A stretch of DNA of 64,000 nt from Polyangiales bacterium (GTDB lineage: Bacteria; Myxococcota_A; Polyangia; Polyangiales; Polyangiaceae): the NCBI GenBank assembly GCA_038231275.1, contig JBBRLQ010000004.1, positions 96,001 through 160,000 of the forward strand, in the 5' to 3' direction. The position numbers and the translations under genes were made by a program. The notes beneath the pieces are model-generated. The model made no database searches. It was not told the DNA's origin and saw nothing but the letters and a program-made list of their open reading frames with translations. Below, in pieces: positions 1 through 64,000 of the stretch (position 1 is the stretch's first letter; the number at the start of each line of letters is the position of its first letter).

Positions 1-35
1 TCTGCGCCGGCACGACCGGTGCTACGGGAGGTCGA

Positions 36-1043
36 ATGGACCACCATGCGCTGGGCGTCGCCGTCTGTCTGATCGGTCTGATCGGTCTCGCGGGTTGCTC
101 GGGGGCAACCACGCCCGCGATCGGGGGCGACGCGGGCGCCCAAGACTCCGCCTCCGACTCCGGCGTCGTGCTGGCGGAGGCCGCCGCCGACGCCGCGAAC
201 GCGTACTGCGCGCGGGCCCAAGCGTGCGCGCCCGCGTACATCACGATCGCGTACGGCGATCTCGCCACCTGCGTGCGCACCTTCACCGACGACGTGATGC
301 GCGGCTTCGCCGGTCCCGGCGTGAACGCTACGCCCGAGTGGGTGGAAGGCTGCGCTGCCGCCGTCCCGCAAGCCACGTGCGGCGATCTCCTCGGTCACAA
401 GATGATCGCCGCGTGCAAGTCGGTGCCAGGCTCGCTCGCCGACGGCGCCGCCTGCGCGGACGACGGTCAGTGCAAAAGCACGCGCTGCCGCGTCGGAGCG
501 AACCAAACGTGCGGCGTGTGCGGGCCTCACTCCGCCGCTGGCGCGTCTTGCGGCGTCACCGACGACTGCGCCGACGGCCTCGCGTGCCTCAGCGGCACCT
601 GCGTCGCGTACGGGGAGGCGAGCGCGACGTGCGACGCGACGCACCCGTGTCGCCCCGATCTCGCGTGCACGAGCGGCGTGTGCGGAAGGGCGAACCCCGT
701 CGGCACCACGTCGTGCTCGGCGGCGAAGGAGTGCGATCTTCCGAACGGCGTCGTGTGCAACCCGACGACGACGACCTGCGAGACGTTGACCTTCGCCGGC
801 CAAGGCGCGGCGTGCGGGCTGGTCGGCGGCCGCCTCGTGCAGTGCATCGGCCCGTCGGCGTGCGTGGGCGTGAGCGCGCCGAAATACCAGGGCACGTGCT
901 CCACCGTCGCCGCGATCGGCGCCGCGTGCGACACCTTCGCGGGGCCGACCTGCGGACCAGGCGCGGTCTGCGATTGCGGCGTCGGGGCGGACGGCGGGTG
1001 CGCCGGGCGATGCAAGACCAAGGACCCTGCCGCCTGCAAGTGA
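36..1043 (+). CDS. Cys-rich lipoprotein (myxobacterial Dickkopf-like repeats)
   Basis: Lipobox LAGC, then repeated units such as GAACADDGQC, GASCGVTDDC and GAACDTFAGPTC. Confidence 0.8.
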   Translation: MDHHALGVAVCLIGLIGLAGCSGATTPAIGGDAGAQDSASDSGVVLAEAAADAANAYCARAQACAPAYITIAYGDLATCVRTFTDDVMRGFAGPGVNATPEWVEGCAAAVPQATCGDLLGHKMIAACKSVPGSLADGAACADDGQCKSTRCRVGANQTCGVCGPHSAAGASCGVTDDCADGLACLSGTCVAYGEASATCDATHPCRPDLACTSGVCGRANPVGTTSCSAAKECDLPNGVVCNPTTTTCETLTFAGQGAACGLVGGRLVQCIGPSACVGVSAPKYQGTCSTVAAIGAACDTFAGPTCGPGAVCDCGVGADGGCAGRCKTKDPAACK

Positions 1044-1067
1044 GGCCGTCCTCTCCTTGCGCGTGCT

Positions 1068-1625
1068 CTACGACCCGAGCAGCCGATCGAGCGTGATCGC
1101 ACACGCGGCGCGAACACTCAGGTGGTTGTAGCCGCTCGGGTGCCCGGCGTGGATCGGCTCGAGCGTCTCGTCCGCCTCCGCGATCACGCTCGGCGCGAGA
1201 CCCCAACCCGTCCCGAAGAGGATGAGGACGGGCTTCCCTTCCGCCGCGATGCGCGCGCGTCCCTCGGAGAGGCGGATGGGCGGCGCCACGTCGCGCGCCG
1301 CGGTGACCCACACCTCGATCGCGTCGCGACCGCCGAGCGCCGCGTAGACGTCGGCGAGCGCGGGCGCGATGCGCACGAGGGCGAGCGCCTCTTTTCGATC
1401 GGGGATGCGCTTGCCGCTCGAGCCGTGCAGCCAATGATCGGTGATCTTGCCGACGAGCTCGCGCTGCGCCTCGATCGGGTGAATGAGGAAATAGTCGGTG
1501 CAGCCGTACGTTCGCGCGCTGCGTGACAGATCGTGGACGTCGAGGTTCGTGATCGCCGTCGTGACGATCGCCTTCTTCGCGTCGAGCACCGGGAAGTGCA
1601 CGAGGGCAATCGCGACCTTCCTCAC
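1068..1625 (-). CDS. SPOUT-class RNA methyltransferase (trmD-associated Methyltrn_RNA_4-like family)
   Basis: Motifs [28 protein letters not shown] and YNHLSVRAA. The GTG start overlaps the trmD stop (GTGA); the longer ORF-track start is spurious. Confidence 0.85.
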
Positions 1626-2338
1626 GCCTCCTCCTTCTTCTTCGCGAGGCGCGCGGCGAGATCGGGGCGGCGCTCGCTCGTCCGCGCGAGCGATTGCGCG
1701 CGACGCCACTTCGCGATCTCGGCGTGATTGCCCCCTTGCAGCACGTCCGGCACCGGCGACCCGCGGAACTCTTGCGGGCGCGTGTACTGCGGGTACTCGA
1801 GGAGGCCTTGCGTCTCGGGGCTGTGCGACTCCTCGCGCGTCGATTCCTGGTTGCCGAGCACGCCGGGCAAGAGCCTCACGGTGGCCTCGATGATCGCCAT
1901 CGCCGCGACCTCGCCGCCGGTCATCACGAAATCGCCGAGCGAGATCTCCTCGGCGACGTGCGCGCGGATGCGCTCGTCGAAGCCCTCGTAGCGGCCGCAC
2001 ACGAGCATGAGCGCCGGCTCCTTCGCGAGTCGCTCAGCCGCGGCTTGATCGAACCGCGCGCCCTGCGGCGTCATGAGGAGGCGGCGCGCGACGGCGCCCT
2101 CCGGAGCGTCCGCGTCGAGCGACTCCATCGCCGTCACCATCACGTCCACGCGCATCACCATGCCGCTGCCGCCGCCGTACGGCGTATCGTCCACGCTGCG
2201 GTGCTTGCCGAGACCGAAGTCGCGCGGGCTGCGAAAGCGCACGGCGAGCTGCCCGCCGGTCTGCGCGCGCCCCACGAAGCTCGTCGTCAGGAACCCCTCG
2301 AAGAGCGCGGGGAACAGCGTGACGACGTCGACCCTCAT
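1622..2338 (-). CDS. trmD: tRNA (guanine37-N1)-methyltransferase
   Basis: [48 protein letters not shown]. Confidence 0.97.
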
Positions 2339-2859
2339 CCGCGCTCGACGCCGTCGAGCGTCCTCAGTGTGATGGCCTCGCCCGCGAGATCCATCTTCTC
2401 AACGATCCCCTCGACGAGCGGGACCTCGTAGTCCTTGCCGCCGTCGTCCGCGCGCACCACGAGCACGTCGACGGTCGGGTAGCTCTTGAGATCGCGCACG
2501 GTGCCGACCTGCGTCTCCCCAACGACGACCCGCGCGCCGAGCACGTCGCACGCATAGAACTCACCATCGTCGAGCGGCGGGAAGTCCGCGCGGCGAACGC
2601 AGATGAGGGCGCCGCGCAGCTCATCTGCGCGATTGCGATCCCCCACCGAATGAAGACGCATCAGGATCGCCTGGTCCGCGCGCCGCGCGCCGTCGACCGA
2701 GACCTCCTGCTCCTCGCCGTCCTTCGTGCGAACGAGCACCCCGTCGAGGTGAAGGAGCACGTCGCTGTCCTTGTTGAACAGCTTGAGCCGCAGCTCGCCG
2801 CGCACGCCATGAGGACGCGCGACCTCCGCGAGGGGCACCCACGTCTCGGGCGCTTTCAC
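2335..2859 (-). CDS. rimM: Ribosome maturation factor RimM
   Basis: [24 protein letters not shown]; lies between khpA and trmD. Confidence 0.95.
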
Positions 2860-2872
2860 TCGACGCCTGCTC

Positions 2873-3109
2873 CTAGTCGACGATGTCGAGGTGGGCTCTG
2901 CGGCCGAGCTTCGTCGAGACGGCGGTCAGGATGGTCCGCATCGACTGCGCGGTGCGACCTTCCTTGCCGATGACCTTGCCGACGTCCTCTTTCGCGACGC
3001 GCAACTCGATGAGGCTGTTGTGCTCACCGGCGATCTCGGTCACGACCACTTGATCGGGGTGATCCACGAGCTCGATGGCGATCGCACGAATCAGCTCTTT
3101 CAATGCCAT
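2873..3109 (-). CDS. khpA: KH-domain RNA-binding protein KhpA
   Basis: LVDHPDQV, DVGKVIGKEGRTA (GxxG loop); canonical position after rpsP. Confidence 0.93.
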   Translation of the reverse strand: MALKELIRAIAIELVDHPDQVVVTEIAGEHNSLIELRVAKEDVGKVIGKEGRTAQSMRTILTAVSTKLGRRAHLDIVD

Positions 3110-3188
3110 GGATAGCTTTCCCGCGAATGACTGCGGAACGGCGGAACTGCGAAACGGACTCTCTACTTCGGAACGAACGAAAACGGGG

Positions 3189-3464
3189 CTACTTCTTCTC
3201 GGGCGCGGCAGGCGCAGCGGCGGCGGCCTTGACGGCGGCCTTGATGAGGTCCCTCACCGTGTCCGACGGCGTGGCGCCGTGCTGCTTCCAGTGCTCGAGA
3301 CGCGCCACGTCGTACGTGAGCAGACCGGTCTTACCCGACGGATCGAACGTCCCGATGTTCTCGAGGAAGCGGCCGCCGCGGGGGCTGCGGTGATCGGTCA
3401 CGACGAGCCGATAAAAGGGATTCTTTTTGGCGCCCGCGCGGGCAAGACGGATGTGCACGGCCAT
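3189..3464 (-). CDS. rpsP: 30S ribosomal protein S16
   Basis: [35 protein letters not shown]. Confidence 0.97.
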
Positions 3465-3622
3465 GGGAACGGTTCTTCCTTGATAGAATTAGCACACGGT
3501 GACGGTGTTGGCGCGCCGTGTGCTCGGGGCGGCGCAACCTACGAGGAACATTGGTACGGGTCAAGTAGGTTTGGCGAAGGGAGGAGAAGCGGGACGCAGG
3601 GTGGCTCCTCGGACGCGCGGGG

Positions 3623-4066
3623 TCAACCGTTCACGCTCATCACCTTCGTCAGGCGCATGAGGAGGGGGAGGTGAAAGAGCATGCCTTCGATGCGAAACTG
3701 GCGACGAAGGAGGGCCCGAAACACCGATCGGACCAGCTCCTGCCCCTCTTTGTCGTCTCGGCGGGGGATGGGCAGGCCGCCCCGACGCGTCAGCGGCATG
3801 TTCGACAGGGCCATGATCGTGTCGGAAGTGCCGTAAATCACGACGTCCGGGACCCCCAAGACGCCGTCGTGGATGCGCAGGTCGCCACGGTCGAAGCACA
3901 GCGTAAGCGAGACCTCGGCGTCCTCCGCGACGATCGCCACGACGCCGGAAAGTGCCTCGAAATCCGGCATCTTGTGCGGATTCGTCTCGAGGTTCTGGCG
4001 CACCAGCTCGGAGAGCATGACGGCGAGGCCGTTCTCGCTGGCGCCGGGGGCGAGGGCGATGTCCAT
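3623..4066 (-). CDS. SCP2 sterol/lipid-binding-like protein
   Basis: SCP2-like pattern TLCFDRGDLRIHDG...PDVVIYG...FRIEG; ATG at 4066 chosen as start. Confidence 0.6.
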   Translation of the reverse strand: MDIALAPGASENGLAVMLSELVRQNLETNPHKMPDFEALSGVVAIVAEDAEVSLTLCFDRGDLRIHDGVLGVPDVVIYGTSDTIMALSNMPLTRRGGLPIPRRDDKEGQELVRSVFRALLRRQFRIEGMLFHLPLLMRLTKVMSVNG

Positions 4067-4152
4067 CTTCGAAGTCACCGGGGCGGGGCATAGCACGTTA
4101 CCCGCGGGCAATGCAGCGCCCTAGGGCCCGAATTCCACGGAAATAGACGATT

Positions 4153-6729
4153 TTAGGGCCCTAGGGCCGAGTCTCGGCGGGCTCCGCCGTCGCCGAGCTC
4201 GGGGCAAACGCTCCGGGCGCGGTCGAGGTCTTTCTCGCAGGCGGTGACCGACCGTCGTAGCGCCTCGATGGCGCGGGCGCGCTCGATCTCCGGGGCCGCG
4301 CGCGGGGCCGTGAGGTCGCGGACGATGGCGGCCGCCGCCTGCTTTTCGGCCTCGGTTTGCGCTTCGGCGCGACGGTACGAGACGAAGACGGCCAGCGCGC
4401 CCAGGACGACAGAGGCCACGAGGGTCCCGAGGGCGACGCGCGCGCGAAGCTCCGCGCGGTGGGAGGCCGCGAGGAATGTGAGCGAACGCGCCTCGATGGG
4501 GACCGTCTTCCGAGCGACCAGCGCCCGTGCCGTCGCGAGCGGCAGACCGCGCCAGAGTCGGTCGCGTCCCGGCGTCGCGTCGTGCGAATCGGCGGCCACA
4601 GCGATCTCGGCCGCGAGCGCGCGATCGTCACGGAGCGCGTCGAGCCAGCCACGAAGCGTCGTCCACTGCGTGAGGAGCGCTTCGTGCGCCAGGGTGTAGC
4701 CGCCCGAGTCCTCGACCACGAGGCGCGCGCCGACGAGCGCGGCCAGGACGGCGTCACGCTCGCTCCGAGCAACCTCGCGCGCGAGCTCGCCGCTCGACCG
4801 TCGCGCGCGCGTCCCGCGTGGCGTCGTGAGCGCGACGAGGAGCGCCTTCGCCGCCGCCCTGCTCCCCTCTCCCTCCGTCTCCTCGAGTCGCGCCAGGACC
4901 CCATCGGCGTGACGGGCGAGCGCGCCGGCGATGCCACCGAGGTCGGCCAACGCCGCGCGCGTCAGCACCTTGCGCGTCCGATCCCGACGCTCCCACGCCT
5001 CACGCAACGCAAACGCGACGAGCGGCATCGCCTCGGCGGTCGACGAGAGCTCTCCCGAGAGCGTGTCGCGCAGATCGTCGTCGAGGCGATAGCCGTAGGC
5101 CGCGAGGGCGTCCTCCAGCACGGCCCCCCACGCGTCCTTGTCCAGCGGCGCGACGAGCTGCGTGCTCCTCAAGATCACGGGACCGAGCGTCGCGACCGCG
5201 AGGAGCGGGTCGAGGAGATCGCGCCGCGCCGTAACGAGCGCGCGGAGACCAGGGACGGGCGCATGCCCGATGCGCGCGAGCACCCTCGCGAGGTAGGCGC
5301 GGCCTGCGGCGTCGGCCACCGTCACGAGCTCTTCTAGCGCGTCCACGCAGAGGACCAGACCGACGCCGTCTCCCTCGATCGCCGCCACCAGCGCGTTGAT
5401 CAGATCGTCGGGATCGGCGGGCAGCGCCGGACGACCGAGCGCAGCGGCGAGCGCGCGGCGCGGATCGGAGCCAGGAGCGAAGCACACGACGCGGAACGTC
5501 GCGGGCCATGGACCGAGGGCGCCATCTGCGAGCGCCGGGAGGACACCGGCGCGCGCGAGGCTACTTTTTCCGCTGCCCGAGGGCCCGACCAGCGCGACGA
5601 GCCCGCGCGTACGAAAGAGCTCCAACGACGTCGCGATCTCCGCAGATCGGCCGAAGTAGACGTCGCGGTGCTCGCGCTCGAAGGGGCCGAGACCGCGGAA
5701 CGGACCGTCCGCGGGGAGCTCTCGCGTTCGACCACGAACGGCGCGCTTGAGCCTCGCGATTTCGACGGCGACCCATTCGGCGTGACGGGGTCGATCCTCC
5801 CTTCGCGGCGACACGAGCGAATCGACGAGCCGCGCGACGTCCTCCGGGACGTTCGGGGCCACCGTACGAAGGGGCGGGGGCGGCGTCGTGCCGAGCATGA
5901 TCCCCGGGATGAGCCGCGACGCGATCGGACCCGCGCCCATGCTGGCGGGGACGCGTCCGGTCAGGCACTCGAAGAGGGTCGCGCCTAGGCCGTAGAGATC
6001 GCTCGACTCCGTCGCGGGCGCCATCGATCCGAGGCACACCGGGTCCATGTAGCCAGGAGTCCCCGCGCCGTGCGCCTCGGTGCTCCCCTCGACGTCCGCG
6101 AGCGGCATCGTGTCGCCCATCACGTCGGGCCCCAAGATCGGCGAGCTCCGCTGCACCCGAATTGCGTGGTCGGCGCGCGCCGTCGCCGCGATGCCGAAGT
6201 CGATGAGCTTGACGATCCCGTTCGCCTCGATCACGTTGGCGGGCTTCACGTCACGGTGGACGAGGCCCACCGCGTGGACGGCGGCGAGCGCCGACGCCAC
6301 CGCCGCGCCGATGTCGAGCGCCGCCTCGACCGGCAGCACCCTCTCCTTGTCCAGACGATCGGCGAGCGAGCGCCCCTGAACATGCTCCATCGCCAGGCCG
6401 TACACCGTGTGTGTCTCGTCCTCGGCGATCTGGAGGAAGCGAACGACGTTCGGGTGCTCGACACGACACAGCGCCCGCGCCTCCTCGAGGATGCGATCAC
6501 GCGTCAGGCGAAACGTGCCGGTTCCGGTGCTGCCCGGATGATCCACGTCTGCGTCGATCGCGAACAATTTCACCGCGACGGTGCGCAGATCCATCGTGCC
6601 GTACGTCTCGGTCGCGAGGTACACCGGCGCGAAGCCGCCCGCGCCGAGCGCCTTCAGCAGGCGAAACGGACCGAGGCGCGGTGGATCCGCGTTGAGGAGG
6701 CGGGCAAGGACCGCCGAGCTGCGCGCCAT
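4153..6729 (-). CDS. Ser/Thr protein kinase fused to an nSTAND1-type NTPase, one C-terminal TM helix
   Basis: Kinase motifs LGAGGFAPVY, VAVK, HRDVKPAN, DFG, GTPGYMDP. STAND motifs PFRGLGPF...YFGR, Walker A GPSGSGKSS, Walker B LCVDALEEL, LAHEALL. TM VALGTLVASVVLGALAVFVSY. Confidence 0.9.
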   Translation of the reverse strand: MARSSAVLARLLNADPPRLGPFRLLKALGAGGFAPVYLATETYGTMDLRTVAVKLFAIDADVDHPGSTGTGTFRLTRDRILEEARALCRVEHPNVVRFLQIAEDETHTVYGLAMEHVQGRSLADRLDKERVLPVEAALDIGAAVASALAAVHAVGLVHRDVKPANVIEANGIVKLIDFGIAATARADHAIRVQRSSPILGPDVMGDTMPLADVEGSTEAHGAGTPGYMDPVCLGSMAPATESSDLYGLGATLFECLTGRVPASMGAGPIASRLIPGIMLGTTPPPPLRTVAPNVPEDVARLVDSLVSPRREDRPRHAEWVAVEIARLKRAVRGRTRELPADGPFRGLGPFEREHRDVYFGRSAEIATSLELFRTRGLVALVGPSGSGKSSLARAGVLPALADGALGPWPATFRVVCFAPGSDPRRALAAALGRPALPADPDDLINALVAAIEGDGVGLVLCVDALEELVTVADAAGRAYLARVLARIGHAPVPGLRALVTARRDLLDPLLAVATLGPVILRSTQLVAPLDKDAWGAVLEDALAAYGYRLDDDLRDTLSGELSSTAEAMPLVAFALREAWERRDRTRKVLTRAALADLGGIAGALARHADGVLARLEETEGEGSRAAAKALLVALTTPRGTRARRSSGELAREVARSERDAVLAALVGARLVVEDSGGYTLAHEALLTQWTTLRGWLDALRDDRALAAEIAVAADSHDATPGRDRLWRGLPLATARALVARKTVPIEARSLTFLAASHRAELRARVALGTLVASVVLGALAVFVSYRRAEAQTEAEKQAAAAIVRDLTAPRAAPEIERARAIEALRRSVTACEKDLDRARSVCPELGDGGARRDSALGP

Positions 6730-6738
6730 CTCCCGAGG

Positions 6739-7296
6739 CTACTCGCCTTCGTTGGTGATCGAGAGCGCGGGGTTGTTGGAGGCCGCGATCACGGTGCACG
6801 TGACGCCGTCGCCGTCGGTGTCGCCCTGCGCTTGGACGAGGTAAAAGGGATCCGTCGGCGAGGGCGGGAGCACGCCCGGCGGCGGACCGGTCGCGCCGCC
6901 GCTGCTGCTGCCGCCCCCGGTGGGGATCCCGCCGATGCCCGCGACGGTCGCGTATCCGTACATGACGGGCCCGACGGGTTGCACGTTGAGGAGACGCCAC
7001 GAGTCGGCCGCCTTGCAGACTTTGCAGTCGTTGCCCCACGCGGTGACGAACGGTCCGGGGCTCGCCGCGGGGTAGTACGAGGCGGGCGTCGACGAGACGT
7101 TCGCGTAGACCCCGGTCTCGGTCCGGTACATCTCCTGCGCGTCGCGGATTTGAACGGTGAGGTTGGTCGCCTCGGCCATCCGCGCCACGCCGCGATACTG
7201 CCGGTAGGTCAGGATCGCCAGCGTCGAGAGGACGGTCGTGATCACGACCACCACCGACATCTCCACCAGCGTGAACCCGCGAGCCCGCGTCCTCAT
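6739..7296 (-). CDS. Type IV pilin-like protein
   Basis: Class III signal RARG|FTLVE followed by a hydrophobic helix; C-terminal AQGDTDGDG. Confidence 0.85.
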   Translation of the reverse strand: MRTRARGFTLVEMSVVVVITTVLSTLAILTYRQYRGVARMAEATNLTVQIRDAQEMYRTETGVYANVSSTPASYYPAASPGPFVTAWGNDCKVCKAADSWRLLNVQPVGPVMYGYATVAGIGGIPTGGGSSSGGATGPPPGVLPPSPTDPFYLVQAQGDTDGDGVTCTVIAASNNPALSITNEGE

Positions 7297-7396
7297 CGTC
7301 TTCGATGATCGTACCGACCGCGGACGTCCGCGCTTCCCGATCGGTCGATATGGCGCAAGTTTTGGAGGGTGTCCGGCGCTCGTGTAAGCGAACGCG

Positions 7397-8935
7397 CTAC
7401 CGAGTGAGCTTGCCCTCGGCGTCTCGGATCTCGAACGTATCGACGCCGATCGCCCCGAGCTGCTTCTCGAGCTTTGCGCGCGGCCCGACGACCACCACGT
7501 ACCCGTCCTTCGGATCGAAGTCGCGGACGGCGCGGGCGAGGTCCTCCTTCGGCGCCGTGTCGCGACGCGTGCTCGCCTTGGCCTCGTAGTCGGGGCCGAG
7601 CCCGAGGGCCGCGTCGCGGGCGAGGCGCATCGCGGCGCTCTCGGACTGCTCGAACATCTCGACCAGCTCGCCCCGCGCGATGAGGCGCGTCTTATGGATC
7701 TCGTCGTCGGTCAGCCCCGCGCGCGCGAAGTCTTCGACGTCCTTGAGCATCGCGCGCAGCGCCTCGCCGGTATGCTCGGTCTGCACGGCCGCGGACGCGA
7801 CGACGGTGCCGGCCCCCCGGAGCAGCGTGACGCGCGAGCTCGCGCCGTAGCTCCAGCCGTGCTCCTCGCGGAGATCCTGGTTCAAGCGCGACGTGAACGA
7901 GCCGCCCAGCGCGATGTTCACGCGCGACATGACGGGCGCGTCGGGATCGGAGGCTCCCCTCCCCGACCGGACGAGGGCGATCACGGACTGCGGCGCGTCC
8001 GCGCGATCGACGAGCGTGACGCGGGGCCACGCGCCGGTCCGTTGCGGAGGCGTGGCAGGTGGCGGCGGGGTCAGGAGGGTCGGTTTGTCGCCGGCCGGCG
8101 CCTTCCACTCGCCGAGCCCCGCGGTGAGCATGGGATCGAGCTCCACGCGCGTGACGTCTCCGACAACGACGAGCGTAGCCACGTCGGGCCGCCACGCGGT
8201 CTTGTAGAAGGCGCGTACGTCGGCGAGCGTCACCGTCTTGGCCGACGCGATGAGCCCCTCGACGGGGTGACCGTACGCGCCGTCGCCGTTCAGCACGCGC
8301 GACGCCACGACCTGCGCGACGCTCTGCGGCTCCCTCGCGCGCTGCGAGAGATCGTTGTTCCACAGCTCGTGCACACGCTTCCACTCCGCGGCGTCGAACC
8401 GAGGGCGCGCGACGACGTCGCCGAACAGCGCGAACGCCGGCGTGAGGTTCTTCTTCACGACCACCAGCGACGCGTGCGCGTAGTCGAGGCTCGCGCCGGT
8501 GTGGAGGCTCGCCCCGAGTGCCTCGAGCTGCTTGGCGAGCGCGATCGAACCGAGCTTTCCTGCCCCTTCGTCGAGCATGTTCGCGGTGGCCCACGCGAGC
8601 CCTGCCTTCGTTTTTGGATCCGAGGCGGCGCCCGACGACACTGCGAGCGTCATCGCGACGAGCGGCAGACCATGACGCTCGACGAGCCACACGGTGAGGC
8701 CGGTCGGCGTCGTGTAGACGATCGGCGCGGGCGGCGTGAAGGGCGCGGGCGCAGGCGTCTCCGGCTTGGCTCCCAACGGATCGACGTCGACGGGCGCGGT
8801 GGCGACCGGCGTAGGCGCGGACGCGTCGGGCGCCGGCTGGAGCGGCGGGTTGGCGAGGGGCTTCGGACCGCACGCGGAACCGAGCGCGAGCGCGAGGAGG
8901 ACGAGCGGCGCGCGTCGCAGCGAAGAGGTCCTCAC
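7397..8935 (-). CDS. M16 peptidase, non-catalytic subunit (lipoprotein)
   Basis: GLAWATANMLDEG replaces HxxEH; LGGSFTSRLNQDLREEHGWSYG; lipobox-like GSAC. Confidence 0.9.
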   Translation of the reverse strand: MRTSSLRRAPLVLLALALGSACGPKPLANPPLQPAPDASAPTPVATAPVDVDPLGAKPETPAPAPFTPPAPIVYTTPTGLTVWLVERHGLPLVAMTLAVSSGAASDPKTKAGLAWATANMLDEGAGKLGSIALAKQLEALGASLHTGASLDYAHASLVVVKKNLTPAFALFGDVVARPRFDAAEWKRVHELWNNDLSQRAREPQSVAQVVASRVLNGDGAYGHPVEGLIASAKTVTLADVRAFYKTAWRPDVATLVVVGDVTRVELDPMLTAGLGEWKAPAGDKPTLLTPPPPATPPQRTGAWPRVTLVDRADAPQSVIALVRSGRGASDPDAPVMSRVNIALGGSFTSRLNQDLREEHGWSYGASSRVTLLRGAGTVVASAAVQTEHTGEALRAMLKDVEDFARAGLTDDEIHKTRLIARGELVEMFEQSESAAMRLARDAALGLGPDYEAKASTRRDTAPKEDLARAVRDFDPKDGYVVVVGPRAKLEKQLGAIGVDTFEIRDAEGKLTR

Positions 8936-10335
8936 TTTTTCACCCCCTTCTTGTCATTCTTCTCTTCGGCTCTTTCGGGCTTCTTCTCCCTCGGCAAGAC
9001 GCGGAGGATGATGCGCTTGCCGGGATCGAGCGTCCGCGTCGCGATCTCCTTCAGGCCGTCGGTGGTCGCCTTGCGGTAGCGATCGAGATCCTTTTGCACG
9101 AAGCCCGGATCGCCCAGCTCCGCCTCGTACGAGCTCAGGATGCTCGCGCGCTGGCGCACGCCCTCGAGGCCGCGCACGAAGCCGGACTCGTAGCCGTTCT
9201 TGGCGCGCGAGAGCTCGTCGTCGGTCACGCGATCGGCGCGCACCTTGGCGAGCTCCTTGTCCACCGCCGCCTCCACTTTGTCGAGCGAGATGCCCGGCCG
9301 CGCGATCACGCCCACGACGAAGCGCGAGCCGAGCACACCGGACTGCTGCGTCGCCTCGACGCTCTGCGCGACCTTCTGCTCGTAGACGAGCGCCTGGTAG
9401 AGGCGGCTCGCCTTGCCGCTCGCGAGCACCGTCGAGAGGAGATCCAGCTCGGCGTCGCCCGCCGCGAAGTGCTTGGGCGACTGCCACGCCATCACGAGCT
9501 TGGGGAGCTCGACATCGTCATGAAGCGTCTCACGCACGACCGAGACCAGCGTCGTCACGTTCGAGTCGAAGCCAGGCGCGCCAGGATCCTTCGGCTTCCC
9601 GCGCGACGGGATCGAGCCGAACGCCTTCTGCACCTTCTCGAGGACGACCTTCGGATCGAAGTCGCCGGCCACGACGAGCGCCGCGTTCGCGGGATCGTAC
9701 CAAGTCGCGAAGAACTGCTTCACGTCGTCGACCGTCGCGGCCTCGAGGTCCTCGTGCGAGCCGATGACGGGGTGATGGTAGGGGTGGCCGTCCGGGTAGA
9801 GGAGCTCGGGGATGCGCAGCTCCACTTTTCCGTAGGGCGTGTTCTCGGTCGTCTGACGGCGCTCGTTGCGGACGACGTCGCGCTGCGCGTTCAGCTTCTC
9901 GAGCGTCATGAGCGGACCGAGATCGCGGAGGCGATCGGCCTCGAGCCAGATGAGCAGATCGAGCGCCGTGGGCGGGCCGACGTCGTAGTAGTCGGTGCGA
10001 TCCTCGCTCGTCCACGCGTTGTTCCAGCCGCCGGCCGCCTCCATCCATCCGTCGAACGCCTTGGTCGGCGCGCGACGCGTCCCCATGAACATGAGGTGCT
10101 CGAAGAGGTGCGCGAAGCCCGTGCGCTTCGGCTGTTCCATCCGCGACCCGGTCCAGTAGCCGATGTTCACGACCACCGTGGGGATGGTGTGATCCTCGTG
10201 GAGGACGACGGTGAGGCCGTTCGGGAGCTGCGTCTTCGTGAAGGGGATCTTCAGATCGTCGGCGCGCGCGACGCCGGCGGTAGTGGCGAGCGCGAGGGCG
10301 ATGGCGGCCGCGAACGCTCCAGGACGGGTGCTCAT
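8932..10335 (-). CDS. M16 zinc peptidase, catalytic subunit
   Basis: Signal peptide; GFAHLFEHLMF (HxxEH), NAWTSEDRT, VVRNERRQ; 4-bp overlap with its partner. Confidence 0.93.
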   Translation of the reverse strand: MSTRPGAFAAAIALALATTAGVARADDLKIPFTKTQLPNGLTVVLHEDHTIPTVVVNIGYWTGSRMEQPKRTGFAHLFEHLMFMGTRRAPTKAFDGWMEAAGGWNNAWTSEDRTDYYDVGPPTALDLLIWLEADRLRDLGPLMTLEKLNAQRDVVRNERRQTTENTPYGKVELRIPELLYPDGHPYHHPVIGSHEDLEAATVDDVKQFFATWYDPANAALVVAGDFDPKVVLEKVQKAFGSIPSRGKPKDPGAPGFDSNVTTLVSVVRETLHDDVELPKLVMAWQSPKHFAAGDAELDLLSTVLASGKASRLYQALVYEQKVAQSVEATQQSGVLGSRFVVGVIARPGISLDKVEAAVDKELAKVRADRVTDDELSRAKNGYESGFVRGLEGVRQRASILSSYEAELGDPGFVQKDLDRYRKATTDGLKEIATRTLDPGKRIILRVLPREKKPERAEEKNDKKGVKK

Positions 10336-10446
10336 GGCCCGCTACATTGCCGGAGCTCGGCGGAACGAGCAACGGCGATGCCGTCATATCAACGAGTTAC
10401 GGCGGGGTTTCTGCCGGCGGGGCCATGCGTTCGGTCTGTAAGCTCG

Positions 10447-11148
10447 ATGCGTGGCGCGCGTTCAGGGATCGTGACCGCAGCGCTTTCGATCTTTATTCTC
10501 CCGGCCGTGGCCGAGCGCGACGATGCGACGAAGCGCGCGCGAGACCAGGAGCGGGCGCGCGAAGAGACGCGCGACGAGGAGCGTGGCCTCGTGTCACGCG
10601 CGCAGGCCGGCGACAAGCAGGCGATGGGCGAGCTCTTCCAGCGGTTCGGCCCCGGGCTCTACCGTAGCGTGCTCCTGCCGCGCCTCGGCTCGGAGGCGGC
10701 GGCGAAGGACGCGCTCGGCGAGACGTACGCCAAGGTCATCACCCGCATCCACCAGTTCACCTGGCAGAACGTCGGGTTCTATCCTTGGCTGCGCACCGTC
10801 GCGCTCCGCGTCGCGCTCGATCAGCTCCGCGCGCGCAAGAGGCTCGTGGTGTGGGAGGAGGATGACGTCGCGCGCGAGCTCGACGCCGCCGCCACGACGA
10901 CGCCGATCGATCAACAGGTCTCCGATCGGCGTGACCGTGACGCCGTCCGCGCGAAGCTGACCCGCGCGCTCGAGCAAATTCATCCGCGCTATGCGCGAGC
11001 GGTCCGACTTCGCGTCCTCGAGGAGCGCCCGCGCGAGGAGGTCGCCCAGATGCTCGAGGTGACGCCTGCGACGTTCGACGTGCTACTTCATCGAGCGATC
11101 GGCGCACTCAAGAAGAAGATGTCCGAAGACGCCGAGGTTGAGTCATGA
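10447..11148 (+). CDS. ECF-type RNA polymerase sigma factor
   Basis: LVSRAQAGDKQAMGELF, AKDALGETY, FYPWLRTVA (region 2); EEVAQMLEVTPATFDVLLHRA (region 4). Start uncertain (ATG 10447 or GTG 10471). Confidence 0.88.
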   Translation: MRGARSGIVTAALSIFILPAVAERDDATKRARDQERAREETRDEERGLVSRAQAGDKQAMGELFQRFGPGLYRSVLLPRLGSEAAAKDALGETYAKVITRIHQFTWQNVGFYPWLRTVALRVALDQLRARKRLVVWEEDDVARELDAAATTTPIDQQVSDRRDRDAVRAKLTRALEQIHPRYARAVRLRVLEERPREEVAQMLEVTPATFDVLLHRAIGALKKKMSEDAEVES

Positions 11149-11681
11149 GCGACAAGCCGAAACCCTTGCCTGAGCCCGCGTGGCTTGACGACCCTGACGC
11201 GCCGCCGTCGGAGGAGGAGAAGATCGCGTCGGCGCGACTGCGCGACGCGCTGGGCGATCCGAAGATCCCGAACGCGGACGCGGAGCTCGCGCGCGCGCTG
11301 TCGCTCGCCGACGAGCCGCGTCCTCTCGCGGAGGAGGAGCACCGCGCGATCGTGGAGCGGAGCCTCGCGACCGCGAAGCCGCGCGGGCAGGTGATCCGGG
11401 TGGCCTTCGGCGTCGCCACGGCCGTTGCCCTCGCGGCGGCCGCCGTCCTCGTACTCGGGAGGCTCGACATGGCAGAGGCGCCGCGTGCGGCCGACATGCG
11501 GGCGGCTGGGCCGGTCCGGATCGCGTCGCTTGCGCCTGTCCGCTCGACGCAGGAGCTCTTCGACGAGCCGTTCGCCAAACCGCTCTCGCGCGGCGCCGCG
11601 AGCGCGCGGATCGATCGGATCGCGATGGCGCGCGCCGGCGATTTGCGCGAAAACCGCTTCGCGATGTGGGGCGTCCGATGA
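11145..11681 (+). CDS. Putative single-pass anti-sigma factor
   Basis: ATGA-coupled to the ECF gene; cytoplasmic N-terminus, one TM (VAFGVATAVALAAAAVLVLG), short C-terminus. Confidence 0.6.
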   Translation: MSDKPKPLPEPAWLDDPDAPPSEEEKIASARLRDALGDPKIPNADAELARALSLADEPRPLAEEEHRAIVERSLATAKPRGQVIRVAFGVATAVALAAAAVLVLGRLDMAEAPRAADMRAAGPVRIASLAPVRSTQELFDEPFAKPLSRGAASARIDRIAMARAGDLRENRFAMWGVR

Positions 11682-12289
11682 ACCTGTTCGACCGGCCCGG
11701 AACCGCCGTGTGGAGCACGATCCTCGCGCTCGCCCTCGCGATCGGCGCGGGGTGCGCGAAGAAGGACGCGGCGCCCGGGAGCGCACCGTCGCCCGCCGCC
11801 GCGGTGCTCGACGCCAGCGGAACCGTCGATCTCGAGGTCATGGCGTTCCTCTCCGAGGCCCGCGCGCTGCACCACGAGGCGAACATCCGCGAAGACGAAG
11901 GAGACCTCCCGAGCGCCATCACCGTGATGCGACGCCTCGTCGGCGCGACCCGGCCCCACGCCGGCGAAAGCGTGCCCGAGGTCCTCGAGGTGCTCGCCGA
12001 CGCGTGGGCCCGCATCGCCGAGCTCGAATTGAAGCGCCGCGATCTGGACGAGGCCGCTAAGGCCGTGAAGGAAGGCCTCGCCCATGCGCCCGACGCCACG
12101 TACTTCCGCGGGCACCTTCTCGAGGTCGAGGGCGTCATCGAAGAGGCGCGCGCCGCCGATTTTTCGGACGCGGGCAAGAAGGACGACGCGCAGCGCGCGC
12201 GGGCGCGGGCGATCGCGCTCTTGCAGGAGGCGGTGAAGGTGCAAGAGCAGGTGATCGGTCGCGCGCTCGGCGATGGGGGGAAACGATGA
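11678..12289 (+). CDS. TPR-like helical lipoprotein
   Basis: Lipobox GAGC; TPR-like helices (LADAWARIAELEL...AAKAVKEGL); ATGA overlap. Confidence 0.7.
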   Translation: MNLFDRPGTAVWSTILALALAIGAGCAKKDAAPGSAPSPAAAVLDASGTVDLEVMAFLSEARALHHEANIREDEGDLPSAITVMRRLVGATRPHAGESVPEVLEVLADAWARIAELELKRRDLDEAAKAVKEGLAHAPDATYFRGHLLEVEGVIEEARAADFSDAGKKDDAQRARARAIALLQEAVKVQEQVIGRALGDGGKR

Positions 12290-12747
12290 AGCTCGATCGA
12301 TGCGTCTGCGCGGTGGGGCTCGTCGCGATCGTGACCGCGGCGTGCGGCGGGGCGGCAAAGAGCGCGTCGGAGCCCGCGAGCCCTGCGACGAGCGCGCCCC
12401 CGGGATACGCGCCGCTACCCGCCCCCGGCGGCGCTGCAGGCACCGGGACGGGGGCCGCGCCTTCGCGCGAGGCAACTCTGTCCGTCGCGCGCGGCGATCT
12501 CGAGTCCGCGCAGCGCGAGCTGGACGTCGCCGCGGGTGACTGCATGGCCGCGTGCCGCGCGCTCGGCGCGATGGATCGTGCGACGGGACACCTCTGCGGG
12601 TTGGTCCAAGAGAGCGACGAGCGAACGCGCTGCGAGGAGGCCAAGAACAGAGTCCGTGGCGCGCGCGACAAGGTGCGCACGACGTGCGGCACGTGCCCCG
12701 GCGGCGTGAGCGTCGATCGCAACGCGCCGGTGCCGACCGAACGATGA
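12286..12747 (+). CDS. Small Cys-containing helical lipoprotein
   Basis: Lipobox TAAC; CMAACRAL...LC...RC...CGTC; ATGA overlap. Confidence 0.7.
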   Translation: MKLDRCVCAVGLVAIVTAACGGAAKSASEPASPATSAPPGYAPLPAPGGAAGTGTGAAPSREATLSVARGDLESAQRELDVAAGDCMAACRALGAMDRATGHLCGLVQESDERTRCEEAKNRVRGARDKVRTTCGTCPGGVSVDRNAPVPTER

Positions 12748-13715
12748 CCGCGGGCGCGATCGATCTCCGCGAGCGCGGCGGGGCGTGGGGCCGAGCGCAG
12801 GCGCTCAAGAACGACGTGATCTACGGCGTCGTGTGCGTCGCGCTCGCGGTCTGTCGTCCGCTGCCCGCGCGCGCGCTGCGCGTCCTCGGGCGAACGATCG
12901 GCCGCGTCGCGCACGTGATTTTCCGGCGCGCGCGGCGGATCGCGCGCGAGAACGTCGCCCTCGCCTTCCCCGCGCTGAATGACGAGGAGCAGGGCGCGCT
13001 CGTTCGACGCTCGTTCCTCGCGCTCGGCGAGCACCTCGGTGCCGCAATCGCCTCGCTCCGGCCTGACGCGACGCTCGTGCCCCTCGATCTCGGGGACGCC
13101 GATCTCGCGGTCATCGAGGAGGCCCTCGCCGGCGGTCGCGGGGTGGTCTTCGCGTCGGCGCACCTCGGCGCGTGGGAGCGTCTCGGCGCCACCCTCGTCG
13201 CCGCCGGAGTGCCGCTCACGACGATCGCCCGCGAGGCCTACGACCCGCGCCTCGACGCGATTTACGATCGCCTCCGCGGAGGACGCGGCGTGCGCGCGAT
13301 CTACCGCGGGCGTCCCGGCGCAGGCGCGCGGATGGTCCGCGTGCTTCGCGACGGCGGCGTGCTCGGCGTCCTCATGGACCTCCGCTCACGCGTCCCGTCG
13401 ATCGACGTTCCGTTTCTCGGTCACGACGCGCCCACCGCGATCGGCCCCGCGCGCTTGGCGCTCCGCACCGGCGCCGCCGTGATCGTGGGCGCGTGCGCTC
13501 CGGGGGGCCGGACCCGGATCGAGCGCGTGTGCACCGCCGACCTCGCGACCCTGCCCGACCCCTCCGCCCGCGCGCGCGCCTTGACCGCCCGCATCAACGA
13601 AGCGCTTTCGCGATTCATCCTCGACATGCCGGAGGGCTGGGTCTGGATGCACGAACGGTACGCGCGAAGCTCACGTCTCGGTCAAGCGGCAAAGGCGAAC
13701 CGCTCGATTTCGTGA
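12744..13715 (+). CDS. Lipid A-type (LpxL/HtrB family) acyltransferase
   Basis: ARENVALAFP, SAHLGAWE (HxxxxE), LGVLMD, VPFLG, PEGWVWMHER; ATGA overlap. Confidence 0.88.
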   Translation: MTAGAIDLRERGGAWGRAQALKNDVIYGVVCVALAVCRPLPARALRVLGRTIGRVAHVIFRRARRIARENVALAFPALNDEEQGALVRRSFLALGEHLGAAIASLRPDATLVPLDLGDADLAVIEEALAGGRGVVFASAHLGAWERLGATLVAAGVPLTTIAREAYDPRLDAIYDRLRGGRGVRAIYRGRPGAGARMVRVLRDGGVLGVLMDLRSRVPSIDVPFLGHDAPTAIGPARLALRTGAAVIVGACAPGGRTRIERVCTADLATLPDPSARARALTARINEALSRFILDMPEGWVWMHERYARSSRLGQAAKANRSIS

Positions 13716-13748
13716 ACGGATCGGCTGGGGACGACATACACTGAACAC

Positions 13749-15308
13749 GTGGCTCAAGGCGCACGGGTCCCCAAAATGGCGGCCAGCGTCGGCGACCTGC
13801 GCTCGCTCCCGCTGGCTCCCGTCGACGGCTTCATCCTCACCCGGGTGAACGGCGTGTCGTCCGTCCGCGAGATCTCGTCGCAGACCGGGGTGTCGGAGGA
13901 CGATGTCGCCGGTTCGCTCATCAAGCTCGCGGGGTTCGGCGTCGTCGAGTTCGTGGGGGAAGGCCGGTTCGCTCCGGCTCCCTTGCCGCCGCCCGAGGAG
14001 GCCATCTACGGCGCGAGCAGGCCCCCACCGCTTTTGACGGAGGTGATGGCGGCGGCCTCCGCGATCTACGACCCCGCGGAGCTCGACGAAGAGTGCGATC
14101 TCGAGCCCGACGAGCGCCGGCGGATCCTCGAGCTCTTTTACCGCCTCGACGACGTGAACTACTACCAGCTGCTCGGCGTCGCCCGGAGCGCGGACCGCAA
14201 GACGATCAAGCGCTCGTACTTCGAGCTCGCTGCGCACTTCCACCCCGACAAGCACTTCCGGAAGAAGCTCGGCGCGTTCAAGCAGAAGATGGAGATCATC
14301 TTCGGCCGGGTGACCGAGGCGCACGACACGCTCACGTCGAAGGAGAAGCGCCCCGAGTACGACCAGTACCTCGAGGTCCAGGAGCAGGCGCGGGGCATCG
14401 AGGCGATGATGGCGAACGCCCAGGCCGACGCCGCGCGCGCGCGCGACGAGCTTCGCCGGGAGATCCCGAGCTCGCCACCTCCCGGGCGTCACACGCCGTC
14501 GATTGCGTACGATCCGAGGCGCGAGGAAGAGGCCGCCCGCGCTGCGCCGGCGCCCCAGGCCTACCAGCCCCCGCCCATGCGCCCGCCGACCGCGTCGCAG
14601 CCGCTCGCGACACCGGCGGCCACCCCCGTCGATCCGCGCCAGGCACGCGAAGCGCTCGCGCGACGACTCCGCGGCGCCACTGCCAAGCCGCCACCGAGGC
14701 CACCGATGTCGAGCGCGCCGTCCGTCGCGACGCAGGACGCGATGGACGCGCTGAAGCGCCGCTACGACGACCGCCGCGCCGACGCCGCCAAGCTCCAGGC
14801 GCAGAAGTACAAGGAGGCCGGCGACGCCGCCCGCGCCAGCAAGGACATGGTGAGCGCCGCCAACGCCTACCGCGTCGCCGTCAGCTTCGACGGAGAGGAT
14901 CCCGAGCTCCAGCGCCTCTTCAAGATGACGCAGGAGGCGGCCGACATGGCCCTCGCCGACTTCTACATGAAGCAGGCGACCTACGAGGAGCGCAACGATC
15001 GGTGGCCAGAGGCCGCGCGCTCGTGGGCGCGCGTCGCCAAGACGAAGGCCGACAACGCCGCGGTCCACGACAAGCTCGCCAACGCCATCCTCAAGTCCAA
15101 CGGCAACCTCCACGAGGCTGCCGCCGCCGCAAAGCACGCCATCGAGTACGGCTCGGCGATCGTCTCCTACCGCCTCACCCTCGTGAACATCTACGTCGCC
15201 GCCGGCCTCATCATCGCCGCAAAACGCGAGCTGGAAGAGGCGGTCCGGATGGAGCCCAACAATCGGGCAGTGGCCGCGCTGGTAAAACAACTCGAAAATA
15301 CAGGGTGA
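13749..15308 (+). CDS. J-domain co-chaperone: N-terminal wHTH-like domain, J domain, Pro-rich linker, TPRs
   Basis: YYQLLGV...IKRSYFELAAHFHPD...EAHDTL with an intact HPD; C-terminal TPR-like helices. Confidence 0.9.
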   Translation: MAQGARVPKMAASVGDLRSLPLAPVDGFILTRVNGVSSVREISSQTGVSEDDVAGSLIKLAGFGVVEFVGEGRFAPAPLPPPEEAIYGASRPPPLLTEVMAAASAIYDPAELDEECDLEPDERRRILELFYRLDDVNYYQLLGVARSADRKTIKRSYFELAAHFHPDKHFRKKLGAFKQKMEIIFGRVTEAHDTLTSKEKRPEYDQYLEVQEQARGIEAMMANAQADAARARDELRREIPSSPPPGRHTPSIAYDPRREEEAARAAPAPQAYQPPPMRPPTASQPLATPAATPVDPRQAREALARRLRGATAKPPPRPPMSSAPSVATQDAMDALKRRYDDRRADAAKLQAQKYKEAGDAARASKDMVSAANAYRVAVSFDGEDPELQRLFKMTQEAADMALADFYMKQATYEERNDRWPEAARSWARVAKTKADNAAVHDKLANAILKSNGNLHEAAAAAKHAIEYGSAIVSYRLTLVNIYVAAGLIIAAKRELEEAVRMEPNNRAVAALVKQLENTG

Positions 15309-15344
15309 GATACCCTGAGACAACGTCGCCAGACACAAGCGATT

Positions 15345-15373
15345 TTTCCAAAACGCCGTCGTCCCTCTAGAAT
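15345..15373 (+). promoter_or_regulatory. Candidate sigma70-type promoter for the dnaK paralogue
   Basis: TTTCCA-N17-TAGAAT in the J/dnaK intergenic region. Confidence 0.4.
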
Positions 15374-15454
15374 CAACGGGTCACGGCCAATCCATTCTTG
15401 GCGTGGACGCTCCGCACGCGCGCGGACGACCACCGAGTACGACGGGAGACGACC

Positions 15455-17278
15455 TTGGAGAAGGTGATCGGAATCGACCTGGGAACGACGAACTCGTGCG
15501 TCGCCATCGTGGAGAACGGGACGCCGAGCGTGATTCCCAATCGGGGGGGATACAAGACGACACCGTCGATGGTGGCTGTCACCGAGGCCGGCAAGCGCCT
15601 CGTGGGGCACATCGCCAAGCGTCAGGCGATCACCAACGCCGAGAACACCGTCTATGCGGCCAAGCGCCTCATCGGACGAAAGTGGAACTCGCCGCAGGTG
15701 AAGAACGCCGTGGCGACGTCGAGCTACCGCATCGTGGAGGGCCCGCACCACGACGTGCGCATCGTGCTCCGGGACAAGGAGTACTCGGTCCCCGAGATCA
15801 GCGCGATGGTGCTCCAGGAGATGAAGATCATCGCCGAGGACTACCTGGGCGAGACGGTCAGCAAGGCGGTCGTCACCGTCCCCGCGTACTTCAACGACAA
15901 CCAGCGCCAGGCGACGAAGGACGCGGGCGAGATCGCCGGGCTCGACGTCATCCGCATCATCAACGAGCCGACGGCGGCGGCGCTCTCCTACGGCTTCGGC
16001 CGCAACATGGAGAAGGTCGTCGCTGTGTACGACTTCGGCGGCGGCACGTTCGACATCTCGATCCTCGAGATCGGCGCGCACGGCGTCTTCAAGGTCATCG
16101 CGACGGCCGGCGACACGTTCCTCGGCGGCGAGGACGTCGACGCGCGCATCATCGACTGGCTCGTGCAGGGCTTCAAAGAGGAGCACAACCTCGATCTGCG
16201 CCAGGACCGAATGGCGCTGCAGCGGCTGAAGGACGCCGCCGAGAAGGCCAAGTGCGAGCTCTCGAGCGTGAAGGAGACGGAGGTGAACCTCCCCTTCATC
16301 ATCTCGAGTGGCCGCAACGAGGCGCTCCACCTCCAGAAGACCCTCACGCGCGTCACGCTCGAGGAGCTGAGCGACGACCTCATCGAGCGCACGGTCGACA
16401 TCTGCCGCCAGACGCTCGAGGACGCCAAGCTCGAGAAGGACGAGATCGAAGAGGTCGTGCTCGTCGGTGGCATGACGCGCATGCCCAAGATCCAGTCCGC
16501 GGTGGCGACGTTCTTCGAGCGCGAGCCGTGCAAGGGCGTGCACCCCGACGAGGTCGTCGCCCTCGGCGCCGCGATCCAGGGCGCCGCGCTCATGGACGAC
16601 AAGCAGGAGATGGTCCTCCTCGACGTCACGCCGCACGCGCTCGGCATCATGACGTTCGGCAGCATCTTCGAGGAGCTCATCCCGCAGAACACAACAGTCC
16701 CCACGCACCGCACGAAGATCTTCACCACCAGCCGTGACAACCAGACGGCCGTAAAGATCCTCGTCATGCAGGGCGAGAGCACGAACGCCGAGGAGAACGA
16801 GCTGCTCGGCGAGTTCATCCTCACCGGCCTAAGGCGCGCGCCCAAGGGCACGGTCGAGATCGAGGTGACCTTCGAGATCAACGCGGACGGCATCGTCAGC
16901 GTGCGCGCGAAGGATCTCGAGACCGGCCTCGAGCAGTCGATCCAGGTCACCGCGACCAGTGGCCTGACGCGCGAAGAGATCAAGGGGATGATCGACAACG
17001 CGAAGGACGACGTCGTCGATCGCCGCTCGAGCGAGGAGTTCGAGGCCGCCAAGCAAGAGGCCGAGAAGATCGTCGGCGAGATCGAGAAGCTCTTCCCGCA
17101 GGTGGAGCAGATCGTCGCGTCGAGCGACTTCGGTCGCGACGCGATCGAGAAGGCGCGCGCCATCGTGGAGCGCGCACGGCAGGCCATCATCAAGAAGGAC
17201 GTGGCGGCCATCAAGGAGCAGATCGACGGTCTCACCCGAACCCATCGGATGTTCAAGGGGGTCGTCGCGAAGACGTAA
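15455..17278 (+). CDS. dnaK: Hsp70/DnaK family chaperone (paralogue with a shortened C-terminus)
   Basis: GIDLGTTNS, TVPAYFND, INEPTAAAL, DFGGGTFDIS, LLDVTP linker, DNQTAV. TTG start preceded by GGGAG. Confidence 0.95.
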   Translation: MEKVIGIDLGTTNSCVAIVENGTPSVIPNRGGYKTTPSMVAVTEAGKRLVGHIAKRQAITNAENTVYAAKRLIGRKWNSPQVKNAVATSSYRIVEGPHHDVRIVLRDKEYSVPEISAMVLQEMKIIAEDYLGETVSKAVVTVPAYFNDNQRQATKDAGEIAGLDVIRIINEPTAAALSYGFGRNMEKVVAVYDFGGGTFDISILEIGAHGVFKVIATAGDTFLGGEDVDARIIDWLVQGFKEEHNLDLRQDRMALQRLKDAAEKAKCELSSVKETEVNLPFIISSGRNEALHLQKTLTRVTLEELSDDLIERTVDICRQTLEDAKLEKDEIEEVVLVGGMTRMPKIQSAVATFFEREPCKGVHPDEVVALGAAIQGAALMDDKQEMVLLDVTPHALGIMTFGSIFEELIPQNTTVPTHRTKIFTTSRDNQTAVKILVMQGESTNAEENELLGEFILTGLRRAPKGTVEIEVTFEINADGIVSVRAKDLETGLEQSIQVTATSGLTREEIKGMIDNAKDDVVDRRSSEEFEAAKQEAEKIVGEIEKLFPQVEQIVASSDFGRDAIEKARAIVERARQAIIKKDVAAIKEQIDGLTRTHRMFKGVVAKT

Positions 17279-17287
17279 CGCAGCGCC

Positions 17288-18376
17288 GTGGGACACGAAC
17301 CGAAAGACGGAGAGCCGAAGTCGTCGGAAGAGGAGCCCGACGAGCGGCCGACCGTCGTCCCGAAGTTCGACCCTGCGGAGCTCGCGCGTGAGACGGCGTC
17401 GAGCTCGCAGAGCCCGTCGAACCCGACCGTCCCGGTGAAGCACGGCGACCTCCCGCGCGATTTGCATGGTGAACGCACGCTGGTGCGGAGCGCGGCGCCC
17501 GACAGCGCGGCGCCGGAGACGACGCAGATGCCCGAGTCGATGCGCTCGAGCCTGCTCTCGATGGCGGACTCGCGTGTCCCGTCGGTGAAGCCGCAGCGGC
17601 TGCCGTCGGTCGGCGGGCTCGCGGTCTCGTCGCTCGACCGCGGGTGGGAGGAGCTGACGCTCGACGAGCCGATCTCGAACCAGCCGAACACCAAGCCATC
17701 GCCGAGCGACGGGCCGTTTCGGCGCGAGACGAGCCGCCTCCGCGCGCCCGCGGGGCAGCAGGTGGTGGCCGAGGACGAAGAGGCAGAGAAGCCGACACGC
17801 GAGCACCCGGTGCTGCCCGACGGAGCCACGCCGTCGGCGCGCGGAATCGCCCGGGAGGACGACGGCGCGCAGCGGCACGAGACGCCCGAGCACACGGTCT
17901 TCGCGCCGGCGCGCGCTGCGGCGGCACTCACGGCGCCGTCCAACCGGCCGAAGCCGATGAGCGATCCGCCGGCGAGCTTGGAGGCGGCGACGGCACTGAC
18001 GCCGGAGGAGACGATCCGCGAAATGCGCGATCGCTTCTCGCTCGGTGACTACACGGGCGCGCTGGTGCTCGCCGACGGCCTGCTCGAGGACGATCCCAAC
18101 AACCCCGAGGTGAAGGAGTGCGCGGAAAACTGCCGGCAGGTGCTGCGGCAGATGTACACCGCGCGCATCGGTCCGCTCGATCGCGTGCCGATGGTGACCG
18201 TCGCGCGCGACCAGCTGCGCTGGCTCTCGATCGACCACCGCGCGGGCTTCGTGCTCTCGCACATCGACGGCATCTCGAGCCTAGAGATGATCCTCGACGT
18301 CAGCGGCATGCCCCTCCTGGACGCCCTCCGCATCCTCTGTGAGCTGGCACAGCAAAGAATCATCTCGTTTCGCTGA
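17288..18376 (+). CDS. Hypothetical protein: long disordered N-terminus, TPR-like hairpin, C-terminal wHTH-like domain
   Basis: Pro/Ser/Glu-rich first ~230 aa; ordered C-terminus GFVLSHIDGISSLEMILDVSGM; 9 bp after dnaK. Confidence 0.8.
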   Translation: MGHEPKDGEPKSSEEEPDERPTVVPKFDPAELARETASSSQSPSNPTVPVKHGDLPRDLHGERTLVRSAAPDSAAPETTQMPESMRSSLLSMADSRVPSVKPQRLPSVGGLAVSSLDRGWEELTLDEPISNQPNTKPSPSDGPFRRETSRLRAPAGQQVVAEDEEAEKPTREHPVLPDGATPSARGIAREDDGAQRHETPEHTVFAPARAAAALTAPSNRPKPMSDPPASLEAATALTPEETIREMRDRFSLGDYTGALVLADGLLEDDPNNPEVKECAENCRQVLRQMYTARIGPLDRVPMVTVARDQLRWLSIDHRAGFVLSHIDGISSLEMILDVSGMPLLDALRILCELAQQRIISFR

Positions 18377-18525
18377 TCCCGCGATGCGGCGCATCGTGAG
18401 GATTCTCTCACCGCGCGGTCCACGCTCGTCGTGGACGGCGCGGTAGCATCGCGCTCGTCCCACGCAAGCTGAATTTCCCTGCGATTCGATTTCGACGCGT
18501 CCGGCTGGAATGCGCGTTGCACCGC

Positions 18526-19590
18526 ATGGATCGGGACGCTAAACCAAGCTTCGCGACGATGGAGGAGAAGCCGGCAGAGACATCGAGGTTGCGTCGAGAC
18601 GTCGAGGGCGCCTTGCGACGCGCGCTCGACCCGTCGGACGTCCTCCCGCTCTTGCATCGCCTCGCGCGGAGCGCGGCGCCGGGGACCGATGAGAGCGTCT
18701 TCGCGCACCGCCACCTCGCAGAGCTGATCGCGGCGCGTCACCCCTGGCGGGCCGCGCTCTACGCGCGTCGCGTGACCGCCGAGCGACCCGACGACGATCG
18801 CGCGTGGGCCGTGCTCGCGCTCTGCCAGACCCTCCTCGCGAACTACCGATACGCGGCGGCGAGCTATCAGCGCGCCCTGTCGTGCGCGCCGAAGAACCCT
18901 TGGTACGCACACAACCTCGGCCACTTGCTCGACGTGGCGCTCGGCCGACCGCAGGAGGCGCTGGGGTGGCTGCGCACCGCGTACGCCGGCGCGCCCAACC
19001 ATGGAGAGATCGCCACCAGCCTCGCGCACGCGCTCGCGCGCGCAGGTCTTCTCGGAGAGGCGAAGAAGGTGCTCGGCCGCGCGATGCGCAAGAGCGCGTC
19101 GAGCGAGCAGCAGGCACTCTGGCGATGGATTGAGCAAGGCGCGCCGGCGGACAAGCGCGCGGCGCGATCCAAGCCCACGATCGTTCCGCTGCCCGGCACC
19201 GAAGACGTAGGGCCGGCGAGCGCTAGCGCTACGCGTCGTCCGAGGCGCGTGAGACCGGCGGCGAAGGACCTCGTCCGTCAGCAGGTGACGGCGCTTCACG
19301 CGGCGCTCGATCGCGGCTTGGAAAATCTCCCGCTCGCGCCGCGTCAACGCGCGCGGGCACGTGCGCTCGCGCGCGACGTCGTGTCGCGCGAAGTGTTCGC
19401 GCGCAGCGGCGCGAGTGAGGACGGTACGCTGCGCACGCAGGCTGTCGCCTCCGCGATCGCCTACGCGATCGTCTGGCTCGACGACGTGCCACTGACGCAA
19501 GCGGAGGTCGCCGCCCCTTTCCGCGTGAGCGTCGCTCGTCTGCGCGGGCGCTTCGCCGAGCTCCGCTCGAAGCTGGGACTCGTCACGTAG
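18526..19590 (+). CDS. TPR protein with a C-terminal TFIIB/cyclin-like HTH domain
   Basis: TPRs (AWAVLALCQTLLANYRYAAASYQRAL; YAHNLGHLL); C-terminus AVASAIAYAIVWLDDVPLTQAEVAAPFRVSVARLRGRFAELRSKL. Confidence 0.8.
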   Translation: MDRDAKPSFATMEEKPAETSRLRRDVEGALRRALDPSDVLPLLHRLARSAAPGTDESVFAHRHLAELIAARHPWRAALYARRVTAERPDDDRAWAVLALCQTLLANYRYAAASYQRALSCAPKNPWYAHNLGHLLDVALGRPQEALGWLRTAYAGAPNHGEIATSLAHALARAGLLGEAKKVLGRAMRKSASSEQQALWRWIEQGAPADKRAARSKPTIVPLPGTEDVGPASASATRRPRRVRPAAKDLVRQQVTALHAALDRGLENLPLAPRQRARARALARDVVSREVFARSGASEDGTLRTQAVASAIAYAIVWLDDVPLTQAEVAAPFRVSVARLRGRFAELRSKLGLVT

Positions 19591-19681
19591 CAGGCTCATC
19601 CCTAGGCGCTCCGAGGAGAAACGCGCCGCTCACGGTAAATTCGGAAATTTGCCTGGCGAGTTGTGCGACAACACGCGGGAC

Positions 19682-21130
19682 ATGCGCGCACGGATTCCGC
19701 TCGTTTTCCTCGCCCTCGCCGCCGGCACCGCCACGGTGATGCTCTGCGCGTCTCCCGCGCTCGCCCAGCCGGCCCCGACGTCGCCCGCGCCGCTCCCCCC
19801 GCCCGGCGCCGAGCCGCCGATCGTCATCCCGCCGCTGCCGGACGTGAACGATCCCATGCTCGCGCCGATGCCACCGGCGACCAAGAACCTCGCAACGCTG
19901 GAAGAGGCGCTCACGTTGGTGAAGGCGCGCTCCACGGATCTACGGGTCGCGTACCTCGAGACCGAGCGCGCGGCCGGGCAGACGCGCGTGGCGCTGGCCG
20001 GGCTCCTCACGACGATCAACGGCAACGTCACGGTGACGAAGAACCTGATCACGCGGACGGCCACGCAGCCCGCGCTCGTCGGCGGTGGCCTCGGCACCGT
20101 CAGCGTGACCACGCCGACATCGGATCCATTCCTGACGGGCGGGGTCACCGTCATCCAGCCGATCGTCAATCTCCGCAACTATCACAACTGGAAGACGGCG
20201 CAGGAGTTCGAGAAGGTCCAGAAGCTTAGCCTCGAGGACGTGCAGCGCAACTTGGCCCTCAACCTCGCGAACGCGCTCGTCGGCGTCGTCACCGCGGAGC
20301 GCGTCGCCGAGCTCAATCGCGCGAGCTTTCGCACGACCCTCGAGCGTCTCGATCTCACGAGGCGGCGCCGTACGCTCGGCGCGGCGACCGGCCTCGACGT
20401 CGCGCGCGCGCAGCTCGACGTCGAGACGGCGCGCGCCAGCATCGTCACGGGCGACGAGTCGCTGCGCCAGTCGCGCGAGGCGCTGGGCTTGGCGGTCGGC
20501 ATGCCGCAACAGGTCGGCGTCTCAAAGCAGCTCGACATCAACGGCCTCGAGCACGCCGCGCTGACGTCGTGCCGCGTCGCGCCGAGCCTCGAGGCGCGCG
20601 CCGACATCGCCGCCGCACGCCAGCGCGTCATCGTCGCCGCCCGCAACCACGACAACGTGAAGCTCCAGTTCTTGCCGACGCTCAACGCCGTAAGCGGCCT
20701 CAACACCACGACGCTCGACACCGGGAGCGCCTACCCCACCACCTGGAACATCCAGGCCGTCCTCGCCGTGCCGCTGTGGGAAGGCGGCGCGCGGTATGGC
20801 CTCCTCCGAGATACCGAGGCGCAGACGCGCGAGGCGGAGATGAGCCTCGAGTCGCTCCGCAGGAACGCGACCGTGCAGCTCGAACAAGCCAAGCGTGGCG
20901 TCTCCGTGGCCGATGCGTCGCTCAAGGTCGCCACCGACCACCGCGCCCTCGCGGCCGAGACCGACAGGCTCGTGCGCGCCGGTTATGCGGAGGGTCAGTT
21001 CACCAGCCTCGACTTGGTGACCGCCGCCGCGACGCTCCGCAACGCCGACATCGATCTCGCGCTGAAGGAGTTCGGGCTGGTGCAGGCGCGCATCTTGGCG
21101 ATCCTCTCGCTCGCGACTTGTCCCTTCTGA
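19682..21130 (+). CDS. TolC-family outer membrane efflux protein
   Basis: Signal peptide, TLEEALTL, ATGLDVARAQ, VPLWEGG, YAEGQFTSLDLVTA. Confidence 0.88.
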   Translation: MRARIPLVFLALAAGTATVMLCASPALAQPAPTSPAPLPPPGAEPPIVIPPLPDVNDPMLAPMPPATKNLATLEEALTLVKARSTDLRVAYLETERAAGQTRVALAGLLTTINGNVTVTKNLITRTATQPALVGGGLGTVSVTTPTSDPFLTGGVTVIQPIVNLRNYHNWKTAQEFEKVQKLSLEDVQRNLALNLANALVGVVTAERVAELNRASFRTTLERLDLTRRRRTLGAATGLDVARAQLDVETARASIVTGDESLRQSREALGLAVGMPQQVGVSKQLDINGLEHAALTSCRVAPSLEARADIAAARQRVIVAARNHDNVKLQFLPTLNAVSGLNTTTLDTGSAYPTTWNIQAVLAVPLWEGGARYGLLRDTEAQTREAEMSLESLRRNATVQLEQAKRGVSVADASLKVATDHRALAAETDRLVRAGYAEGQFTSLDLVTAAATLRNADIDLALKEFGLVQARILAILSLATCPF

Positions 21131-21195
21131 GCGGCCCTTGAAGCGAACATCGTCTTCACGGAAGGGGCAGACGACGGTAGCGACACACCAGCGGT

Positions 21196-22671
21196 CTACG
21201 TACCCGTCGGCGCCGCCGAGTCCCATCCGCTGACGCGCGCGAGGTCCGACAGGGCCACGTTGTACTCCATGAGCGCGTACATGTGCTGGACGCGCGCGTT
21301 GATGTAGATGCGAAGGGGCTCGTTGAGGGAGTTCTCGTTCTTCGTGCCGAGATCGATCGCGTCTTGCACCGTGCTGATCCATTGCTTGGAGCGGTGCTCC
21401 GCGCGCATCCACGACTCCTCGCGATTCTTCGTCTCGAGGACGACGGCGTACGCGTTCTCGACCTCGACGCCGATGCCGCCGAGCGCGTAGCGGAGCGTCG
21501 CCCGCGACTCCTCGAGATCGGCCTCGGTGCGTGCGACACGCGCGGCGTTCGGCAAGATGTCGAGGCTCCACCGCGCGCCGAACGCGCCGCCAAGGTAGAA
21601 GTGGTTCGGGTTGCCGAGGAGGGCGGTCGACTGGGTCGTGATGCTCGGATAGACGCCGTAGCTCGCGCCGAGGCCAATGCCGATGTCCGGAAAATACCGG
21701 GCGCGCTGGAGATCGACGAGCGCCTCTCGCGCGACGACCGCGGCGCGCGCCTGCGCAACCTCCGGCCGGAAGAGGCGCGCGGCCGAGAGGTAACGTACGA
21801 CCGGCGCGAGCGGCACGTCGGGGCGCTTGAGCGGCTCGTCGGGGATGTCGAACGACGACTGCACGCCGGTGAAGAAGCGGAGCGCCGCCAGCGCATACGT
21901 CTCGCCTCGCCTCGCCTCGCCCGCGCGGGCCGTGACCTCGTCGCGGTAGATGAGGAGGCGCAGCTTGTCGATCTCGTCGAGGCCGCCGTCGCCCTTCTCG
22001 ATCTTTGCGGCAATGCCCTCGATGGCCTTGCCGAGGCGCGCCAGCGCGTCGTCGATCACGTACTTGGCGTCGCGCGCGAGCTGGAGGCCGAAGAACGCGC
22101 GGCGCACGTCCATGCGCGCAACGTTCCGCCACTTCTCGATGTCCCACTCGCTGACGCGGACCTGCGCCTCCGCGGCGCGGCGGCCGGCGTCGATCTTGCC
22201 GAACGTGTAGAGCGGGATGACGCCGTTGATGTCGACGGTCGTGAAGGGCTGCCACCCGGGACCGAAGCCGGCGTTCAGGATCGTGTTGACGTTCTGCGAC
22301 GTGTAGACGGGCGTGCCGGCAACCGGTGGCGCGATGCCGGTCGTCGCGCCGGCGTTCCACTGCCAGAACGGGAGCCACTTCGCCTCGTCGAGCTGAGCGT
22401 GCGCGCTCGAGAGGCGCGCGCGCGACGCCCACAAATTGGGGTGGTTGCGATCGGTGAGCGCAAGGCACTCGGCCAGCGTGTAGGTCCGCGGCTTGATCGT
22501 GACGATCGGCGCCTGGTAGGTGCCGAGGCCGCCGTCGTCGCCCTTCTTGCTGTCGTCGGCCTTCTTCGTGTCGTCGTCGTCGAGGTCGAACGGCCCCGCG
22601 AACGCCGCCGGCGCGACTGCGCAAATGACGGACCCGACGAGAATCGACGTAAGGAACTTCCAAGTGCGCAT
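21196..22671 (-). CDS. TolC-family outer membrane protein
   Basis: TLAECLALTDRNHPNL, IPLYTFGKI, RPEVAQARA, YNVALSDLARVSG. Confidence 0.85.
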   Translation of the reverse strand: MRTWKFLTSILVGSVICAVAPAAFAGPFDLDDDDTKKADDSKKGDDGGLGTYQAPIVTIKPRTYTLAECLALTDRNHPNLWASRARLSSAHAQLDEAKWLPFWQWNAGATTGIAPPVAGTPVYTSQNVNTILNAGFGPGWQPFTTVDINGVIPLYTFGKIDAGRRAAEAQVRVSEWDIEKWRNVARMDVRRAFFGLQLARDAKYVIDDALARLGKAIEGIAAKIEKGDGGLDEIDKLRLLIYRDEVTARAGEARRGETYALAALRFFTGVQSSFDIPDEPLKRPDVPLAPVVRYLSAARLFRPEVAQARAAVVAREALVDLQRARYFPDIGIGLGASYGVYPSITTQSTALLGNPNHFYLGGAFGARWSLDILPNAARVARTEADLEESRATLRYALGGIGVEVENAYAVVLETKNREESWMRAEHRSKQWISTVQDAIDLGTKNENSLNEPLRIYINARVQHMYALMEYNVALSDLARVSGWDSAAPTGT

Positions 22672-22727
22672 GGCGCCGGGGGGACGTTAGAGCAGAAGTC
22701 GCTCGAACGGAACGGGCAAACGACGTG

Positions 22728-23768
22728 TCAGGTCCCCTCGCCGCCCATGGGATCCTTCATCGCGCCGGGGGTGTAGATGAAGCCCTTCTGCTGGAACACG
22801 CACAGCCGCCCGCCGCCGTCGCGCTTTGCCTGGAGCAGCGCCGTGTCGGCGGCTTTGAGGAGCGCGTCCTTCGTGCGCACGTCGCGGCTCGGGAAGAGCG
22901 CGACGCCGAGCGACACGCTGACGCGCGCGGGACCGCCCGGAAGCTCCCATGCGCGGGCGCCGACGTCCTTCCAGATGCGCTCGGCGACCGACAGCGAGCC
23001 CGCGAAGTGCGTGGCCGGCAAGAGAACGAGGAACTCGTCGCCGCCGTAGCGCGTGACGACGTCGCTCTCGCGCACGCTCTTGCGGATGACGTCGGCGACG
23101 CCGCGAAGCACCGCGTCGCCGAACGCGCGGCCGCCGCGATCGTTGCTCGCCTTCAGCCGGTCGATGTCGAGGACGCAACACGAGAGCGGCTCGTGCTGGC
23201 GCTCGGCCTTCTTGAACTCGTCGGCGAGGCGCGTGTGCAGGTAGCGGTAGTTGTAGAGTCCGGTGAGCTCGTCGTGGACGCTGACGCGCTCGAGCGTCGC
23301 GCGCGCGGACTGCATCTCGTCGTGCAGGCGCTTGATGCGGAGCATCCCGTCGACACGCGCGAGGACCTCGGCCTCCTCGAAGGGCTTGCAGACGTAGTCG
23401 TCGGCGCCGCACTTGAGACCCTCGACGCGGCTCGCCGGATCGGTGCGCACGGTGGCGAGGATGACGGGGACGAACGACTTGTCGGCCATCCCCTTGAGGA
23501 TGCGGCACGCCTCGATGCCGTTGACCCTCGGCATGGTCGCGTCGACGAGGACGAGATCGACGCCACCCTTCGCGACCCGGTCGACTGCCTCTTGTCCGTC
23601 CGCGACGGTGTCGACGTCGTACCCCGCCGCCCGCAGCATCTCGCCGAGGCGCTCGCGGGTGACGTCGTCATCGTCGGCGACCACGAGGCGCGGCCGGCGC
23701 GGGGGCGCGGGCGAAGGGATGCGCCCGACGAGGTCCCGTGTGGAGTCGCGCGGCGGCCGCAGAGGCAT
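22728..23768 (-). CDS. REC-GGDEF diguanylate cyclase response regulator
   Basis: REC motifs VADDDD, LVDATMP, YVCKPF; DELTGLYN; I-site RESD; intact GGDEF. Start uncertain. Confidence 0.93.
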   Translation of the reverse strand: MPLRPPRDSTRDLVGRIPSPAPPRRPRLVVADDDDVTRERLGEMLRAAGYDVDTVADGQEAVDRVAKGGVDLVLVDATMPRVNGIEACRILKGMADKSFVPVILATVRTDPASRVEGLKCGADDYVCKPFEEAEVLARVDGMLRIKRLHDEMQSARATLERVSVHDELTGLYNYRYLHTRLADEFKKAERQHEPLSCCVLDIDRLKASNDRGGRAFGDAVLRGVADVIRKSVRESDVVTRYGGDEFLVLLPATHFAGSLSVAERIWKDVGARAWELPGGPARVSVSLGVALFPSRDVRTKDALLKAADTALLQAKRDGGGRLCVFQQKGFIYTPGAMKDPMGGEGT

Positions 23769-23862
23769 CCGCTGCAAGATGCAGCCTTTGCCTCAAAGGG
23801 GCAACTTCGACTTGGTGTTTGCCGCACTTGTGCGAGGGCGCGAAGCGGAGCCACAATGCGCC

Positions 23863-26151
23863 GTGGGGCGCAAACCGGACCTGTTCGCGGACCGCTACGA
23901 GGTCCTGGATCTCGTGGCCGTGGCGCCCACGGCGGCGGTCTACCGAGCGAACGATCGCCTCCTCGGACACGCGGTGACCCTCAAGATCCTGCGCAAAGAT
24001 CTCGCGGGCGCGGCGCTGGCGGTGAGCCGGTTTCGACACGACGCGCTCCTCGCGCGGCGAATCGCACACCCCAACGTCGCGCGCGTCCTCGACGTCGGAG
24101 AGCATGGCGGCGCGCACTACGTCGTCCGCGAGCTGGTCGCAGGCGAGTCGCTCGACGTCCTCCTCGAGGCGAAGTCCTCCCTGCCCCAAGACCGCGCGGC
24201 GCGGATCGCCCTGCAGCTCGCGCGCGCGCTCGCAGCGGCGCATGAACGAGGGATCGCGCACTGCGATCTCGTCCCGGAGAACATCGTGGTCGATTCGCGG
24301 GGCGGTGTCGTGTTGACCGACTTCGGCGCCGCGCGCGACCGCGCAGGATCGGCGCCCGAGCTACGAGAGGGGCACGCGGCGACCGAGCGCGCGGATCTGT
24401 ACACGCTCGGCACGCTCCTCTACCAGATGCTCACCGGCGCGCCCCCGTGGGGGCGGCGCGGCGGCGTCGCCAGTGGTGCGGCTCGCCACTCCGTCGTTCC
24501 GACGCGGCCGCACGACTTCGATCCGAAGATCGGCGTCGAGCTGTCGACCCTCGTCATGATGCTGCTCGAGCGCGAGCCGTCAAAGCGCCCCGAGAGCGCG
24601 CGGGCGGTCGAGGCGACGTTGACGCGAATCGCGCCAGCGGCCGCCGCACCATCGAAGCCGCCGACTCCCCCGGCCCCTGTTCCCAAACCAGCCCCGACGT
24701 CGGCGCGGACGCCATCCTCTCGCCGCGAGCCGACGAGCGCGCGCCCGCGCCGTCCTCGCGCGGTCGCCGTGATCGTCGCCGACGATGGCGTTGGAAAGCG
24801 CCGGTTCGTTGGCGACGCCCTCGCGTCGGCGATCGTCGACCGTATGTCGGCGATTTCGTCCATCCGCGTCCTCACTCCCTCCGCCGACGCGGACGAGCGC
24901 GGAGAAGAGGATCCGCGGCTCGCGGCGCTCCGGATGGGCGCCGACGTGGTCCTCAGCGGGTCGCTCCATCTCCGCGCGAGCGAGGACGCTCGGTTCTCGG
25001 TCGATCTGCTCTCCGTCGAGAGCGGTGAGCTCCTCTGGCACGCCGAGATCGTGCGCTCGCTCAAGGAGCTCTTCAAGATCGCGGACGAGGTGGTCACCGG
25101 CGCGGCCCACGCGCTCGATCGGCAGGCGGCGCCGCCGCGGTCGGGCGTTCCGGAGCCGGACCCGAGCGACGTCGACCCCTACCTGCGCGCGCGCGGACGA
25201 CTCGCCGAGTACACGAAGGAGGCTTCCGACGACGCCGAGCGAGGCCTCGCCGCGGCCTTCCTCCGCGCTCCGAACGATCCCGCACTGGCATGCTGGCTCG
25301 CGCTTGCGAAGCTTCAGCGATGGGCGTTCGATCCTGCACTTGGACAAGGCGACGAAGCGGCGCCGGTGGTGGCCGAGCGAATCGCGCTGGAGGTGCTGAA
25401 GCGTTCTCCCGCGGCGGCCGAGGCCCACTTGGTCCTCGCGACGCTCGCCGATGCGCGAGGCGATGCGGCGAGCGCGATGCGCCACGCGCGCGCGTCGGTC
25501 CGATCGTCGCCGACCTTGGCCGACGCGCACGCGCTGATCGGGCGCCTGCGGGTGGAGGCGAACGACGTCATCGCCGGCGAGAGGGACCTGGAGGTGGCGC
25601 TCGGGTTGAGCACGCACGTCGTCACGCTGCTCGCGCTCGCGCGCACGCGCGGACTGCTCCAGGATTTCGAGCGCGCCGCGGAGTCGCTCTACCTCGTCGA
25701 CGCGAAGGTGCCGGGGCACCTCGGGGCGGCGCTCGTCCGGATGGAGGCCGCGGCGTGGAGCCTCGATCCGGCAACTGCGGCGCGGGCCCGTGCGCGCGCG
25801 CTGGAGGTCACGGCCACCTGCACCGGCACGCTGGTGCACGCCATCCGCGCGCGCGCGGGCCTCGACGTCGATCGGGAGCTCGGCGCGCTCACCGCCGTGT
25901 GCGCGACGCCCGGGTGCACGGCGCGCAGCCGCGCATGGCTGCTTCAGTGCATCTGCGAGGTGCGCGCGGCGGCCGGAGATCCGGCGGGCGCAATCAGCGC
26001 GCTCCGCGACCTCGACGAGGCCGGGTCGATCGACGCGTTGTGGCTTGAGAGCTGCCCTGCCCTCGCGCCGCTGCGCGCGCTGAGCGGGTTCTCCACCGCG
26101 CGCGCGGCGATCCTGGCGCGGGCCGATCTCGCGCTCGACGCGCCGGCGTGA
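23863..26151 (+). CDS. Degenerate Ser/Thr kinase-like domain + TolB-N-like domain + TPRs
   Basis: DRYEVL, VTLKIL, HPNVARVLDVG, HCDLVPEN, DFG, ADLYTLG, followed by TPRs. Start uncertain (GTG 23863 or ATG 23779). Confidence 0.8.
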   Translation: MGRKPDLFADRYEVLDLVAVAPTAAVYRANDRLLGHAVTLKILRKDLAGAALAVSRFRHDALLARRIAHPNVARVLDVGEHGGAHYVVRELVAGESLDVLLEAKSSLPQDRAARIALQLARALAAAHERGIAHCDLVPENIVVDSRGGVVLTDFGAARDRAGSAPELREGHAATERADLYTLGTLLYQMLTGAPPWGRRGGVASGAARHSVVPTRPHDFDPKIGVELSTLVMMLLEREPSKRPESARAVEATLTRIAPAAAAPSKPPTPPAPVPKPAPTSARTPSSRREPTSARPRRPRAVAVIVADDGVGKRRFVGDALASAIVDRMSAISSIRVLTPSADADERGEEDPRLAALRMGADVVLSGSLHLRASEDARFSVDLLSVESGELLWHAEIVRSLKELFKIADEVVTGAAHALDRQAAPPRSGVPEPDPSDVDPYLRARGRLAEYTKEASDDAERGLAAAFLRAPNDPALACWLALAKLQRWAFDPALGQGDEAAPVVAERIALEVLKRSPAAAEAHLVLATLADARGDAASAMRHARASVRSSPTLADAHALIGRLRVEANDVIAGERDLEVALGLSTHVVTLLALARTRGLLQDFERAAESLYLVDAKVPGHLGAALVRMEAAAWSLDPATAARARARALEVTATCTGTLVHAIRARAGLDVDRELGALTAVCATPGCTARSRAWLLQCICEVRAAAGDPAGAISALRDLDEAGSIDALWLESCPALAPLRALSGFSTARAAILARADLALDAPA

Positions 26152-26172
26152 CGACGACGACGTGATGCGTGC

Positions 26173-27276
26173 TCAGGCGATGCCGGCGAGCGCGAGGATT
26201 TTACGCGCGAGCGTCGAGAGTCCGATTTTACCGAGCTGGTCCGCGCGCGCGAGCCTCCGGTCGTCGTAGTCGTCCGCGCGGGCGCGCGCGGAGGGCGCGC
26301 GCGAGAGGTGTGCGGCGAAGACGCGCACGTCGAGGCGGCGATGCGACAAGACGTGGGCGACGCGACCGATCTCGCGCACGCCCGCGAGCGGCGCGCCTGC
26401 GAGCGCCGAGAGGGGCGCGGGATCGACGCCCTCCGCACCCGGCGGCTCCCACAGTCCGCCGAAGCGCAGGTCCGGCTTGCGGCGGGCGAGCAGCACCGTC
26501 TCGCCGCGCGTTGCCACGACCGCGACCCGGGCTTCCTCCTTCGGCTTGGGCTTGGGCCGCAGGCGTGGAAGCTCCCCTTCGATCCCGCGCTCGTGCGCAT
26601 CGCACGATTCGCGAACCGGACACGCCACGCAGCGCGCCGCGCGCGGCGTGCACACCGTCGCGCCGAGCTCCATGAGCGCCTGATTCCACTCGCCGGGGGC
26701 GCGCGCGTCGACCAGCGCCGCGGCGAGCGCCCAGATGCGCGCGAGCCCGGGCCCGCCACGCAGGTCCTCTTCCACCGCGAAGAGCCGCGCGAGGACGCGG
26801 GCGACGTTCCCGTCGACGAGCGGCGAAGCCCGACCGAACGCGATGCTCGCGACGGCGCCGGCGGTGTACGGCCCGATGCCGGGGATCGTCTGCAACGCCT
26901 CCGCGTCGTCCGGGAAGACGCCCGCGCGCTCACGCGCCACGTGCTGCGCGCCTTGATGGAGCATGCGCGCGCGACGGTAGTACCCGAGGCCGCTCCACAG
27001 TGCGAGCACGTCGCCCTCGGGCGCCTCCGCCAGGGCGTGCACTGTCGGGTACGCGCGGAGAAATCGCGCGTAGTACGGCATGACGGTCTCCACGCGCGTC
27101 TGCTGCAGCATCACCTCGCTCAGCCACACCGCGTAGGGATCGCGAGTCCGGCGCCAGGGCAAATCGCGCTTGCTGGCGGCGTACCAGGCCCCGAGGTCCG
27201 CGTGTAGGCGAGCCCGTCGCCGCGGGTCGACCGCCCCTTGCGCGACGGCCGCGGCGTGCGCACCTTTCTTCTTCAT
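26173..27276 (-). CDS. mutY: A/G-specific adenine glycosylase
   Basis: RDLPWR, SEVMLQQT, GLGYYRRAR, HhH PGIGPYTA, VDGNV, Fe-S motif Cx6Cx2Cx5C, NUDIX-like tail. Confidence 0.96.
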   Translation of the reverse strand: MKKKGAHAAAVAQGAVDPRRRARLHADLGAWYAASKRDLPWRRTRDPYAVWLSEVMLQQTRVETVMPYYARFLRAYPTVHALAEAPEGDVLALWSGLGYYRRARMLHQGAQHVARERAGVFPDDAEALQTIPGIGPYTAGAVASIAFGRASPLVDGNVARVLARLFAVEEDLRGGPGLARIWALAAALVDARAPGEWNQALMELGATVCTPRAARCVACPVRESCDAHERGIEGELPRLRPKPKPKEEARVAVVATRGETVLLARRKPDLRFGGLWEPPGAEGVDPAPLSALAGAPLAGVREIGRVAHVLSHRRLDVRVFAAHLSRAPSARARADDYDDRRLARADQLGKIGLSTLARKILALAGIA

Positions 27277-27490
27277 GACGCGTTCCTCGCTCCCGAGCCC
27301 CGGCGTCGCCGCCGTCCTGTCGTTGATCGTCCCCGGCGTGGGGCAGTTCTACAACGGAACGTTCTTGCGCGGGGTCTTCTGGCTCATCGTCACGCCAGGC
27401 CTGTGGATCGGTAGCGGCGGGACCCTCGGCTGGATCTGCCACGTCATCGCCGCGTTCACGGCCTACCGGTACGCCGCGTCTCGGACCTGA
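27275..27490 (+). CDS. Small membrane protein (TM2-like motif)
   Basis: AAVLSLIVPGVGQFYNG motif followed by hydrophobic segments; 71 aa. Confidence 0.7.
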   Translation: MTRSSLPSPGVAAVLSLIVPGVGQFYNGTFLRGVFWLIVTPGLWIGSGGTLGWICHVIAAFTAYRYAASRT

Positions 27491-27497
27491 CGAGAGC

Positions 27498-29513
27498 TTA
27501 CGGGAGCGTCTTGTACTCGAGGGTGAACTGCCCCTCGTTGCCTCCGGCGTGGCCGTCGACGATCACGAAGTAGGTGCCGGGATCGAGCGTCGTGTCGATG
27601 CGCGAGTGGTGCGTGTCGTCCGTGTCATTGTTGCAAGCGGCCTCCGCGTTGCGCACACCGCTCCCGCCCGACGTCTCCAAGCACGCCTTGCGGAGCGCGA
27701 GGACGCCGTCCCACGCCGGCGTCGCGAGCGCGAGGCGCACGTGCGTACGCTTCGCCAAGACCAGTCGAAAGGCGCGGTCCGGGCTCGTCTGCGTGTCCTC
27801 GCGCCCGCCGCACGACGTCGTGAATTTGTCGCCCGCACCCGTCGTCGTCGCCGAGGTCGTCTGACCGGCGACGAGCAGCGGCGCCGTGCGGCACGCGCCC
27901 TCCTGCGTCGCGACCTCGCGCACGCGAAAGTCGAACGTGAAGCGACCGAGCGCTCCCTCGCGCGCGCCGTCCACCGCGATGAAGTAGGTCCCCGGGGCGA
28001 GGAGCTCGTCGACCGCGGCGCCGCACGCGAGCTCGCTCGCGCGATCGCCGCACGCGCGCGTGAGGACGAAGACGTGACGGCCCTCCTGGCGAGTGAAGCG
28101 CGCGCTCACGCGTGAGCGGCGCGGGATCTCGACTTTGTAGACGACGTCGGCAGCGCCCGTGCCACCGCATTTTCCGGCGAAGTCGTCGCGCGCGAGGAAC
28201 GTGTCGCCGGCCGCCGCGCGCTCGCCCGCGGCGGAGAGCGGCAGCGCGTCGGCGCACGCGTCGCCCGGCGCCACGCTGCCTTGCTCGGGCGCGAGCTCCG
28301 CCGACAAGGTGTAGCGCCCCGCCGCGTCGCGCTCGTTCGAGTCGGCGAACACTGCGTAGTGCCCAGCGTCGAGGACGCCGACGAACGCCGCGTCGTCGTC
28401 GGTCGCCCCGGTGTTGGCGCAGCCGACCTCGCTCGACTCGTCCGCGCACGCGCGACGCACATGGACCACGGGCGCGAAATCGTCGGAGTGAAGGCCGAGG
28501 CGCACGCGCGCGCGCTGCGCGATGTCGAGGCGGTACGTCGCGTCGGGTCCCTTGGCGGCGTCGCCGCAGCTCGCGTGGGCGAAGTCGAACGACGCCGCGG
28601 TGGTCCCTTGCGTGGGCACGCCGCTCAGGAGCGCGCGCGACCTCTGGCACACCTCGGCGATCGTCGGCGTGTCGGCGAGCGCGACCGTCATGTGGAACGC
28701 GCCGCTCTCGCTCGCGTAGCCGTCGACGAAGACGTAGTAGGTTCCGGGATCGAGGACCTCGTCGACCCTCGATTTTCTCTGATGGCCCACGTCGTCGTTG
28801 CACGCCACCTCTGCCTCGGCGTCGGCGCAGTCGTCCTTTCGCACGTAAAGCACCGCGTCGAAGCGCGGATCGACCTCGATCGTGACGCGCTGGCGTGAGG
28901 GCAGATCGAGCTTGTAGATCAGCTCGCGCGATCCGCTGCTGGCGCACGAACCTTCGTGCTCGCTCTCGCCGTGCGCCGTCGACGCGTTGAGCGCGCCCGC
29001 GACCAGCGGAATCGGAGACTCGCACGTGCCGTGCGCCGTGGCGGCCGTCACAGTGGCGGGACCGGGCGCGGTCGAAGGGCCGGTGCCCGTCCCGCCCGTC
29101 CACGTGCCCGCGAGGAACTCTCCCGTCCCCTCGGCCATGCGCACGACGAGGACGTACGCGCCGGGGCGATCGACGCACGCGCGGACCACCGCCTGCGCAT
29201 CCTTCGTCGTGTCGTGGGCGACGGGCTTGCCGTCGGGATCGAGGAGCGTCGCGTCGAGATCGGCGACGCCCGCTCCCCCGAGGGCGACGATCGTAGTGCA
29301 CTGCGCGGCGAGCTCGATCGGGAGGCGCGCCTCGCGGCCGGCGGCAAGCGATCCGCGCTGGACGGGGCCCACTTGCGCGAGGCCCATCGCGGCGAGCGCG
29401 TTGTGCACGGCGACGTAGCGCGGCTCGATCTCGGCGCCGCGCGTCGAGGCGCACGCGGCGACGGAGAGGAGCGCGAAGCCGACGGCGGCGCGGCGAGGCC
29501 ACGGGGAGCGCAT
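27498..29513 (-). CDS. Lipoprotein with tandem PPC-like (pre-peptidase C-terminal) beta domains
   Basis: Lipobox VAAC; repeated units ending ACNDD...LDPGTYYVFVDG; no protease domain. Confidence 0.8.
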   Translation of the reverse strand: MRSPWPRRAAVGFALLSVAACASTRGAEIEPRYVAVHNALAAMGLAQVGPVQRGSLAAGREARLPIELAAQCTTIVALGGAGVADLDATLLDPDGKPVAHDTTKDAQAVVRACVDRPGAYVLVVRMAEGTGEFLAGTWTGGTGTGPSTAPGPATVTAATAHGTCESPIPLVAGALNASTAHGESEHEGSCASSGSRELIYKLDLPSRQRVTIEVDPRFDAVLYVRKDDCADAEAEVACNDDVGHQRKSRVDEVLDPGTYYVFVDGYASESGAFHMTVALADTPTIAEVCQRSRALLSGVPTQGTTAASFDFAHASCGDAAKGPDATYRLDIAQRARVRLGLHSDDFAPVVHVRRACADESSEVGCANTGATDDDAAFVGVLDAGHYAVFADSNERDAAGRYTLSAELAPEQGSVAPGDACADALPLSAAGERAAAGDTFLARDDFAGKCGGTGAADVVYKVEIPRRSRVSARFTRQEGRHVFVLTRACGDRASELACGAAVDELLAPGTYFIAVDGAREGALGRFTFDFRVREVATQEGACRTAPLLVAGQTTSATTTGAGDKFTTSCGGREDTQTSPDRAFRLVLAKRTHVRLALATPAWDGVLALRKACLETSGGSGVRNAEAACNNDTDDTHHSRIDTTLDPGTYFVIVDGHAGGNEGQFTLEYKTLP

Positions 29514-29521
29514 CTCTTCGC

Positions 29522-31081
<1,560 letters not shown>

Positions 31082-31127
31082 GGCGACACTTCCTCCTGGG
31101 AGTATCCCACAAAGGAGGCGCCACGGC

Positions 31128-32060
31128 TCAGAACATGCCGGAAACCCCGAACGGGGACAGCCGCCAGCCGGCGGTGGGGCGTGCATCCGCGGACGACCAT
31201 TCGGTAAAGAAGACCCCGACGACCGCCGTGACCACCGCCAGCCCGGCCGTCGCGCCGAGGAGGATGTTGGTCCGGAGCTGGGCCTGGAGGCCACGCTGGT
31301 AGGTCGGGCAGCTCTCGCCTAGGCCTGCGCACTCGCGACGGACGGCGTCGGCGCCAGGGTTGTTCTTCGCGTCGATGCCCGACACGACGGTCGCACCCGC
31401 GCCGACCGCGGTGAGCCCCCCCATGACCACGAAGACGACGGGCCCGAACGGCTTTCCCCCCGTGGTCTTCGGGGGCGGCGGCGTGGCACGGACGGCCTCC
31501 TCGGGAGGCTTCACGGAAAGCTCCGACTTTCCGCCGGCTTTTGCGTCGACCTTAATCTGCCGCGTCCGGGTGCCGAAGCTGACGGCGAGCTCGTGCGCGC
31601 CGGGATCCAGGAAGATGCGCTGGGTCCGCGCGTCCACGAGGGAAACCGCGCGGCCGTCGGCGGCGACGGCGCATTTGGGATCGCAGACGACGACGACGGC
31701 GTGCGCCTTCGCGCTCGTCTCGGCGAGGACCTCGTTCGCGAGCTGCACCGTAGGCGCGTCCGACGCATAGTGGTCGAGCGCCAGCTGGGCGAGGGTTCCC
31801 GCGCGCGCGAACTGCCGCGCGGCCCTCCGCGCACGGATCGCGTTGCGAAGCGCCTCGGCGCGCGGCGCGTCGATGAACGCGTTTTCGAAATGGACCGCCG
31901 CCGGCTCGAACTTGTTCTCGAGGAACAGACGACGCCCCTCGTCGAACTCGCGCGCGGCGGCGCGGAGCGTCTCGGCGTTGTCTTCGGCGCAGGCGTCCTT
32001 GGCGACGAGGCCACCGGCGACCCCGAGCGCGATCATCACCCCGACGAGTCGGACGGACAC
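31128..32060 (-). CDS. Secreted/membrane TPR + PEGA-like protein
   Basis: Signal peptide, TPR-like AREFDEGRRLF...AAVHFENA, PEGA-like LDPGAHELAVS, C-terminal hydrophobic segments ending in F. Confidence 0.7.
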   Translation of the reverse strand: MSVRLVGVMIALGVAGGLVAKDACAEDNAETLRAAAREFDEGRRLFLENKFEPAAVHFENAFIDAPRAEALRNAIRARRAARQFARAGTLAQLALDHYASDAPTVQLANEVLAETSAKAHAVVVVCDPKCAVAADGRAVSLVDARTQRIFLDPGAHELAVSFGTRTRQIKVDAKAGGKSELSVKPPEEAVRATPPPPKTTGGKPFGPVVFVVMGGLTAVGAGATVVSGIDAKNNPGADAVRRECAGLGESCPTYQRGLQAQLRTNILLGATAGLAVVTAVVGVFFTEWSSADARPTAGWRLSPFGVSGMF

Positions 32061-32082
32061 CCAGTCATGATAGCAAAGACCC

Positions 32083-32988
32083 ATGAACCTCGACGCCCTG
32101 GCGACCTTCGTCCACGTCGTCGAGGGCGCGAGCTTCACCGCGGCGGCGAAGAAGCTCGGCGTGCCGACATCGACGGTGAGCCGCGACATCGCGCGCCTCG
32201 AGGAGACGCTCGGCGCGCGCCTGCTCCACCGGACGACGCGCAAGGTGGCGCTCACGTCCGCTGGCGCGACGCTGTACGAGCGCGTCCTCCCGCACGTGGC
32301 AGCACTGCGCGCCGCGGCGCGGGACGTCCCCGAGCAAGGCAGCCACCCGGCGGGCACCCTCCGCATCACGATGCCGAACGATCTGGGGACGAGCTACTTC
32401 GCCGAGCTCGCGGCGGCGTTCCTCGCGCAGCACCCGCACGTGCAGCTCGACGTACGGCTGACACCGCGCCCGGTGGATGTCGTCGCGGAGGGCTTCGATC
32501 TGGCGCTCCGCATCGGCAAAATTCAGGACTCCACGCTCGTCGCGCGGCGCGTGGGGACGCTCGACGCGTATCTGTTCGCGTCGCCGGCGTACGTGGCGAG
32601 CCGCGGAAGGCCAACCTCACCGCTCGACCTGCACGATCACGCGTGCCTGGTCTTTCGATCGCACGATGGCCGGGCGCAGTTGTGGACCTTGTCGGGCCCC
32701 GAGGGCAAGAGCGAGGTCTCGCCCGATCCGCACCTCTTCGCCGACGATTTCGCGTTCCTGCGGGGCGCGGCGATCGCGGGCGCCGGCGTAGCGCTCCTCC
32801 CGGGCTTCCTCGCAGCCGCCGACGTCGCGGCGGGGCGCCTGGAGCGCGTTCTTCCGCGCCACGAGGCGCCGCCCGCTCCGCTCTTCGCGGCGTATCCGTC
32901 CAGCCGCAACCTGCCGCGCAAGGTCACCGCGTTCCGCGATTTCCTGCTTCAGGCGCTGCGCAAGCGTCCGCTGAATCAGGGAGCGTAA
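32083..32988 (+). CDS. LysR-family transcriptional regulator
   Basis: FVHVVEGASFTAAAKKLG...VSRDIARLEETLGARLLHRTTR; CrgA-like effector domain. Confidence 0.95.
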   Translation: MNLDALATFVHVVEGASFTAAAKKLGVPTSTVSRDIARLEETLGARLLHRTTRKVALTSAGATLYERVLPHVAALRAAARDVPEQGSHPAGTLRITMPNDLGTSYFAELAAAFLAQHPHVQLDVRLTPRPVDVVAEGFDLALRIGKIQDSTLVARRVGTLDAYLFASPAYVASRGRPTSPLDLHDHACLVFRSHDGRAQLWTLSGPEGKSEVSPDPHLFADDFAFLRGAAIAGAGVALLPGFLAAADVAAGRLERVLPRHEAPPAPLFAAYPSSRNLPRKVTAFRDFLLQALRKRPLNQGA

Positions 32989-33017
32989 CCGTCACGCTCC
33001 CCGACGCGGGTCGAGGC

Positions 33018-33590
33018 TCAGGGGCCGACGATGTGGCAGTTGCCGCAGCCGAAGCCGGTCTTGGTCGCCATGTCGAACGCCGGCATGCCGAGGAGATCCT
33101 TCATCGTCGGAGTGACCTGCTCCATCATGAACTTGGTGATCTTCGGGTCCTTCGTCATGTGCTTCTTGAAGCCATCGGTGAAGGAGAGCTTGGGGAGCTT
33201 GGCGTTCGGCATGTCGAACTTGCCTTGCTTCGCGCCGTCGCCGTGGCACGTGACGCACGTGACGTTCTGCCACTTCTTGCCGTCGTAGCCCTTCAGGACC
33301 TCGGCCATCTTCGGCATGACGACCTTCTTCATGTGGTCGGTCTTCTGCTCCTTGGTCATGCCCTTCCAGTCGAGCTTCGCCTCGACGGGCGCGGTCGCCG
33401 TCGGCGCCGCCGTGGCGGACGCGGTCGGGGCAGGCGTGGTCGCCGTGGGGGCCGGCGGCATGTCCGGCGCCGACGGGGCGGCGGGGACGTCCGGCGTGGC
33501 GGGGGGCGTCGGCGCTCCTCCGCCGCAAGCGGCTCCGATGGCGAGGGCGGTCGGGAGGAACAGGGCGGCGAGGAGGGAGCGGGTACGCAT
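33018..33590 (-). CDS. Dihaem c-type cytochrome lipoprotein
   Basis: Lipobox GAAC; two CxxCH motifs (CVTCH, CGNCH), each preceded by Met-rich helices. Confidence 0.85.
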   Translation of the reverse strand: MRTRSLLAALFLPTALAIGAACGGGAPTPPATPDVPAAPSAPDMPPAPTATTPAPTASATAAPTATAPVEAKLDWKGMTKEQKTDHMKKVVMPKMAEVLKGYDGKKWQNVTCVTCHGDGAKQGKFDMPNAKLPKLSFTDGFKKHMTKDPKITKFMMEQVTPTMKDLLGMPAFDMATKTGFGCGNCHIVGP

Positions 33591-33747
33591 GGGGTCTTCT
33601 CCTAATCGAGTGACCGCCCAATGCGGGGACACGCACTACACTGTTGCGTGTGCGCACCAATCACTTCCCCTACTTCCTCGCGATTCCCATGGAGTCCGCG
33701 TTCGTCAATAACTTGCCTACATCCACCTACTCGGGCGATTTGGGGGA

Positions 33748-34746
33748 ATGCGCACCGTTGCTCTCGGCCGACGCGCCTTTCTCGGCGGCATCGTCGCCGC
33801 CACCGTTGCCCTCGCCGCTCGCCCCGCGCGCGCGGCCTCGCGCGTACGTTCGGTGACCACCGACGAGCGCGGCACCACGTTCGCCCTCGAGCTCGATCAC
33901 GCCCCCTTCCCCGCCGCCGGCGCCGCGTACCAGGACCGCACCGTCTTCGCCTTCGTGCCGCGCCACCATCGCGCGCCGCGCGACGGACGGATCAGCGTCG
34001 TCGTCCATTTCCACGGCCACAACACCACAGCCGAGCGCGCGATGATCGCGCACGAGCTCCGCGAGCAGCTGTTCGACAGCAAGCAGAACGCGATCCTCCT
34101 CGTACCGCAGGGGCCGGTCATGAACGCCGACTCATCGTGCGGGAAGCTCGAAGCCGAGGGCGGTCTCGCGCGCATGCTCGACGACGCGCTCACGGCGCTG
34201 GCTTCGCCCGAAGCGAGCAAGACCCTCGGCCCGGCGCGGGTGGGCGGGGGCACGGCGCCGACGCGCGCCGGGACGGTGTGCCTGTCGGCGCACTCGGGCG
34301 GCTACCACGCGGCGGCGGCGTGTGCGCGCGCGGGAGGGGTCGACGTGAACGAGATCTACTTGTTCGACGCGCTCTACGCGAACACCGAGATGTTCAAGGA
34401 CTGGGTCGTGGCCGGACAGGGCCGCGGGATGCGGCACCGTCACAAGCTCGTGAGCTATTACGGCGCCGGCGCGTCCACCGAAGGCGAGAGCCAGCACCTC
34501 CTCGCCGATCTCGAGCGCGCCGGCGTCCGCTGCGCGTACGAGAAGGTGGAGGGCACGCTCTCGCGCGAAGAGCTCACCGAGAGTGAAGCGGTGTTCGTCC
34601 GCACCGCGCTCGCGCACAACGGCGTCACGCACGAGCTCAACGCGCTGCGCGACTGCCTCTATGCGTCCGGCCTCACGCGCCACCTCCGCACCGCCTGGTT
34701 CGATCACAAGCAGGGCGCGCGGCCGCTCGAGAGGCGGCGCCCGTGA
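33748..34746 (+). CDS. Tat-exported alpha/beta hydrolase
   Basis: GRRAFL Tat signal; HFHG; nucleophile elbow AHSGG; LFDALY. Confidence 0.8.
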   Translation: MRTVALGRRAFLGGIVAATVALAARPARAASRVRSVTTDERGTTFALELDHAPFPAAGAAYQDRTVFAFVPRHHRAPRDGRISVVVHFHGHNTTAERAMIAHELREQLFDSKQNAILLVPQGPVMNADSSCGKLEAEGGLARMLDDALTALASPEASKTLGPARVGGGTAPTRAGTVCLSAHSGGYHAAAACARAGGVDVNEIYLFDALYANTEMFKDWVVAGQGRGMRHRHKLVSYYGAGASTEGESQHLLADLERAGVRCAYEKVEGTLSREELTESEAVFVRTALAHNGVTHELNALRDCLYASGLTRHLRTAWFDHKQGARPLERRRP

Positions 34747-35132
34747 TCCGCGTCACTCCCCTTTACGCCGCTGCGTCCGGCGTCCTGCTCGTCGCCTTCG
34801 CCGCCTACATCTCTCGGCTCCGCGGTCAGCTCCAGGTCGGCCTCGGCGACGGCGGCGCGAAGATCCTCCAGCGCGCCGTCCGCGTGCACGGGAACTTCGC
34901 CGAGTTCGTCCCCCTCGCGCTCCTCCTCATGCTCGCCGCCGAGCTTCAGGGCGCGCCGCCGATCGTCCTCCATGCTCTCGGCATCTCGCTCGTGGCGGCG
35001 CGCATCGCGCACGCGGTCGGCGTGTACAAATCGAGCGGCACGTCGCCGGGACGCTTCCTCGGCACGGCGCTCACTTGGACGATGATCCTGGCGAACGGCG
35101 GCGTGTGCGTCTACTACGCGCTCATTTCGTGA
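34743..35132 (+). CDS. MAPEG family membrane protein
   Basis: RAVRVHGNFAEFVP, ARIAHAVG; GTGA overlap. Confidence 0.9.
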   Translation: MIRVTPLYAAASGVLLVAFAAYISRLRGQLQVGLGDGGAKILQRAVRVHGNFAEFVPLALLLMLAAELQGAPPIVLHALGISLVAARIAHAVGVYKSSGTSPGRFLGTALTWTMILANGGVCVYYALIS

Positions 35133-35136
35133 GCGA

Positions 35137-36573
35137 CTACGCCATCTCGAGGAACAGCGTGTCCGGCGTCTCCAGATAGGAAATCACGTCGTAGGCGAAG
35201 GCTGCCCCGACGTGGCCATCGACGATGCGGTGATCGAACGAGAGGCTGAGGAGCATCACCTCGCCGATGACAATCTGCCCGTCCTTCACGACCGCGCGCT
35301 CCTTCATGCGGTGCACGCCGAGGATGCCCACTTCGGGGAAATTCAGGATCGGCGTCGCGAAGAGGCCGCCTTGCGCGCCGAGCGACGTGATCGTGAACGT
35401 CGACCCCGACAGCTCGCTCGCCTTGGACTTGCCAGCCTTCGCCTCGGCGCCGAGGCGATCGATCTCGCGCGCGACGTCGAGGAGGCTCTTGCGATCGGCG
35501 TCCTTCAGAACCGGAACGATGAGGCCTGCGTCGGTCGAGGCGGCGATGCCGATGTTGTAGTACTTGCGGTAGACGAGCTCGTTGGTGCTCTCGTCGAGCG
35601 CGCTGTTGAGGATGGGGTGCTTCTTCAGCGACGCGACGACCGCCTTCACGATGAACGGCAGGTACGTGAGCTTGACGCCCGCCTTCTCTGCGGCGGGCTT
35701 GAGGCGCGTGCGCATCGCCTTGAGCTGCGTGACGTCGCACTCCTCGACGAAGGTGAAGTGCGCGGCGGTCTGCGTGCTCATCTGCATGCGCGTCGCGATC
35801 TTGCGGCGCATGCCGGCGAAAGGGACGCGCTCCTCGAGCGCCGTCTGCTCGTGGGTCGGCGCGGTGATCTTCACGGCGTCGCGCGCGTGCCCGCCGATGC
35901 TCGTCGCGCTCGTCGTAGGAGACTGCGCGGCGGCGGTCGTCGACGAGAGCGCCGGCGTCGTCGCGAACGACTCGACGTCCCTCTTGGTGACGCGCCCCTG
36001 CGGGCCGGTCGGCGGCACGCGCGTGAGATCGATGCTCATGTCGCGCGCGAGCTTGCGCGTGGCCGGCGTCGCGAGCGGCTTCGCGTTGAAGTAGCCCTGC
36101 ACCGCGCCACCCGCAGACACGCCACCGCCTCCGCCACCGCCTCCGCTCGAAGCGCGCGCCGCGCCCATTCCCGGGAGCGACTCTTTGATGTCGCCGAGCG
36201 CCGTCGCCGCCGGACCTTGGTCCTTGGAAGGCGACGCGCCAGGCCCGTGGCCGTTCACGCCGTTCCCGTTGCCGTTCTTGTTGACCGACGGAGCCGCCGC
36301 GGGAGCCGCCGGAGCCGCAGCCGTAGCATCACCGCCGAGGTCGAACACGACGAGCACGTGGTGCACGCGCACGATCTCGCCGACCTTGCCCGTCGTCTCG
36401 AGGATCGTGCCGGCGCGCGGCGACGTGATCGTGACGGTCGCCTTGTCGGTCATCACTTCGACCATCGGCTGGTCCTCTTTGACGACGTCGCCGGGCTTGA
36501 CCAGCCAGGCCACGACCTCGCCCTCGGTGACCCCTTCGCCGATGTCCGGAAGCTTGAATTCCCAGCGCGCCAT
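35137..36573 (-). CDS. 2-oxoacid dehydrogenase E2 (dihydrolipoamide acyltransferase)
   Basis: Lipoyl EVMTDKATV, E3-binding ATPATRKLAR, catalytic DHRIVDG. Confidence 0.95.
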   Translation of the reverse strand: MARWEFKLPDIGEGVTEGEVVAWLVKPGDVVKEDQPMVEVMTDKATVTITSPRAGTILETTGKVGEIVRVHHVLVVFDLGGDATAAAPAAPAAAPSVNKNGNGNGVNGHGPGASPSKDQGPAATALGDIKESLPGMGAARASSGGGGGGGGVSAGGAVQGYFNAKPLATPATRKLARDMSIDLTRVPPTGPQGRVTKRDVESFATTPALSSTTAAAQSPTTSATSIGGHARDAVKITAPTHEQTALEERVPFAGMRRKIATRMQMSTQTAAHFTFVEECDVTQLKAMRTRLKPAAEKAGVKLTYLPFIVKAVVASLKKHPILNSALDESTNELVYRKYYNIGIAASTDAGLIVPVLKDADRKSLLDVAREIDRLGAEAKAGKSKASELSGSTFTITSLGAQGGLFATPILNFPEVGILGVHRMKERAVVKDGQIVIGEVMLLSLSFDHRIVDGHVGAAFAYDVISYLETPDTLFLEMA

Positions 36574-36589
36574 GACTTCTTTCCTTGTC

Positions 36590-36675
36590 ATAGAGCAACC
36601 GTCCCTTGAATGGAACGGTTGCTCTATCCTTCTGGTGGGTCGCTCCAGTCGTTTGCCCGCGGCGGTCAAACGACT
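36590..36675. other. Two strong intergenic stem-loops between E1b and E2
   Basis: ATAGAGCAACCGT/ACGGTTGCTCTAT (36590-36627) and AGTCGTTTG/CAAACGACT (36647-36675). Confidence 0.75.
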
Positions 36676-36686
36676 TCTGCTTTAGA

Positions 36687-37661
36687 CTAGAACCGCGCCG
36701 TGTCGAGGACGGCGGGCAGGATGCGGTGAGCGAGGGGCAAGTACTCCATCTCGAGCGAGTACGGGAATGGCGTGTCGAAGCCGGCGACGCGGACCGGCGG
36801 TGCCTCGAGGTGGACGAATGCCTTCTCGTTGACGAGCGCGACGAGCTCCGCGCCGAACCCGCACGTTTTGGGCGCCTCGTGGACGACGACGACGCGGCCC
36901 GTCTTCTTCACGCTCGCGACGATCGCGTCGATGTCGACCGGCCACAGCGTCCGCAGGTCCAGGACCTCGCACTCGACGCCTTGCTTGGCGGCCTCCTCGG
37001 CGGCCGCGAGCGCCTCGTAGAGCATCGCGCCCCAGGCGATGACGGTGACGTGCTTGCCCGGACGCGCGATCGCGGCCTTGCCGAGCTCCACGGTGTAGTC
37101 CCCTTCCGGCACCTCGCCCTTCGCGGCCCGGTAGACGCGCTTCGGCTCGAAGAAGAGGACGGGATCGGGATCGCGGATCGACGCGAGGAGGAGGCCCTTT
37201 GCGTCGTACGGGTTCGACGGGCAGACGACCTTGAGGCCGGCGGTGTGGATGAAGAGCGCCTCGGGCGACTGCGAGTGGTAGTGGCCGCCGCGGATGCCGC
37301 CGCCGACCGGTGCGCGGATCACGATCTTGCTCGCGTACTCGCCGCCCGAGCGGTACCGCATCTTGGCGAGCTCGCTGACGATCTGATCGAACGCCGGGTA
37401 GATGAAATCGGCGAACTGGATCTCCGGCACCGGGACCATGCCGTAGAGCGCCATGCCGATCGCCGTGCCGATGATGCCGCCCTCGCTGAGCGGGGTGTCG
37501 ATGACGCGATCCTCGCCGAACTCGTCGAAGAGCCCCTGCGTGACGCGGAAGACGCCGCCGACCTTGCCGACGTCCTCGCCCATGACGATGACGCGCGGGT
37601 CCCTTCTCATCTCATGACGGAGGCCGTCGTTGATGGCCCCGACCATGTTCATTTCCGGCAT
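36687..37661 (-). CDS. 2-oxoacid dehydrogenase E1 beta
   Basis: GEDVGKVGGVFRVT, DTPLSE, EIQFADF, GGHYHSQS. Confidence 0.96.
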   Translation of the reverse strand: MPEMNMVGAINDGLRHEMRRDPRVIVMGEDVGKVGGVFRVTQGLFDEFGEDRVIDTPLSEGGIIGTAIGMALYGMVPVPEIQFADFIYPAFDQIVSELAKMRYRSGGEYASKIVIRAPVGGGIRGGHYHSQSPEALFIHTAGLKVVCPSNPYDAKGLLLASIRDPDPVLFFEPKRVYRAAKGEVPEGDYTVELGKAAIARPGKHVTVIAWGAMLYEALAAAEEAAKQGVECEVLDLRTLWPVDIDAIVASVKKTGRVVVVHEAPKTCGFGAELVALVNEKAFVHLEAPPVRVAGFDTPFPYSLEMEYLPLAHRILPAVLDTARF

Positions 37662-38629
37662 TTTTCGAGCTCCTCACGCTCCTCGTGGAGGTGCCACGGC
37701 GCGCTGCGGTAGACGTCGTCGAACATCGATTCGCGCGGGGGCGCGGGCTCGGACTGGGCGAGGGCGAGGGCCACGTCGATCTCGGCGCGGACACGGCCGG
37801 CGTGCTCGCTCTCGTCCTTCTCGGTCCAGAGGCGGCGCGCCTCGAGGTGCTGGCGGACACGGTGGAGCGGATCGTCTTTGCGCGAGGTGGTCGCCTCGAT
37901 GAGGGTGGCACCTTCGCCGTGGGTCGCGCGTTGGATGGCGCTCGCGACCGCCTTGTGGACTGCGAAGAGATCGTTGCCGTCGACCGCGACGCCGGGAATG
38001 CCGTACGCGATGCCCTTCAGCCAGAACGAGCTCGCCGCGGTCTGCCGCTCGGCGGGGACGCTGATGGCCCAGCCGTTGTTCCGACACAAGAAGACGACCG
38101 GCGCCTTGAAGACGCCCGCGAAGTTGAGGCCCGTGTGGAAGTCGCCGGAGCTGGTGGCCCCTTCGCCGAAGCAGGCGAGCGCGACGACGTCGTCCTTCTT
38201 CAGCTTCGCCGCCCACGCGAAGCCGACCGCGTGGGTGATCTGCGTGCCGATCGGCGCGCTCGCCGACGCGAAGCGAGCCGCCCGCGACGCGAACGTGCCG
38301 GGCATCTGCCGCCCCTTGCCGCCGTCGCCCACCTTGCCGAAGACGTGGGAGAGGTACGCCGCGAGCGGCATTCCGCGATAGAGCGCGCCTGCCGCCTCGC
38401 GCCCGTAGTGGAAGACCCAATCCTGCTCCCTCAGCGCCGCGACCGCCCCGAGGATCGCCGCCTCCTCGAACGCCGCCGAGAGGTGGGAGCCGAGCTTGCC
38501 ATCCTTCTGGAGCTGCGCGAGGCGCTCGTCGAGCGTGCGGGCGAGGACCATGTGCTTGTAGAGTGCAAGCACCTTCTCGCCTTCGAGCGGCGCGTCGGGC
38601 GCGCGGAGGGGGGTTACGGTGGCCACCAT
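37649..38629 (-). CDS. 2-oxoacid dehydrogenase E1 alpha, degenerate active site
   Basis: ThDP motif FGEGATS...CRNN is present, but the YRxxxHS..DD loop is absent (LIEATTSRKDDP). Confidence 0.88.
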   Translation of the reverse strand: MVATVTPLRAPDAPLEGEKVLALYKHMVLARTLDERLAQLQKDGKLGSHLSAAFEEAAILGAVAALREQDWVFHYGREAAGALYRGMPLAAYLSHVFGKVGDGGKGRQMPGTFASRAARFASASAPIGTQITHAVGFAWAAKLKKDDVVALACFGEGATSSGDFHTGLNFAGVFKAPVVFLCRNNGWAISVPAERQTAASSFWLKGIAYGIPGVAVDGNDLFAVHKAVASAIQRATHGEGATLIEATTSRKDDPLHRVRQHLEARRLWTEKDESEHAGRVRAEIDVALALAQSEPAPPRESMFDDVYRSAPWHLHEEREELEKCRK

Positions 38630-38712
38630 GGGCGGCCGAACCTTAGAGCGGAAGTCGCCTGCACGAAACGTGAAATCGACGGGGAGCGACCTCGAAGAGG
38701 CGGGGCTGACCG

Positions 38713-39897
38713 CTACAGCGTGGTCGCGATTCCCGTCGGAAGCACGAAGGTCGGAGACGTGATCGACGCCACGGGCGCCGTGCCGGGCCCGTTGGCGTTC
38801 GCCGAATACACGTCGATGCGAGGCGTCCCCGGGTTCGTCAGGAGGTAGATGCGCCCCGTGCTGTCGAGGGTGATGGCCGAGCCAGGCGTGCTCGTCCCTC
38901 CGAAGGTGAACGATCGACTGGGGCGGTCCGTGCCGTTGGCGTTGGGGCCGAAGACGAGGATGCTCCCCGAGCCCACGTCGAGATCGTACAGATTGCCGAG
39001 GGGGTCCACCGTGAGTCGAAACGGTTGGTCCACGATGCCGGGAATCGGCGGTGCACCCGTGATGATCGCCGAGGGTTGCGTCGGGCCACTCGAGTTGCCC
39101 GGGTACTTTCGAATTTCGAGCGGGTTCGTGAAGTACAGCGGATCGCCGGCGACGCCGACGCCGAATCCGCCGCCCGAGGCGTTTCCGAGCGTCGTCACGT
39201 TTTGCACCGGCGCGACGTCGCCGTTGGCCCCCGCCGCGAAGGCGATGATGCCCGAGGGGCTTCCTACGTAGACGCGCCCATCCGACAGGACCCGGATCGC
39301 CGGCACGCCGTTTTGGAGCAGCGTGCTTGGGCCCGTGATGACGCGGATCGGCGTCGCCTGATCGTGGCTGTCCGGCGCAAAGATCTGGATGGCGTTCTTG
39401 GTGGCGTCCGTCTCGACGTCGGCGACGTAGATGTTGCCGGCGCCGTCCAGACCGATGTCGGCGGCGACGTTGATGCGTCGCACGCTGTAGAAGAACTGGC
39501 TCGGCTGCCCGGCGTCGATGCTTCCGCCTCCCGGAAATCCGCGGACGACGCCGCCGAACGCCTGCGTTCCGTCGCTGACGAAGATGCTGGCGAGCGCGGT
39601 CGCGCCGTCGGCTCCGTCCGACGCATCGCTCGCATCGAGGGCGGCGTCTCGCGCGTCCGCGCCCGCGTCGTTCGGCGTCGAGCCGTCATTCGCGTCGACG
39701 CTTCCGTCGGCCGAGGTCGTCGCATCGGCGGCCGGCCCCCCGTCGGTGGAGGATCCATCCGGCGCCGAGGCGTCCGGTGAGCTGGCGGAGTCCGTGCACG
39801 CGATCAGTGCGAATGCGGCGAGGAGCGGCGTCGCGCAGGCGACCCCCATGGCCCGGAAGGAACCGCGTCGGGAACCGCGAAATGAAGGCACTGCCAT
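38713..39897 (-). CDS. Lipoprotein with NHL-like beta-propeller repeats
   Basis: Lipobox LIAC, Asp/Ala/Ser linker, repeats such as DGAGNIYVAD...IQIFAP and DPLGNLY...ILVFGPNANG. Start 39897 or 39849. Confidence 0.75.
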   Translation of the reverse strand: MAVPSFRGSRRGSFRAMGVACATPLLAAFALIACTDSASSPDASAPDGSSTDGGPAADATTSADGSVDANDGSTPNDAGADARDAALDASDASDGADGATALASIFVSDGTQAFGGVVRGFPGGGSIDAGQPSQFFYSVRRINVAADIGLDGAGNIYVADVETDATKNAIQIFAPDSHDQATPIRVITGPSTLLQNGVPAIRVLSDGRVYVGSPSGIIAFAAGANGDVAPVQNVTTLGNASGGGFGVGVAGDPLYFTNPLEIRKYPGNSSGPTQPSAIITGAPPIPGIVDQPFRLTVDPLGNLYDLDVGSGSILVFGPNANGTDRPSRSFTFGGTSTPGSAITLDSTGRIYLLTNPGTPRIDVYSANANGPGTAPVASITSPTFVLPTGIATTL

Positions 39898-40022
39898 GCC
39901 CAAGTCCTTCGCAAAGAGCATACCCACGATTTTCCGCGCCGGGTCCGCCTCTCTCGCCGGTGATCCGTAGAGGAACGAGCAGACCTCGCGCAGCGATGGG
40001 CAGATCCTGCTCAGTCGCTCGG

Positions 40023-41498
40023 TCATTCGATGCAGGTCAGCTGCCCGTTGGCGCGCGCCAGGTGAAAGTCGGGCGCGGGGCAGGAGACCAGGCAACTGTT
40101 GCCCGTGCACTGCTTGTCGATCGTCCTCGGGACGGTGTACGCGCAGCCGCCGGCGCCGCAGGTCCACCGCACGAGCGTATCCGCGTCGACGCCGCTCCCC
40201 GAAGGGGACGCGAGCACGCACGCGCCGGTGAGGTTCACGAGGCCGGCGGCGCATTGGCCCGCGGCGGGGCAGACGCCGTCGTGGCGCGGGCTGCCGTCGG
40301 CGCACGGCGCCGTGCACGCGCCTCGGATGCTGTCGGGGACCAGCCCCGCCTCGCAAGTGAGCTCTCCACGCACGCGCTTCGGGCGACCCCCCGAGTCGGG
40401 GAGCTTCGGCTCGGCGTCGACCACGACGGCCTCGCGCGCCCAGGCTTTCACGGTCGCCTCGTGCATCCACGCGTACCCGCCGTCGCCCCACGACGGGCCC
40501 CAGCTGTTGTGGAGGAGGTAGTACGTCCCATGGGCGAAGCGCACGTAGCCCGCCACGACGACCGCGTGACCCGCGTCGAGACCCGCCTTCGTGTAGTGCG
40601 GAAGGTAACGCGCGCCGACCTTCCCCTTCGGCATGAACGCGTCGGGGAGGAGCAGCGTCAAGATGATGTCCTGCCCCGCGGCGAGCTTCGGCGTCAGCGT
40701 CGCCGCGTCGACGTCTGTCAGGTACTCGACGTGCGTGAGCGTCGCGACGAGCTTGGCTTCGACCTTGTGGCGGTGCGCCTCGCTGACCGGAAGGCCACAG
40801 CCCGCCGCAGGCGGCTTGCCCCTTCCGCCGACTGGGCACGAGATCCAGCCGTTCGCCTCGGTGACGTTCCACGGCCACTCCGCCTCGCCGCCCAGCGAGA
40901 GGCCGAGGTTGCTCACGATCGCGCTCTTCTCGAGCGGCGTCCTGTAACGCGACCAGAGCTGCATCGACGAGACTGCGCTCGCTTTGCCGATCCATCGGAG
41001 GAGCGCGTGATCGATGGCCGTCGCGATCGCGAACGCCGTGCACGCGGGGGAGCTCTTTTGATCGCGAACGGGACCTTCGGAGCCTTCGAGGCGATGATCG
41101 ACCACGGCAGGGAGCGGCGGCAGCGACGCGTGCATCTTGGCGTCAGGGACGATCACGACGGCGCCCGCCTCGCCAACGCCGAACAGGAGCGACGACTTCG
41201 TGCACATCAGCGGCACGAGGCCGGTGCCGCTCCACACGCTGCCGCACGGATGATCGTCGGGCTTACTCCCCGGCGGGGCGACGCCGGGCGCGTCGTGCGC
41301 GGCGAGCTCGGGAAGATCGGGCAGCGCCGGCGCGAGGAGATGCGGCGCGCGGAGGGGCGGCGGCGGGCGGGCGGCGGCGCGATCGACCGACGCAAGCGCA
41401 GCAGGCCCCGCGTCCTCGGGCGCAGCGAAGGGCGCAGTCTTGCACGACGCGGTCATCGCAACGACCAGAGCAGCAAGCGCGCGACGACGAAAGCACAT
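40023..41498 (-). CDS. Papain-like (C1) cysteine peptidase lipoprotein with a Cys-rich tail
   Basis: VRDQ...ACTAFA (Gln/Cys), GHAVVVAGY (His), HNSWGPSWGDGGY (Asn). Start uncertain. Confidence 0.88.
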   Translation of the reverse strand: MCFRRRALAALVVAMTASCKTAPFAAPEDAGPAALASVDRAAARPPPPLRAPHLLAPALPDLPELAAHDAPGVAPPGSKPDDHPCGSVWSGTGLVPLMCTKSSLLFGVGEAGAVVIVPDAKMHASLPPLPAVVDHRLEGSEGPVRDQKSSPACTAFAIATAIDHALLRWIGKASAVSSMQLWSRYRTPLEKSAIVSNLGLSLGGEAEWPWNVTEANGWISCPVGGRGKPPAAGCGLPVSEAHRHKVEAKLVATLTHVEYLTDVDAATLTPKLAAGQDIILTLLLPDAFMPKGKVGARYLPHYTKAGLDAGHAVVVAGYVRFAHGTYYLLHNSWGPSWGDGGYAWMHEATVKAWAREAVVVDAEPKLPDSGGRPKRVRGELTCEAGLVPDSIRGACTAPCADGSPRHDGVCPAAGQCAAGLVNLTGACVLASPSGSGVDADTLVRWTCGAGGCAYTVPRTIDKQCTGNSCLVSCPAPDFHLARANGQLTCIE

Positions 41499-41609
41499 GG
41501 GCGCCGCAGAGTGCGCCATCGAGAAGGGGCGACGCAACGGCAGAGGTGACGAACGCCCCCAAAGCGCCGTACCCTGATCGCCGGGCACCAGAAATGCCCG
41601 GGAGGATCC

Positions 41610-42302
41610 ATGAAACGAGTCCTGGCTGCGCTCGCGTTCCTTGGCACTGTTGGGCTCGCTCCGTCGATCGCGTTGGCGCAGGCTGCGACGCCCCTACCGC
41701 CCCCGCCGCCTCCGCCCCCCAGCGATCCGAGCACGGCGCCCGCCGTCGTTCCCGCGAAGCCGCCGCCGCCCGTCCAGTACCAGCCGACGGGCCAAGGCCA
41801 GGGTCAGGGTCAGGGTCAGGCGCAAGGAAACGGCGAGGAGAAGCAGATCCGAAAGGCCGAGAACGCCGTCTTCCTCGAGCTCGGCGACAACGGGCTCGTC
41901 TACTCGATCAACTACGAGCGCATTTTCGGCGACTCCGACTTCAGCGTGCGCGTCGGCCTCAGCTACATCTCACTCGGCGCGAGCAGCGGATCGGCGAGCT
42001 CGAAGGTCTCGATGCTCACGTTCCCCGTCCTCGCGAACTACTACGGCATCGGCAGCCGTGACCACAAGCTTCAGCTCGGCGCCGGCCTCACCTTCATCTC
42101 GCTCAGCGGCACGAGCTCCAACGACAGCTCGTTCGTCTCCGCGACCGGCTTCGTGCCCGCGCCGACGCTTGCCATCGGGTACCGGTACCTGCCGGCCAAA
42201 GGCGGCTTCACGTTCTTCATCGGCTTCACGCCGTTCATCATCCCGGGCGGCGGCAAGGTCCTCTTCCCGTGGGCCGGCATGAGCTTCGGCGGTGTGTTCT
42301 GA
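41610..42302 (+). CDS. Outer-membrane beta-barrel protein
   Basis: Signal peptide, Pro-rich linker, amphipathic strands (YSINYERIF, IGYRY), terminal F. Confidence 0.75.
   Translation: MKRVLAALAFLGTVGLAPSIALAQAATPLPPPPPPPPSDPSTAPAVVPAKPPPPVQYQPTGQGQGQGQGQAQGNGEEKQIRKAENAVFLELGDNGLVYSINYERIFGDSDFSVRVGLSYISLGASSGSASSKVSMLTFPVLANYYGIGSRDHKLQLGAGLTFISLSGTSSNDSSFVSATGFVPAPTLAIGYRYLPAKGGFTFFIGFTPFIIPGGGKVLFPWAGMSFGGVF
41799..41820 (+). repeat. In-frame 6-bp tandem repeat (CAGGGT)x3+ encoding a GQ tract
   Basis: cagggtcagggtcagggtcagg. Confidence 0.7.
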
Positions 42303-42328
42303 ATCAGCGCGAAGGCGCCGATTCAGAA
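42297..42328. terminator. Hairpin between convergent genes, possible terminator
   Basis: TTCTGAATC.GCGC-GAAG-GCGC.GATTCAGAA; no clear U-tract. Confidence 0.4.
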
Positions 42329-42423
42329 AACTTACTGCGTGTGGTGGGCCTGCGGCCCCTCCGTCGCCCGGCGACGGAGCCTCCCCGCCTTGCCTTCGGC
42401 AAAGCGCGCTTTGCGCGCGCTGA

Positions 42424-43629
42424 TCACGAGGCGGACAGGACGCTGTCGAGGAACCAGGTTCGCATTTCGCCTTTGCCTTTCACGGCGATCGTGCCGCGCT
42501 CGGTGAGATGGAAGTGTGCGGCGAGAAGGTCGCGGGTCGTTTCGGTGACTTGAATTTTGCCGGGCTCGCTGTGCGACTCCATGCGGCTCGCGGTGTTCAC
42601 GGTGTCGCCCCACAAATCGTAGGAGAATTTGCGGGTGCCGATGACGCCGGCGACGACGGGGCCGGAGTGGATGCCGATGCGGAGGCCGAGCTTCTCGCCG
42701 GCGACGGGCGGGCGGCGCTCCATGACCTCGCGCATCTCGAGGGCCATCTTCGCGACGGCCTCCGCGTGATCGTCGCGCGGCATTGGAAGGCCACCGACGA
42801 GCATGTACGCGTCGCCGATCGTTTTGATCTTCTCGAGGCCGTATTTCTCGGCGAGCGCGTCGAACTCCGAGAAGATCTCGTTCAGGAGGACGATGAGCTC
42901 GCCGGTCGGGATGCGCGCCGAGAGCTTCGTGAAGCCGACGAGATCGGCGAAGAGCACCGTGACGCCCGCGAACGAGTCGACGATCGTTGCGGCGCCATCC
43001 TTCAGGCGCGCGGCGATCGGCGCCGGCAGGACGTTGAGGAGGAGCTTCTCCGATCGGTCGCGCTCGTGCTCGGCGGCGCGCTCGGCACGGTCGGCGACGT
43101 TCGCGAACCAGATCACCACGCCGGTCTGGCCGACGAGCGCGCCGCACACGTTGGCCACCGCGAGGAGCGAGAGGGCCGCGTCACTCACCTCGACGACGGG
43201 GCGATGGCCCTGGCTGACGACGAACACGACGGGACCGAATACGAGCGGCAACGCGGTCGCGACGCGGCGATCCCACTGCTCCGTCGGATCGAACGCGAGG
43301 TAGGCGCCGCCCGCCATCACGACGAAATAGATCCAGTAGAGCGCGGCGGGGCCCCACACCCAGACCATGAGCGAGATGTGGCTCAGGATCTCCAGGTACG
43401 CGAGCCATCCGCCGATGCGCGAGCGGCCGCGGACGACGAGCCACGCGACGACGACGAAGACGAAGACGGCGGCGATCGACGCCATCGCCAGCGATGGATG
43501 GCCGAGCCATACGAAGCCGAGCGCCTGCACGAGGTGCCCGGAGCCGGCGATCAGCGCGACGGCGAGCCGAACCTGGTTCGACTTGCTCTGCGAGGGCAGC
43601 GACGCGAGGAGGCGCGATCGAGTGCTCAC
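42424..43629 (-). CDS. Membrane-bound class III adenylate cyclase
   Basis: About 6 TM segments; FADLVGFT, KIKTIGDAY, YDLWGDTVNTASRMES (ATP-specifying K and D, catalytic N and R intact). Start inferred. Confidence 0.9.
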   Translation of the reverse strand: MSTRSRLLASLPSQSKSNQVRLAVALIAGSGHLVQALGFVWLGHPSLAMASIAAVFVFVVVAWLVVRGRSRIGGWLAYLEILSHISLMVWVWGPAALYWIYFVVMAGGAYLAFDPTEQWDRRVATALPLVFGPVVFVVSQGHRPVVEVSDAALSLLAVANVCGALVGQTGVVIWFANVADRAERAAEHERDRSEKLLLNVLPAPIAARLKDGAATIVDSFAGVTVLFADLVGFTKLSARIPTGELIVLLNEIFSEFDALAEKYGLEKIKTIGDAYMLVGGLPMPRDDHAEAVAKMALEMREVMERRPPVAGEKLGLRIGIHSGPVVAGVIGTRKFSYDLWGDTVNTASRMESHSEPGKIQVTETTRDLLAAHFHLTERGTIAVKGKGEMRTWFLDSVLSAS

Positions 43630-43652
43630 GACGGGATCGCGCGAGCCGGCGA

Positions 43653-44516
43653 TCAGCGCCGCGCCATGAAGGCAGTCTGGAGCATCCCTTGGTCGTAGCC
43701 GGCAGGGACCGCGCCGCTGGTGGCCCACTGGTAGAGCACGGTCTTCCAGACGGTGCTGACGACGCCGAAGACCAAGCTGACCGCGAGGAGGCCCAGCACG
43801 CCGACGCCCACGAGCGCGAAGCCGCCGGCGGGCACCTGCTGCACGAGCGCGACGCCTCCGACGATGAGCGCGATGAACGGCAACGCGCACACGAACGACG
43901 CGAGCCCGACGCCGTAAAACCGAATGAGCGACTCGCCCCAGGTGCGCTTCAGCGTGGCGAGCGAGTCCTTGATCGCGTCGAACGGGCCGAGATCGCGGTA
44001 GACCATCGCCGGCACGACGAAAACCGTGGTGACGCTCCAGGCGGTGGCGAGGATGGCGCGCAAGATCATGAGGAGGATCTTGCCGACGAGCCCCGAGCGC
44101 TCGGCCATCGAGTCGAGCATGCGCAGGAGAATCCCGACGGTCGCGGACACGAGGCTCCAGCCGGCGATGAGGTGAATCCGCGAGAGCGCGAACTTGACGC
44201 TATCCATGAACGTCGCGTCGCCGCCCGAGAGGCGCACGCGCGTGGTGTAGACGACGCAGACGTTGAAGAACGTCGCGATGAAGGCGAGGCCGAAGTACGT
44301 CACGAAGAGCACGACGTACTGGAGCGGCCCGACGACCAGACGATCGCCGCCCGCCTGCTCGGCGAGGTTCAGCACGAACGTGGGGACGATCAGCGCCGCC
44401 GAGAAGATCAGCGAGAACAACCCCGCGAGAATGGGGAACCAGAGCATCTCCGAGTCCTTGCGGATGATGGAAAAGCTCGTTTGCGTGATCGACCAACTGC
44501 GACTCCAAGCACCCAT
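43653..44516 (-). CDS. Multi-pass membrane protein (DUF6159-like)
   Basis: WSVTTVFVVPAMV...GPFDAIKDSLATLKRTWGE; several TM segments. Confidence 0.75.
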   Translation of the reverse strand: MGAWSRSWSITQTSFSIIRKDSEMLWFPILAGLFSLIFSAALIVPTFVLNLAEQAGGDRLVVGPLQYVVLFVTYFGLAFIATFFNVCVVYTTRVRLSGGDATFMDSVKFALSRIHLIAGWSLVSATVGILLRMLDSMAERSGLVGKILLMILRAILATAWSVTTVFVVPAMVYRDLGPFDAIKDSLATLKRTWGESLIRFYGVGLASFVCALPFIALIVGGVALVQQVPAGGFALVGVGVLGLLAVSLVFGVVSTVWKTVLYQWATSGAVPAGYDQGMLQTAFMARR

Positions 44517-44531
44517 GCGATCGCCCCCTTT

Positions 44532-45728
44532 TCACCGACGCCGTTTTTGCTCTCTCACGCGCAGAATGTGGTTCCCCAGCGCCTCGACCTTCTTTTCCCA
44601 CGTCTCCGCGAGCATCGCTTGGCTGCGCTTCTTTCGCGCGCCGGGCGTGTCGGCGACGAGGGCCTTCTCGCAAAGCGCGAGGAGCTCGTCGTGCGTCCTG
44701 TAGACGCCGCAGCCGAGCGCGCCTTCTTTTTCGCCGAACTCGTAGTCCGCGTAGTGGCGCACTTCGGGGATGTCGCTCGAGACGACGGGGAGTCCCGCGC
44801 TGAAATACTCGCGCAGCTTGATCGGGTTTACGTTGCGCGTGAGCTCGTTCAGGCGGAACGGGATGAGGCCGATGTCGAACCGCTTCATGTACGGCGGCAG
44901 CTCGGCGTACGCCTTGCGGCCGAGCAGGCGGATGTTCGGCTTGTTCAAGTGCGAGACGTCGACGAGCGACTTGCCGATGACCACGAACGTCCAGTCCGGC
45001 TTCTTCTCGGCGAGGTACGCGATCGCGTCGGTGTCGACCCAGTCCTGGATGAGGCCGACGAAGCCGATGACCGGCCCCTTGATGTCACGAACCTCGGGGG
45101 CGAGCTCGGTCTTCGGATCGAGCGCCTGCGCGAAATGCGCGACGTCGACGCCGTGAGAGGCGAGGTGCGTCTCGGGGTTATACTGTTTTTTCCGCTCGAG
45201 CAGCGTCTTGGCGGTCGTGAAGACGATGTCCGCGCGCTCGCAGAGCTCCTTCTCCATCGCGACGATCTTCGGGCCGTCGACGTAGCTGAAGTGGCTCCAC
45301 TCGTCGGTGCAGTAGTAGACGACGAACGACTCGCCGAGCTTGCCGACGTATTTCACCGCGGTCGGGATGAAGCTCCAGAGCTGAAAGTCCTTCCCCATGC
45401 CGTATTTCTTGCGGAGCAGGCTCACCGAGCCGCGCAAAATCTGGCCGTTGGCGGTCGTCGCCGCGCGACTATGGGGAAACGGCAGGACGATCGGCGTGTA
45501 GACGTGAAGGCCCGCCTCGACGTCGATCGGCCCCTTCGCGAAGCCCTTCAGCTTCTTGGCGATCTTGCCGAGGTCGCGGCCGCTCTTGAAGTCGGGCGTG
45601 CGCGTCGAGATCGAGTTGAGCCAGACGACCTGGTTGTCCCGGCCCAGCATCTTCATCACGTGGTTGTTGCTCGTCGGGTCTTCGCTCCAGTCCTTCGCGA
45701 AGCAGACGATGCTCTCACCGTGCATCAT
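44532..45728 (-). CDS. GT4-like glycosyltransferase
   Basis: VYYCTDEW, HGVDVAHF, IGFVGLIQDWVD, NPIKLREYFSAGLPVVS. Confidence 0.9.
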   Translation of the reverse strand: MMHGESIVCFAKDWSEDPTSNNHVMKMLGRDNQVVWLNSISTRTPDFKSGRDLGKIAKKLKGFAKGPIDVEAGLHVYTPIVLPFPHSRAATTANGQILRGSVSLLRKKYGMGKDFQLWSFIPTAVKYVGKLGESFVVYYCTDEWSHFSYVDGPKIVAMEKELCERADIVFTTAKTLLERKKQYNPETHLASHGVDVAHFAQALDPKTELAPEVRDIKGPVIGFVGLIQDWVDTDAIAYLAEKKPDWTFVVIGKSLVDVSHLNKPNIRLLGRKAYAELPPYMKRFDIGLIPFRLNELTRNVNPIKLREYFSAGLPVVSSDIPEVRHYADYEFGEKEGALGCGVYRTHDELLALCEKALVADTPGARKKRSQAMLAETWEKKVEALGNHILRVREQKRRR

Positions 45729-46789
45729 GGGCGCGCGAGACTACCAAAGACGCCGCCGCCGATCTTCACTTTGGCTTCGGCGCGCTTCAGGGCTTGTTCC
45801 ACGAGGCGCCGCGCCTTGTGGCGGGCGAGGCCAGAGGGGTACTCGGCGGTGACCGCGCCGCGGGCGGCGGGCTTCTCGCGGCCGTCCTTGATCCGCGCGG
45901 CGAGGGCGCCGGCGGTGTCGACCTCGAAGAGATCGCTCCGTCGCGCGAGGAAGCGGCTGAGGCCGCGCAGGCGCAGCAGGTTGATCGAGTTGACGCGCCC
46001 GAGGCGCTCCATTGGATCGTCGATGTGGCAGAGCTCGAACGAGTGGGTCACGAGCATGACCTCGCCGATGCCGCGCGCGTGCGCCTCGAAGAGGTAGCGC
46101 TTGGTCTCCTCGAGCGACACCGCCGTGATCTGGAGGTGACGGAAGCCGCCGCCGACGTCCTTGAAGTTGGAGATCGGCACCTCCCAGACTCCCGGAACGG
46201 CTTCGAAGAGGCCTGGCGGGCTCCCGTCGAAACGCATCTTGCAGTTCTTGTCGAAGTAGCAAGGGTTGTAGTTGCTGGAGACGACGAGCCCGGCCTTCGC
46301 CATCGCGGCCCACGTCGCGTTGTTCGCGCCGAAATTCCCGGCGCGGAAGCTGAGGACGTCGCCCTTCGGCACGCCGCACGACTCGAGGATGTCGATGCCC
46401 TCGCGGAGGAGCTCCACTTGCCGCGCGTCGTCGTAGGCGCCGATGTCGTCCGGCGCCGGCGGCACACCGCGCGTGCGAAAATCGGCGACGCGCTGGACCG
46501 GGTGCGTGTGGAGCTGCACGTCGTGCCCACGTGCGAGCATCGCGCGGACCGCCTCTTCGAGCGCAGGCTTGCCGAAATGATGCGAGCCGAAGACCTCGGT
46601 GTAAAACGTCCCGCGGTGCCCCTGCGCCTCGAGCTCGCGCATGATGAGGCCGATGCCGAGATCGCGCTTCTGGTTCTTGAAACGCCCCCACACGCGCACG
46701 TCGTACCCCTGGGCGGGGATCTCGCGTCCGGCGATCGTTCGCTCCTCGGCGCACTCGGTGTCGATCGTGATGTAGACGCGGGTCCTCAT
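45725..46789 (-). CDS. Polysaccharide deacetylase-like (CE4 superfamily) protein
   Basis: ITIDTE, GTFY, GHDVQLHTHP, SFRAGNF, EVPIS, THSFE; ATGA overlap with the GT gene. Confidence 0.82.
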   Translation of the reverse strand: MRTRVYITIDTECAEERTIAGREIPAQGYDVRVWGRFKNQKRDLGIGLIMRELEAQGHRGTFYTEVFGSHHFGKPALEEAVRAMLARGHDVQLHTHPVQRVADFRTRGVPPAPDDIGAYDDARQVELLREGIDILESCGVPKGDVLSFRAGNFGANNATWAAMAKAGLVVSSNYNPCYFDKNCKMRFDGSPPGLFEAVPGVWEVPISNFKDVGGGFRHLQITAVSLEETKRYLFEAHARGIGEVMLVTHSFELCHIDDPMERLGRVNSINLLRLRGLSRFLARRSDLFEVDTAGALAARIKDGREKPAARGAVTAEYPSGLARHKARRLVEQALKRAEAKVKIGGGVFGSLARP

Positions 46790-46794
46790 TTCAC

Positions 46795-47931
46795 TCACGC
46801 GGCGAAGATACCGGTCAGGATCTCGTCGATGCGCTCGGCGCTCTTGCCGTCCCAGAAGCGCGGGATTTTGGGGGCGGCGGACGATTTCGCGCGGACGTTC
46901 GCGTAGGCGGCGAGGATGGCCTCGCGGCGCGTGCCGGCGAGGACGTTGGTGCCCTCCGAGATCGTGACCGGCCGCTCGGTGTTGTCGCGGAGCGTGATGC
47001 ACGGGACGCCCAGGACCGTCGTCTCCTCCTGGATGCCGCCGGAGTCGGTGAGGACGACCTTCGCGCTCGCGGTGAGCTTCAAGAAATCCATGTAGCCGAT
47101 CGGATCGGTGAGCTTCCACCGCGCCGGATCGAGCTGGATGCCGCTCGCCTGGAGGCGCCCGCGCGTGCGCGGATGGACCGGGAAGAGCACCGGCTGGTCC
47201 TTGGCGACGACGTCGATCGTGTCGAGCAGCGCCTTCAGCGCCTGCGTGTCGTCGACGTTGCTCGGGCGATGGAGCGTGAGGAGCGCGTAGCCCTTCTCTT
47301 TCACGCCCAGCTCCTCCAGGATTTTGCTCTTCATCGCCTGATCCTTGGCGGCGAGGAGCGTGTCGATCATCACGTTGCCGACGAAGAAGTAGCGGCTCTC
47401 GTGGACGCCCTCTTTTTTCAGGTTTTCCATGCCTGCGGGGTCCGACACGAAGAGCAGATCGCTGATCGAATCGGTCAGGATGCGGTTGATCTCTTCGGGC
47501 ATGTCCCAGTCGAAGCTGCGGAGGCCCGCCTCGACGTGGATCATGATCGGGCGACGCCGCTCGCCGAGCTTCGACGCGAAGGGCTTTTTCAAGGCGAATT
47601 TGGCGGTGACGATCGCGCAGCCGATCGTGGAGTTCACGTCGCCGACGACCAGGACCGCTTGAGGTTGCTCCTGCTCGAGGACCGGCTCGAAGCGCTTGAT
47701 GATTTCGGCGGTTTGGGCGGCGTGGGAGCCGGAGCCGACCTCCAGCTCGATGTCGGGGCGCGGGATCTTGAGGTCGTCGAAAAATACTTTCGAGAGCTTC
47801 TCGTCGTAGTGCTGGCCGGTGTGAACGAGCTTGGCGTCGAAGGCGGGGTTCTTGCGGAGGACCCGCATCAGCGGCGCGATCTTCATGAAGTTGGGCCGCG
47901 CGCCGGCCACGCAGAGGATCTTCGAGGACAT
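46795..47931 (-). CDS. wecB: UDP-N-acetylglucosamine 2-epimerase (non-hydrolysing)
   Basis: GARPNFMK, HTGQHYD, GDVNST, HVEAGLRS, MPEEINR, TDSGGIQEE, TERP. Confidence 0.95.
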   Translation of the reverse strand: MSSKILCVAGARPNFMKIAPLMRVLRKNPAFDAKLVHTGQHYDEKLSKVFFDDLKIPRPDIELEVGSGSHAAQTAEIIKRFEPVLEQEQPQAVLVVGDVNSTIGCAIVTAKFALKKPFASKLGERRRPIMIHVEAGLRSFDWDMPEEINRILTDSISDLLFVSDPAGMENLKKEGVHESRYFFVGNVMIDTLLAAKDQAMKSKILEELGVKEKGYALLTLHRPSNVDDTQALKALLDTIDVVAKDQPVLFPVHPRTRGRLQASGIQLDPARWKLTDPIGYMDFLKLTASAKVVLTDSGGIQEETTVLGVPCITLRDNTERPVTISEGTNVLAGTRREAILAAYANVRAKSSAAPKIPRFWDGKSAERIDEILTGIFAA

Positions 47932-48022
47932 GTGGGCGAGCTTACCCCGCCTGGACGGTCCATTTGACGCGTCTCATTTTCGTACGAGACGTTTTTGGGA
48001 GTTGCGGGTAAGCTTTCAATCC

Positions 48023-50110
48023 ATGGCGCGGCGCGCCTTCATGCCTACACTTCCGCCGCCACCGCCCGGGGGGCCTCCCGGCCCGCCGACCTCGGTCGCG
48101 GGCGGCTCACCCCCCTCGGTTCCGCGCGGTCCGAGCGGGTTTCCTCCGTCCGCCGGCGGTCCGCCGCCCTCGCAACGGGCGCCGTCGTCCGTGCGCAGCC
48201 CGCCGTCGGGGGGCAGCTTGGACTCGGGGCGCATCTCGTCGCCGCCGGGTCCGGTCGACGGGATCTCGGTCGCGGCCGTGTCGCAGCTGCTCGATCGCCT
48301 GGCGGCGGCCGACGAGGCGCCGTTCATCGTGCAGTGGCTCGAGTCGGCGCTCACGGGTCGGATGCGAATCGATCCGACGCTGGCCGTGCGCCTTCTTCGC
48401 GCGTACCGCGAGACCGGGCGCGTCGATCGCGCGCGTGAGCTGGCGGCCTCCTTGCCGAGCTCGCCGTCGTCGTGGAGCCCGCTCGACGCGGCGCGCCTGG
48501 CGATCGAGCGCGCGATCCTCGCGACGATGGACGGGCGCGGCGATCACGCCGAGAGCGAGCTTCGGTCGGCGAGCCGGCTGCTCACGACGTCGCAACGCGG
48601 CGCGGGCCTCCGCGAGCAGCTCGACATGCACCTCACCGGCGCGCAGCTCGAGCTGCGCTTGAACCGCGTCCCGCAAGCCGCCGCGTCGCTGCGCCTCGCC
48701 GAGCACGTGGCCGAGCGCCTCGAGGATGGTGCATGGCGCGTCCCGGTCGCGATGACGCTCGGTCACCTCGCGATGAGGTTGGCCGATCCGCGCATGGCGG
48801 TGAAGCACTACGGAACGTCGCTCGGCCGATCGCCCGCTCGCGGCGTCGCGGCGATGCGCGCGCACGGAAACATGGCGATCGCGCTCGGATCGATCGGCCG
48901 CTTCGACGACGCACGCGCGCACGCGCGGCAAGCGATCGGCATCGCCGGAGAGCTCGCCGCAGGGTGGCGCCACGCCGACGCGTACGACGTCCTCGCGATC
49001 GTGGAGATCGCGGCCGATCGCCCGCTCGCGGCGCTGGCGGCGATCGACGAGGCCTTCGCGGTCCTCGGCGATCTCGATCAGCCGACGCTCCGCTACCAGC
49101 TCTCCGAGCACCGCGCGTGGGCGCTGGCGATGCTGGGGCGCGCGCAGGCGGCAAAGCAGTGGCTCGCCAAGGCCGAGAAGCTCCGCGCCGAGCTCGCCGT
49201 CGTCGACGCGATCGACGAGCAAGATCTCGTGGCGACTCGTGCTCGCGCGCTCGAGGCGTGCGGCCTGCACAAAGACGCGCTCGACGCGGCGATGCCCCAC
49301 GTCACGCGCCTCGAGGAGGCGTTCGTCACGGGCAGCTTGAACCTCGTCGTCGGACGGTGCGCGCTCGCGCTCGGCGACGCGACGGCCGCGCGGCTGGCGG
49401 TCGAACGTGCTGCTCTTTCGGGGGATCGTCACGGGTGGGTCTTCCCAGATCGCTCGGCGAGCGCGCAGCTTTGGCAGGTCGCGATGAAGAGCGGCGACAG
49501 CCGCGTCGTGCGCTACGCCGAGAAGATGAGCGGCCTCGCGAACGCCGCGCCGACGTCAGGCGGCCCCGCCAGCGTACCGCCGCCGCCCAGCGTCTCTCCC
49601 CGCGTCACGTACCCCAGTATTTACCCGACCAATCCGTTCGAGGGGTCCGGCGAAGAGCTGCCCGAGCCGACCGAAGGCGAGACGCTGATCTACGTGACGA
49701 CCTCGCAGGGCGTGACCCGTGTCCGCCAGAGCGAGGTAGCCAAGCTCGTCGAGGACGCCACGCTCGTCGTCGACACCCTCGCCCACCAGCTCCGCGTCGA
49801 GAACCGCGAGATCAGCCTCGAGCGACGCCGCGCCCTCGAGCCGCTCGTGGTGCAGCTCCTCCGCCGCGCGAAGGAAGGGCTCTCCGCCGAGGAGATCCTC
49901 CGCGCCGCCGGCGGACCGGGCCCCGAGTCGGCCGACGCCGAGCATCGCGTGCGCGTCCTCATCTCGCGCGTCCGCGACTTGCTCGGCGAAGCGACCTCGA
50001 TCGAGCGCGTGCGCGATGCCGGCGAATACGGCAAGACGCGCTACCGCCTCGCGGTCAACGTGAAGTTCGCGCTCATCGAGCCGCTCTTCACGCCTGGCGC
50101 GGTAGGCTGA
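48023..50110 (+). CDS. TPR-rich protein with a C-terminal OmpR-like winged-helix domain (putative regulator)
   Basis: Pro-rich N-terminus, long TPR solenoid, C-terminus LSAEEILRAA...RVRVLISRVRDLLG...YRL. Start 48023 or 48041. Confidence 0.75.
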   Translation: MARRAFMPTLPPPPPGGPPGPPTSVAGGSPPSVPRGPSGFPPSAGGPPPSQRAPSSVRSPPSGGSLDSGRISSPPGPVDGISVAAVSQLLDRLAAADEAPFIVQWLESALTGRMRIDPTLAVRLLRAYRETGRVDRARELAASLPSSPSSWSPLDAARLAIERAILATMDGRGDHAESELRSASRLLTTSQRGAGLREQLDMHLTGAQLELRLNRVPQAAASLRLAEHVAERLEDGAWRVPVAMTLGHLAMRLADPRMAVKHYGTSLGRSPARGVAAMRAHGNMAIALGSIGRFDDARAHARQAIGIAGELAAGWRHADAYDVLAIVEIAADRPLAALAAIDEAFAVLGDLDQPTLRYQLSEHRAWALAMLGRAQAAKQWLAKAEKLRAELAVVDAIDEQDLVATRARALEACGLHKDALDAAMPHVTRLEEAFVTGSLNLVVGRCALALGDATAARLAVERAALSGDRHGWVFPDRSASAQLWQVAMKSGDSRVVRYAEKMSGLANAAPTSGGPASVPPPPSVSPRVTYPSIYPTNPFEGSGEELPEPTEGETLIYVTTSQGVTRVRQSEVAKLVEDATLVVDTLAHQLRVENREISLERRRALEPLVVQLLRRAKEGLSAEEILRAAGGPGPESADAEHRVRVLISRVRDLLGEATSIERVRDAGEYGKTRYRLAVNVKFALIEPLFTPGAVG

Positions 50111-50128
50111 GCGCTTCGGGCTCGACGC

Positions 50129-51241
50129 TCATGCGTCCGACGGCGGGCTCGCGTCGGGGGGCGTGAGTCCCCTGCCCTTCCGCCGCGCGCGCTTCTTGTT
50201 GCGGCGCGCGCGAACGACGAGCACCGCGACGGTGCCGACGAAGACGACGACCTCGAGCGGGATGAAGACGTGACGCGTGGTCACGCGCGGAGGGGGCTTC
50301 ACCGGCGCGGCGTCGGCGGAGGGCGCGAACACCACGTCGAGGCCACCTTCGCGCTTGGTCGCGTGATCGTTCATCACCGTGAGCCACGCGCCGGGCGGGA
50401 GGAGACGCGCGGGCAAGTCCCCCGTCAGCTTTCCGTCGTGCCCGGCGAGGGGCATCGCGAAGATGCGATCGACGCTCCACGCGGCGTCTCCGAGCCGACC
50501 ATCCATGCGCCCCGGCGCGAGCACGAAGACGCGCAGGAGGCGCCCCCATCGCGGCTCGGTGTCGACCGGCTCGCGGTACGGATAAAAGGGGCGATCCGTG
50601 TCGAACGTGAGCATCACGGACTTGGAGAGGATCTCGCCGATCGGCCGGTCCTCGCCGCTCGCGTACTTGAACGCGGTGATCTTGTAGTGGGCGGCGACGT
50701 AGGGCTCGAGCCACGCCGTGATCTGCGGACGCTGGACGTAGCCATGCGCCGACAGCCACGTGGACAGCGCGGCGGCGCTCGATGCTTCGAGGATGGTCGC
50801 GTCGAGGCCGGCGACAGTCTGCGTGCCGAGCACCGTCACCTCGGCACCCGCGACCGCCGAGGCCGGCATCGCCATCCCTTTGCTCCGCGCGAAGATCATC
50901 AGCGTGGCGCAGCCCGCGGACCACTCTGTCTCAATCACTTGCTCGCGCGCGTCCTCGATCACCTGATCGAGCGCGGCGAACGCGCCGTCGCTTGCCTCCT
51001 CGAGCTCTGGCTTGCTCGGCGTAGGGACGAGGAAGCCGAAGTCCTTCGCGCGCGTCTCGAACTGCGCGCGCCGAATGAATCGCTCCTTCTTCGTCGCCGG
51101 ATCCCACACCACGATGGCCTGCTCGCGCGTGATGCCCACCGCGTCGGCGGCGGAGACCACCGCGCACGCGCGTGACGGACGCGGCGCCAGCGCCACGAGC
51201 GCCGCGAGCCCCACGACGCTCCCCAACCCCCGTCGTCCCAT
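50129..51241 (-). CDS. DUF2330-like exported protein with a C-terminal TM helix and basic tail
   Basis: Signal ending ACA, EQAIVVWD, FGFLVPTPSKP, LSTWLSAHGY, WLEPYV, PFYP. Confidence 0.8.
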   Translation of the reverse strand: MGRRGLGSVVGLAALVALAPRPSRACAVVSAADAVGITREQAIVVWDPATKKERFIRRAQFETRAKDFGFLVPTPSKPELEEASDGAFAALDQVIEDAREQVIETEWSAGCATLMIFARSKGMAMPASAVAGAEVTVLGTQTVAGLDATILEASSAAALSTWLSAHGYVQRPQITAWLEPYVAAHYKITAFKYASGEDRPIGEILSKSVMLTFDTDRPFYPYREPVDTEPRWGRLLRVFVLAPGRMDGRLGDAAWSVDRIFAMPLAGHDGKLTGDLPARLLPPGAWLTVMNDHATKREGGLDVVFAPSADAAPVKPPPRVTTRHVFIPLEVVVFVGTVAVLVVRARRNKKRARRKGRGLTPPDASPPSDA

Positions 51242-51243
51242 GC

Positions 51244-52062
51244 TCACCCCTCCTCTTCCTCGTCGCCGGCTTGCGCGGCCCACGCGCGGCTCATCGCCTC
51301 GATCCCCGCGGCCGCCAGCGCCGCCGCCGCGAGCCCACCGAGGATCCACGAGCGCGTGAAGACCTCGTCGGCCATCGGATCGCCGCCGCGCAAAATCGGC
51401 AAGACCGGCACAGCGAAGAACGCGGCCTGCGCGAGGATCGTCGGCACGATGCTGCGCGTCCGATCGCGCATCCACCCGAGCATCGCGCCCAGCATCATCA
51501 CCGACGCGAACGTCCGCGGATCGGGGTGCGCCATCGCGAAGAAGATCGACGTCCCGAGGATCACCATGCCCGGCGTTCTGCCGGGGCGGAGGCCGCCGAA
51601 GAGGATCCCACGGAAATAGATCTCCTCGGCGACCGGCATGATGACGACGAAAGCGGCGGCCATGAAGACGCGGCGCCCGGTCGTGGAGGCGGTCATCAGG
51701 CGGCCTAGGGCCTCGGCGTCCTCGGGCCTCGTCGGAAACCGCTTGGCGACGACCGCGTCGAGCCAGCTCGCTGCCGGGTAGAGGCACGCGCCGATCGCGA
51801 CGGCGAGCAGGAGCACGAGGATCGGCACGCTACGGAAGGCGATGACCCGGCGCACCGGCGTGTCCGGCGCGTAGACGCGGAGCATCGCGAAGATGGCGAG
51901 CGAGTACGACAGGACGTGACAGAACGTGACGCTGACGAGATCGAACGCGGCGCCAGGTCGAGACAGCTCGGTGAGGCTCCCGACCACCGCGACGAGCAGG
52001 GACATCCCGACGGTCCACGCCGCGGCGGTCACGAACGACAGCGTGCGGCGCTCGTCGGGCAC
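51244..52062 (-). CDS. CPBP (CAAX/Abi) family intramembrane protease-like protein
   Basis: PVAEEIYFRG and FAMAH present; third motif degenerate (QAAFF). Confidence 0.82.
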   Translation of the reverse strand: MPDERRTLSFVTAAAWTVGMSLLVAVVGSLTELSRPGAAFDLVSVTFCHVLSYSLAIFAMLRVYAPDTPVRRVIAFRSVPILVLLLAVAIGACLYPAASWLDAVVAKRFPTRPEDAEALGRLMTASTTGRRVFMAAAFVVIMPVAEEIYFRGILFGGLRPGRTPGMVILGTSIFFAMAHPDPRTFASVMMLGAMLGWMRDRTRSIVPTILAQAAFFAVPVLPILRGGDPMADEVFTRSWILGGLAAAALAAAGIEAMSRAWAAQAGDEEEEG

Positions 52063-52067
52063 GCGCG

Positions 52068-53693
52068 TTACCGCCCCAGCAAGTGCGCGGGGACGCCGCG
52101 CTTCACGACCATGTCGCGCGCCGCCTTGGGGTCGAGCTCCGGAAAATCGATTGTATAGTGCAACCCTCGGCTCTCGCGCCGCGCCGACGCGCACTCGACG
52201 ATCAGCTGCGCCACGGTCGCGATGTTGCGGAGCTCGAGGAGATCGCGCGTGATGAAGTAGCTCCAGTAGTACTCCTGGATCTCTTCCTGAAGGAGCGCGA
52301 TTCGCCGCGCCGCGCGACGGAGGCGCGTGTTGGATCGAACGATGCCGACGTAGTTCCACATCAGGCGCCGCAGCTCGTCCCAGTTGTGGGTGATGACGAC
52401 GGCCTCGTCGCTCGTGGCGGCCTGGCCTACGTCCCAGTCGGGCACGTCGGGCCAGGGCTTCGTGCGATCGACGTCCTTGATGGCCACCGCGGCGCGGCGC
52501 GCGAAGACCATCCCCTCGAGGAGCGAGTTCGAGGCGAGGCGGTTCGCGCCGTGGAGGCCCGTATGCGCGCACTCGCCGATCGCCCAGAGGCCGGGGATCG
52601 TCGTGCGCCCTTCGAGATCCGTCGAGACGCCGCCGCACTGGTAGTGGGCCGCCGGCACGACCGGGATCGGCTGCGCCGTGATGTCGACGCCCCAGCGCAG
52701 GCACTCGGCGTAGATGCCGGGGAAGCGCTCCTTCACGAACGCCGGCTTCTTGTCGGTGATGTCGAGCCACACGTGCTCGGCGCCGGTGCGCTTCATCTCG
52801 TGATCGATCGCGCGCGCCACGATGTCGCGGGGCGCGAGATCGGCGCGCGGATCGTAGTTCTTCATGAACGCCGTGCCGTCGATCCTCCTCAGGATCGCCC
52901 CCTCGCCGCGCAGCGCCTCGGTGATGAGGAAATTCTTGGCCTGCGGGTGGAAGAGGCAGGTCGGATGGAACTGGTAAAATTCCATGTTCGCGATCTCGGC
53001 GCCTGCGCGGTACGAGATCGCGACGCCGTCGCCGGTCGCGACGTCGGGGTTGGTCGTGTAGAGGTAGACCTTGCCGGCGCCGCCCGTGGCCACGACCGTC
53101 GCGCGCGCGAGGATCGTGTGGACCTTGCCGGCCGCGACGTCGAGAACGTACGCGCCCGCGCAGATCTCGGGCCCGCCGTACTTGGCGAGCGTGATGAGAT
53201 CGACGGCCATGTGCTCCTCGAGCACGCGCACGCGAGGCCGCGCGGCGACCGCCTCGAGCAGCGTCCGCTCGACCTCGCGCCCGGTCATGTCGCCGACGTG
53301 GACGACGCGGCGCGCGCTGTGACCGCCTTCGAGGTGGAGATCGAGATCGGCGTCGTGCTCGTTCTTGGCGCCACTCTGCTTCTCGGCGAGATCGAAGCGG
53401 GCGCCGTGGTCGCGGAGCATTTGGATGCACGCGGGGGCATCCTTCACCGTGAGCTCGGCGACGCGCTCGTGGCTGAGCCCCGCGCCGGCGATCAGCGTGT
53501 CCTTAACGTGCGCCTCGAAGCTGTCGGTCTCGGCCTGCACCGCGGCGATGCCGCCTTGCGCGTACTTCGTGTTCGACTCGTCGCGCGCGCGCTTCGTCAC
53601 GACGATGACGTCCGCGTACTCGCTGGCGTCGAGGGCGAACGAGAGCCCGGCGATGCCGCTGCCGATGACCAGAACGTCGCAGGTGAGCGCCAT
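52068..53693 (-). CDS. nadB: L-aspartate oxidase
   Basis: GSGIAGL, YAQGGIAA, EGGHSARR, QFHPT, EALRGEG, HGANRLASNSLLE, ESRGLHY. Confidence 0.96.
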   Translation of the reverse strand: MALTCDVLVIGSGIAGLSFALDASEYADVIVVTKRARDESNTKYAQGGIAAVQAETDSFEAHVKDTLIAGAGLSHERVAELTVKDAPACIQMLRDHGARFDLAEKQSGAKNEHDADLDLHLEGGHSARRVVHVGDMTGREVERTLLEAVAARPRVRVLEEHMAVDLITLAKYGGPEICAGAYVLDVAAGKVHTILARATVVATGGAGKVYLYTTNPDVATGDGVAISYRAGAEIANMEFYQFHPTCLFHPQAKNFLITEALRGEGAILRRIDGTAFMKNYDPRADLAPRDIVARAIDHEMKRTGAEHVWLDITDKKPAFVKERFPGIYAECLRWGVDITAQPIPVVPAAHYQCGGVSTDLEGRTTIPGLWAIGECAHTGLHGANRLASNSLLEGMVFARRAAVAIKDVDRTKPWPDVPDWDVGQAATSDEAVVITHNWDELRRLMWNYVGIVRSNTRLRRAARRIALLQEEIQEYYWSYFITRDLLELRNIATVAQLIVECASARRESRGLHYTIDFPELDPKAARDMVVKRGVPAHLLGR

Positions 53694-53833
53694 GACTTAC
53701 GGGTAGGGTGCAGGTTAGGCCAAGACCACCGCAAAACGTGAACGAAAGCGTGTCCCAAGGTCGGGCTTGTCGGGACGGGTCGGCTGCGCTACTGAATGCC
53801 CATTCACTCCCGCAACGCACCAAGGAGACTGCC

Positions 53834-54658
53834 TTGAAGATCCTCGTTCCGCTCAAGCGCGTCAGCGATCCCGACAACGCGAACAAGATCAAGGTGGGGC
53901 CGGGCAAGGTCGAGACGACCGGCCTCGAGTGGAAGCCGAACCCGTTCGACGAGTACGCGGTCGAGACGGCGCTGCGCCTCACCGAGAACGGCACCAACAC
54001 CAAGGCCCGCCTCGGCGAGGTCACGGTGGTGACGTTCGGCCCGAAGGAGACGGAGACGACGCTGCGCGCCGCGCTCGCGACCGGCGCCGACAAGGCCATT
54101 CGCGTCGACGCGACCGACGACACGCTCGACGGCGATCTCGTCGCGCGGGCGCTCAAGGCGCTCGTCGAGCGCGAGAAGCCGGATCTGGTGCTCCTCGGCA
54201 AGCAGCAGGTCGACGGCGATGCGAACCAGACGGCTCAGCTCCTCGCGGAGTACCTCGGCTGGCCGCAGGCGACGTTCGCGGGACAGATCACGAGCGAGGC
54301 CGACAAGGCGCTCCTCGTTGCGCGCGAGGTCGACGGCGGTTCCATCAAGCTGCGCGTCACGCTCCCCGCGGTGGTCTCGGTCGATCTCCGCATCGTGAAC
54401 CCGATCGGCGTCACGTCGATGCACACGCCTGCGACGCACAAGTACTCGGACGGCGTTCGCTTCGCGGCGCTCATGGCCATCATGGCGGCGAAGAAGAAGC
54501 CGCTCACCGAGGTGAAGCTGGCGGATCTCGCCCCGGATACTGCGCTCAAGATCAAGTACACGCACTTCGATCTGCCCCCGGCGCGCAAGGCCGGCGTGAA
54601 GATCAAGACCGTCGCCGAGCTCGTCCAGAAGCTCAAGACCGAAGCCAAGGTTCTCTGA
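53834..54658 (+). CDS. etfB: Electron transfer flavoprotein beta subunit
   Basis: [37 protein letters not shown] start after AAGGAG. Confidence 0.95.
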
Positions 54659-54663
54659 GGTCC

Positions 54664-55629
54664 ATGCCCATGAACACCCTCGTCATCGCCGAGCTCTCCG
54701 AAGGCAAGCTCCGCAAGTCGACCCACAGCGCCATCACCTTCGCGCGTCAGACCGGCGCGCCGTTCTCGATCCTCGCCCTCGGACCTGGCGCCAAGGCCGC
54801 CGCCGGCGAGCTCGCCTCGTTCGGCGCCGCCAAGGTCCTCGCGGCCGACGACGCCGCCATCAAGGGGCAGGTCGCCGAGCTCCACGCGCCGACCATCGCG
54901 GCCGTCGCCAAGAGCGGCGGGTTCGACGTCCTCGTCGCGTGCGCGAGCTCGTTCGGCAAGGACGTGATGCCGCGCGTCGCCGCCAAGCTCGGCGCCGGAT
55001 ATGCGGCGGACATCAGCGGCGTCAAAGCCGAAGGTGGCAAGCTCGTCTACCGTCGCCCGGTCTACGCCGGCAACGCGTACGGCACGTGCGAGCTGCTCAC
55101 GAGCACGCAGGTCATCACCGTGCGTCAGAGCGAGTTTACCGCCGCGGAGCCGAGCGGCGGCGCGAGCCCCGTCGAGGCGGTCGCCACCGCGCCGGCCGAT
55201 CCCGCCGCCGCGCGCGTCGAGTTCGTCGGCCTCGAGGCCGCGAAGAGCGAGCGCCCCGACCTGGGCGAGGCGCGCGTCATCGTCTCCGGCGGCCGCGCGC
55301 TGAAGGAGAAGTTCGCCGAGGTCCTCGACCCGCTCGCCACGTTGCTCGGCGCCGCCGTCGGCGCGAGCCGCGCAGCGTGCGACGCCGGGTACGCTCCGCC
55401 GGAGCTCCAGGTCGGCCAGACCGGCCGCGTCGTCGCGCCGCAGCTGTACTTCGCGATCGGCATCTCGGGCGCCATCCAGCACCTCGCCGGCATGAAGGGC
55501 AGCAAGACGATCGTCGCGATCAACAAGGACGCCGACGCGCCGATCTTCCAGGTCGCCGACTACGGTCTCGTGGCCGATTTGTTCGTCGCGGTGCCCGAGC
55601 TCATCACGGAGCTAAAAAAGGCGCAGTAG
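54664..55629 (+). CDS. etfA: Electron transfer flavoprotein alpha subunit
   Basis: [42 protein letters not shown]. Confidence 0.96.
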
Positions 55630-55652
55630 TCCTCGCGCGGCGGCTTGACGGC

Positions 55653-55681
55653 TTGACGGCCCTGCGGCTGCGCTTCATGCT
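55653..55681 (+). promoter_or_regulatory. Candidate sigma70 promoter of the stand-alone cyclase gene
   Basis: TTGACG-N17-CATGCT; a second TTGACG lies 8 bp upstream. Confidence 0.55.
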
Positions 55682-55783
55682 CTCGCGAACTGCCGGAAGT
55701 CCCCTCGGGACAGGCCGGCGCACCGTCCGATCTCTGCCGGGTTCCAAGGCCGGCGAAACACGACCCACGAACGGAGATCGATC

Positions 55784-56311
55784 ATGACAAGCGACGAAGC
55801 CGGCGCCCGCGCGCCGAAGCGGCTACTCATCGTGTTCGGAGACATCACGCGTTACCAAGTGAACGCGCGGTCCACGCCGGACGACGATCTCGCAGCCTTG
55901 ATGCACGCGTACTACCTACGGGCCGGGGCGCTGATCCGAGCGTCGGGCGGGCGGATCGTGAAGTTCATGGGGGACGCGTTCCTCGCGGTGTGGGCCGAAG
56001 ACGACGCGGCCGCCGGTGTCGCCGCGTTGCCGACGCTGAAGCGCGACATCGATGCGTTCTTCGCGGAGCGAGGGTGGCAGTCTCACCTCGTCGTGAAGGC
56101 GCACGTCGGCACGGCCGTGGCAGGCCCGTACGGCGACGACGGGCGGTTCGACGTCATCGGAAACGACGTGAACATCGCCGCGACGCTGCCGGCGCGAACG
56201 ATCGCGCTCTCGCCGGACGCGTTCCGCCTCCTCCCGCCCGACGACCGCAAAGCGTGGAAGAAGCACACGCAGCAGGTCGTCTACATCCAGATGAACGACC
56301 CGCGCCCTTGA
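55784..56311 (+). CDS. Stand-alone class III nucleotidyl cyclase-like domain
   Basis: [40 protein letters not shown]. Confidence 0.82.
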
Positions 56312-56335
56312 GGGCAACTCCCGGCCGCGTCGCCG

Positions 56336-57034
56336 TCACTTCCCCGACGGCGACGGGGACGGGGCCGGCGAAGGGGGCGTGGGCTGGTCCTGCGCGACGA
56401 AGCGCGCCTTAAGCTCCTCGAGCTCGGTGCACGCCTCCTTCTCTCCGCCGTTGCACGCGACGATGGTGCTGTTCAGGTGGCAGCTGTCGGAGTCGCCTTC
56501 GTCGCATGCATGCTGCAAGTATTCGCGCGCGCGTTTTCCCTCGCGCTCGACGCCGTAGCCGACCGCGTAGAAGCTCCCGAGGGTGCCGCACGAAAACCCG
56601 CGGTGGGCGGCGCACGCCTTCTCGTACAGCTCGCGACCCTTCGCGCGATCGGCGGCGACACCCTGGCCGTGAGTATAGGCCTCCGCGAGGTTCTCGCACC
56701 CAAGCGCGTCGCCGAAGTTGCAGCCGCGCATGTACATCTTGACCGCGGCGGCGAGATCGCGCGCGCTCCACTCGGCCGACGCGTGGAGCTTGCCGAGCTC
56801 GGTGCACGACTTCCCATCGCCGCCGTCGCAGCGAAGGAAGAGCGTCCACGCGGCGTCCTCGATCTCCTGCGGCACGGCCTTGCCGAGGATGAACGGAGGG
56901 CGCTTGGGCCCTTCGGTCTTCGCCGCCGCGTTCGCGGTGGGCGGCGGCATCGGCGGCGCCTTGTCGTAGTAGTCGGCGCACCCTGTGAGGGCGAACGACG
57001 ACACCGTGAGGACGAGGAGAGGACGCGAAATCAC
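56336..57034 (-). CDS. Sel1/HcpB-like repeat lipoprotein
   Basis: Lipobox LTGC; repeats CDGGDGKSCTELG, GCNFGDALGCENL, ACAAHRGFSCGTLG. Confidence 0.85.
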   Translation of the reverse strand: MISRPLLVLTVSSFALTGCADYYDKAPPMPPPTANAAAKTEGPKRPPFILGKAVPQEIEDAAWTLFLRCDGGDGKSCTELGKLHASAEWSARDLAAAVKMYMRGCNFGDALGCENLAEAYTHGQGVAADRAKGRELYEKACAAHRGFSCGTLGSFYAVGYGVEREGKRAREYLQHACDEGDSDSCHLNSTIVACNGGEKEACTELEELKARFVAQDQPTPPSPAPSPSPSGK

Positions 57035-57109
57035 GTCACCATCGTACCCCGAGAACGGGGCCGGCGACCCTAGCGTTCGGGCGCCGCCCATACTAACGAT
57101 CGAGAGCAC

Positions 57110-59020
57110 GTGAGCTACCTCGTCCTCGCCCGCAAATACCGGCCGCAGACCTTCGAAGATCTCGTCGGCCAAGGGCACGTCGCGACCACCCTGGCGAACG
57201 CCATCGCGCAAGGGCGCGTCGCGCATGCGTTCTTGTTCACGGGTGTCCGAGGGGTGGGCAAGACGACGAGCGCGCGCCTCCTCGCCAAGTGCCTCAACTG
57301 CCTGGGCGCCGACGGCACAGCGAAGGGGCCTACCGCTACGCCATGCAACGCGTGTGCAGCTTGCAAGGAAATCGCCGCTGGCAACGACGTGGACGTCCAG
57401 GAGATCGACGGCGCCAGCTACAACGGCGTCGACGAGGTGCGCCGCCTCCAGGAGGGCCTGGCGTTCCGCCCCGCGCGCGATCGCTACAAGATCTACATCG
57501 TGGACGAGGTCCACATGCTCTCGAACGCGGCGTGGAACGCGTTCCTGAAGACGCTCGAGGAGCCGCCGCCGCACGTCAAATTCATCTTCGCGACGACCGA
57601 GGTGCACAAGGTCCCGATCACCATCTTGTCGCGTTGCCAGCGGTACGACTTCAAGCTCATCGCGACACAAACGATCGCCGCGCGCCTCCGCGAAGTGCTC
57701 GGGAACGAGAGCGTGGTGGCGGAGGACGGTGCGGTGGCGGTGATCGCGCGAGAGGCCGCCGGATCGATGCGCGACGCGATGAGCTTGCTCGATCAGGTGA
57801 TCGCGTTCAGCGGCACCAAGCTCACGGCCGAGGACGTCGCGCGCGTCCTCGGCGTCGCCGATCGCGAGATCCTGCACGAGCTCGCGACCGCGATGGTCGG
57901 CGGGGACGGCGCAGCGGCGCTCAAGGTCATCGACCGCCTCGCCCAGCAAGGCTTCGATCTGGCCCACGTCGCGCGCGACGTCCTGCGTCACCTGCGCAAC
58001 CTCGTCGTCGCCAAGGTGTGCGGCGAGGGTGGGAAGGAGCTGCTCGACCTGGCGGACGAGGAGTCGGCCGACGTGCACGCCCTCGCGAAGCGGACTGACG
58101 TAGACGATCTCTTGCGTCTCTATCAGGGGTTTTCCAAGGGCTTCGACGAGATCGCGAAGAGCGGTCAGCCCCGGACGGCGCTCGAGATGGCGCTCGTGCG
58201 CCTCACCCGTCGTCCCCCGCTGCTCCCCCTCGACGAGCTCCTCTCGCGGCTCGGAGATCTGGAGAAGCGCCTTGCTTCGGGCGTGCCTCCGCCGGCGCCG
58301 CGCGGAGGAGGCGCGCCAGGAGGGGGGGGCGGAGGGGGTCGCGCCACGAGCACGTCGGCGAGCGTCACACCGAGCATGTCCGGCGCGTCGTCGAGCGGTC
58401 CATCGAGCACGTCGTCGTTCGGAGCGCCGGGCGTCACACCGATGTCTGGTGGCGGATCGATGCACGGATCGCTCGCGCTCGCGGGCGATTCGGCTCATTT
58501 CGTCGCGCCGGCCGCCGCGGATGCCCTGCCGCTTCGCCGTCCGTCGGCTCCTCCTCCGCCCCCTCCCCAGCCCGCTCCCGCGCGCGCTCAGCTGGAACCG
58601 AAGCTCCCGCCGGTGCCGCCGGATCTCGACGCATGGCGCGCGATCCTCGATCGCGTCCGCGCCGCACGCCCTGCCCTCGCGTCGGTGCTCGAGCACGCTG
58701 CGCCGGTGGAGGTTCGCCCCGAGCGCGTCCTCCTCGGCTACGCGCCCGGCGATTTCCTCGGCACCCAGGTCGCCGAGGAGGAGTCTGCCTTGCTCCTGCA
58801 ACGCGAAGTGCGCGCTCACTTCGGCGTCGCCACGAAGGTCGAGCTGGACCTGTCGATGCGCACTCCGGTCGTCGCCACGGTCGCGAGCCTCGATGACGCC
58901 AAGCGCAAAGAAGCCCTCGCCAAGGCGCGCGCAGAGGTCGAAAACCATCCCCTGGTTCGCCACGCGATCGCGATCCTGGGCGCCGAGCTCCGTGAAGTAC
59001 GCCTCCCCGGCGGGGACTGA
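57110..59020 (+). CDS. dnaX: DNA polymerase III subunit gamma/tau
   Basis: YLVLARKYRPQTF, GVRGVGKTT, Zn-binding Cys residues, DEVHMLS, TILSRCQ, GSMRDA. Confidence 0.97.
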   Translation: MSYLVLARKYRPQTFEDLVGQGHVATTLANAIAQGRVAHAFLFTGVRGVGKTTSARLLAKCLNCLGADGTAKGPTATPCNACAACKEIAAGNDVDVQEIDGASYNGVDEVRRLQEGLAFRPARDRYKIYIVDEVHMLSNAAWNAFLKTLEEPPPHVKFIFATTEVHKVPITILSRCQRYDFKLIATQTIAARLREVLGNESVVAEDGAVAVIAREAAGSMRDAMSLLDQVIAFSGTKLTAEDVARVLGVADREILHELATAMVGGDGAAALKVIDRLAQQGFDLAHVARDVLRHLRNLVVAKVCGEGGKELLDLADEESADVHALAKRTDVDDLLRLYQGFSKGFDEIAKSGQPRTALEMALVRLTRRPPLLPLDELLSRLGDLEKRLASGVPPPAPRGGGAPGGGGGGGRATSTSASVTPSMSGASSSGPSSTSSFGAPGVTPMSGGGSMHGSLALAGDSAHFVAPAAADALPLRRPSAPPPPPPQPAPARAQLEPKLPPVPPDLDAWRAILDRVRAARPALASVLEHAAPVEVRPERVLLGYAPGDFLGTQVAEEESALLLQREVRAHFGVATKVELDLSMRTPVVATVASLDDAKRKEALAKARAEVENHPLVRHAIAILGAELREVRLPGGD

Positions 59021-59041
59021 TTTCGAGTAAGAGGTTACGCC

Positions 59042-59365
59042 ATGCAATTTCGCGGTGGGATGAACGAGCTGATGCGCCAGGCCGCGCGCATGCAGCGCAA
59101 GATCGAGCAAGCGAAGAGCGAGCTCAAGGACAAGGAGCTCACCGCCTCGGCGGTCGGCGACAAAGTGAAGGCCACGGTCACCTACGGCCGCAAGGTCTCG
59201 CGCATCGAGGTCGATCCGGAGTTCTTGAAGAGCGAGGGCATCGAGCTCGTGCTCGACGGCATCGCCGCCGCGGTCAACGCCGCGATGGATCAGGCCGACA
59301 AGGCGATGGAGAGCGAGCTCGAGAAGGTCACCGGCGGCGTGAAGATCCCGGGCCTCACGACGTAG
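59042..59365 (+). CDS. ybaB: YbaB/EbfC nucleoid-associated protein
   Basis: MNELMRQAARMQ...AAVNAA...KVTGG; lies between dnaX and recR. Confidence 0.92.
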   Translation: MQFRGGMNELMRQAARMQRKIEQAKSELKDKELTASAVGDKVKATVTYGRKVSRIEVDPEFLKSEGIELVLDGIAAAVNAAMDQADKAMESELEKVTGGVKIPGLTT

Positions 59366-59375
59366 CGCCGGGCTC

Positions 59376-59987
59376 GTGCTCTCTCCTAAGCTCCGGCGCA
59401 TCACGCAGCTCTTGGCGCGCCTGCCGGGCGTCGGCGAGAAGACTGCCCAGCGCTACCTCATGTTCCTTTTGACGGCCGAGCCTGCGCTGGCGAGGGATCT
59501 CGCCGGCGAGCTGGCGGAGCTTCACGATCGCGTGCGGCCGTGCGTGCGCTGCGGCAACCTCGCGGACGTCGACGGCCCCGAACAGGAGGCGGTCTGCGCA
59601 ATCTGCCTGGACGGCAAGCGCGACCCTCACGTCCTCTGTGTCGTGGCGCGCGTGCACGACGTCGTCGCGATCGAGCGGGCCGGCAGCATGCGCGGGCGCT
59701 ATTTCGTGCTGGGTAAGCTGCTCTCGCCCCTCGAGGGGGTGGGTCCCGAGGAGCTGCCGATCCCGCGCCTCGCGAAGCGCGTCCGCGACGACGGCGTCAC
59801 CGAGGTGATCGTCGCGACGCCGCCGAGCGTCGACGGCGAGGCGACCGCGCTCCTCCTGAAGCGCGAGCTCGCGGCGCTCGGGGTCGCGATGACACGCATC
59901 GCCAGCGGCGTCCCGCACGGCGGCGATCTCGAGTTCGCCGACCCGATCACGATGGGCCGCGCCCTCGCCGGCCGCCAAAAGCTGTAG
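59376..59987 (+). CDS. recR: Recombination mediator RecR
   Basis: LPGVGEKTAQR, C4 zinc finger, TOPRIM EVIVAT...GEATA, TRIASGVP. Confidence 0.96.
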   Translation: MLSPKLRRITQLLARLPGVGEKTAQRYLMFLLTAEPALARDLAGELAELHDRVRPCVRCGNLADVDGPEQEAVCAICLDGKRDPHVLCVVARVHDVVAIERAGSMRGRYFVLGKLLSPLEGVGPEELPIPRLAKRVRDDGVTEVIVATPPSVDGEATALLLKRELAALGVAMTRIASGVPHGGDLEFADPITMGRALAGRQKL

Positions 59988-59999
59988 TAGGAACACCCC

Positions 60000-60380
60000 G
60001 TGACCCCCATCGCCACCAAGAGCGCACCCGCCGCCATCGGACCGTACTCGCAGGCCGTCTCGCACGGCGGCTTCGTCTTCTTGAGTGGGCAAATCCCGCT
60101 CGATCCCGCCACCGGCGAGCTCGTGAAGGGCACGATCGTGGAGGAGACGACGCGCGTGCTCGACAACCTCGCCGCGGTCCTGGAGGCCGCGGGTTGCACG
60201 TTCGCGAGCGTCGCGCGGACGACGATTTACCTGACGAGCCTGGCCGACTTTCAGGCCGTGAACGAGACGTACGGCAAGCGTTTCAGCGGGACGTTCCCGG
60301 CGCGCGCCACCGTGCAGGTCGCGGCACTTCCGCGTGGCGCGCGCGTCGAGATCGACGCGATCGCGATCACTGCTTCTTGA
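60000..60380 (+). CDS. ridA: RidA family enamine/imine deaminase
   Basis: APAAIGPYSQAV, SGQIPLDP, FPARATVQVAALP, VEIDAIA. Confidence 0.93.
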   Translation: MTPIATKSAPAAIGPYSQAVSHGGFVFLSGQIPLDPATGELVKGTIVEETTRVLDNLAAVLEAAGCTFASVARTTIYLTSLADFQAVNETYGKRFSGTFPARATVQVAALPRGARVEIDAIAITAS

Positions 60381-61155
60381 GCGTGACGTCGCCGAGCTCG
60401 GTCGAGACCGTGATCGACTTGGCGCCGCCGGCCTTGCGGTTCGCGCTGGTCGCCTGAAGCACGTCGGGGAAATCCGTCGTGATGACCTTCCCGGAGCCGC
60501 CGGGCGTCATCGTGACGGTGTCCGCGGTGAAGCTCGACGGCACCGAGAGGGTCGCGTCGCCATTGCCGCTCGAGACGGCGACGGAGGCGCCGACACCCGG
60601 CGTGACGCTGGCGGTGGCGTTGCCGTTGTCGGTATGGATGATGGCGGCGCCGTTGAGGCCCGTGGCCGAGATCTCTCCGTTGTGCGACGTGGCCTTGAGG
60701 TTCAACCCGGCGGTGGCCGTGCCCGAGGGCACCGTCACGGTGAAGCCCTCACACGTGCTCGTGCCGGAGGCGGCGGTGCCATGCGCGCTCTTCGCGGTGC
60801 TGCAGTGGACGTAGAACTTGCCGGTCGACTCGTCGATCGCGATGGTGCTGGTGACGTCCGCGATCGCGGCGTCGCCGTCGGCCTGCGTGTCCGCAAAGGC
60901 GGCGACCTTGGTGGAGATGGAGACCGTCGTCGCCGACGCGCTGCCGGTGACGATCACGTCGCCGTTGGCGTTCTCGATCTCGATCACGTCGCCGGCCGCG
61001 AACGCGCGCGTGGCGGTCTTGGTCACCGCGTTGGCGCCGATGAATTTGGTCTGCGGCTTGATGGTGACCGACGCGTTGCAGCCCGCGATGAGCGCGAGGC
61101 CGGTGACGGTGGCGGTGAGAAAGAGCGAACGGGAAGCGAAAGGCGAGCTGCGCAT
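60367..61155 (-). CDS. DUF4097/putative adhesin beta-repeat lipoprotein
   Basis: Lipobox IAGC; repeats ENANGDVIV, TSHNGEISA, TDNGNATA, SSGNGDATL, TELGDVTL. Confidence 0.8.
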   Translation of the reverse strand: MRSSPFASRSLFLTATVTGLALIAGCNASVTIKPQTKFIGANAVTKTATRAFAAGDVIEIENANGDVIVTGSASATTVSISTKVAAFADTQADGDAAIADVTSTIAIDESTGKFYVHCSTAKSAHGTAASGTSTCEGFTVTVPSGTATAGLNLKATSHNGEISATGLNGAAIIHTDNGNATASVTPGVGASVAVSSGNGDATLSVPSSFTADTVTMTPGGSGKVITTDFPDVLQATSANRKAGGAKSITVSTELGDVTLKKQ

Positions 61156-61272
61156 GGCGGTGGCGTTCTCCTCGGGCGGGTTGGACGCCCGTTGCGCATG
61201 TTCGATTCAAAACGGGGGCGCGGGCAATCTCCACACGGTCAGCGCGTCCGAGCACCGAGCGGCACCCGATAG

Positions 61273-61308
61273 AACGAACGTTCGTTTAAATAACAACGAA
61301 CGTTCGTT
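61273..61308. promoter_or_regulatory. Twin 14-bp perfect palindromes (putative operator pair)
   Basis: AACGAACGTTCGTT at 61273-61286 and 61295-61308 in an AT-rich intergenic region. Confidence 0.7.
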
Positions 61309-61335
61309 TGCTTTCTTATGTGAGCAAAGTTGGCG

Positions 61336-62187
61336 TTATTTTTGAGATAACGCGAGCGCGCGATACGCGGTGTGGACCTGCGCCGTGACCGCACCCGGGC
61401 GACCCCCGCCAATCGGGCGACCGTCCACCGCGACGACACCGACTACCTCTCGGATGCTCGACGTGACGAACACCTCGTCGGCCGCGTAGAGATCCTCCGG
61501 GAGCAGCACCGCGGTCTCCACCGTCACCGCATCCATCACGAGCGCCCGCGTAATTCCGAGCAGCAGCCCGACCTCTTCGCCCGGCGTGCGGATGACGCCA
61601 TCCTTCACCGCGAACACGTTCGACGTCGTGCCCTCGACGACCCGACGCGCGGCGTCGAGCAAGATCGCCTCGTGTGCCCCCTGGGCCTTCGCGTCCGCGA
61701 GCGCGAGGATCGACGCCAAATAGCTCGTCACCTTGGCGCCCGCCGCTCCTGTCCCGTCGGCGGCGCGCAGGGTCGTCGACGTCACCGCGCGGATGCCAAC
61801 GTCGTACGCCGGCGGCGGAGGGAGCGGCTCGACGAGGATGACGAGCGTGGGCGTCGTCGCGAGATCCATGTCGAGGCCGAGCGGCGCGGTTCCTCGCGTC
61901 AACATCACGCGCGCGAAGCCGTCGTCGGACGGGGTCTCGCGCGCGGCGGCGAAGGCGGCCATGATGCGTTCGCGCGCTCCGTCTTCACCGCCAGGGACGG
62001 CCATGCGCAGGCGCGCCGCGCTCCGGGCGAGGCGCGCGACGTGGGCGTCGAGCGCGCACGGCACACCGCCGTAGGTCCGCAGCGTCTCGAAGACGGCGTC
62101 GCCGTAGAGAAACCCGCGATCGTAGACCGATACGGACGCGGCCTCCGGAGCAGCGATGCGGCCGTCGAGGCTCACGAGGCGGCGCAT
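61336..62187 (-). CDS. Class IV PLP aminotransferase (IlvE/PabC/Dat family)
   Basis: DRGFLYGDAVFET, HVARL, GAKVTSY, EGTTSNVF, LLGITR, VTSSIRE. Confidence 0.92.
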   Translation of the reverse strand: MRRLVSLDGRIAAPEAASVSVYDRGFLYGDAVFETLRTYGGVPCALDAHVARLARSAARLRMAVPGGEDGARERIMAAFAAARETPSDDGFARVMLTRGTAPLGLDMDLATTPTLVILVEPLPPPPAYDVGIRAVTSTTLRAADGTGAAGAKVTSYLASILALADAKAQGAHEAILLDAARRVVEGTTSNVFAVKDGVIRTPGEEVGLLLGITRALVMDAVTVETAVLLPEDLYAADEVFVTSSIREVVGVVAVDGRPIGGGRPGAVTAQVHTAYRALALSQK

Positions 62188-62813
62188 GTCACCTCCGTCC
62201 CCGCGCGCGCCGGTTCCGCCGCAGCGCGGTTGACCGCTGCGATCGCGGCCTCCAAGCGGTCGCGCGCGTCGGGGGTCGCCGGCTCGAGCGGCGCGCCGAG
62301 AACGACGGTGACGCGCGTGAACGGCCACGCGATCGCGAACCTATCCCATGCGCCACGCAGCACCAGGCCGCGGGTCATCGCGCTCCCCATAGGGACGAGC
62401 ACCGCGCCCGTCGCGCGCGCGGCGAGGATCGCTCCAGCCTTCACGACGCCGTACGGTCCACGCGGCCCGTCCACCGCAAACGCGGCGTCGGCGCGCCCTC
62501 GCTTCATCGCGCGAACGAGCGCCGCGAGACCACGCGCGCCGCCGCGCGAGCTCGATCCCCGCACGATCGACAGACCCTGCAGCCGCAGCGCCCGCGATTG
62601 AAGCTCGCCGTCGGCGGAGAGGCTCACGAGCACCACGGTTGGCCCGCGCCTTCGCCACGCGAGCAGCGGCCACTGCGTGCCGTGCAGGAACGAGAGCACC
62701 CACGGCCGGTCCGACGCCGCCGCGAGCGCCGGATCGATCACGACCCGAACCCGCAGCGTCGCCAGCCAGATCCGCGCGACGACACCGAGGAGCACCCCGA
62801 GCAGCGCCCTCAT
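62172..62813 (-). CDS. DUF374 acyltransferase-like protein
   Basis: VSLSADGE, VRGSSSRGG, AVDGPRGP, WDRFAIAWPF. Confidence 0.85.
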   Translation of the reverse strand: MRALLGVLLGVVARIWLATLRVRVVIDPALAAASDRPWVLSFLHGTQWPLLAWRRRGPTVVLVSLSADGELQSRALRLQGLSIVRGSSSRGGARGLAALVRAMKRGRADAAFAVDGPRGPYGVVKAGAILAARATGAVLVPMGSAMTRGLVLRGAWDRFAIAWPFTRVTVVLGAPLEPATPDARDRLEAAIAAVNRAAAEPARAGTEVTCAAS

Positions 62814-62820
62814 CGCCGCG

Positions 62821-63999
62821 TCAGCCCTTGAGCTCCGTGAGCATCACCTTCGCCCGGTCGAGGCTTGGCTCGTTCTCAATCGCGCGCTTCAGCATCTCGA
62901 CCGCGCGGACCTTGTCACCCTGCTTCGCGCTGATCTCGCCGAGGTAATAGAATACCTCGCCCTTGGAGATGCCCGCCTTCGCGTCGAGGCGCTGCCCCTG
63001 GAGGAGGAGCGCCTTGAACGTCTTCTGCGCGCGCTCCAGATCGTTGGACTCGAGCGCGAGGACCCCGAGATCACGAAGGACCGCGATGCTCCCGGGATCG
63101 ATCTTGAACGCCATGTCGAACTGCGTGAGCGCCACGTCCTTGTCGCCGAGCTGCGCGAGGGCCTTTCCCAAACGGTGGTGATAAAGGCTCAGCTCCTTGA
63201 CGCGGCGGTTGCCGTACGACGCGATCACCTTCTCCAGCACCTGCGCGGCGTCGCGCTCGCGCTTGGCGGCCGTGTACGCGTCGACCAGCTGGATGAGCAG
63301 CTCGCGATCTTGGGGGATGAGCGAGGAGGCGCGCTCGAGGAGCGGCACCGCGTCGCCCGGCTCCTTGCGCTCGCTGACGTGGATCTCGGCGGCGCGGCGG
63401 AGGAGTCGCACCACGTCGGCGGTGGCAGCGGCGGGAGGCGCCACCGAGCCTGGCGCCGAAGGACGCTCGGACACAGGCGTCGGCGCCGGCGGCGCGACCT
63501 CGGGGTGATCCGAAGCCACGAGGTTGGCGTCGCCCACGAGCATGTCCGCGAGCTCGCCCCACTTCTTGCCCTTCTCGTAGAGCTCGCGCAGGCGCGCGCG
63601 AACCTCTTGGTTCTTCGCGTCGAGCTCCAGCGCCTTTCGCAACGCGTCCTCGACGCCCGGACCGTCCTCCAGCTTGCCCCGCGCGGCGGCGAGCCTCAGG
63701 GCCAGGGCCACGCCATCGGCGCCGCTCGTCTGCGCGAGCAAATCCAAGAGCGCTTTGGACGCACGCTCCCACGCGCCCCGACCCTCGGCGAGACGCGCGA
63801 CGGCCTCGAGCGCGCCGCGATGCCCAGGATCGCGCGTGAGGACCGCCTCATACGTCTCGAGCGCACGCGTCGTATCCTTGAGGCGCCCCTCGTAGACCTC
63901 GCCGAGCCGGACGGTAAGCGTCAATTCGGCCGCCGCGTCCGCGCGTCCCTTGGCGTGCTTGATCTGAGCGTCGAGGAGCTCGGCGAGATCCTCGTCCTT
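62821..63999 (-). CDS. Large TPR protein, C-terminal part (5' end beyond the window)
   Basis: Frame open to the window edge; repeated TPRs (YHHRLGKAL, VFYYLGEIS). Confidence 0.85.
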   Translation of the reverse strand, partial: KDEDLAELLDAQIKHAKGRADAAAELTLTVRLGEVYEGRLKDTTRALETYEAVLTRDPGHRGALEAVARLAEGRGAWERASKALLDLLAQTSGADGVALALRLAAARGKLEDGPGVEDALRKALELDAKNQEVRARLRELYEKGKKWGELADMLVGDANLVASDHPEVAPPAPTPVSERPSAPGSVAPPAAATADVVRLLRRAAEIHVSERKEPGDAVPLLERASSLIPQDRELLIQLVDAYTAAKRERDAAQVLEKVIASYGNRRVKELSLYHHRLGKALAQLGDKDVALTQFDMAFKIDPGSIAVLRDLGVLALESNDLERAQKTFKALLLQGQRLDAKAGISKGEVFYYLGEISAKQGDKVRAVEMLKRAIENEPSLDRAKVMLTELKG

Positions 64000-64000
64000 G

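Follow-up and report, generated by a model that had tools for sequence, protein, structure and literature searches.

The window analysed here is a 64-kb stretch of DNA from a Polyangiales bacterium, and its plus strand carries four co-oriented open reading frames between positions 13749 and 19590. They encode a J-protein (13749-15308, 519 amino acids), a DnaK paralogue (15455-17278), a partner protein (17288-18376, 362 amino acids), and a protein with TPRs and a TFIIB-type repeat, here called gene 4 (18517-19590, 357 amino acids, probable start at the ATG at 18559). The ORF calls bear out the four-gene arrangement of the original prediction, and the third-position GC of the four ORFs, 0.84-0.94, is as expected for coding sequence in DNA of about 70% GC.

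The J-protein consists of an N-terminal winged-helix-like domain (residues ~6-69, 13764-13955), a J domain (14157-14363) with the HPD motif at residues 165-167, a linker rich in proline, alanine and arginine, and a C-terminal TPR region (residues 451-515, 15099-15293). The J domain is matched by Pfam DnaJ (PF00226) over residues 137-205 with an E-value of 1.2e-14 and 54.5 bits. The TPR region is below the Pfam cut-off, and a paralogue of the same architecture passes that of TPR_19. Neither a G/F part nor a zinc finger is detected with the NCBIfam DnaJ models, since these align over the first ~82 of their 354 positions only; the match of the DnaJ equivalog models is restricted to the J-domain part and is far under cut-off. 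The sequence matches thus assign the protein to the class-C J-domain proteins, with an HPD and without G/F, zinc-finger and DnaJ C-terminal domains, in agreement with what had been predicted for the HPD, G/F and zinc-finger parts. The 146-bp gap between the J-protein and the DnaK gene holds a sigma-70-like promoter match, TTTCCA-17-TAGAAT (15345-15373, plus strand), which is a consensus match only; one such site was observed when positions 11000-21300 were scanned, while 0.3 were expected. A hairpin on the stop of the J-protein gene is common to a same-genus relative only.

The longest ORF for the DnaK paralogue opens at 15398, and the true start is probably the TTG at 15455, giving a protein of 607 amino acids; GGGAG is found 7 nucleotides upstream of this codon, and the orthologues start with MERVIGIDLG. 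The protein matches PF00012 with 701.5 bits over residues 23-614 and NF001413 with 776.4 bits (cut-off 648), and its alignments with E. coli DnaK (E about 1e-171) and with mortalin extend from end to end. The motifs IGIDLGTTNS, GGGTFD, and LLDVTP are present, and so are the full nucleotide-binding domain, the interdomain linker, the β-part of the substrate-binding domain, and the lid; the C-terminal tail is lacking. These features point to a member of the Hsp70/DnaK superfamily in which every canonical element is kept. Identity with the housekeeping DnaK is ruled out, both by a TIGR02350 score of 750.8 bits, to be compared with a cut-off of 822.55, and by the separate clade described next. Two DnaK1-like copies in the same genome score higher (853 and 813 bits). 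A careful tree, in which seven DnaK1-like and six SglK-like rows served as comparison, has the 31 rows of the module DnaK on one side of a branch with a support of 100/99, and both comparison groups apart from them. The same split is present in 100% of 200 bootstrap trees, quick trees agree with it, and a single clade has a p of 0.94 in an AU test. As had been anticipated, the phylogeny separates the module DnaK, as a distinct paralogue clade, from the housekeeping copies and from the GrpE-linked SglK-like ones.

The partner gene begins 9 bp after the DnaK stop. Its product has an N-terminal part of ~229 residues (17288-17974) that is of low hydrophobicity, rich in proline, alanine, serine and glutamate, and not conserved; the corresponding part varies from about 10 to about 800 residues in the orthologues and is apparently disordered. 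The conserved C-terminal 133 residues (17975-18376) comprise a TPR-like helical unit (model residues 6-66) and then a winged-helix-like domain (model residues 64-133; 18164-18373). The AF2 model of this part has a pLDDT of 92.7, and its winged helix is built of a strand, helices, and then a strand. When compared using VIA, the model resembles a GATOR1 winged helix (Z 9.8, rmsd 2.1 over 69 residues) and TPR units (Z 8.6-9.7), while the best Foldseek match of the domain has an E-value of 0.06 and nothing is found at ≤1e-3. No similarity to GrpE, and no match beyond the TPR and winged-helix folds, was seen.

The alignments show homology between the partner's winged-helix domain and the N-terminal domain of the J-protein: BLASTP aligns residues 6-68 of the J-protein with residues 299-361 of the partner at 30% identity (E 6e-6), and hhalign gives a probability of 98.8 and an E-value of 7.2e-17 over 75 columns. 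In other genomes the winged-helix profile of the partner also finds the N-terminus of the J-protein, about 4.5-5 kb away. The domain sharing proposed for the gene after dnaK is thereby confirmed. Paralogues combining TPR and winged helix are found away from any Hsp70 in the same genome (C29:61954) and in G330, G336, G342, and G163, so the domain is not exclusive to the module. An HD-domain protein also ends in this domain, and so does a REC-DUF4388 (PatA_N) protein of the same genome. The pointer to PatA_N for the domain itself is an Atlas lead (0.85-0.89) only; identity with PatA_N/DUF4388 was rejected, PF14332 being absent among the matches listed (25 of 31 / 30 families) at E≤10 for 26 partner and 22 J-protein sequences.

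When it comes to gene order, the J-protein, DnaK and partner genes follow each other in all 11 loci of the same family or order with enough flank, and also in L158-L160. In other Myxococcota families all 20 loci have DnaK immediately before the partner, and 19 of them have the J-protein gene as well. Among the 80 closest public loci DnaK is upstream of the partner in 74, and in the remaining six the contig ends within 260 bases of the partner. The spacing is short, with a median of 16 bp from the DnaK stop to the first start codon of the partner (109 loci, 93 of them ≤60 bp) and of 58 bp from the stop of the J-protein gene to the DnaK start (n=88). At E≤1e-6 the profile of the partner C-terminus has hits in 312 of 401 Myxococcota genomes, or in 311 of 400 if G525, a genome flagged as unpublished, is left out. 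Synteny of the four genes had been proposed as a check; the order J-protein, DnaK, partner is kept in every sufficiently long locus examined, while gene 4 is confined to one Polyangiaceae sub-clade. The conserved unit across Myxococcota is consequently three genes, not four, and it is probably inherited vertically.

The locus is probably the Polyangiaceae version of MXAN_3015-MXAN_3016-MXAN_3017 of Myxococcus xanthus. There, a class-C J-protein of 453 amino acids annotated as a DnaJ-domain protein (MXAN_3015, 3541826-3543187), a non-PRK00290 DnaK (MXAN_3016, 3543206-3545047) and a hypothetical protein of 294 amino acids (MXAN_3017, 3545048-3545932) are all encoded on the plus strand (Pan 2021, Data Set S2), in the same order and orientation as in the window. 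According to this annotation table MXAN_3015 ends 18 bp upstream of MXAN_3016, and the gap between DnaK and partner is 0 bp in DK1622, compared with 9 bp in the window. The match, as read from primer sequences found in congeners and from the table, is built as follows. The 18-nt primer published for the deletion of MXAN_3016 matches Myxococcus and Corallococcus genomes, and in these loci (five of five) a DnaK 54-56% identical to that of the window is followed by a partner homologue with 37-40% identity in the C-terminus (E 1e-18 to 1e-22). The DnaK fragments from Myxococcus sp. and Corallococcus group with the window DnaK at 98 SH-aLRT, and the 23 rows of this group are module DnaKs without exception. 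In two of the loci, L173 and L233, the gene after DnaK begins with 15 nt of the published downstream-arm primer and encodes 294 amino acids, the same as MXAN_3017.

Deletion of MXAN_3016 reduces sporulation and oxidative resistance, and deletions of three other non-canonical Hsp70s reportedly do likewise, which the authors read as overlapping helper roles. MXAN_3016 is also reported not to rescue an E. coli dnaK mutant, while two PRK00290 DnaKs did. Both MXAN_3015 and MXAN_3016 are contained in DnaK interactome tables. In co-immunoprecipitation, MXAN_3015 is reported to have bound the housekeeping MxDnaK1 only, of two DnaK baits that did not include MXAN_3016 (PMC11019930); the J-protein may thus serve other Hsp70s too. 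The papers examined treat MXAN_3015 and MXAN_3016 singly. Neither MXAN_3017 nor the shared domain is mentioned in the main texts and supplements searched, and no published description of the trio, shared domain included, was found.

The prediction that this DnaK has neither grpE nor CIRCE nearby holds. No match to the CIRCE consensus is found in the 64 kb, with up to three mismatches allowed, and the assembly gave a single GrpE hit, which lies on a different contig (C1:115573) and next to another DnaK. The module encodes no nucleotide-exchange factor, and Pfam scans of 10 neighbouring ORFs gave no chaperone regulator. The transcripts of the M. xanthus genes fit this picture (Pan 2021, Data Set S2; sample columns assigned by inference): MXAN_3016 goes from an FPKM of 11-12 to 4.5-6.3 and MXAN_3017 from 15-21 to 8.5-9.7, a fall of about twofold, while the housekeeping dnaK MXAN_3192 in the same samples increases five- to sixfold, from about 1100 to about 6000. 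It is from the columns that we infer these samples to represent heat shock. MXAN_3015 goes up about 1.6-fold where MXAN_3016 and MXAN_3017 go down, and since the window has a 146-bp gap with a promoter-like site at the corresponding position, the J-protein gene and the DnaK-partner pair need not be one transcript. The separate DnaK clade, the phylum-wide gene order and the fall of the M. xanthus transcripts together make the trio a dedicated, non-heat-shock Hsp70 module. Of the proposed client-specific switch, the dedicated and non-heat-shock nature of the Hsp70 set thereby stands, while control of the TPR-TFIIB-like protein is not supported.

Some known systems resemble the module in part. 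In the stk locus (StkA-StkB-StkC) an Hsp70 paralogue is likewise closely trailed by two small genes, and its role, in exopolysaccharide production, is regulatory and not related to heat shock; the published description gives 540 amino acids for StkA, 141 for the SCP2-type protein after it and 89 for the protein after that, and it mentions no J-protein (PMC4319316). Identity with this locus was rejected, the window having a DnaK of 607 amino acids and downstream proteins of 362 and 357 amino acids with no SCP2 match. GrpS-SglK (MXAN_6672-6671) also has a specialised, non-essential myxobacterial DnaK paralogue, but SglK is of the PRK00290 type and encoded after its own GrpE; its counterpart in the genome of the window (C1:113715) has grpE upstream and falls outside the module clade. 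The E. coli DnaK-DnaJ-GrpE system shares with the module an Hsp70 and a J-protein with an HPD. It differs in that the module J-protein has no G/F, zinc-finger or C-terminal client-binding domains, and in that the module lacks GrpE and CIRCE and has an extra partner gene. A functional analogy only is offered by the cyanobacterial DnaK1, a non-essential paralogue that acts on the PATAN-REC regulator PixG and on PilB, in regulation and not in bulk folding; canonical DnaJ1 and GrpE are found around dnaK1, and no winged-helix partner is described (PMC13710413). A point of contact is the REC-DUF4388 (PatA_N) protein in the genome of the window, which has the winged-helix domain at its end.

The likely explanation is a dedicated, non-housekeeping Hsp70 module of three genes that is inherited vertically. 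The J domain would fire ATP hydrolysis in the cognate DnaK, and the winged-helix domain shared by J-protein and partner may be a docking module that brings the two to the same place, whether by direct contact between them or through a target that both bind. The substrate of the chaperone would then be a single defined client or assembly, in contrast to bulk unfolded protein. A candidate client is the disordered arm of the partner itself, or whatever is held by this arm or by the TPRs. Nucleotide exchange might be spontaneous, or be performed by the GrpE of the cell on loan. By analogy with M. xanthus, the physiological output is probably mild and linked to stress or development.

Alternatively, the DnaK could be a low-expressed, partly redundant back-up for bulk proteostasis, with the partner as a generic co-chaperone without a dedicated client, for instance a holdase or a substitute for an exchange factor. 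The retention of all canonical Hsp70 elements is compatible with this, as are the missing exchange factor in a genome where one GrpE was found, the entries in the interactome tables and the mild deletion phenotype that deletions of other Hsp70s share. However, a specialised Hsp70 system is usually marked by a class-C J-protein that carries targeting domains, together with a tightly coupled, co-inherited partner, as established for other specialised Hsp70 paralogues. The failed rescue reported for E. coli, the low expression that is not heat-induced, and a partner that resembles TPR and winged-helix folds and not GrpE also argue against a back-up role, which we regard as unlikely.

The winged helices might instead bind DNA, so that J-protein and partner, as transcription or nucleoid factors, would recruit the Hsp70 to chromatin, in spirit like the M. 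xanthus PilZ-DnaK chaperones, which are reported to act, with a nucleoid protein, on chromosome organisation (PMC10313047). The fold does match winged helices, and there are matches to MarR_2 (seven of 22 J-protein orthologues), HTH_24 (six of 22), TrmB (six of 22), Crp, and IclR. Every Pfam hit of the shared domain is, however, under cut-off, five of 26 sub-threshold hits are to PqqD, a peptide-binding winged helix, and the best structural matches are the protein-protein winged helices of GATOR1/SEA subunits. The occurrence of the domain at the end of the HD-domain and REC-DUF4388 proteins also fits an interaction module, and no conserved operator-like repeat is seen, the hairpin mentioned above being common to the same-genus relative only. 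DNA-bound regulators are thus quite improbable.

In the product of gene 4, TPRs at residues ~43-206 are followed by disorder at 214-242 and then by one TFIIB-type cyclin repeat that includes an HTH (residues 249-353, 19261-19575) and is modelled as five helices. A C-terminal profile from 22 orthologues matches the archaeal TFB core (1d3u_B/1ais_B) with an E-value of 3e-8, and the best stretch, 86 positions, falls on TFB repeat 2. The Pfam TFIIB model (PF00382) matches 14 of the 22 orthologues below its threshold, the window protein scoring 12.4 bits (cut-off 23.6). The C-terminus is TFIIB-like in fold and motif, so the transcription-factor-like ending was correctly recognised, but membership of the TFB family is rejected given the single repeat, the score below cut-off and the N-terminal TPR array.

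Of the 80 closest loci, 60 have gene 4 after the partner; it was not found in any of 20 phylum-wide loci or of 11 other loci of the same order or family with flank. TPR domains are common Hsp70 co-chaperone modules, and together with the co-orientation of the four genes, the neighbourhood in these 60 loci and the match of the cyclin repeat, HTH included, this could suggest that the trio regulates how the TPR-TFIIB-like protein folds or how active it is, and that this protein then acts as a transcription factor. Such a four-gene switch is nevertheless the least probable reading and very doubtful, since most lineages lack gene 4, the trio thus working without it there, and since gene 4 comes after a gap of 140-182 bp and usually has a TolC-like gene behind it (in 50 of the 80 closest loci). 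Gene 4 and the TolC-like gene form a clade-specific neighbouring pair that nothing ties to the module. In M. xanthus this pair is absent and the next gene, MaoC, is on the opposite strand, and in other lineages unrelated genes lie downstream of the partner, encoding for instance an M1 peptidase, a CNNM/CorC transporter or argininosuccinate synthase. Gene 4 is a single-copy gene in the genome of the window.

The genes considered here lie on the + strand at 11.1-21.1 kb of the window, in a co-oriented run with a third-position GC of 0.83-0.94. The run comprises genes for a 178-aa protein without a Pfam match (11145-11681), a small TPR protein (11666-12289), an LpxL-type acyltransferase (12552-13715), a class-C J-protein (gene 1, 13749-15308), a DnaK paralogue (gene 2), its downstream partner (gene 3), a second TPR protein (gene 4, starting at 18517 or, more likely, at 18559 and ending at 19590) and a TolC-like outer-membrane factor (19649-21130). 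The succession of J-protein, DnaK, winged-helix partner and TPR-TFIIB-like protein seen in the original prediction is thereby confirmed as an observation. The conserved unit is nevertheless shorter than the four genes proposed; it consists of the J-protein, the DnaK and the partner (hereafter the trio), while gene 4 is limited to a subset of the closest loci.

The J domain of gene 1 spans aa 137-205 with the HPD motif at 165-167, and no other part of DnaJ is detectable beyond it using Pfam and NCBIfam models. The linker is rich in Pro, Ala and Arg, and a C-terminal TPR match is below threshold. Gene 2 encodes a complete Hsp70, as judged by both profile match and end-to-end alignment, which passes the NCBI PRK00290 model but fails the TIGR02350 equivalog. 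It probably starts at a TTG codon at 15455 behind a GGGAG, as its orthologues do (MERVIGIDLG). The 146-bp gap between the two genes contains the sole sigma-70-like match of the 10-kb region (15345-15373), located just upstream of the DnaK gene. A hairpin with a 7-bp stem covers the stop codon of the J-protein gene (15301-15317). It was rejected as an operator candidate, since only the window and one locus of the same genus have it among the 26 related loci folded. No CIRCE element was found in the window, and heat-shock signals of this kind are absent from the module. The single GrpE of the genome is encoded elsewhere.

The partner gene starts 9 bp past the DnaK stop codon, and its product has no match in Pfam or NCBIfam. 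Residues 299-361 of the partner are 30% identical to residues 6-68 of the J-protein (E 6e-6), and when 22 J-protein N-termini were compared to 26 partner C-termini using hhalign the probability was 98.8 (E 7e-17). At the C-terminus of the partner, the conserved 133 aa are predicted to fold in two parts (pLDDT 92.7), three helices followed by a strand/helix/strand domain. Residues 6-66 of this model superpose on single TPR units (Z 8.6-9.7), while residues 64-133 superpose on a winged helix from a subunit of GATOR1 (69 residues at rmsd 2.1, Z 9.8); a Foldseek search with the model gave nothing at E<=1e-3. Sub-threshold Pfam matches of the J-protein sequences are to MarR_2, HTH_24, TrmB and Crp-type winged helices, those of the partner sequences to TPR_14 and PqqD. 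Designating the shared domain a winged helix is reasonable as a statement on its fold, given the superposition and the sub-threshold matches; it is referred to below as wH. An identity of the small domain with PatA_N was not borne out. The first 229 residues of the partner contain few hydrophobic residues and are not conserved, and orthologues vary between 144 and 928 aa in length around the same C-terminus. A complex prediction combining the 133-aa partner C-terminus (26-row alignment) and J-protein residues 1-78 (22-row alignment), run without controls, speaks neither for nor against binding, with a score of 0.01 against a mark of 0.32. The J-protein and the partner of the window also have a short motif in common, [FY]DPAEL (aa 107, 14060-14090, and aa 27, 17288-17400, respectively). 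It was dropped because it is found in close relatives, but in only one of 32 more distant partner orthologues.

The trio is widespread. In the protein collection, 1039 sequences are related to the partner C-terminus at E<=1e-3, and all the named ones are called hypothetical; the closest public loci are labelled as Polyangiaceae, Labilithrix or Myxococcales MAGs. J-protein, DnaK and partner are found in this order in all 11 same-family or same-order loci with enough flanking sequence. Among the 80 closest public loci the DnaK gene is upstream of the partner in 74 and the J-protein gene was seen in 59, while the remaining six are truncated by the end of a contig. In 20 loci from other families across the phylum the DnaK gene is always directly upstream (20/20) and the J-protein was found in 19, and the gene order of three more distant loci agrees as well. 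The gaps are short, with medians across 109 loci of 16 bp between DnaK and partner and 58 bp between J-protein and DnaK. A profile of the partner C-terminus built on a narrow alignment matches 88 of 201 Myxococcota genomes at E<=1e-10, and one built on a broad alignment matches 312 of 401 at E<=1e-6 (311 of 400 without G525, a genome flagged as unpublished). These are counts of the domain and include paralogues. Stand-alone TPR/wH genes exist, such as the one at 61954 on contig C29 of the same assembly. Four genomes (G330, G336, G342 and G163) contain only weak TPR/wH matches, none of which adjoins an Hsp70. The locus in the window represents this phylum-wide trio in the Polyangiaceae.

The three genes preceding the J-protein gene (11145-13715) recur in the same position in many Polyangiaceae loci. 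The acyltransferase was seen in at least 44, the small TPR protein in at least 21 and the 178-aa protein in at least seven of the 80 loci, and all three kinds are also present in loci L015, L023 and L026; none was found in the phylum-wide loci. In four genomes of one family, f46 (G106:C301, G111:C426, G151:C29 and G292:C65; genera g110, g131 and g142), the open reading frame of the partner homologue contains one in-frame TGA, which could be a sequencing artefact, a boundary between two genes, or recoding.

Hsp70-like loci in the assembly number about a dozen. In a maximum-likelihood tree, one side of a branch is made up of the 31 DnaK proteins that have a partner gene downstream (support 100/99; 100% of 200 bootstrap trees), apart from both the DnaK1-like group (C1:587074 and C21:99699 in the window's genome) and the SglK-like group (C1:113715, with grpE upstream). 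This careful tree has 47 rows; four were excluded from it, namely three long-branch proteins without a lid and one protein of unusual composition. The clade is also recovered in quick trees that retain every row, and a single clade with the three long-branch rows included was not rejected by an AU test (p 0.94). The branching within the clade tracks family, order and class, as expected under vertical descent. A separate clade, a conserved trio and the lack of CIRCE bear out the proposal of a dedicated Hsp70 set that is not a heat-shock operon. In several Myxococcota families (L120-L125, L128) the DnaK of the module measures about 523 aa, with most of the helical lid missing. The genome of the window also encodes a very divergent lid-less Hsp70 of 537 aa (C3:111715-113220; locus L138), preceded by a HEAT-repeat Ser/Thr kinase and followed by a 242-aa J-protein.

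Gene 4, which is single-copy in the genome, was suggested as a target of the module. Its product is modelled (pLDDT 87.5) with an array of TPRs, a disordered linking stretch and, at the C-terminus, five helices. By profile searches the C-terminus is TFIIB-like: a profile built on the last domain hits the two cyclin repeats of archaeal TFB (E 3e-8), and the match takes in the helix-turn-helix (...PLTQAEVAA.FRVS...LRGRF.ELR...). The Pfam TFIIB model falls below its cut-off here, and Foldseek with the whole model returned only TPR proteins. Since there is one repeat and no zinc ribbon, the protein is better called TFIIB-like than a TFB. No description of a bacterial protein combining TPRs and a TFIIB repeat was found in the openly accessible literature on TFIIB and cyclin-like bacterial homologues. 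Of the 80 closest loci, 60 have gene 4 behind the partner, those where the DnaK is at least about 82% identical; it is present in none of the other same-order, same-family (with flank) or phylum-wide loci; there an M1 peptidase, a CNNM/CorC transporter or an argininosuccinate synthase gene is found downstream of the partner. The TolC-like gene is present in 50 of the 80, usually after gene 4 and in one Polyangiaceae sub-clade. Judged by this distribution a role for gene 4 as target is not supported, and it appears to be a separate, clade-restricted neighbour. The surroundings of the run are rich in signalling genes (4153-6738 and 21196-26151). These include genes for two Ser/Thr kinases, one of them fused to an nSTAND1 NTPase, and for a REC-GGDEF response regulator; a second, divergently oriented TolC-like gene is also found there.

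In Myxococcus xanthus the trio corresponds to MXAN_3015, MXAN_3016 and MXAN_3017. According to the accessible part of Data Set S2 of Pan et al. (2021, PMC8265645), these encode a DnaJ-domain protein, the Hsp70 and a hypothetical protein, and are adjacent on the + strand with gaps of 18 and 0 bp. The orthology was examined with the published MXAN_3016 downstream primer, whose 18-nt genomic part served as a query against the genome collection. The matches in Myxococcus sp. and Corallococcus lie at DnaK proteins 54-56% identical to that of the window, followed by a partner homologue, and these DnaK fragments fall within the module clade. In two of the matched records the partner homologue opens with 15 nt of the primer and is, like MXAN_3017, 294 aa long. 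An identity with the stk locus (StkA/B/C) was rejected; as far as its accessible description goes, that locus encodes a 540-aa Hsp70, an SCP2 protein and an 89-aa protein.

The available passages of PMC8265645 class MXAN_3016 as a 'DnaK' without the PRK00290 signature, and report that it is expressed at a low level, is not induced by heat and fails to complement an E. coli dnaK mutant. Deleting it reduced sporulation and oxidative resistance, as did deletion of three other non-canonical hsp70 genes. The FPKM values in the part of Data Set S2 seen are, for the first and second sample triple respectively, about 35 and 59 for MXAN_3015, 12 and 5 for MXAN_3016, 18 and 9 for MXAN_3017, and 1100 and 6000 for the housekeeping dnaK, MXAN_3192. 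Since a roughly 6-fold induction of MXAN_3192 is reported in the accessible text of that paper, the second triple would represent the heat-shock samples. The available part of Pan et al. (2024, PMC11019930) places MXAN_3015 (453 aa) among the class-C J-proteins and reports its co-purification with the housekeeping MxDnaK1 only, and the text passages and supplements seen of that paper do not mention MXAN_3017. The DnaK of the trio has thus already been deleted in M. xanthus, while no description of the trio, its partner or the shared wH domain was found in the openly accessible literature on Myxococcota Hsp70 and J-domain proteins.

A mechanism can be proposed in which the HPD-containing J domain would drive the neighbouring DnaK, while the common wH would place J-protein and partner at one site. 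The chaperone might then act on a defined client, possibly the disordered arm of the partner or a protein held by the TPR units. Several observations count against a strictly private system, however. In the sources as far as seen, MXAN_3015 co-purified with the housekeeping DnaK, the deletion phenotype of MXAN_3016 is common to other hsp70 deletions, and in the presumed heat-shock samples MXAN_3015 changes in the opposite direction to MXAN_3016 and MXAN_3017. In the window, the 146-bp gap with its sigma-70-like match points the same way.

Myxobacteria have up to about 15 Hsp70-like genes, and the module provides one of these largely unexplained paralogues with two defined partners that are inherited along with it and with a domain that is a candidate for recognition. 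A helper of unknown specific function is thereby turned into a three-protein system that can be tested in M. xanthus (MXAN_3015-3017), a relative amenable to genetics. The system is well defined, but has so far revealed no surprising mechanism.

The wH domain is not confined to the trio. Profile matches in the window's genome are found at the N-terminus of two wH-J-TPR proteins, at the C-terminus of the partner and, again C-terminally, in about ten other proteins. Besides the second wH-J-TPR protein (C3:331259-333076), these include a response regulator of the REC-DUF4388 (PATAN) type (C1:682757-684985), an HD-domain protein (C1:719727-722807) and about eight small proteins without a Pfam match; a full TPR+wH paralogue of the partner (C29:61954-62772) carries the domain too. 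None of the four with coordinates here adjoins an Hsp70. As the domain recurs in the second wH-J-TPR protein, in the REC-DUF4388 and HD-domain proteins and in the small ones, wH might be regarded as a module dedicated to docking, through which a private Hsp70 machine is wired into a signalling network, although we consider this unlikely. If wH domains do pair, the J-proteins would deliver this entire set of wH-tagged regulators to the paralogous DnaK for ATP-driven remodelling, and the whole could serve as a chaperone-operated switchboard for development and motility. A loose parallel is the cyanobacterial DnaK1, which in the accessible part of the report (PMC13710413) acts on the PATAN regulator PixG.

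Follow-up and report, generated by a model that had tools for sequence, protein, structure and literature searches.

The genes on either side of a dnaK paralogue in a Polyangiales bacterium encode proteins that share one winged helix-turn-helix (wHTH) domain, which forms the N-terminus of a J-domain protein (J) and the C-terminus of a second protein, X. The three genes lie within a continuous stretch of 64,000 nucleotides that was analysed as a whole (the window), and comparison with related genomes points to J-dnaK-X being a lineage-specific, uncharacterised Hsp70 system that is encoded by a three-gene operon across Myxococcota. It is a phylum-wide, tightly conserved Hsp70 triad in which both accessory proteins bear the same undescribed domain, and searches of open-access papers found no description of either the module or the operon. 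Bacteria with large genomes have many spare Hsp70s, the clients and partner logic of which are mostly unknown, and the domain would offer a direct handle on target choice by a specialised Hsp70 if it is a specificity element. We think it somewhat probable that the wHTH domains of this lineage-specific triad are acidic docking modules, through which J and X would share one binding specificity.

Gene order and products of the J-dnaK-X locus

The features of the locus are listed in Table 1, and our analysis of open reading frames and protein families agrees with an initial annotation of the DNA in naming the three genes as encoding a J-protein, DnaK and a following protein. We favour the GTG start of J at 13749 because a later start, at the ATG at 13776, would exclude the conserved R-V-P motif. 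The exact start of dnaK is uncertain, with the Hsp70 domain beginning at residue 23 of the ORF, and X begins 9 nt past the dnaK stop codon. A gap of 33 nt separates the acyltransferase gene from the start of J; a homologue of that gene is present upstream of J in 6/20 loci of the order, and a homologue of the downstream TPR protein follows X in 2/20. A simple, weak promoter/terminator scan found no terminator on the plus strand and a single promoter-like site, at 15345-15373 between J and dnaK.

Table 1. Features of the J-dnaK-X locus, in window coordinates
Feature	Position	Strand	Evidence
Lipid A-type acyltransferase gene	12684..13715	+	Pfam Lip_A_acyltrans 2.8e-31; context gene only
J-domain protein (J), 519 aa	13749..15308	+	ORF, translation; Pfam DnaJ 1.2e-14
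Winged-helix module of J, residues 6-68	13764..13952	+	R-V-P strand to V-V-E-F strand; homology, AF2
J domain, residues 137-205, HPD in 'HFHPDKH'	14157..14363	+	Pfam DnaJ
TPR-like region, C-terminal, of J	14931..15305	+	Sub-threshold TPR_19/TPR_14/TPR_8
dnaK, specialised Hsp70 (DnaK paralogue)	15398..17278	+	Pfam HSP70 1e-210
Protein X, 362 aa	17288..18376	+	ORF; no Pfam/NCBIfam family
Three-helix TPR-like unit of X, residues 239-294	18002..18169	+	AF2, structure search
Winged-helix module of X, residues 299-362	18182..18373	+	Homology, AF2, structure search
Downstream TPR protein	18559..19590	+	Pfam TPR_17 1.7e-8, TPR_19 2.8e-7; context gene only

Gene order was compared across 20 loci from the order and 16 hand-picked from other families of the phylum. 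dnaK adjoins X in all 36 (20/20 and 16/16 respectively), J is present in 19/20 and 15/16, and X carries the module throughout (36/36), as do 27 of the 28 J proteins with a readable N-terminus (13/13 from the order and 14/15 from elsewhere). The initial annotation had conceded that a domain sufficiently common in the proteome might be found on neighbouring genes by chance. The module is indeed multi-copy, with 14 module-bearing ORFs in the 9.3-Mb genome, and the chance that two of 14 genes are adjacent among 7000-8000 is about 5%; yet the layout recurs at every locus sampled from other genomes, which excludes chance adjacency. Placement on both partners of dnaK across the phylum argues for a functional link to the Hsp70 of the operon.

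Judged by its profile scores, the operon DnaK is a specialised, non-canonical paralogue. It scores 750.6-750.8 bits against TIGR02350, below the cut-off of 822.55 for canonical DnaK, and passes the broader NF001413 (776.4 bits, cut-off 648); it ranks only fourth among the DnaK matches of the genome, the other three scoring 849-955 bits, above the TIGR02350 cut-off. The protein keeps its lid and has a conserved C-terminal tail (...RTHRMFKGVVAKT), of which the motif MF[KR]GV is found in 19/20 loci of the order and 6/16 others. A lidless DnaK occurs in 4/16 phylum-level loci (L061, L062, L065 and L066).

In J, a linker joins the N-terminal winged-helix module to the J domain with its HPD, and a second, Pro-rich linker leads from there to the TPR-like C-terminal region. 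Its J domain identifies it as a J-domain protein (Pfam DnaJ, 54.5 bits, cut-off 27.8), although not as a class A DnaJ, since the TIGR02349 equivalog scores 55.7 bits against a cut-off of 377.2 and matches the J domain alone. TPR_19 is sub-threshold in J (0.0034) and its cut-off is passed by a paralogous J protein of the genome (protein 78).

Protein X consists of a variable, low-complexity N-terminal region of about 230 aa and a C-terminal region of about 130 aa that is conserved as strongly as the J domain. It matches no Pfam or NCBIfam family, and while 1048 homologues were found at E<=0.001 among 1543 candidates, the best 120 are all named 'hypothetical protein' and none has a precomputed Pfam domain. 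The predicted TPR-like unit of X was matched by VIA to 4ynw_A and 8ffv_D (Z 9.7, rmsd 1.4-1.5 over 60-61 residues) and to 1p5q_A (Z 9.6, rmsd 1.2 over 61), all of which fall below the caution line of about 13 that applies to helical repeats in this tool; Pfam TPR models are not passed (TPR_19 13 bits, cut-off 25; E 0.13). One stored homologue of X (P0215) leads to Myxococcota TPR/hypothetical clusters (0.98), with Acidobacteriota PatA_N+TPR clusters below 0.9. Among 31 matches to the X protein of a large-genome relative, all of them without a name or labelled just 'Myxococcales bacterium' (MAG proteins), there is no link to a M. xanthus locus tag; MXAN_3015/3016 and MXAN_2745/2747, which are tags of J-protein and Hsp70 genes, are candidates by tag proximity only.

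The locus resembles the canonical dnaK-dnaJ-grpE operon of the E. coli type in that an Hsp70 gene lies beside that of a J-domain partner with HPD present. It differs in that there is no grpE in the operon, the third gene being X; in that a wHTH and a TPR-like region replace the class-A zinc-finger and C-terminal domains of the J protein (by Pfam); and in that the DnaK falls short of TIGR02350 and shares the genome with three other DnaK-like copies. Specialised Hsp70 systems have been described in gliding bacteria, namely DnaK1-DnaJ3 of Nostoc (PMC9239167) and SglK-GrpS and StkA-StkB-StkC of M. xanthus (PMC4319316, PMC8265645, PMC11019930). According to the available sections of these papers, such systems share with the present locus the features of extra, non-heat-shock Hsp70 paralogues, dedicated partners, regulatory roles and large genomes, and the descriptions given there include neither a wHTH module nor an X-like protein. 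SglK pairs with a GrpE homologue, and the M. xanthus stk locus was rejected as a counterpart because, in those same sections, StkB belongs to the SCP2 proteins and StkC resembles PhaE.

Homology and predicted fold of the module

The initial annotation had aligned the N-terminus of J without gaps to the C-terminus of X over 54 residues. The two peptides are exact translations of 13791-13952 and 18209-18370, and our recount returned the same 16/54 identities. BLASTP aligns the segments without gaps at 16/52 identities (E 3e-7 as a single comparison), and their Smith-Waterman score of 60 compares with 20.3 +/- 3.8 for shuffled sequences, none of 5000 shuffles reaching 60. The profile-profile comparison that had been proposed as a check is significant: orthologue profiles of J N-termini (A2, 14 sequences) and X C-termini (A3, 21 sequences) were matched by hhalign with a probability of 97.7% and E 2.2e-12 over 67 columns. 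In this alignment the homology reaches about nine residues further upstream (by nine in J and by ten in X), as far as an R-V-P motif that both proteins share, and the module is therefore given the wider boundaries of Table 1. Hence, the same domain does stand on both sides of dnaK as claimed, although it is slightly longer than 54 aa, and the J and X segments belong as true paralogues to a single wHTH domain family that has no name.

AlphaFold2 (AF2) models of the J module and of the X C-terminus have pLDDT values of 80.4 and 92.5 respectively, the latter showing three helices (model positions 8-20, 24-37 and 42-63). In the X model an R-V-P-M-V strand pairs with a C-terminal I-S-F strand around the helices; these are the two strands of the model, and in sequence they flank the helices on either side. 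There is no full two-strand wing after helix 3, and the module ends at the last residues of the protein. Foldseek found nothing in the PDB at E<=0.001 for either model, and all rows shown for the J module were of winged-helix type, with probabilities mostly of 0.72-0.99 and two acetyltransferase rows at 0.25-0.28. Every VIA match shown for the isolated module was likewise of winged-helix type (Z 6.9-8.3), and the X module matched chain 8fw5_B of GATOR1 at Z 9.6 (rmsd 2.1, 69 residues aligned). The structural matches are modest overall (VIA Z 7-9.7) and, on the predicted models, the module is a winged helix-turn-helix at superfamily level.

No Pfam family accounts for the module, J and X falling short of the gathering cut-offs of the named wHTH families tested (MarR_2, TrmB, HTH_IclR, HTH_47, HTH_AsnC-type and HTH_9); their best hits were HTH_9 (13.3 bits, cut-off 23.4) and TrmB (12.8 bits, cut-off 25.6). 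The 14 copies of this genome have sub-threshold matches mostly to winged-helix/HTH families, such as TrmB (5/14), MarR_2 (4/14) and PqqD (2/14), and no Pfam family is hit by more than five of the 14. Small wHTH folds are also common to proteins that do not bind DNA: the winged helices of DsyB, CalO1, a GATOR1 chain and PqqD/RRE serve protein or peptide contacts. These non-DNA-binding structures (DsyB 7wdq, CalO1 3lst, GATOR1 8fw5_B and PqqD/RRE) are matched with sequence E-values from 2.4e-4 to 0.5 and structure Z-scores of 9.6 and 7.6, but no family cut-off is reached, and the strand order and terminal position are particular to the module family.

Distribution of the module

A library of 1.84 billion proteins yielded 7037 representative proteins with the module at E<=0.001, a size that would justify a separate family for this undescribed domain. 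It ends within 8 residues of the C-terminus in 128/177 copies and starts within the first 40 residues in 19/177. Proteins that carry it at the extreme C-terminal end include small TPR-like proteins, an HD-type protein and a response regulator that also has DUF4388/PatA_N; DUF4388/PatA_N (PF14332) co-occurs with the module in three other proteins (L011, P0003 and P0007) and has no hit in J or X themselves. DnaJ is the sole recurrent catalytic partner domain (11 among the best 150 representatives), and other J-proteins also carry the module at the N-terminus.

The module is not private to J and X. There are about 12 further carriers per genome, and an Hsp70 gene was found within ~6 kb at 0/12 of the other paralogue loci of this genome; relatives without X still have the module. 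Therefore, it is a general module, and it may be independent of Hsp70 altogether. Its carriage both by other signalling proteins and by the N-termini of J-proteins fits a shared 'address' that J-proteins read. Put at its strongest, the N-terminal wHTH of a J-protein would recognise the same wHTH at the C-terminus of signalling proteins (response regulator-PatA_N and HD-type proteins, kinases and small TPR proteins), a dedicated Hsp70 would remodel or reset signalling complexes, and the operon-encoded X would act as a built-in competitor or adaptor that tunes recruitment. We regard such a homotypic tag as unlikely; if true, it would be a bacterial, domain-coded form of client selection for Hsp70.

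Possible partners of the module

The module is acidic: its net charge averages -2.75 and is zero or below in 94% of 177 copies. For J and X the values are -3 and -1, and 12/14 copies of this genome are negative, the other two being basic (+6 and +1). DNA binding is therefore unlikely, net charge being a proxy for a DNA-contacting surface that in a DNA-binding regulator would be positive. We place a low probability on the view that the wHTH modules target the Hsp70 system to the chromosome or nucleoid, or serve autoregulation. The fold itself, the sub-threshold matches to the MarR, TrmB, Lrp/AsnC, IclR, Fur and ArsR families and the solved structures closest to the isolated module, which are mostly DNA-binding regulators, speak for it, as does the action of M. 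xanthus Hsp70 systems on chromosome organisation, in the part of that report available (PMC10313047). However, besides its charge the module lacks the full wing noted above, and no set of copies consistently reaches the curated cut-off of a DNA-binding family.

Very improbable, in our view, is the PqqD/RRE-like alternative, by which the wHTH would bind an extended peptide through strand addition before passing it to the Hsp70. The module profile matches PqqD structures 5sxy (E 4.5e-4) and 5vrd (E 9.1e-3), the conserved R-V-P strand packs in the model where a ligand strand could lie, and one representative scores 23.8 bits against the PqqD cut-off of 23.4 (PF05402), although no single stretch of it passes. 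Yet the model has two strands where PqqD has a three-stranded sheet, no PqqD/RRE structure is among the matches listed in the structure searches, and no RiPP genes were seen among the ORFs scanned near the operon (10336 to 21127).

We infer docking to protein rather than DNA, as we do any particular partner. The N-terminal domain of DsyB (a methyltransferase; profile match at E 2.4e-4), PqqD and the GATOR1 chain provide precedents among the matches for a wHTH that does not bind DNA. On the docking model, the operon would supply a wHTH-J-TPR protein, then a non-canonical DnaK, then X with its disordered region, TPR-like unit and wHTH. The J domain, its HPD intact, would switch on the operon DnaK, the wHTH modules would dock proteins, and J and X would, through their shared specificity, meet one partner, be it each other, DnaK, or a common client or site.

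Direct pairing, in which the two wHTH modules, N-terminal in J and C-terminal in X, bind each other homotypically and X is then delivered to DnaK as adaptor or client, or else blocks J, seems to us rather doubtful. The module is present on both proteins in 27/28 testable operons, the sequence matches include dimerising wHTH domains such as the methyltransferase N-terminal domain, and the X model has edge strands at both ends of the module that could engage in trans pairing. In a mirror-tree analysis of 26 operons, however, the J and X modules have a partial correlation of 0.31, below the within-protein pairs (0.42-0.47) and inside the range of other segment pairs (0.18-0.52), the maximum of 0.52 being that of J-TPR with X-TPR. 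Furthermore, mean identity is higher in the X module (41%) than in the J module (32%), which is not as a mutual interface predicts. When J(1-78) and X(232-362) were co-folded from alignments, two runs without controls gave an ipSAE of 0.00, which carries no weight either way. Of the docking or address role that had been proposed for the module, the docking part is favoured over DNA binding by acidity, and the conserved placement on both partners fits a link to the Hsp70; that the co-chaperone would thereby pair or compete with its neighbour is the conjectural part, the co-evolution of the J and X modules being unremarkable.

A shared third partner, or DnaK itself, is a tentative but somewhat better prospect for the docking modules. 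J and X would use one docking site, either successively or as competitors, and this site could be the R-M-F-K-G-V-V tail of DnaK, its lid or a shared client. X, a candidate third co-chaperone, might then be the one that is missing from this Hsp70 operon, and since there is no grpE it could be a release/exchange factor or an adaptor. The invariant position of X directly after dnaK, the strong conservation of its C-terminal ~130 aa, the conserved MF[KR]GV motif, and the presence of TPR-like units in both J and X, that of X resembling TPR co-chaperones (Z 9.6-9.7), are all consistent with this. Against it, the TPR matches lie under the caution line for helical repeats, and the four lidless DnaK variants have lost the tail with both partner genes retained. 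TPR co-chaperones such as FKBP52, PP5, Sgt2, Hop and CHIP clamp the C-terminal tails of Hsp70 and Hsp90. X differs from these in having only about 1.5 repeats and in passing no Pfam TPR model, and the tail of the operon DnaK reads RMFKGVV rather than EEVD; the likeness lies in its three-helix unit, which superposes on theirs (Z 8.3-9.7), and in the conservation of the operon DnaK tail.

The J-dnaK-X operon and its Hsp70

The operon comprises a J-domain protein gene (J), dnaK and an ORF 3' of it (X), and lies in a 9.28 Mb genome (164 contigs, 69% G+C) that has Labilithrix, Polyangiales and 'Myxococcales' MAGs as its named relatives. The DnaJ domain of J (residues 137-205; Pfam, E 1.2e-14) is intact, with its HPD inside 'HFHPDKH', and the J C-terminus has sub-threshold Pfam matches to TPR. 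X could be assigned to neither a Pfam (best E 0.13) nor an NCBIfam family, and grpE is absent from the operon.

Features of the operon and its neighbours (~, approximate bounds)
Feature	Position	Strand	Remark
Acyltransferase gene	12684-13715	+	lipid A-type
J, J-domain protein, 519 aa	13749-15308	+	Pfam DnaJ
Module in J	~13764-13952		
Hsp70/DnaK gene	15398-17278	+	Hsp70
DnaK C-terminal tail	17236-17278		...RTHRMFKGVVAKT, conserved
X, 362-aa ORF	17288-18376	+	begins nine bases past dnaK stop
Module in X	~18182-18373		
TPR protein gene	18559-19590	+	

The DnaK of the window passes the broad model NF001413 (776 bits, cut-off 648) and fails the DnaK equivalog TIGR02350 (750.6 bits, cut-off 822.55), which three other genes of the genome pass at 849-955 bits; by these scores it is a specialised paralogue, and one that has its own J-protein, in a genome holding about eleven Hsp70-like and seventeen J-domain ORFs. 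Its tail follows the pattern ...RT(H/Q/L)(R/N)MF(K/R)GVV... across loci L025-L060, and MF[KR]GV is found in 19/20 order-level loci, from relatives, and in 6/16 loci from further families of Myxococcota. Since J and X both carry TPR-like units, a tail-clamp arrangement is conceivable. In four loci of one family (L061, L062, L065 and L066, in genomes G078, G154, G109 and G067) DnaK is lidless and about 540 aa long, matches stopping at query residue 534 with the helical lid missing, while J and X are retained.

Upstream of the operon, positions 10336-12747 encode an ECF-type sigma factor (Sigma70_r2 and r4_2), a 178-aa ORF without family, a weak-TPR protein and a 153-aa Cys-containing ORF; a homologue of the sigma factor recurs upstream of the operon in 4/20 order-level loci. 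The sole sigma-70-like promoter match in 12400-19800 falls in the J-dnaK gap (15345-15373; 9/12 hexamer positions), and plus-strand terminator-like sites were not found in that interval.

A winged-helix module common to J and X

The initial annotation had aligned the J N-terminus without gaps to the X C-terminus over 54 aa; both quoted peptides recur exactly in the window translations, and the 16/54 identities were reproduced. BLASTP relates the segments at E 3e-7, and their local alignment score of 60 was reached by none of 5000 shuffles (mean 20.3, sd 3.8). When the suggested profile-profile comparison was made with hhalign, aligned J N-termini (13 relatives and the window) matched aligned X C-termini (20 relatives and the window) with a probability of 97.7% and E 2.2e-12 over 67 columns. 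The observation holds, and chance does not account for it. The alignment reaches further upstream, to an R-V-P motif common to both proteins (J, 'GARVPKM...'; X, 'LDRVPMV...'), so that the module proves slightly longer than first noted.

AF2 folds the J module into a small helical domain (pLDDT 80.4). Its model of X residues 232-362 (pLDDT 92.5, pTM 0.79) runs through three TPR-type helices, an R-V-P-M-V strand, a short helix, three helices and a last I-S-F strand that pairs with R-V-P-M-V; in this layout the module is strand, helices, strand, closing in X at the protein's final residues. All matches of the J module listed by Foldseek and VIA are winged-helix-type domains: Lrp/AsnC, ArsR, MarR, LexA, Z-alpha and CheF C-domain with Foldseek (E 0.14-0.67; probability mostly 0.72-0.99, with two acetyltransferase rows at 0.25-0.28), and TFE-alpha, RPC62, Fur, ArsR and MarR with VIA (Z 6.9-8.3). 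The module part of the X model best matches GATOR1 chain 8fw5_B (Z 9.6, rmsd 2.1, 69 residues), and also matches SEA-complex chain 8adl_S (Z 8.8); its helical part resembles TPR proteins (Z up to 9.7). As Z values lie near or below the tool's caution lines and Foldseek gave no match at E<=0.001 for the J module or the X model, the module is predicted to be winged-helix by fold class only.

Solved structures closest to the isolated module come mostly from DNA-binding proteins; DNA binding by the module itself we consider improbable. The module is acidic, with a mean net charge of -2.75 (<=0 in 94% of 177 copies; J -3, X -1). A profile of the 14 genomic copies of the module weakly matches, among others in the PDB, two related methyltransferase chains, one labelled DsyB (E 2.4e-4), PqqD (4.5e-4) and Lrp/AsnC regulators (about 1e-2), its top row being a designed repeat protein hit through repeated short matches. 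Pfam matches of these copies are sub-threshold only and mostly to winged-helix/HTH families (TrmB in 5/14, MarR_2 in 4/14), with PqqD, IclR and HTH_47 at 2/14 each; peptide binding in the manner of PqqD seems very doubtful.

Conserved gene order and a wider family

An HMM built from both segments was taken through four iterations over every six-frame ORF in the genome, the scan proposed in the annotation, and placed the module in 14 ORFs. Four carry it N-terminally (J, a paralogous wHTH-J-TPR protein and two proteins with another common C-terminal region) and ten at the extreme C-terminus: a response regulator with DUF4388/PatA_N (L011:6004-8229, +), a 1027-aa open frame (HD-like motif by eye; Pfam blank on the called gene) and small proteins built like X. 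The 12 module loci outside the operon all lack an Hsp70 gene within about 6 kb.

With 14 copies in 7000-8000 genes, the chance of two lying one gene apart is about 5%, so one genome alone is weak evidence. The annotation had allowed that adjacency might be expected by chance; the arrangement proved to be conserved across Myxococcota. X-like proteins occur in 26/31 related genomes, and an X C-terminus profile matches 95/201 Myxococcota genomes at E<=1e-10. The order-level set took the best locus from 20 of 25 relatives with a match (of the five left out, two had X at a contig edge and one a partial match only, and two more were omitted); 16 additional loci were chosen by hand across further families of Myxococcota. 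The gene immediately upstream of X is dnaK in 20/20 and 16/16 loci, and a J gene precedes dnaK in 19/20 (the remaining contig stops inside dnaK) and 15/16. The module is on X in 36/36 loci and on J in 13/13 and 14/15 proteins with a readable N-terminus, six J genes being cut by contig ends or broken. J-dnaK-X is a phylum-wide Hsp70 triad. Five relatives without an X match still hold one to three module copies, so the family is wider than the operon. In one relative's locus (L029; G018:C11:33000-42000) dnaK is split into at least five open frames and the acyltransferase gene into two, a sign of frameshifts or assembly errors; the genome is 59% complete.

Against 1.84 billion representative proteins the profile matched 7037 at E<=0.001, of which 1773 at E<=1e-10; the module is an unnamed, large winged-helix family without a Pfam entry. 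Among the 150 best representatives, 128/177 copies stop <=8 residues from the C-terminus and 19/177 begin within the first 40 residues; most of these proteins have no Pfam domain, and DnaJ is the only recurrent known partner domain (11/150; DUF4388 2, PilZ 1). Some proteins, seen among 32 representatives picked for several copies, N-terminal copies or short length, hold five or six modules alternating with DUF4388 or ahead of a J domain. P0007 alternates five DUF4388 with five modules and P0003 has DUF4388, six modules, DnaJ and TPR, which together with L011 suggests a recurrent DUF4388-plus-module unit.

The paralogous wHTH-J-TPR protein (593 aa; L008:6001-7779, -; G000:C3:331259-333037) has no Hsp70 nearby and directly follows an acyltransferase gene (PF01553), as J follows the lipid A-type one. 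The layout of L006:6001-7149 (-) and L010:6001-7281 (-), an N-terminal module, an acidic linker and a common ~230-aa C-terminal region without Pfam match, is a second N-terminal architecture besides J-proteins.

Candidate roles of the module

Both accessory proteins of the conserved Hsp70 operon bear paralogous winged-helix modules at their free ends. In J-domain proteins the choice of client or place falls to regions beyond the J domain, from which we infer that the wHTH of J may serve in targeting; X, bearing the module too, would have the same specificity. We lean, by a little, towards protein docking to a common partner. The docking or address role proposed in the annotation is borne out as to homology and the conserved placement of the module on both J and X, whereas docking itself is reasonable rather than proven. 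One sub-reading would make the module a general 'address' common to J, X and C-terminally tagged signalling proteins.

Another sub-reading, direct binding of J to X, appears unlikely. In a comparison of distance matrices over 26 operons the J and X modules gave a partial r of 0.31, within-protein pairs giving 0.42-0.47; the J-TPR and the TPR-like unit of X gave 0.52, the strongest of all pairs and above within-protein segments. The remaining sub-reading, a tentative possibility, is that J and X both bind one third party, perhaps DnaK or its tail; X would then act as an adaptor or take the place of the missing third co-chaperone. The module of X is more conserved than that of J (mean identity 41% vs 32%). 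The J-X module correlation, this difference in conservation and the DNA-binding structural neighbours cut against docking, or fail to help it.

Cyanobacteria and M. xanthus have dedicated Hsp70/J pairs with regulatory roles (PMC9239167, PMC4319316, PMC8265645 and PMC11019930); neither the module nor an X-like protein is mentioned in the passages considered from these papers and from a 2026 bioRxiv Tn-seq preprint. Data set S4 of PMC11019930, a list of the J-proteins of M. xanthus, may bear on orthology. Searches over main texts in an open-access library turned up no description of the module or the operon, and the finding exposes both the triad and the family. Three long Hsp70 ORFs of the genome (839-983 aa open frames; C7:271678-274626, C3:2430-5195 and C24:93450-95966), the first two adjoined by a J-domain ORF, might be likened to the PilZ-DnaK chaperones of M. 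xanthus.
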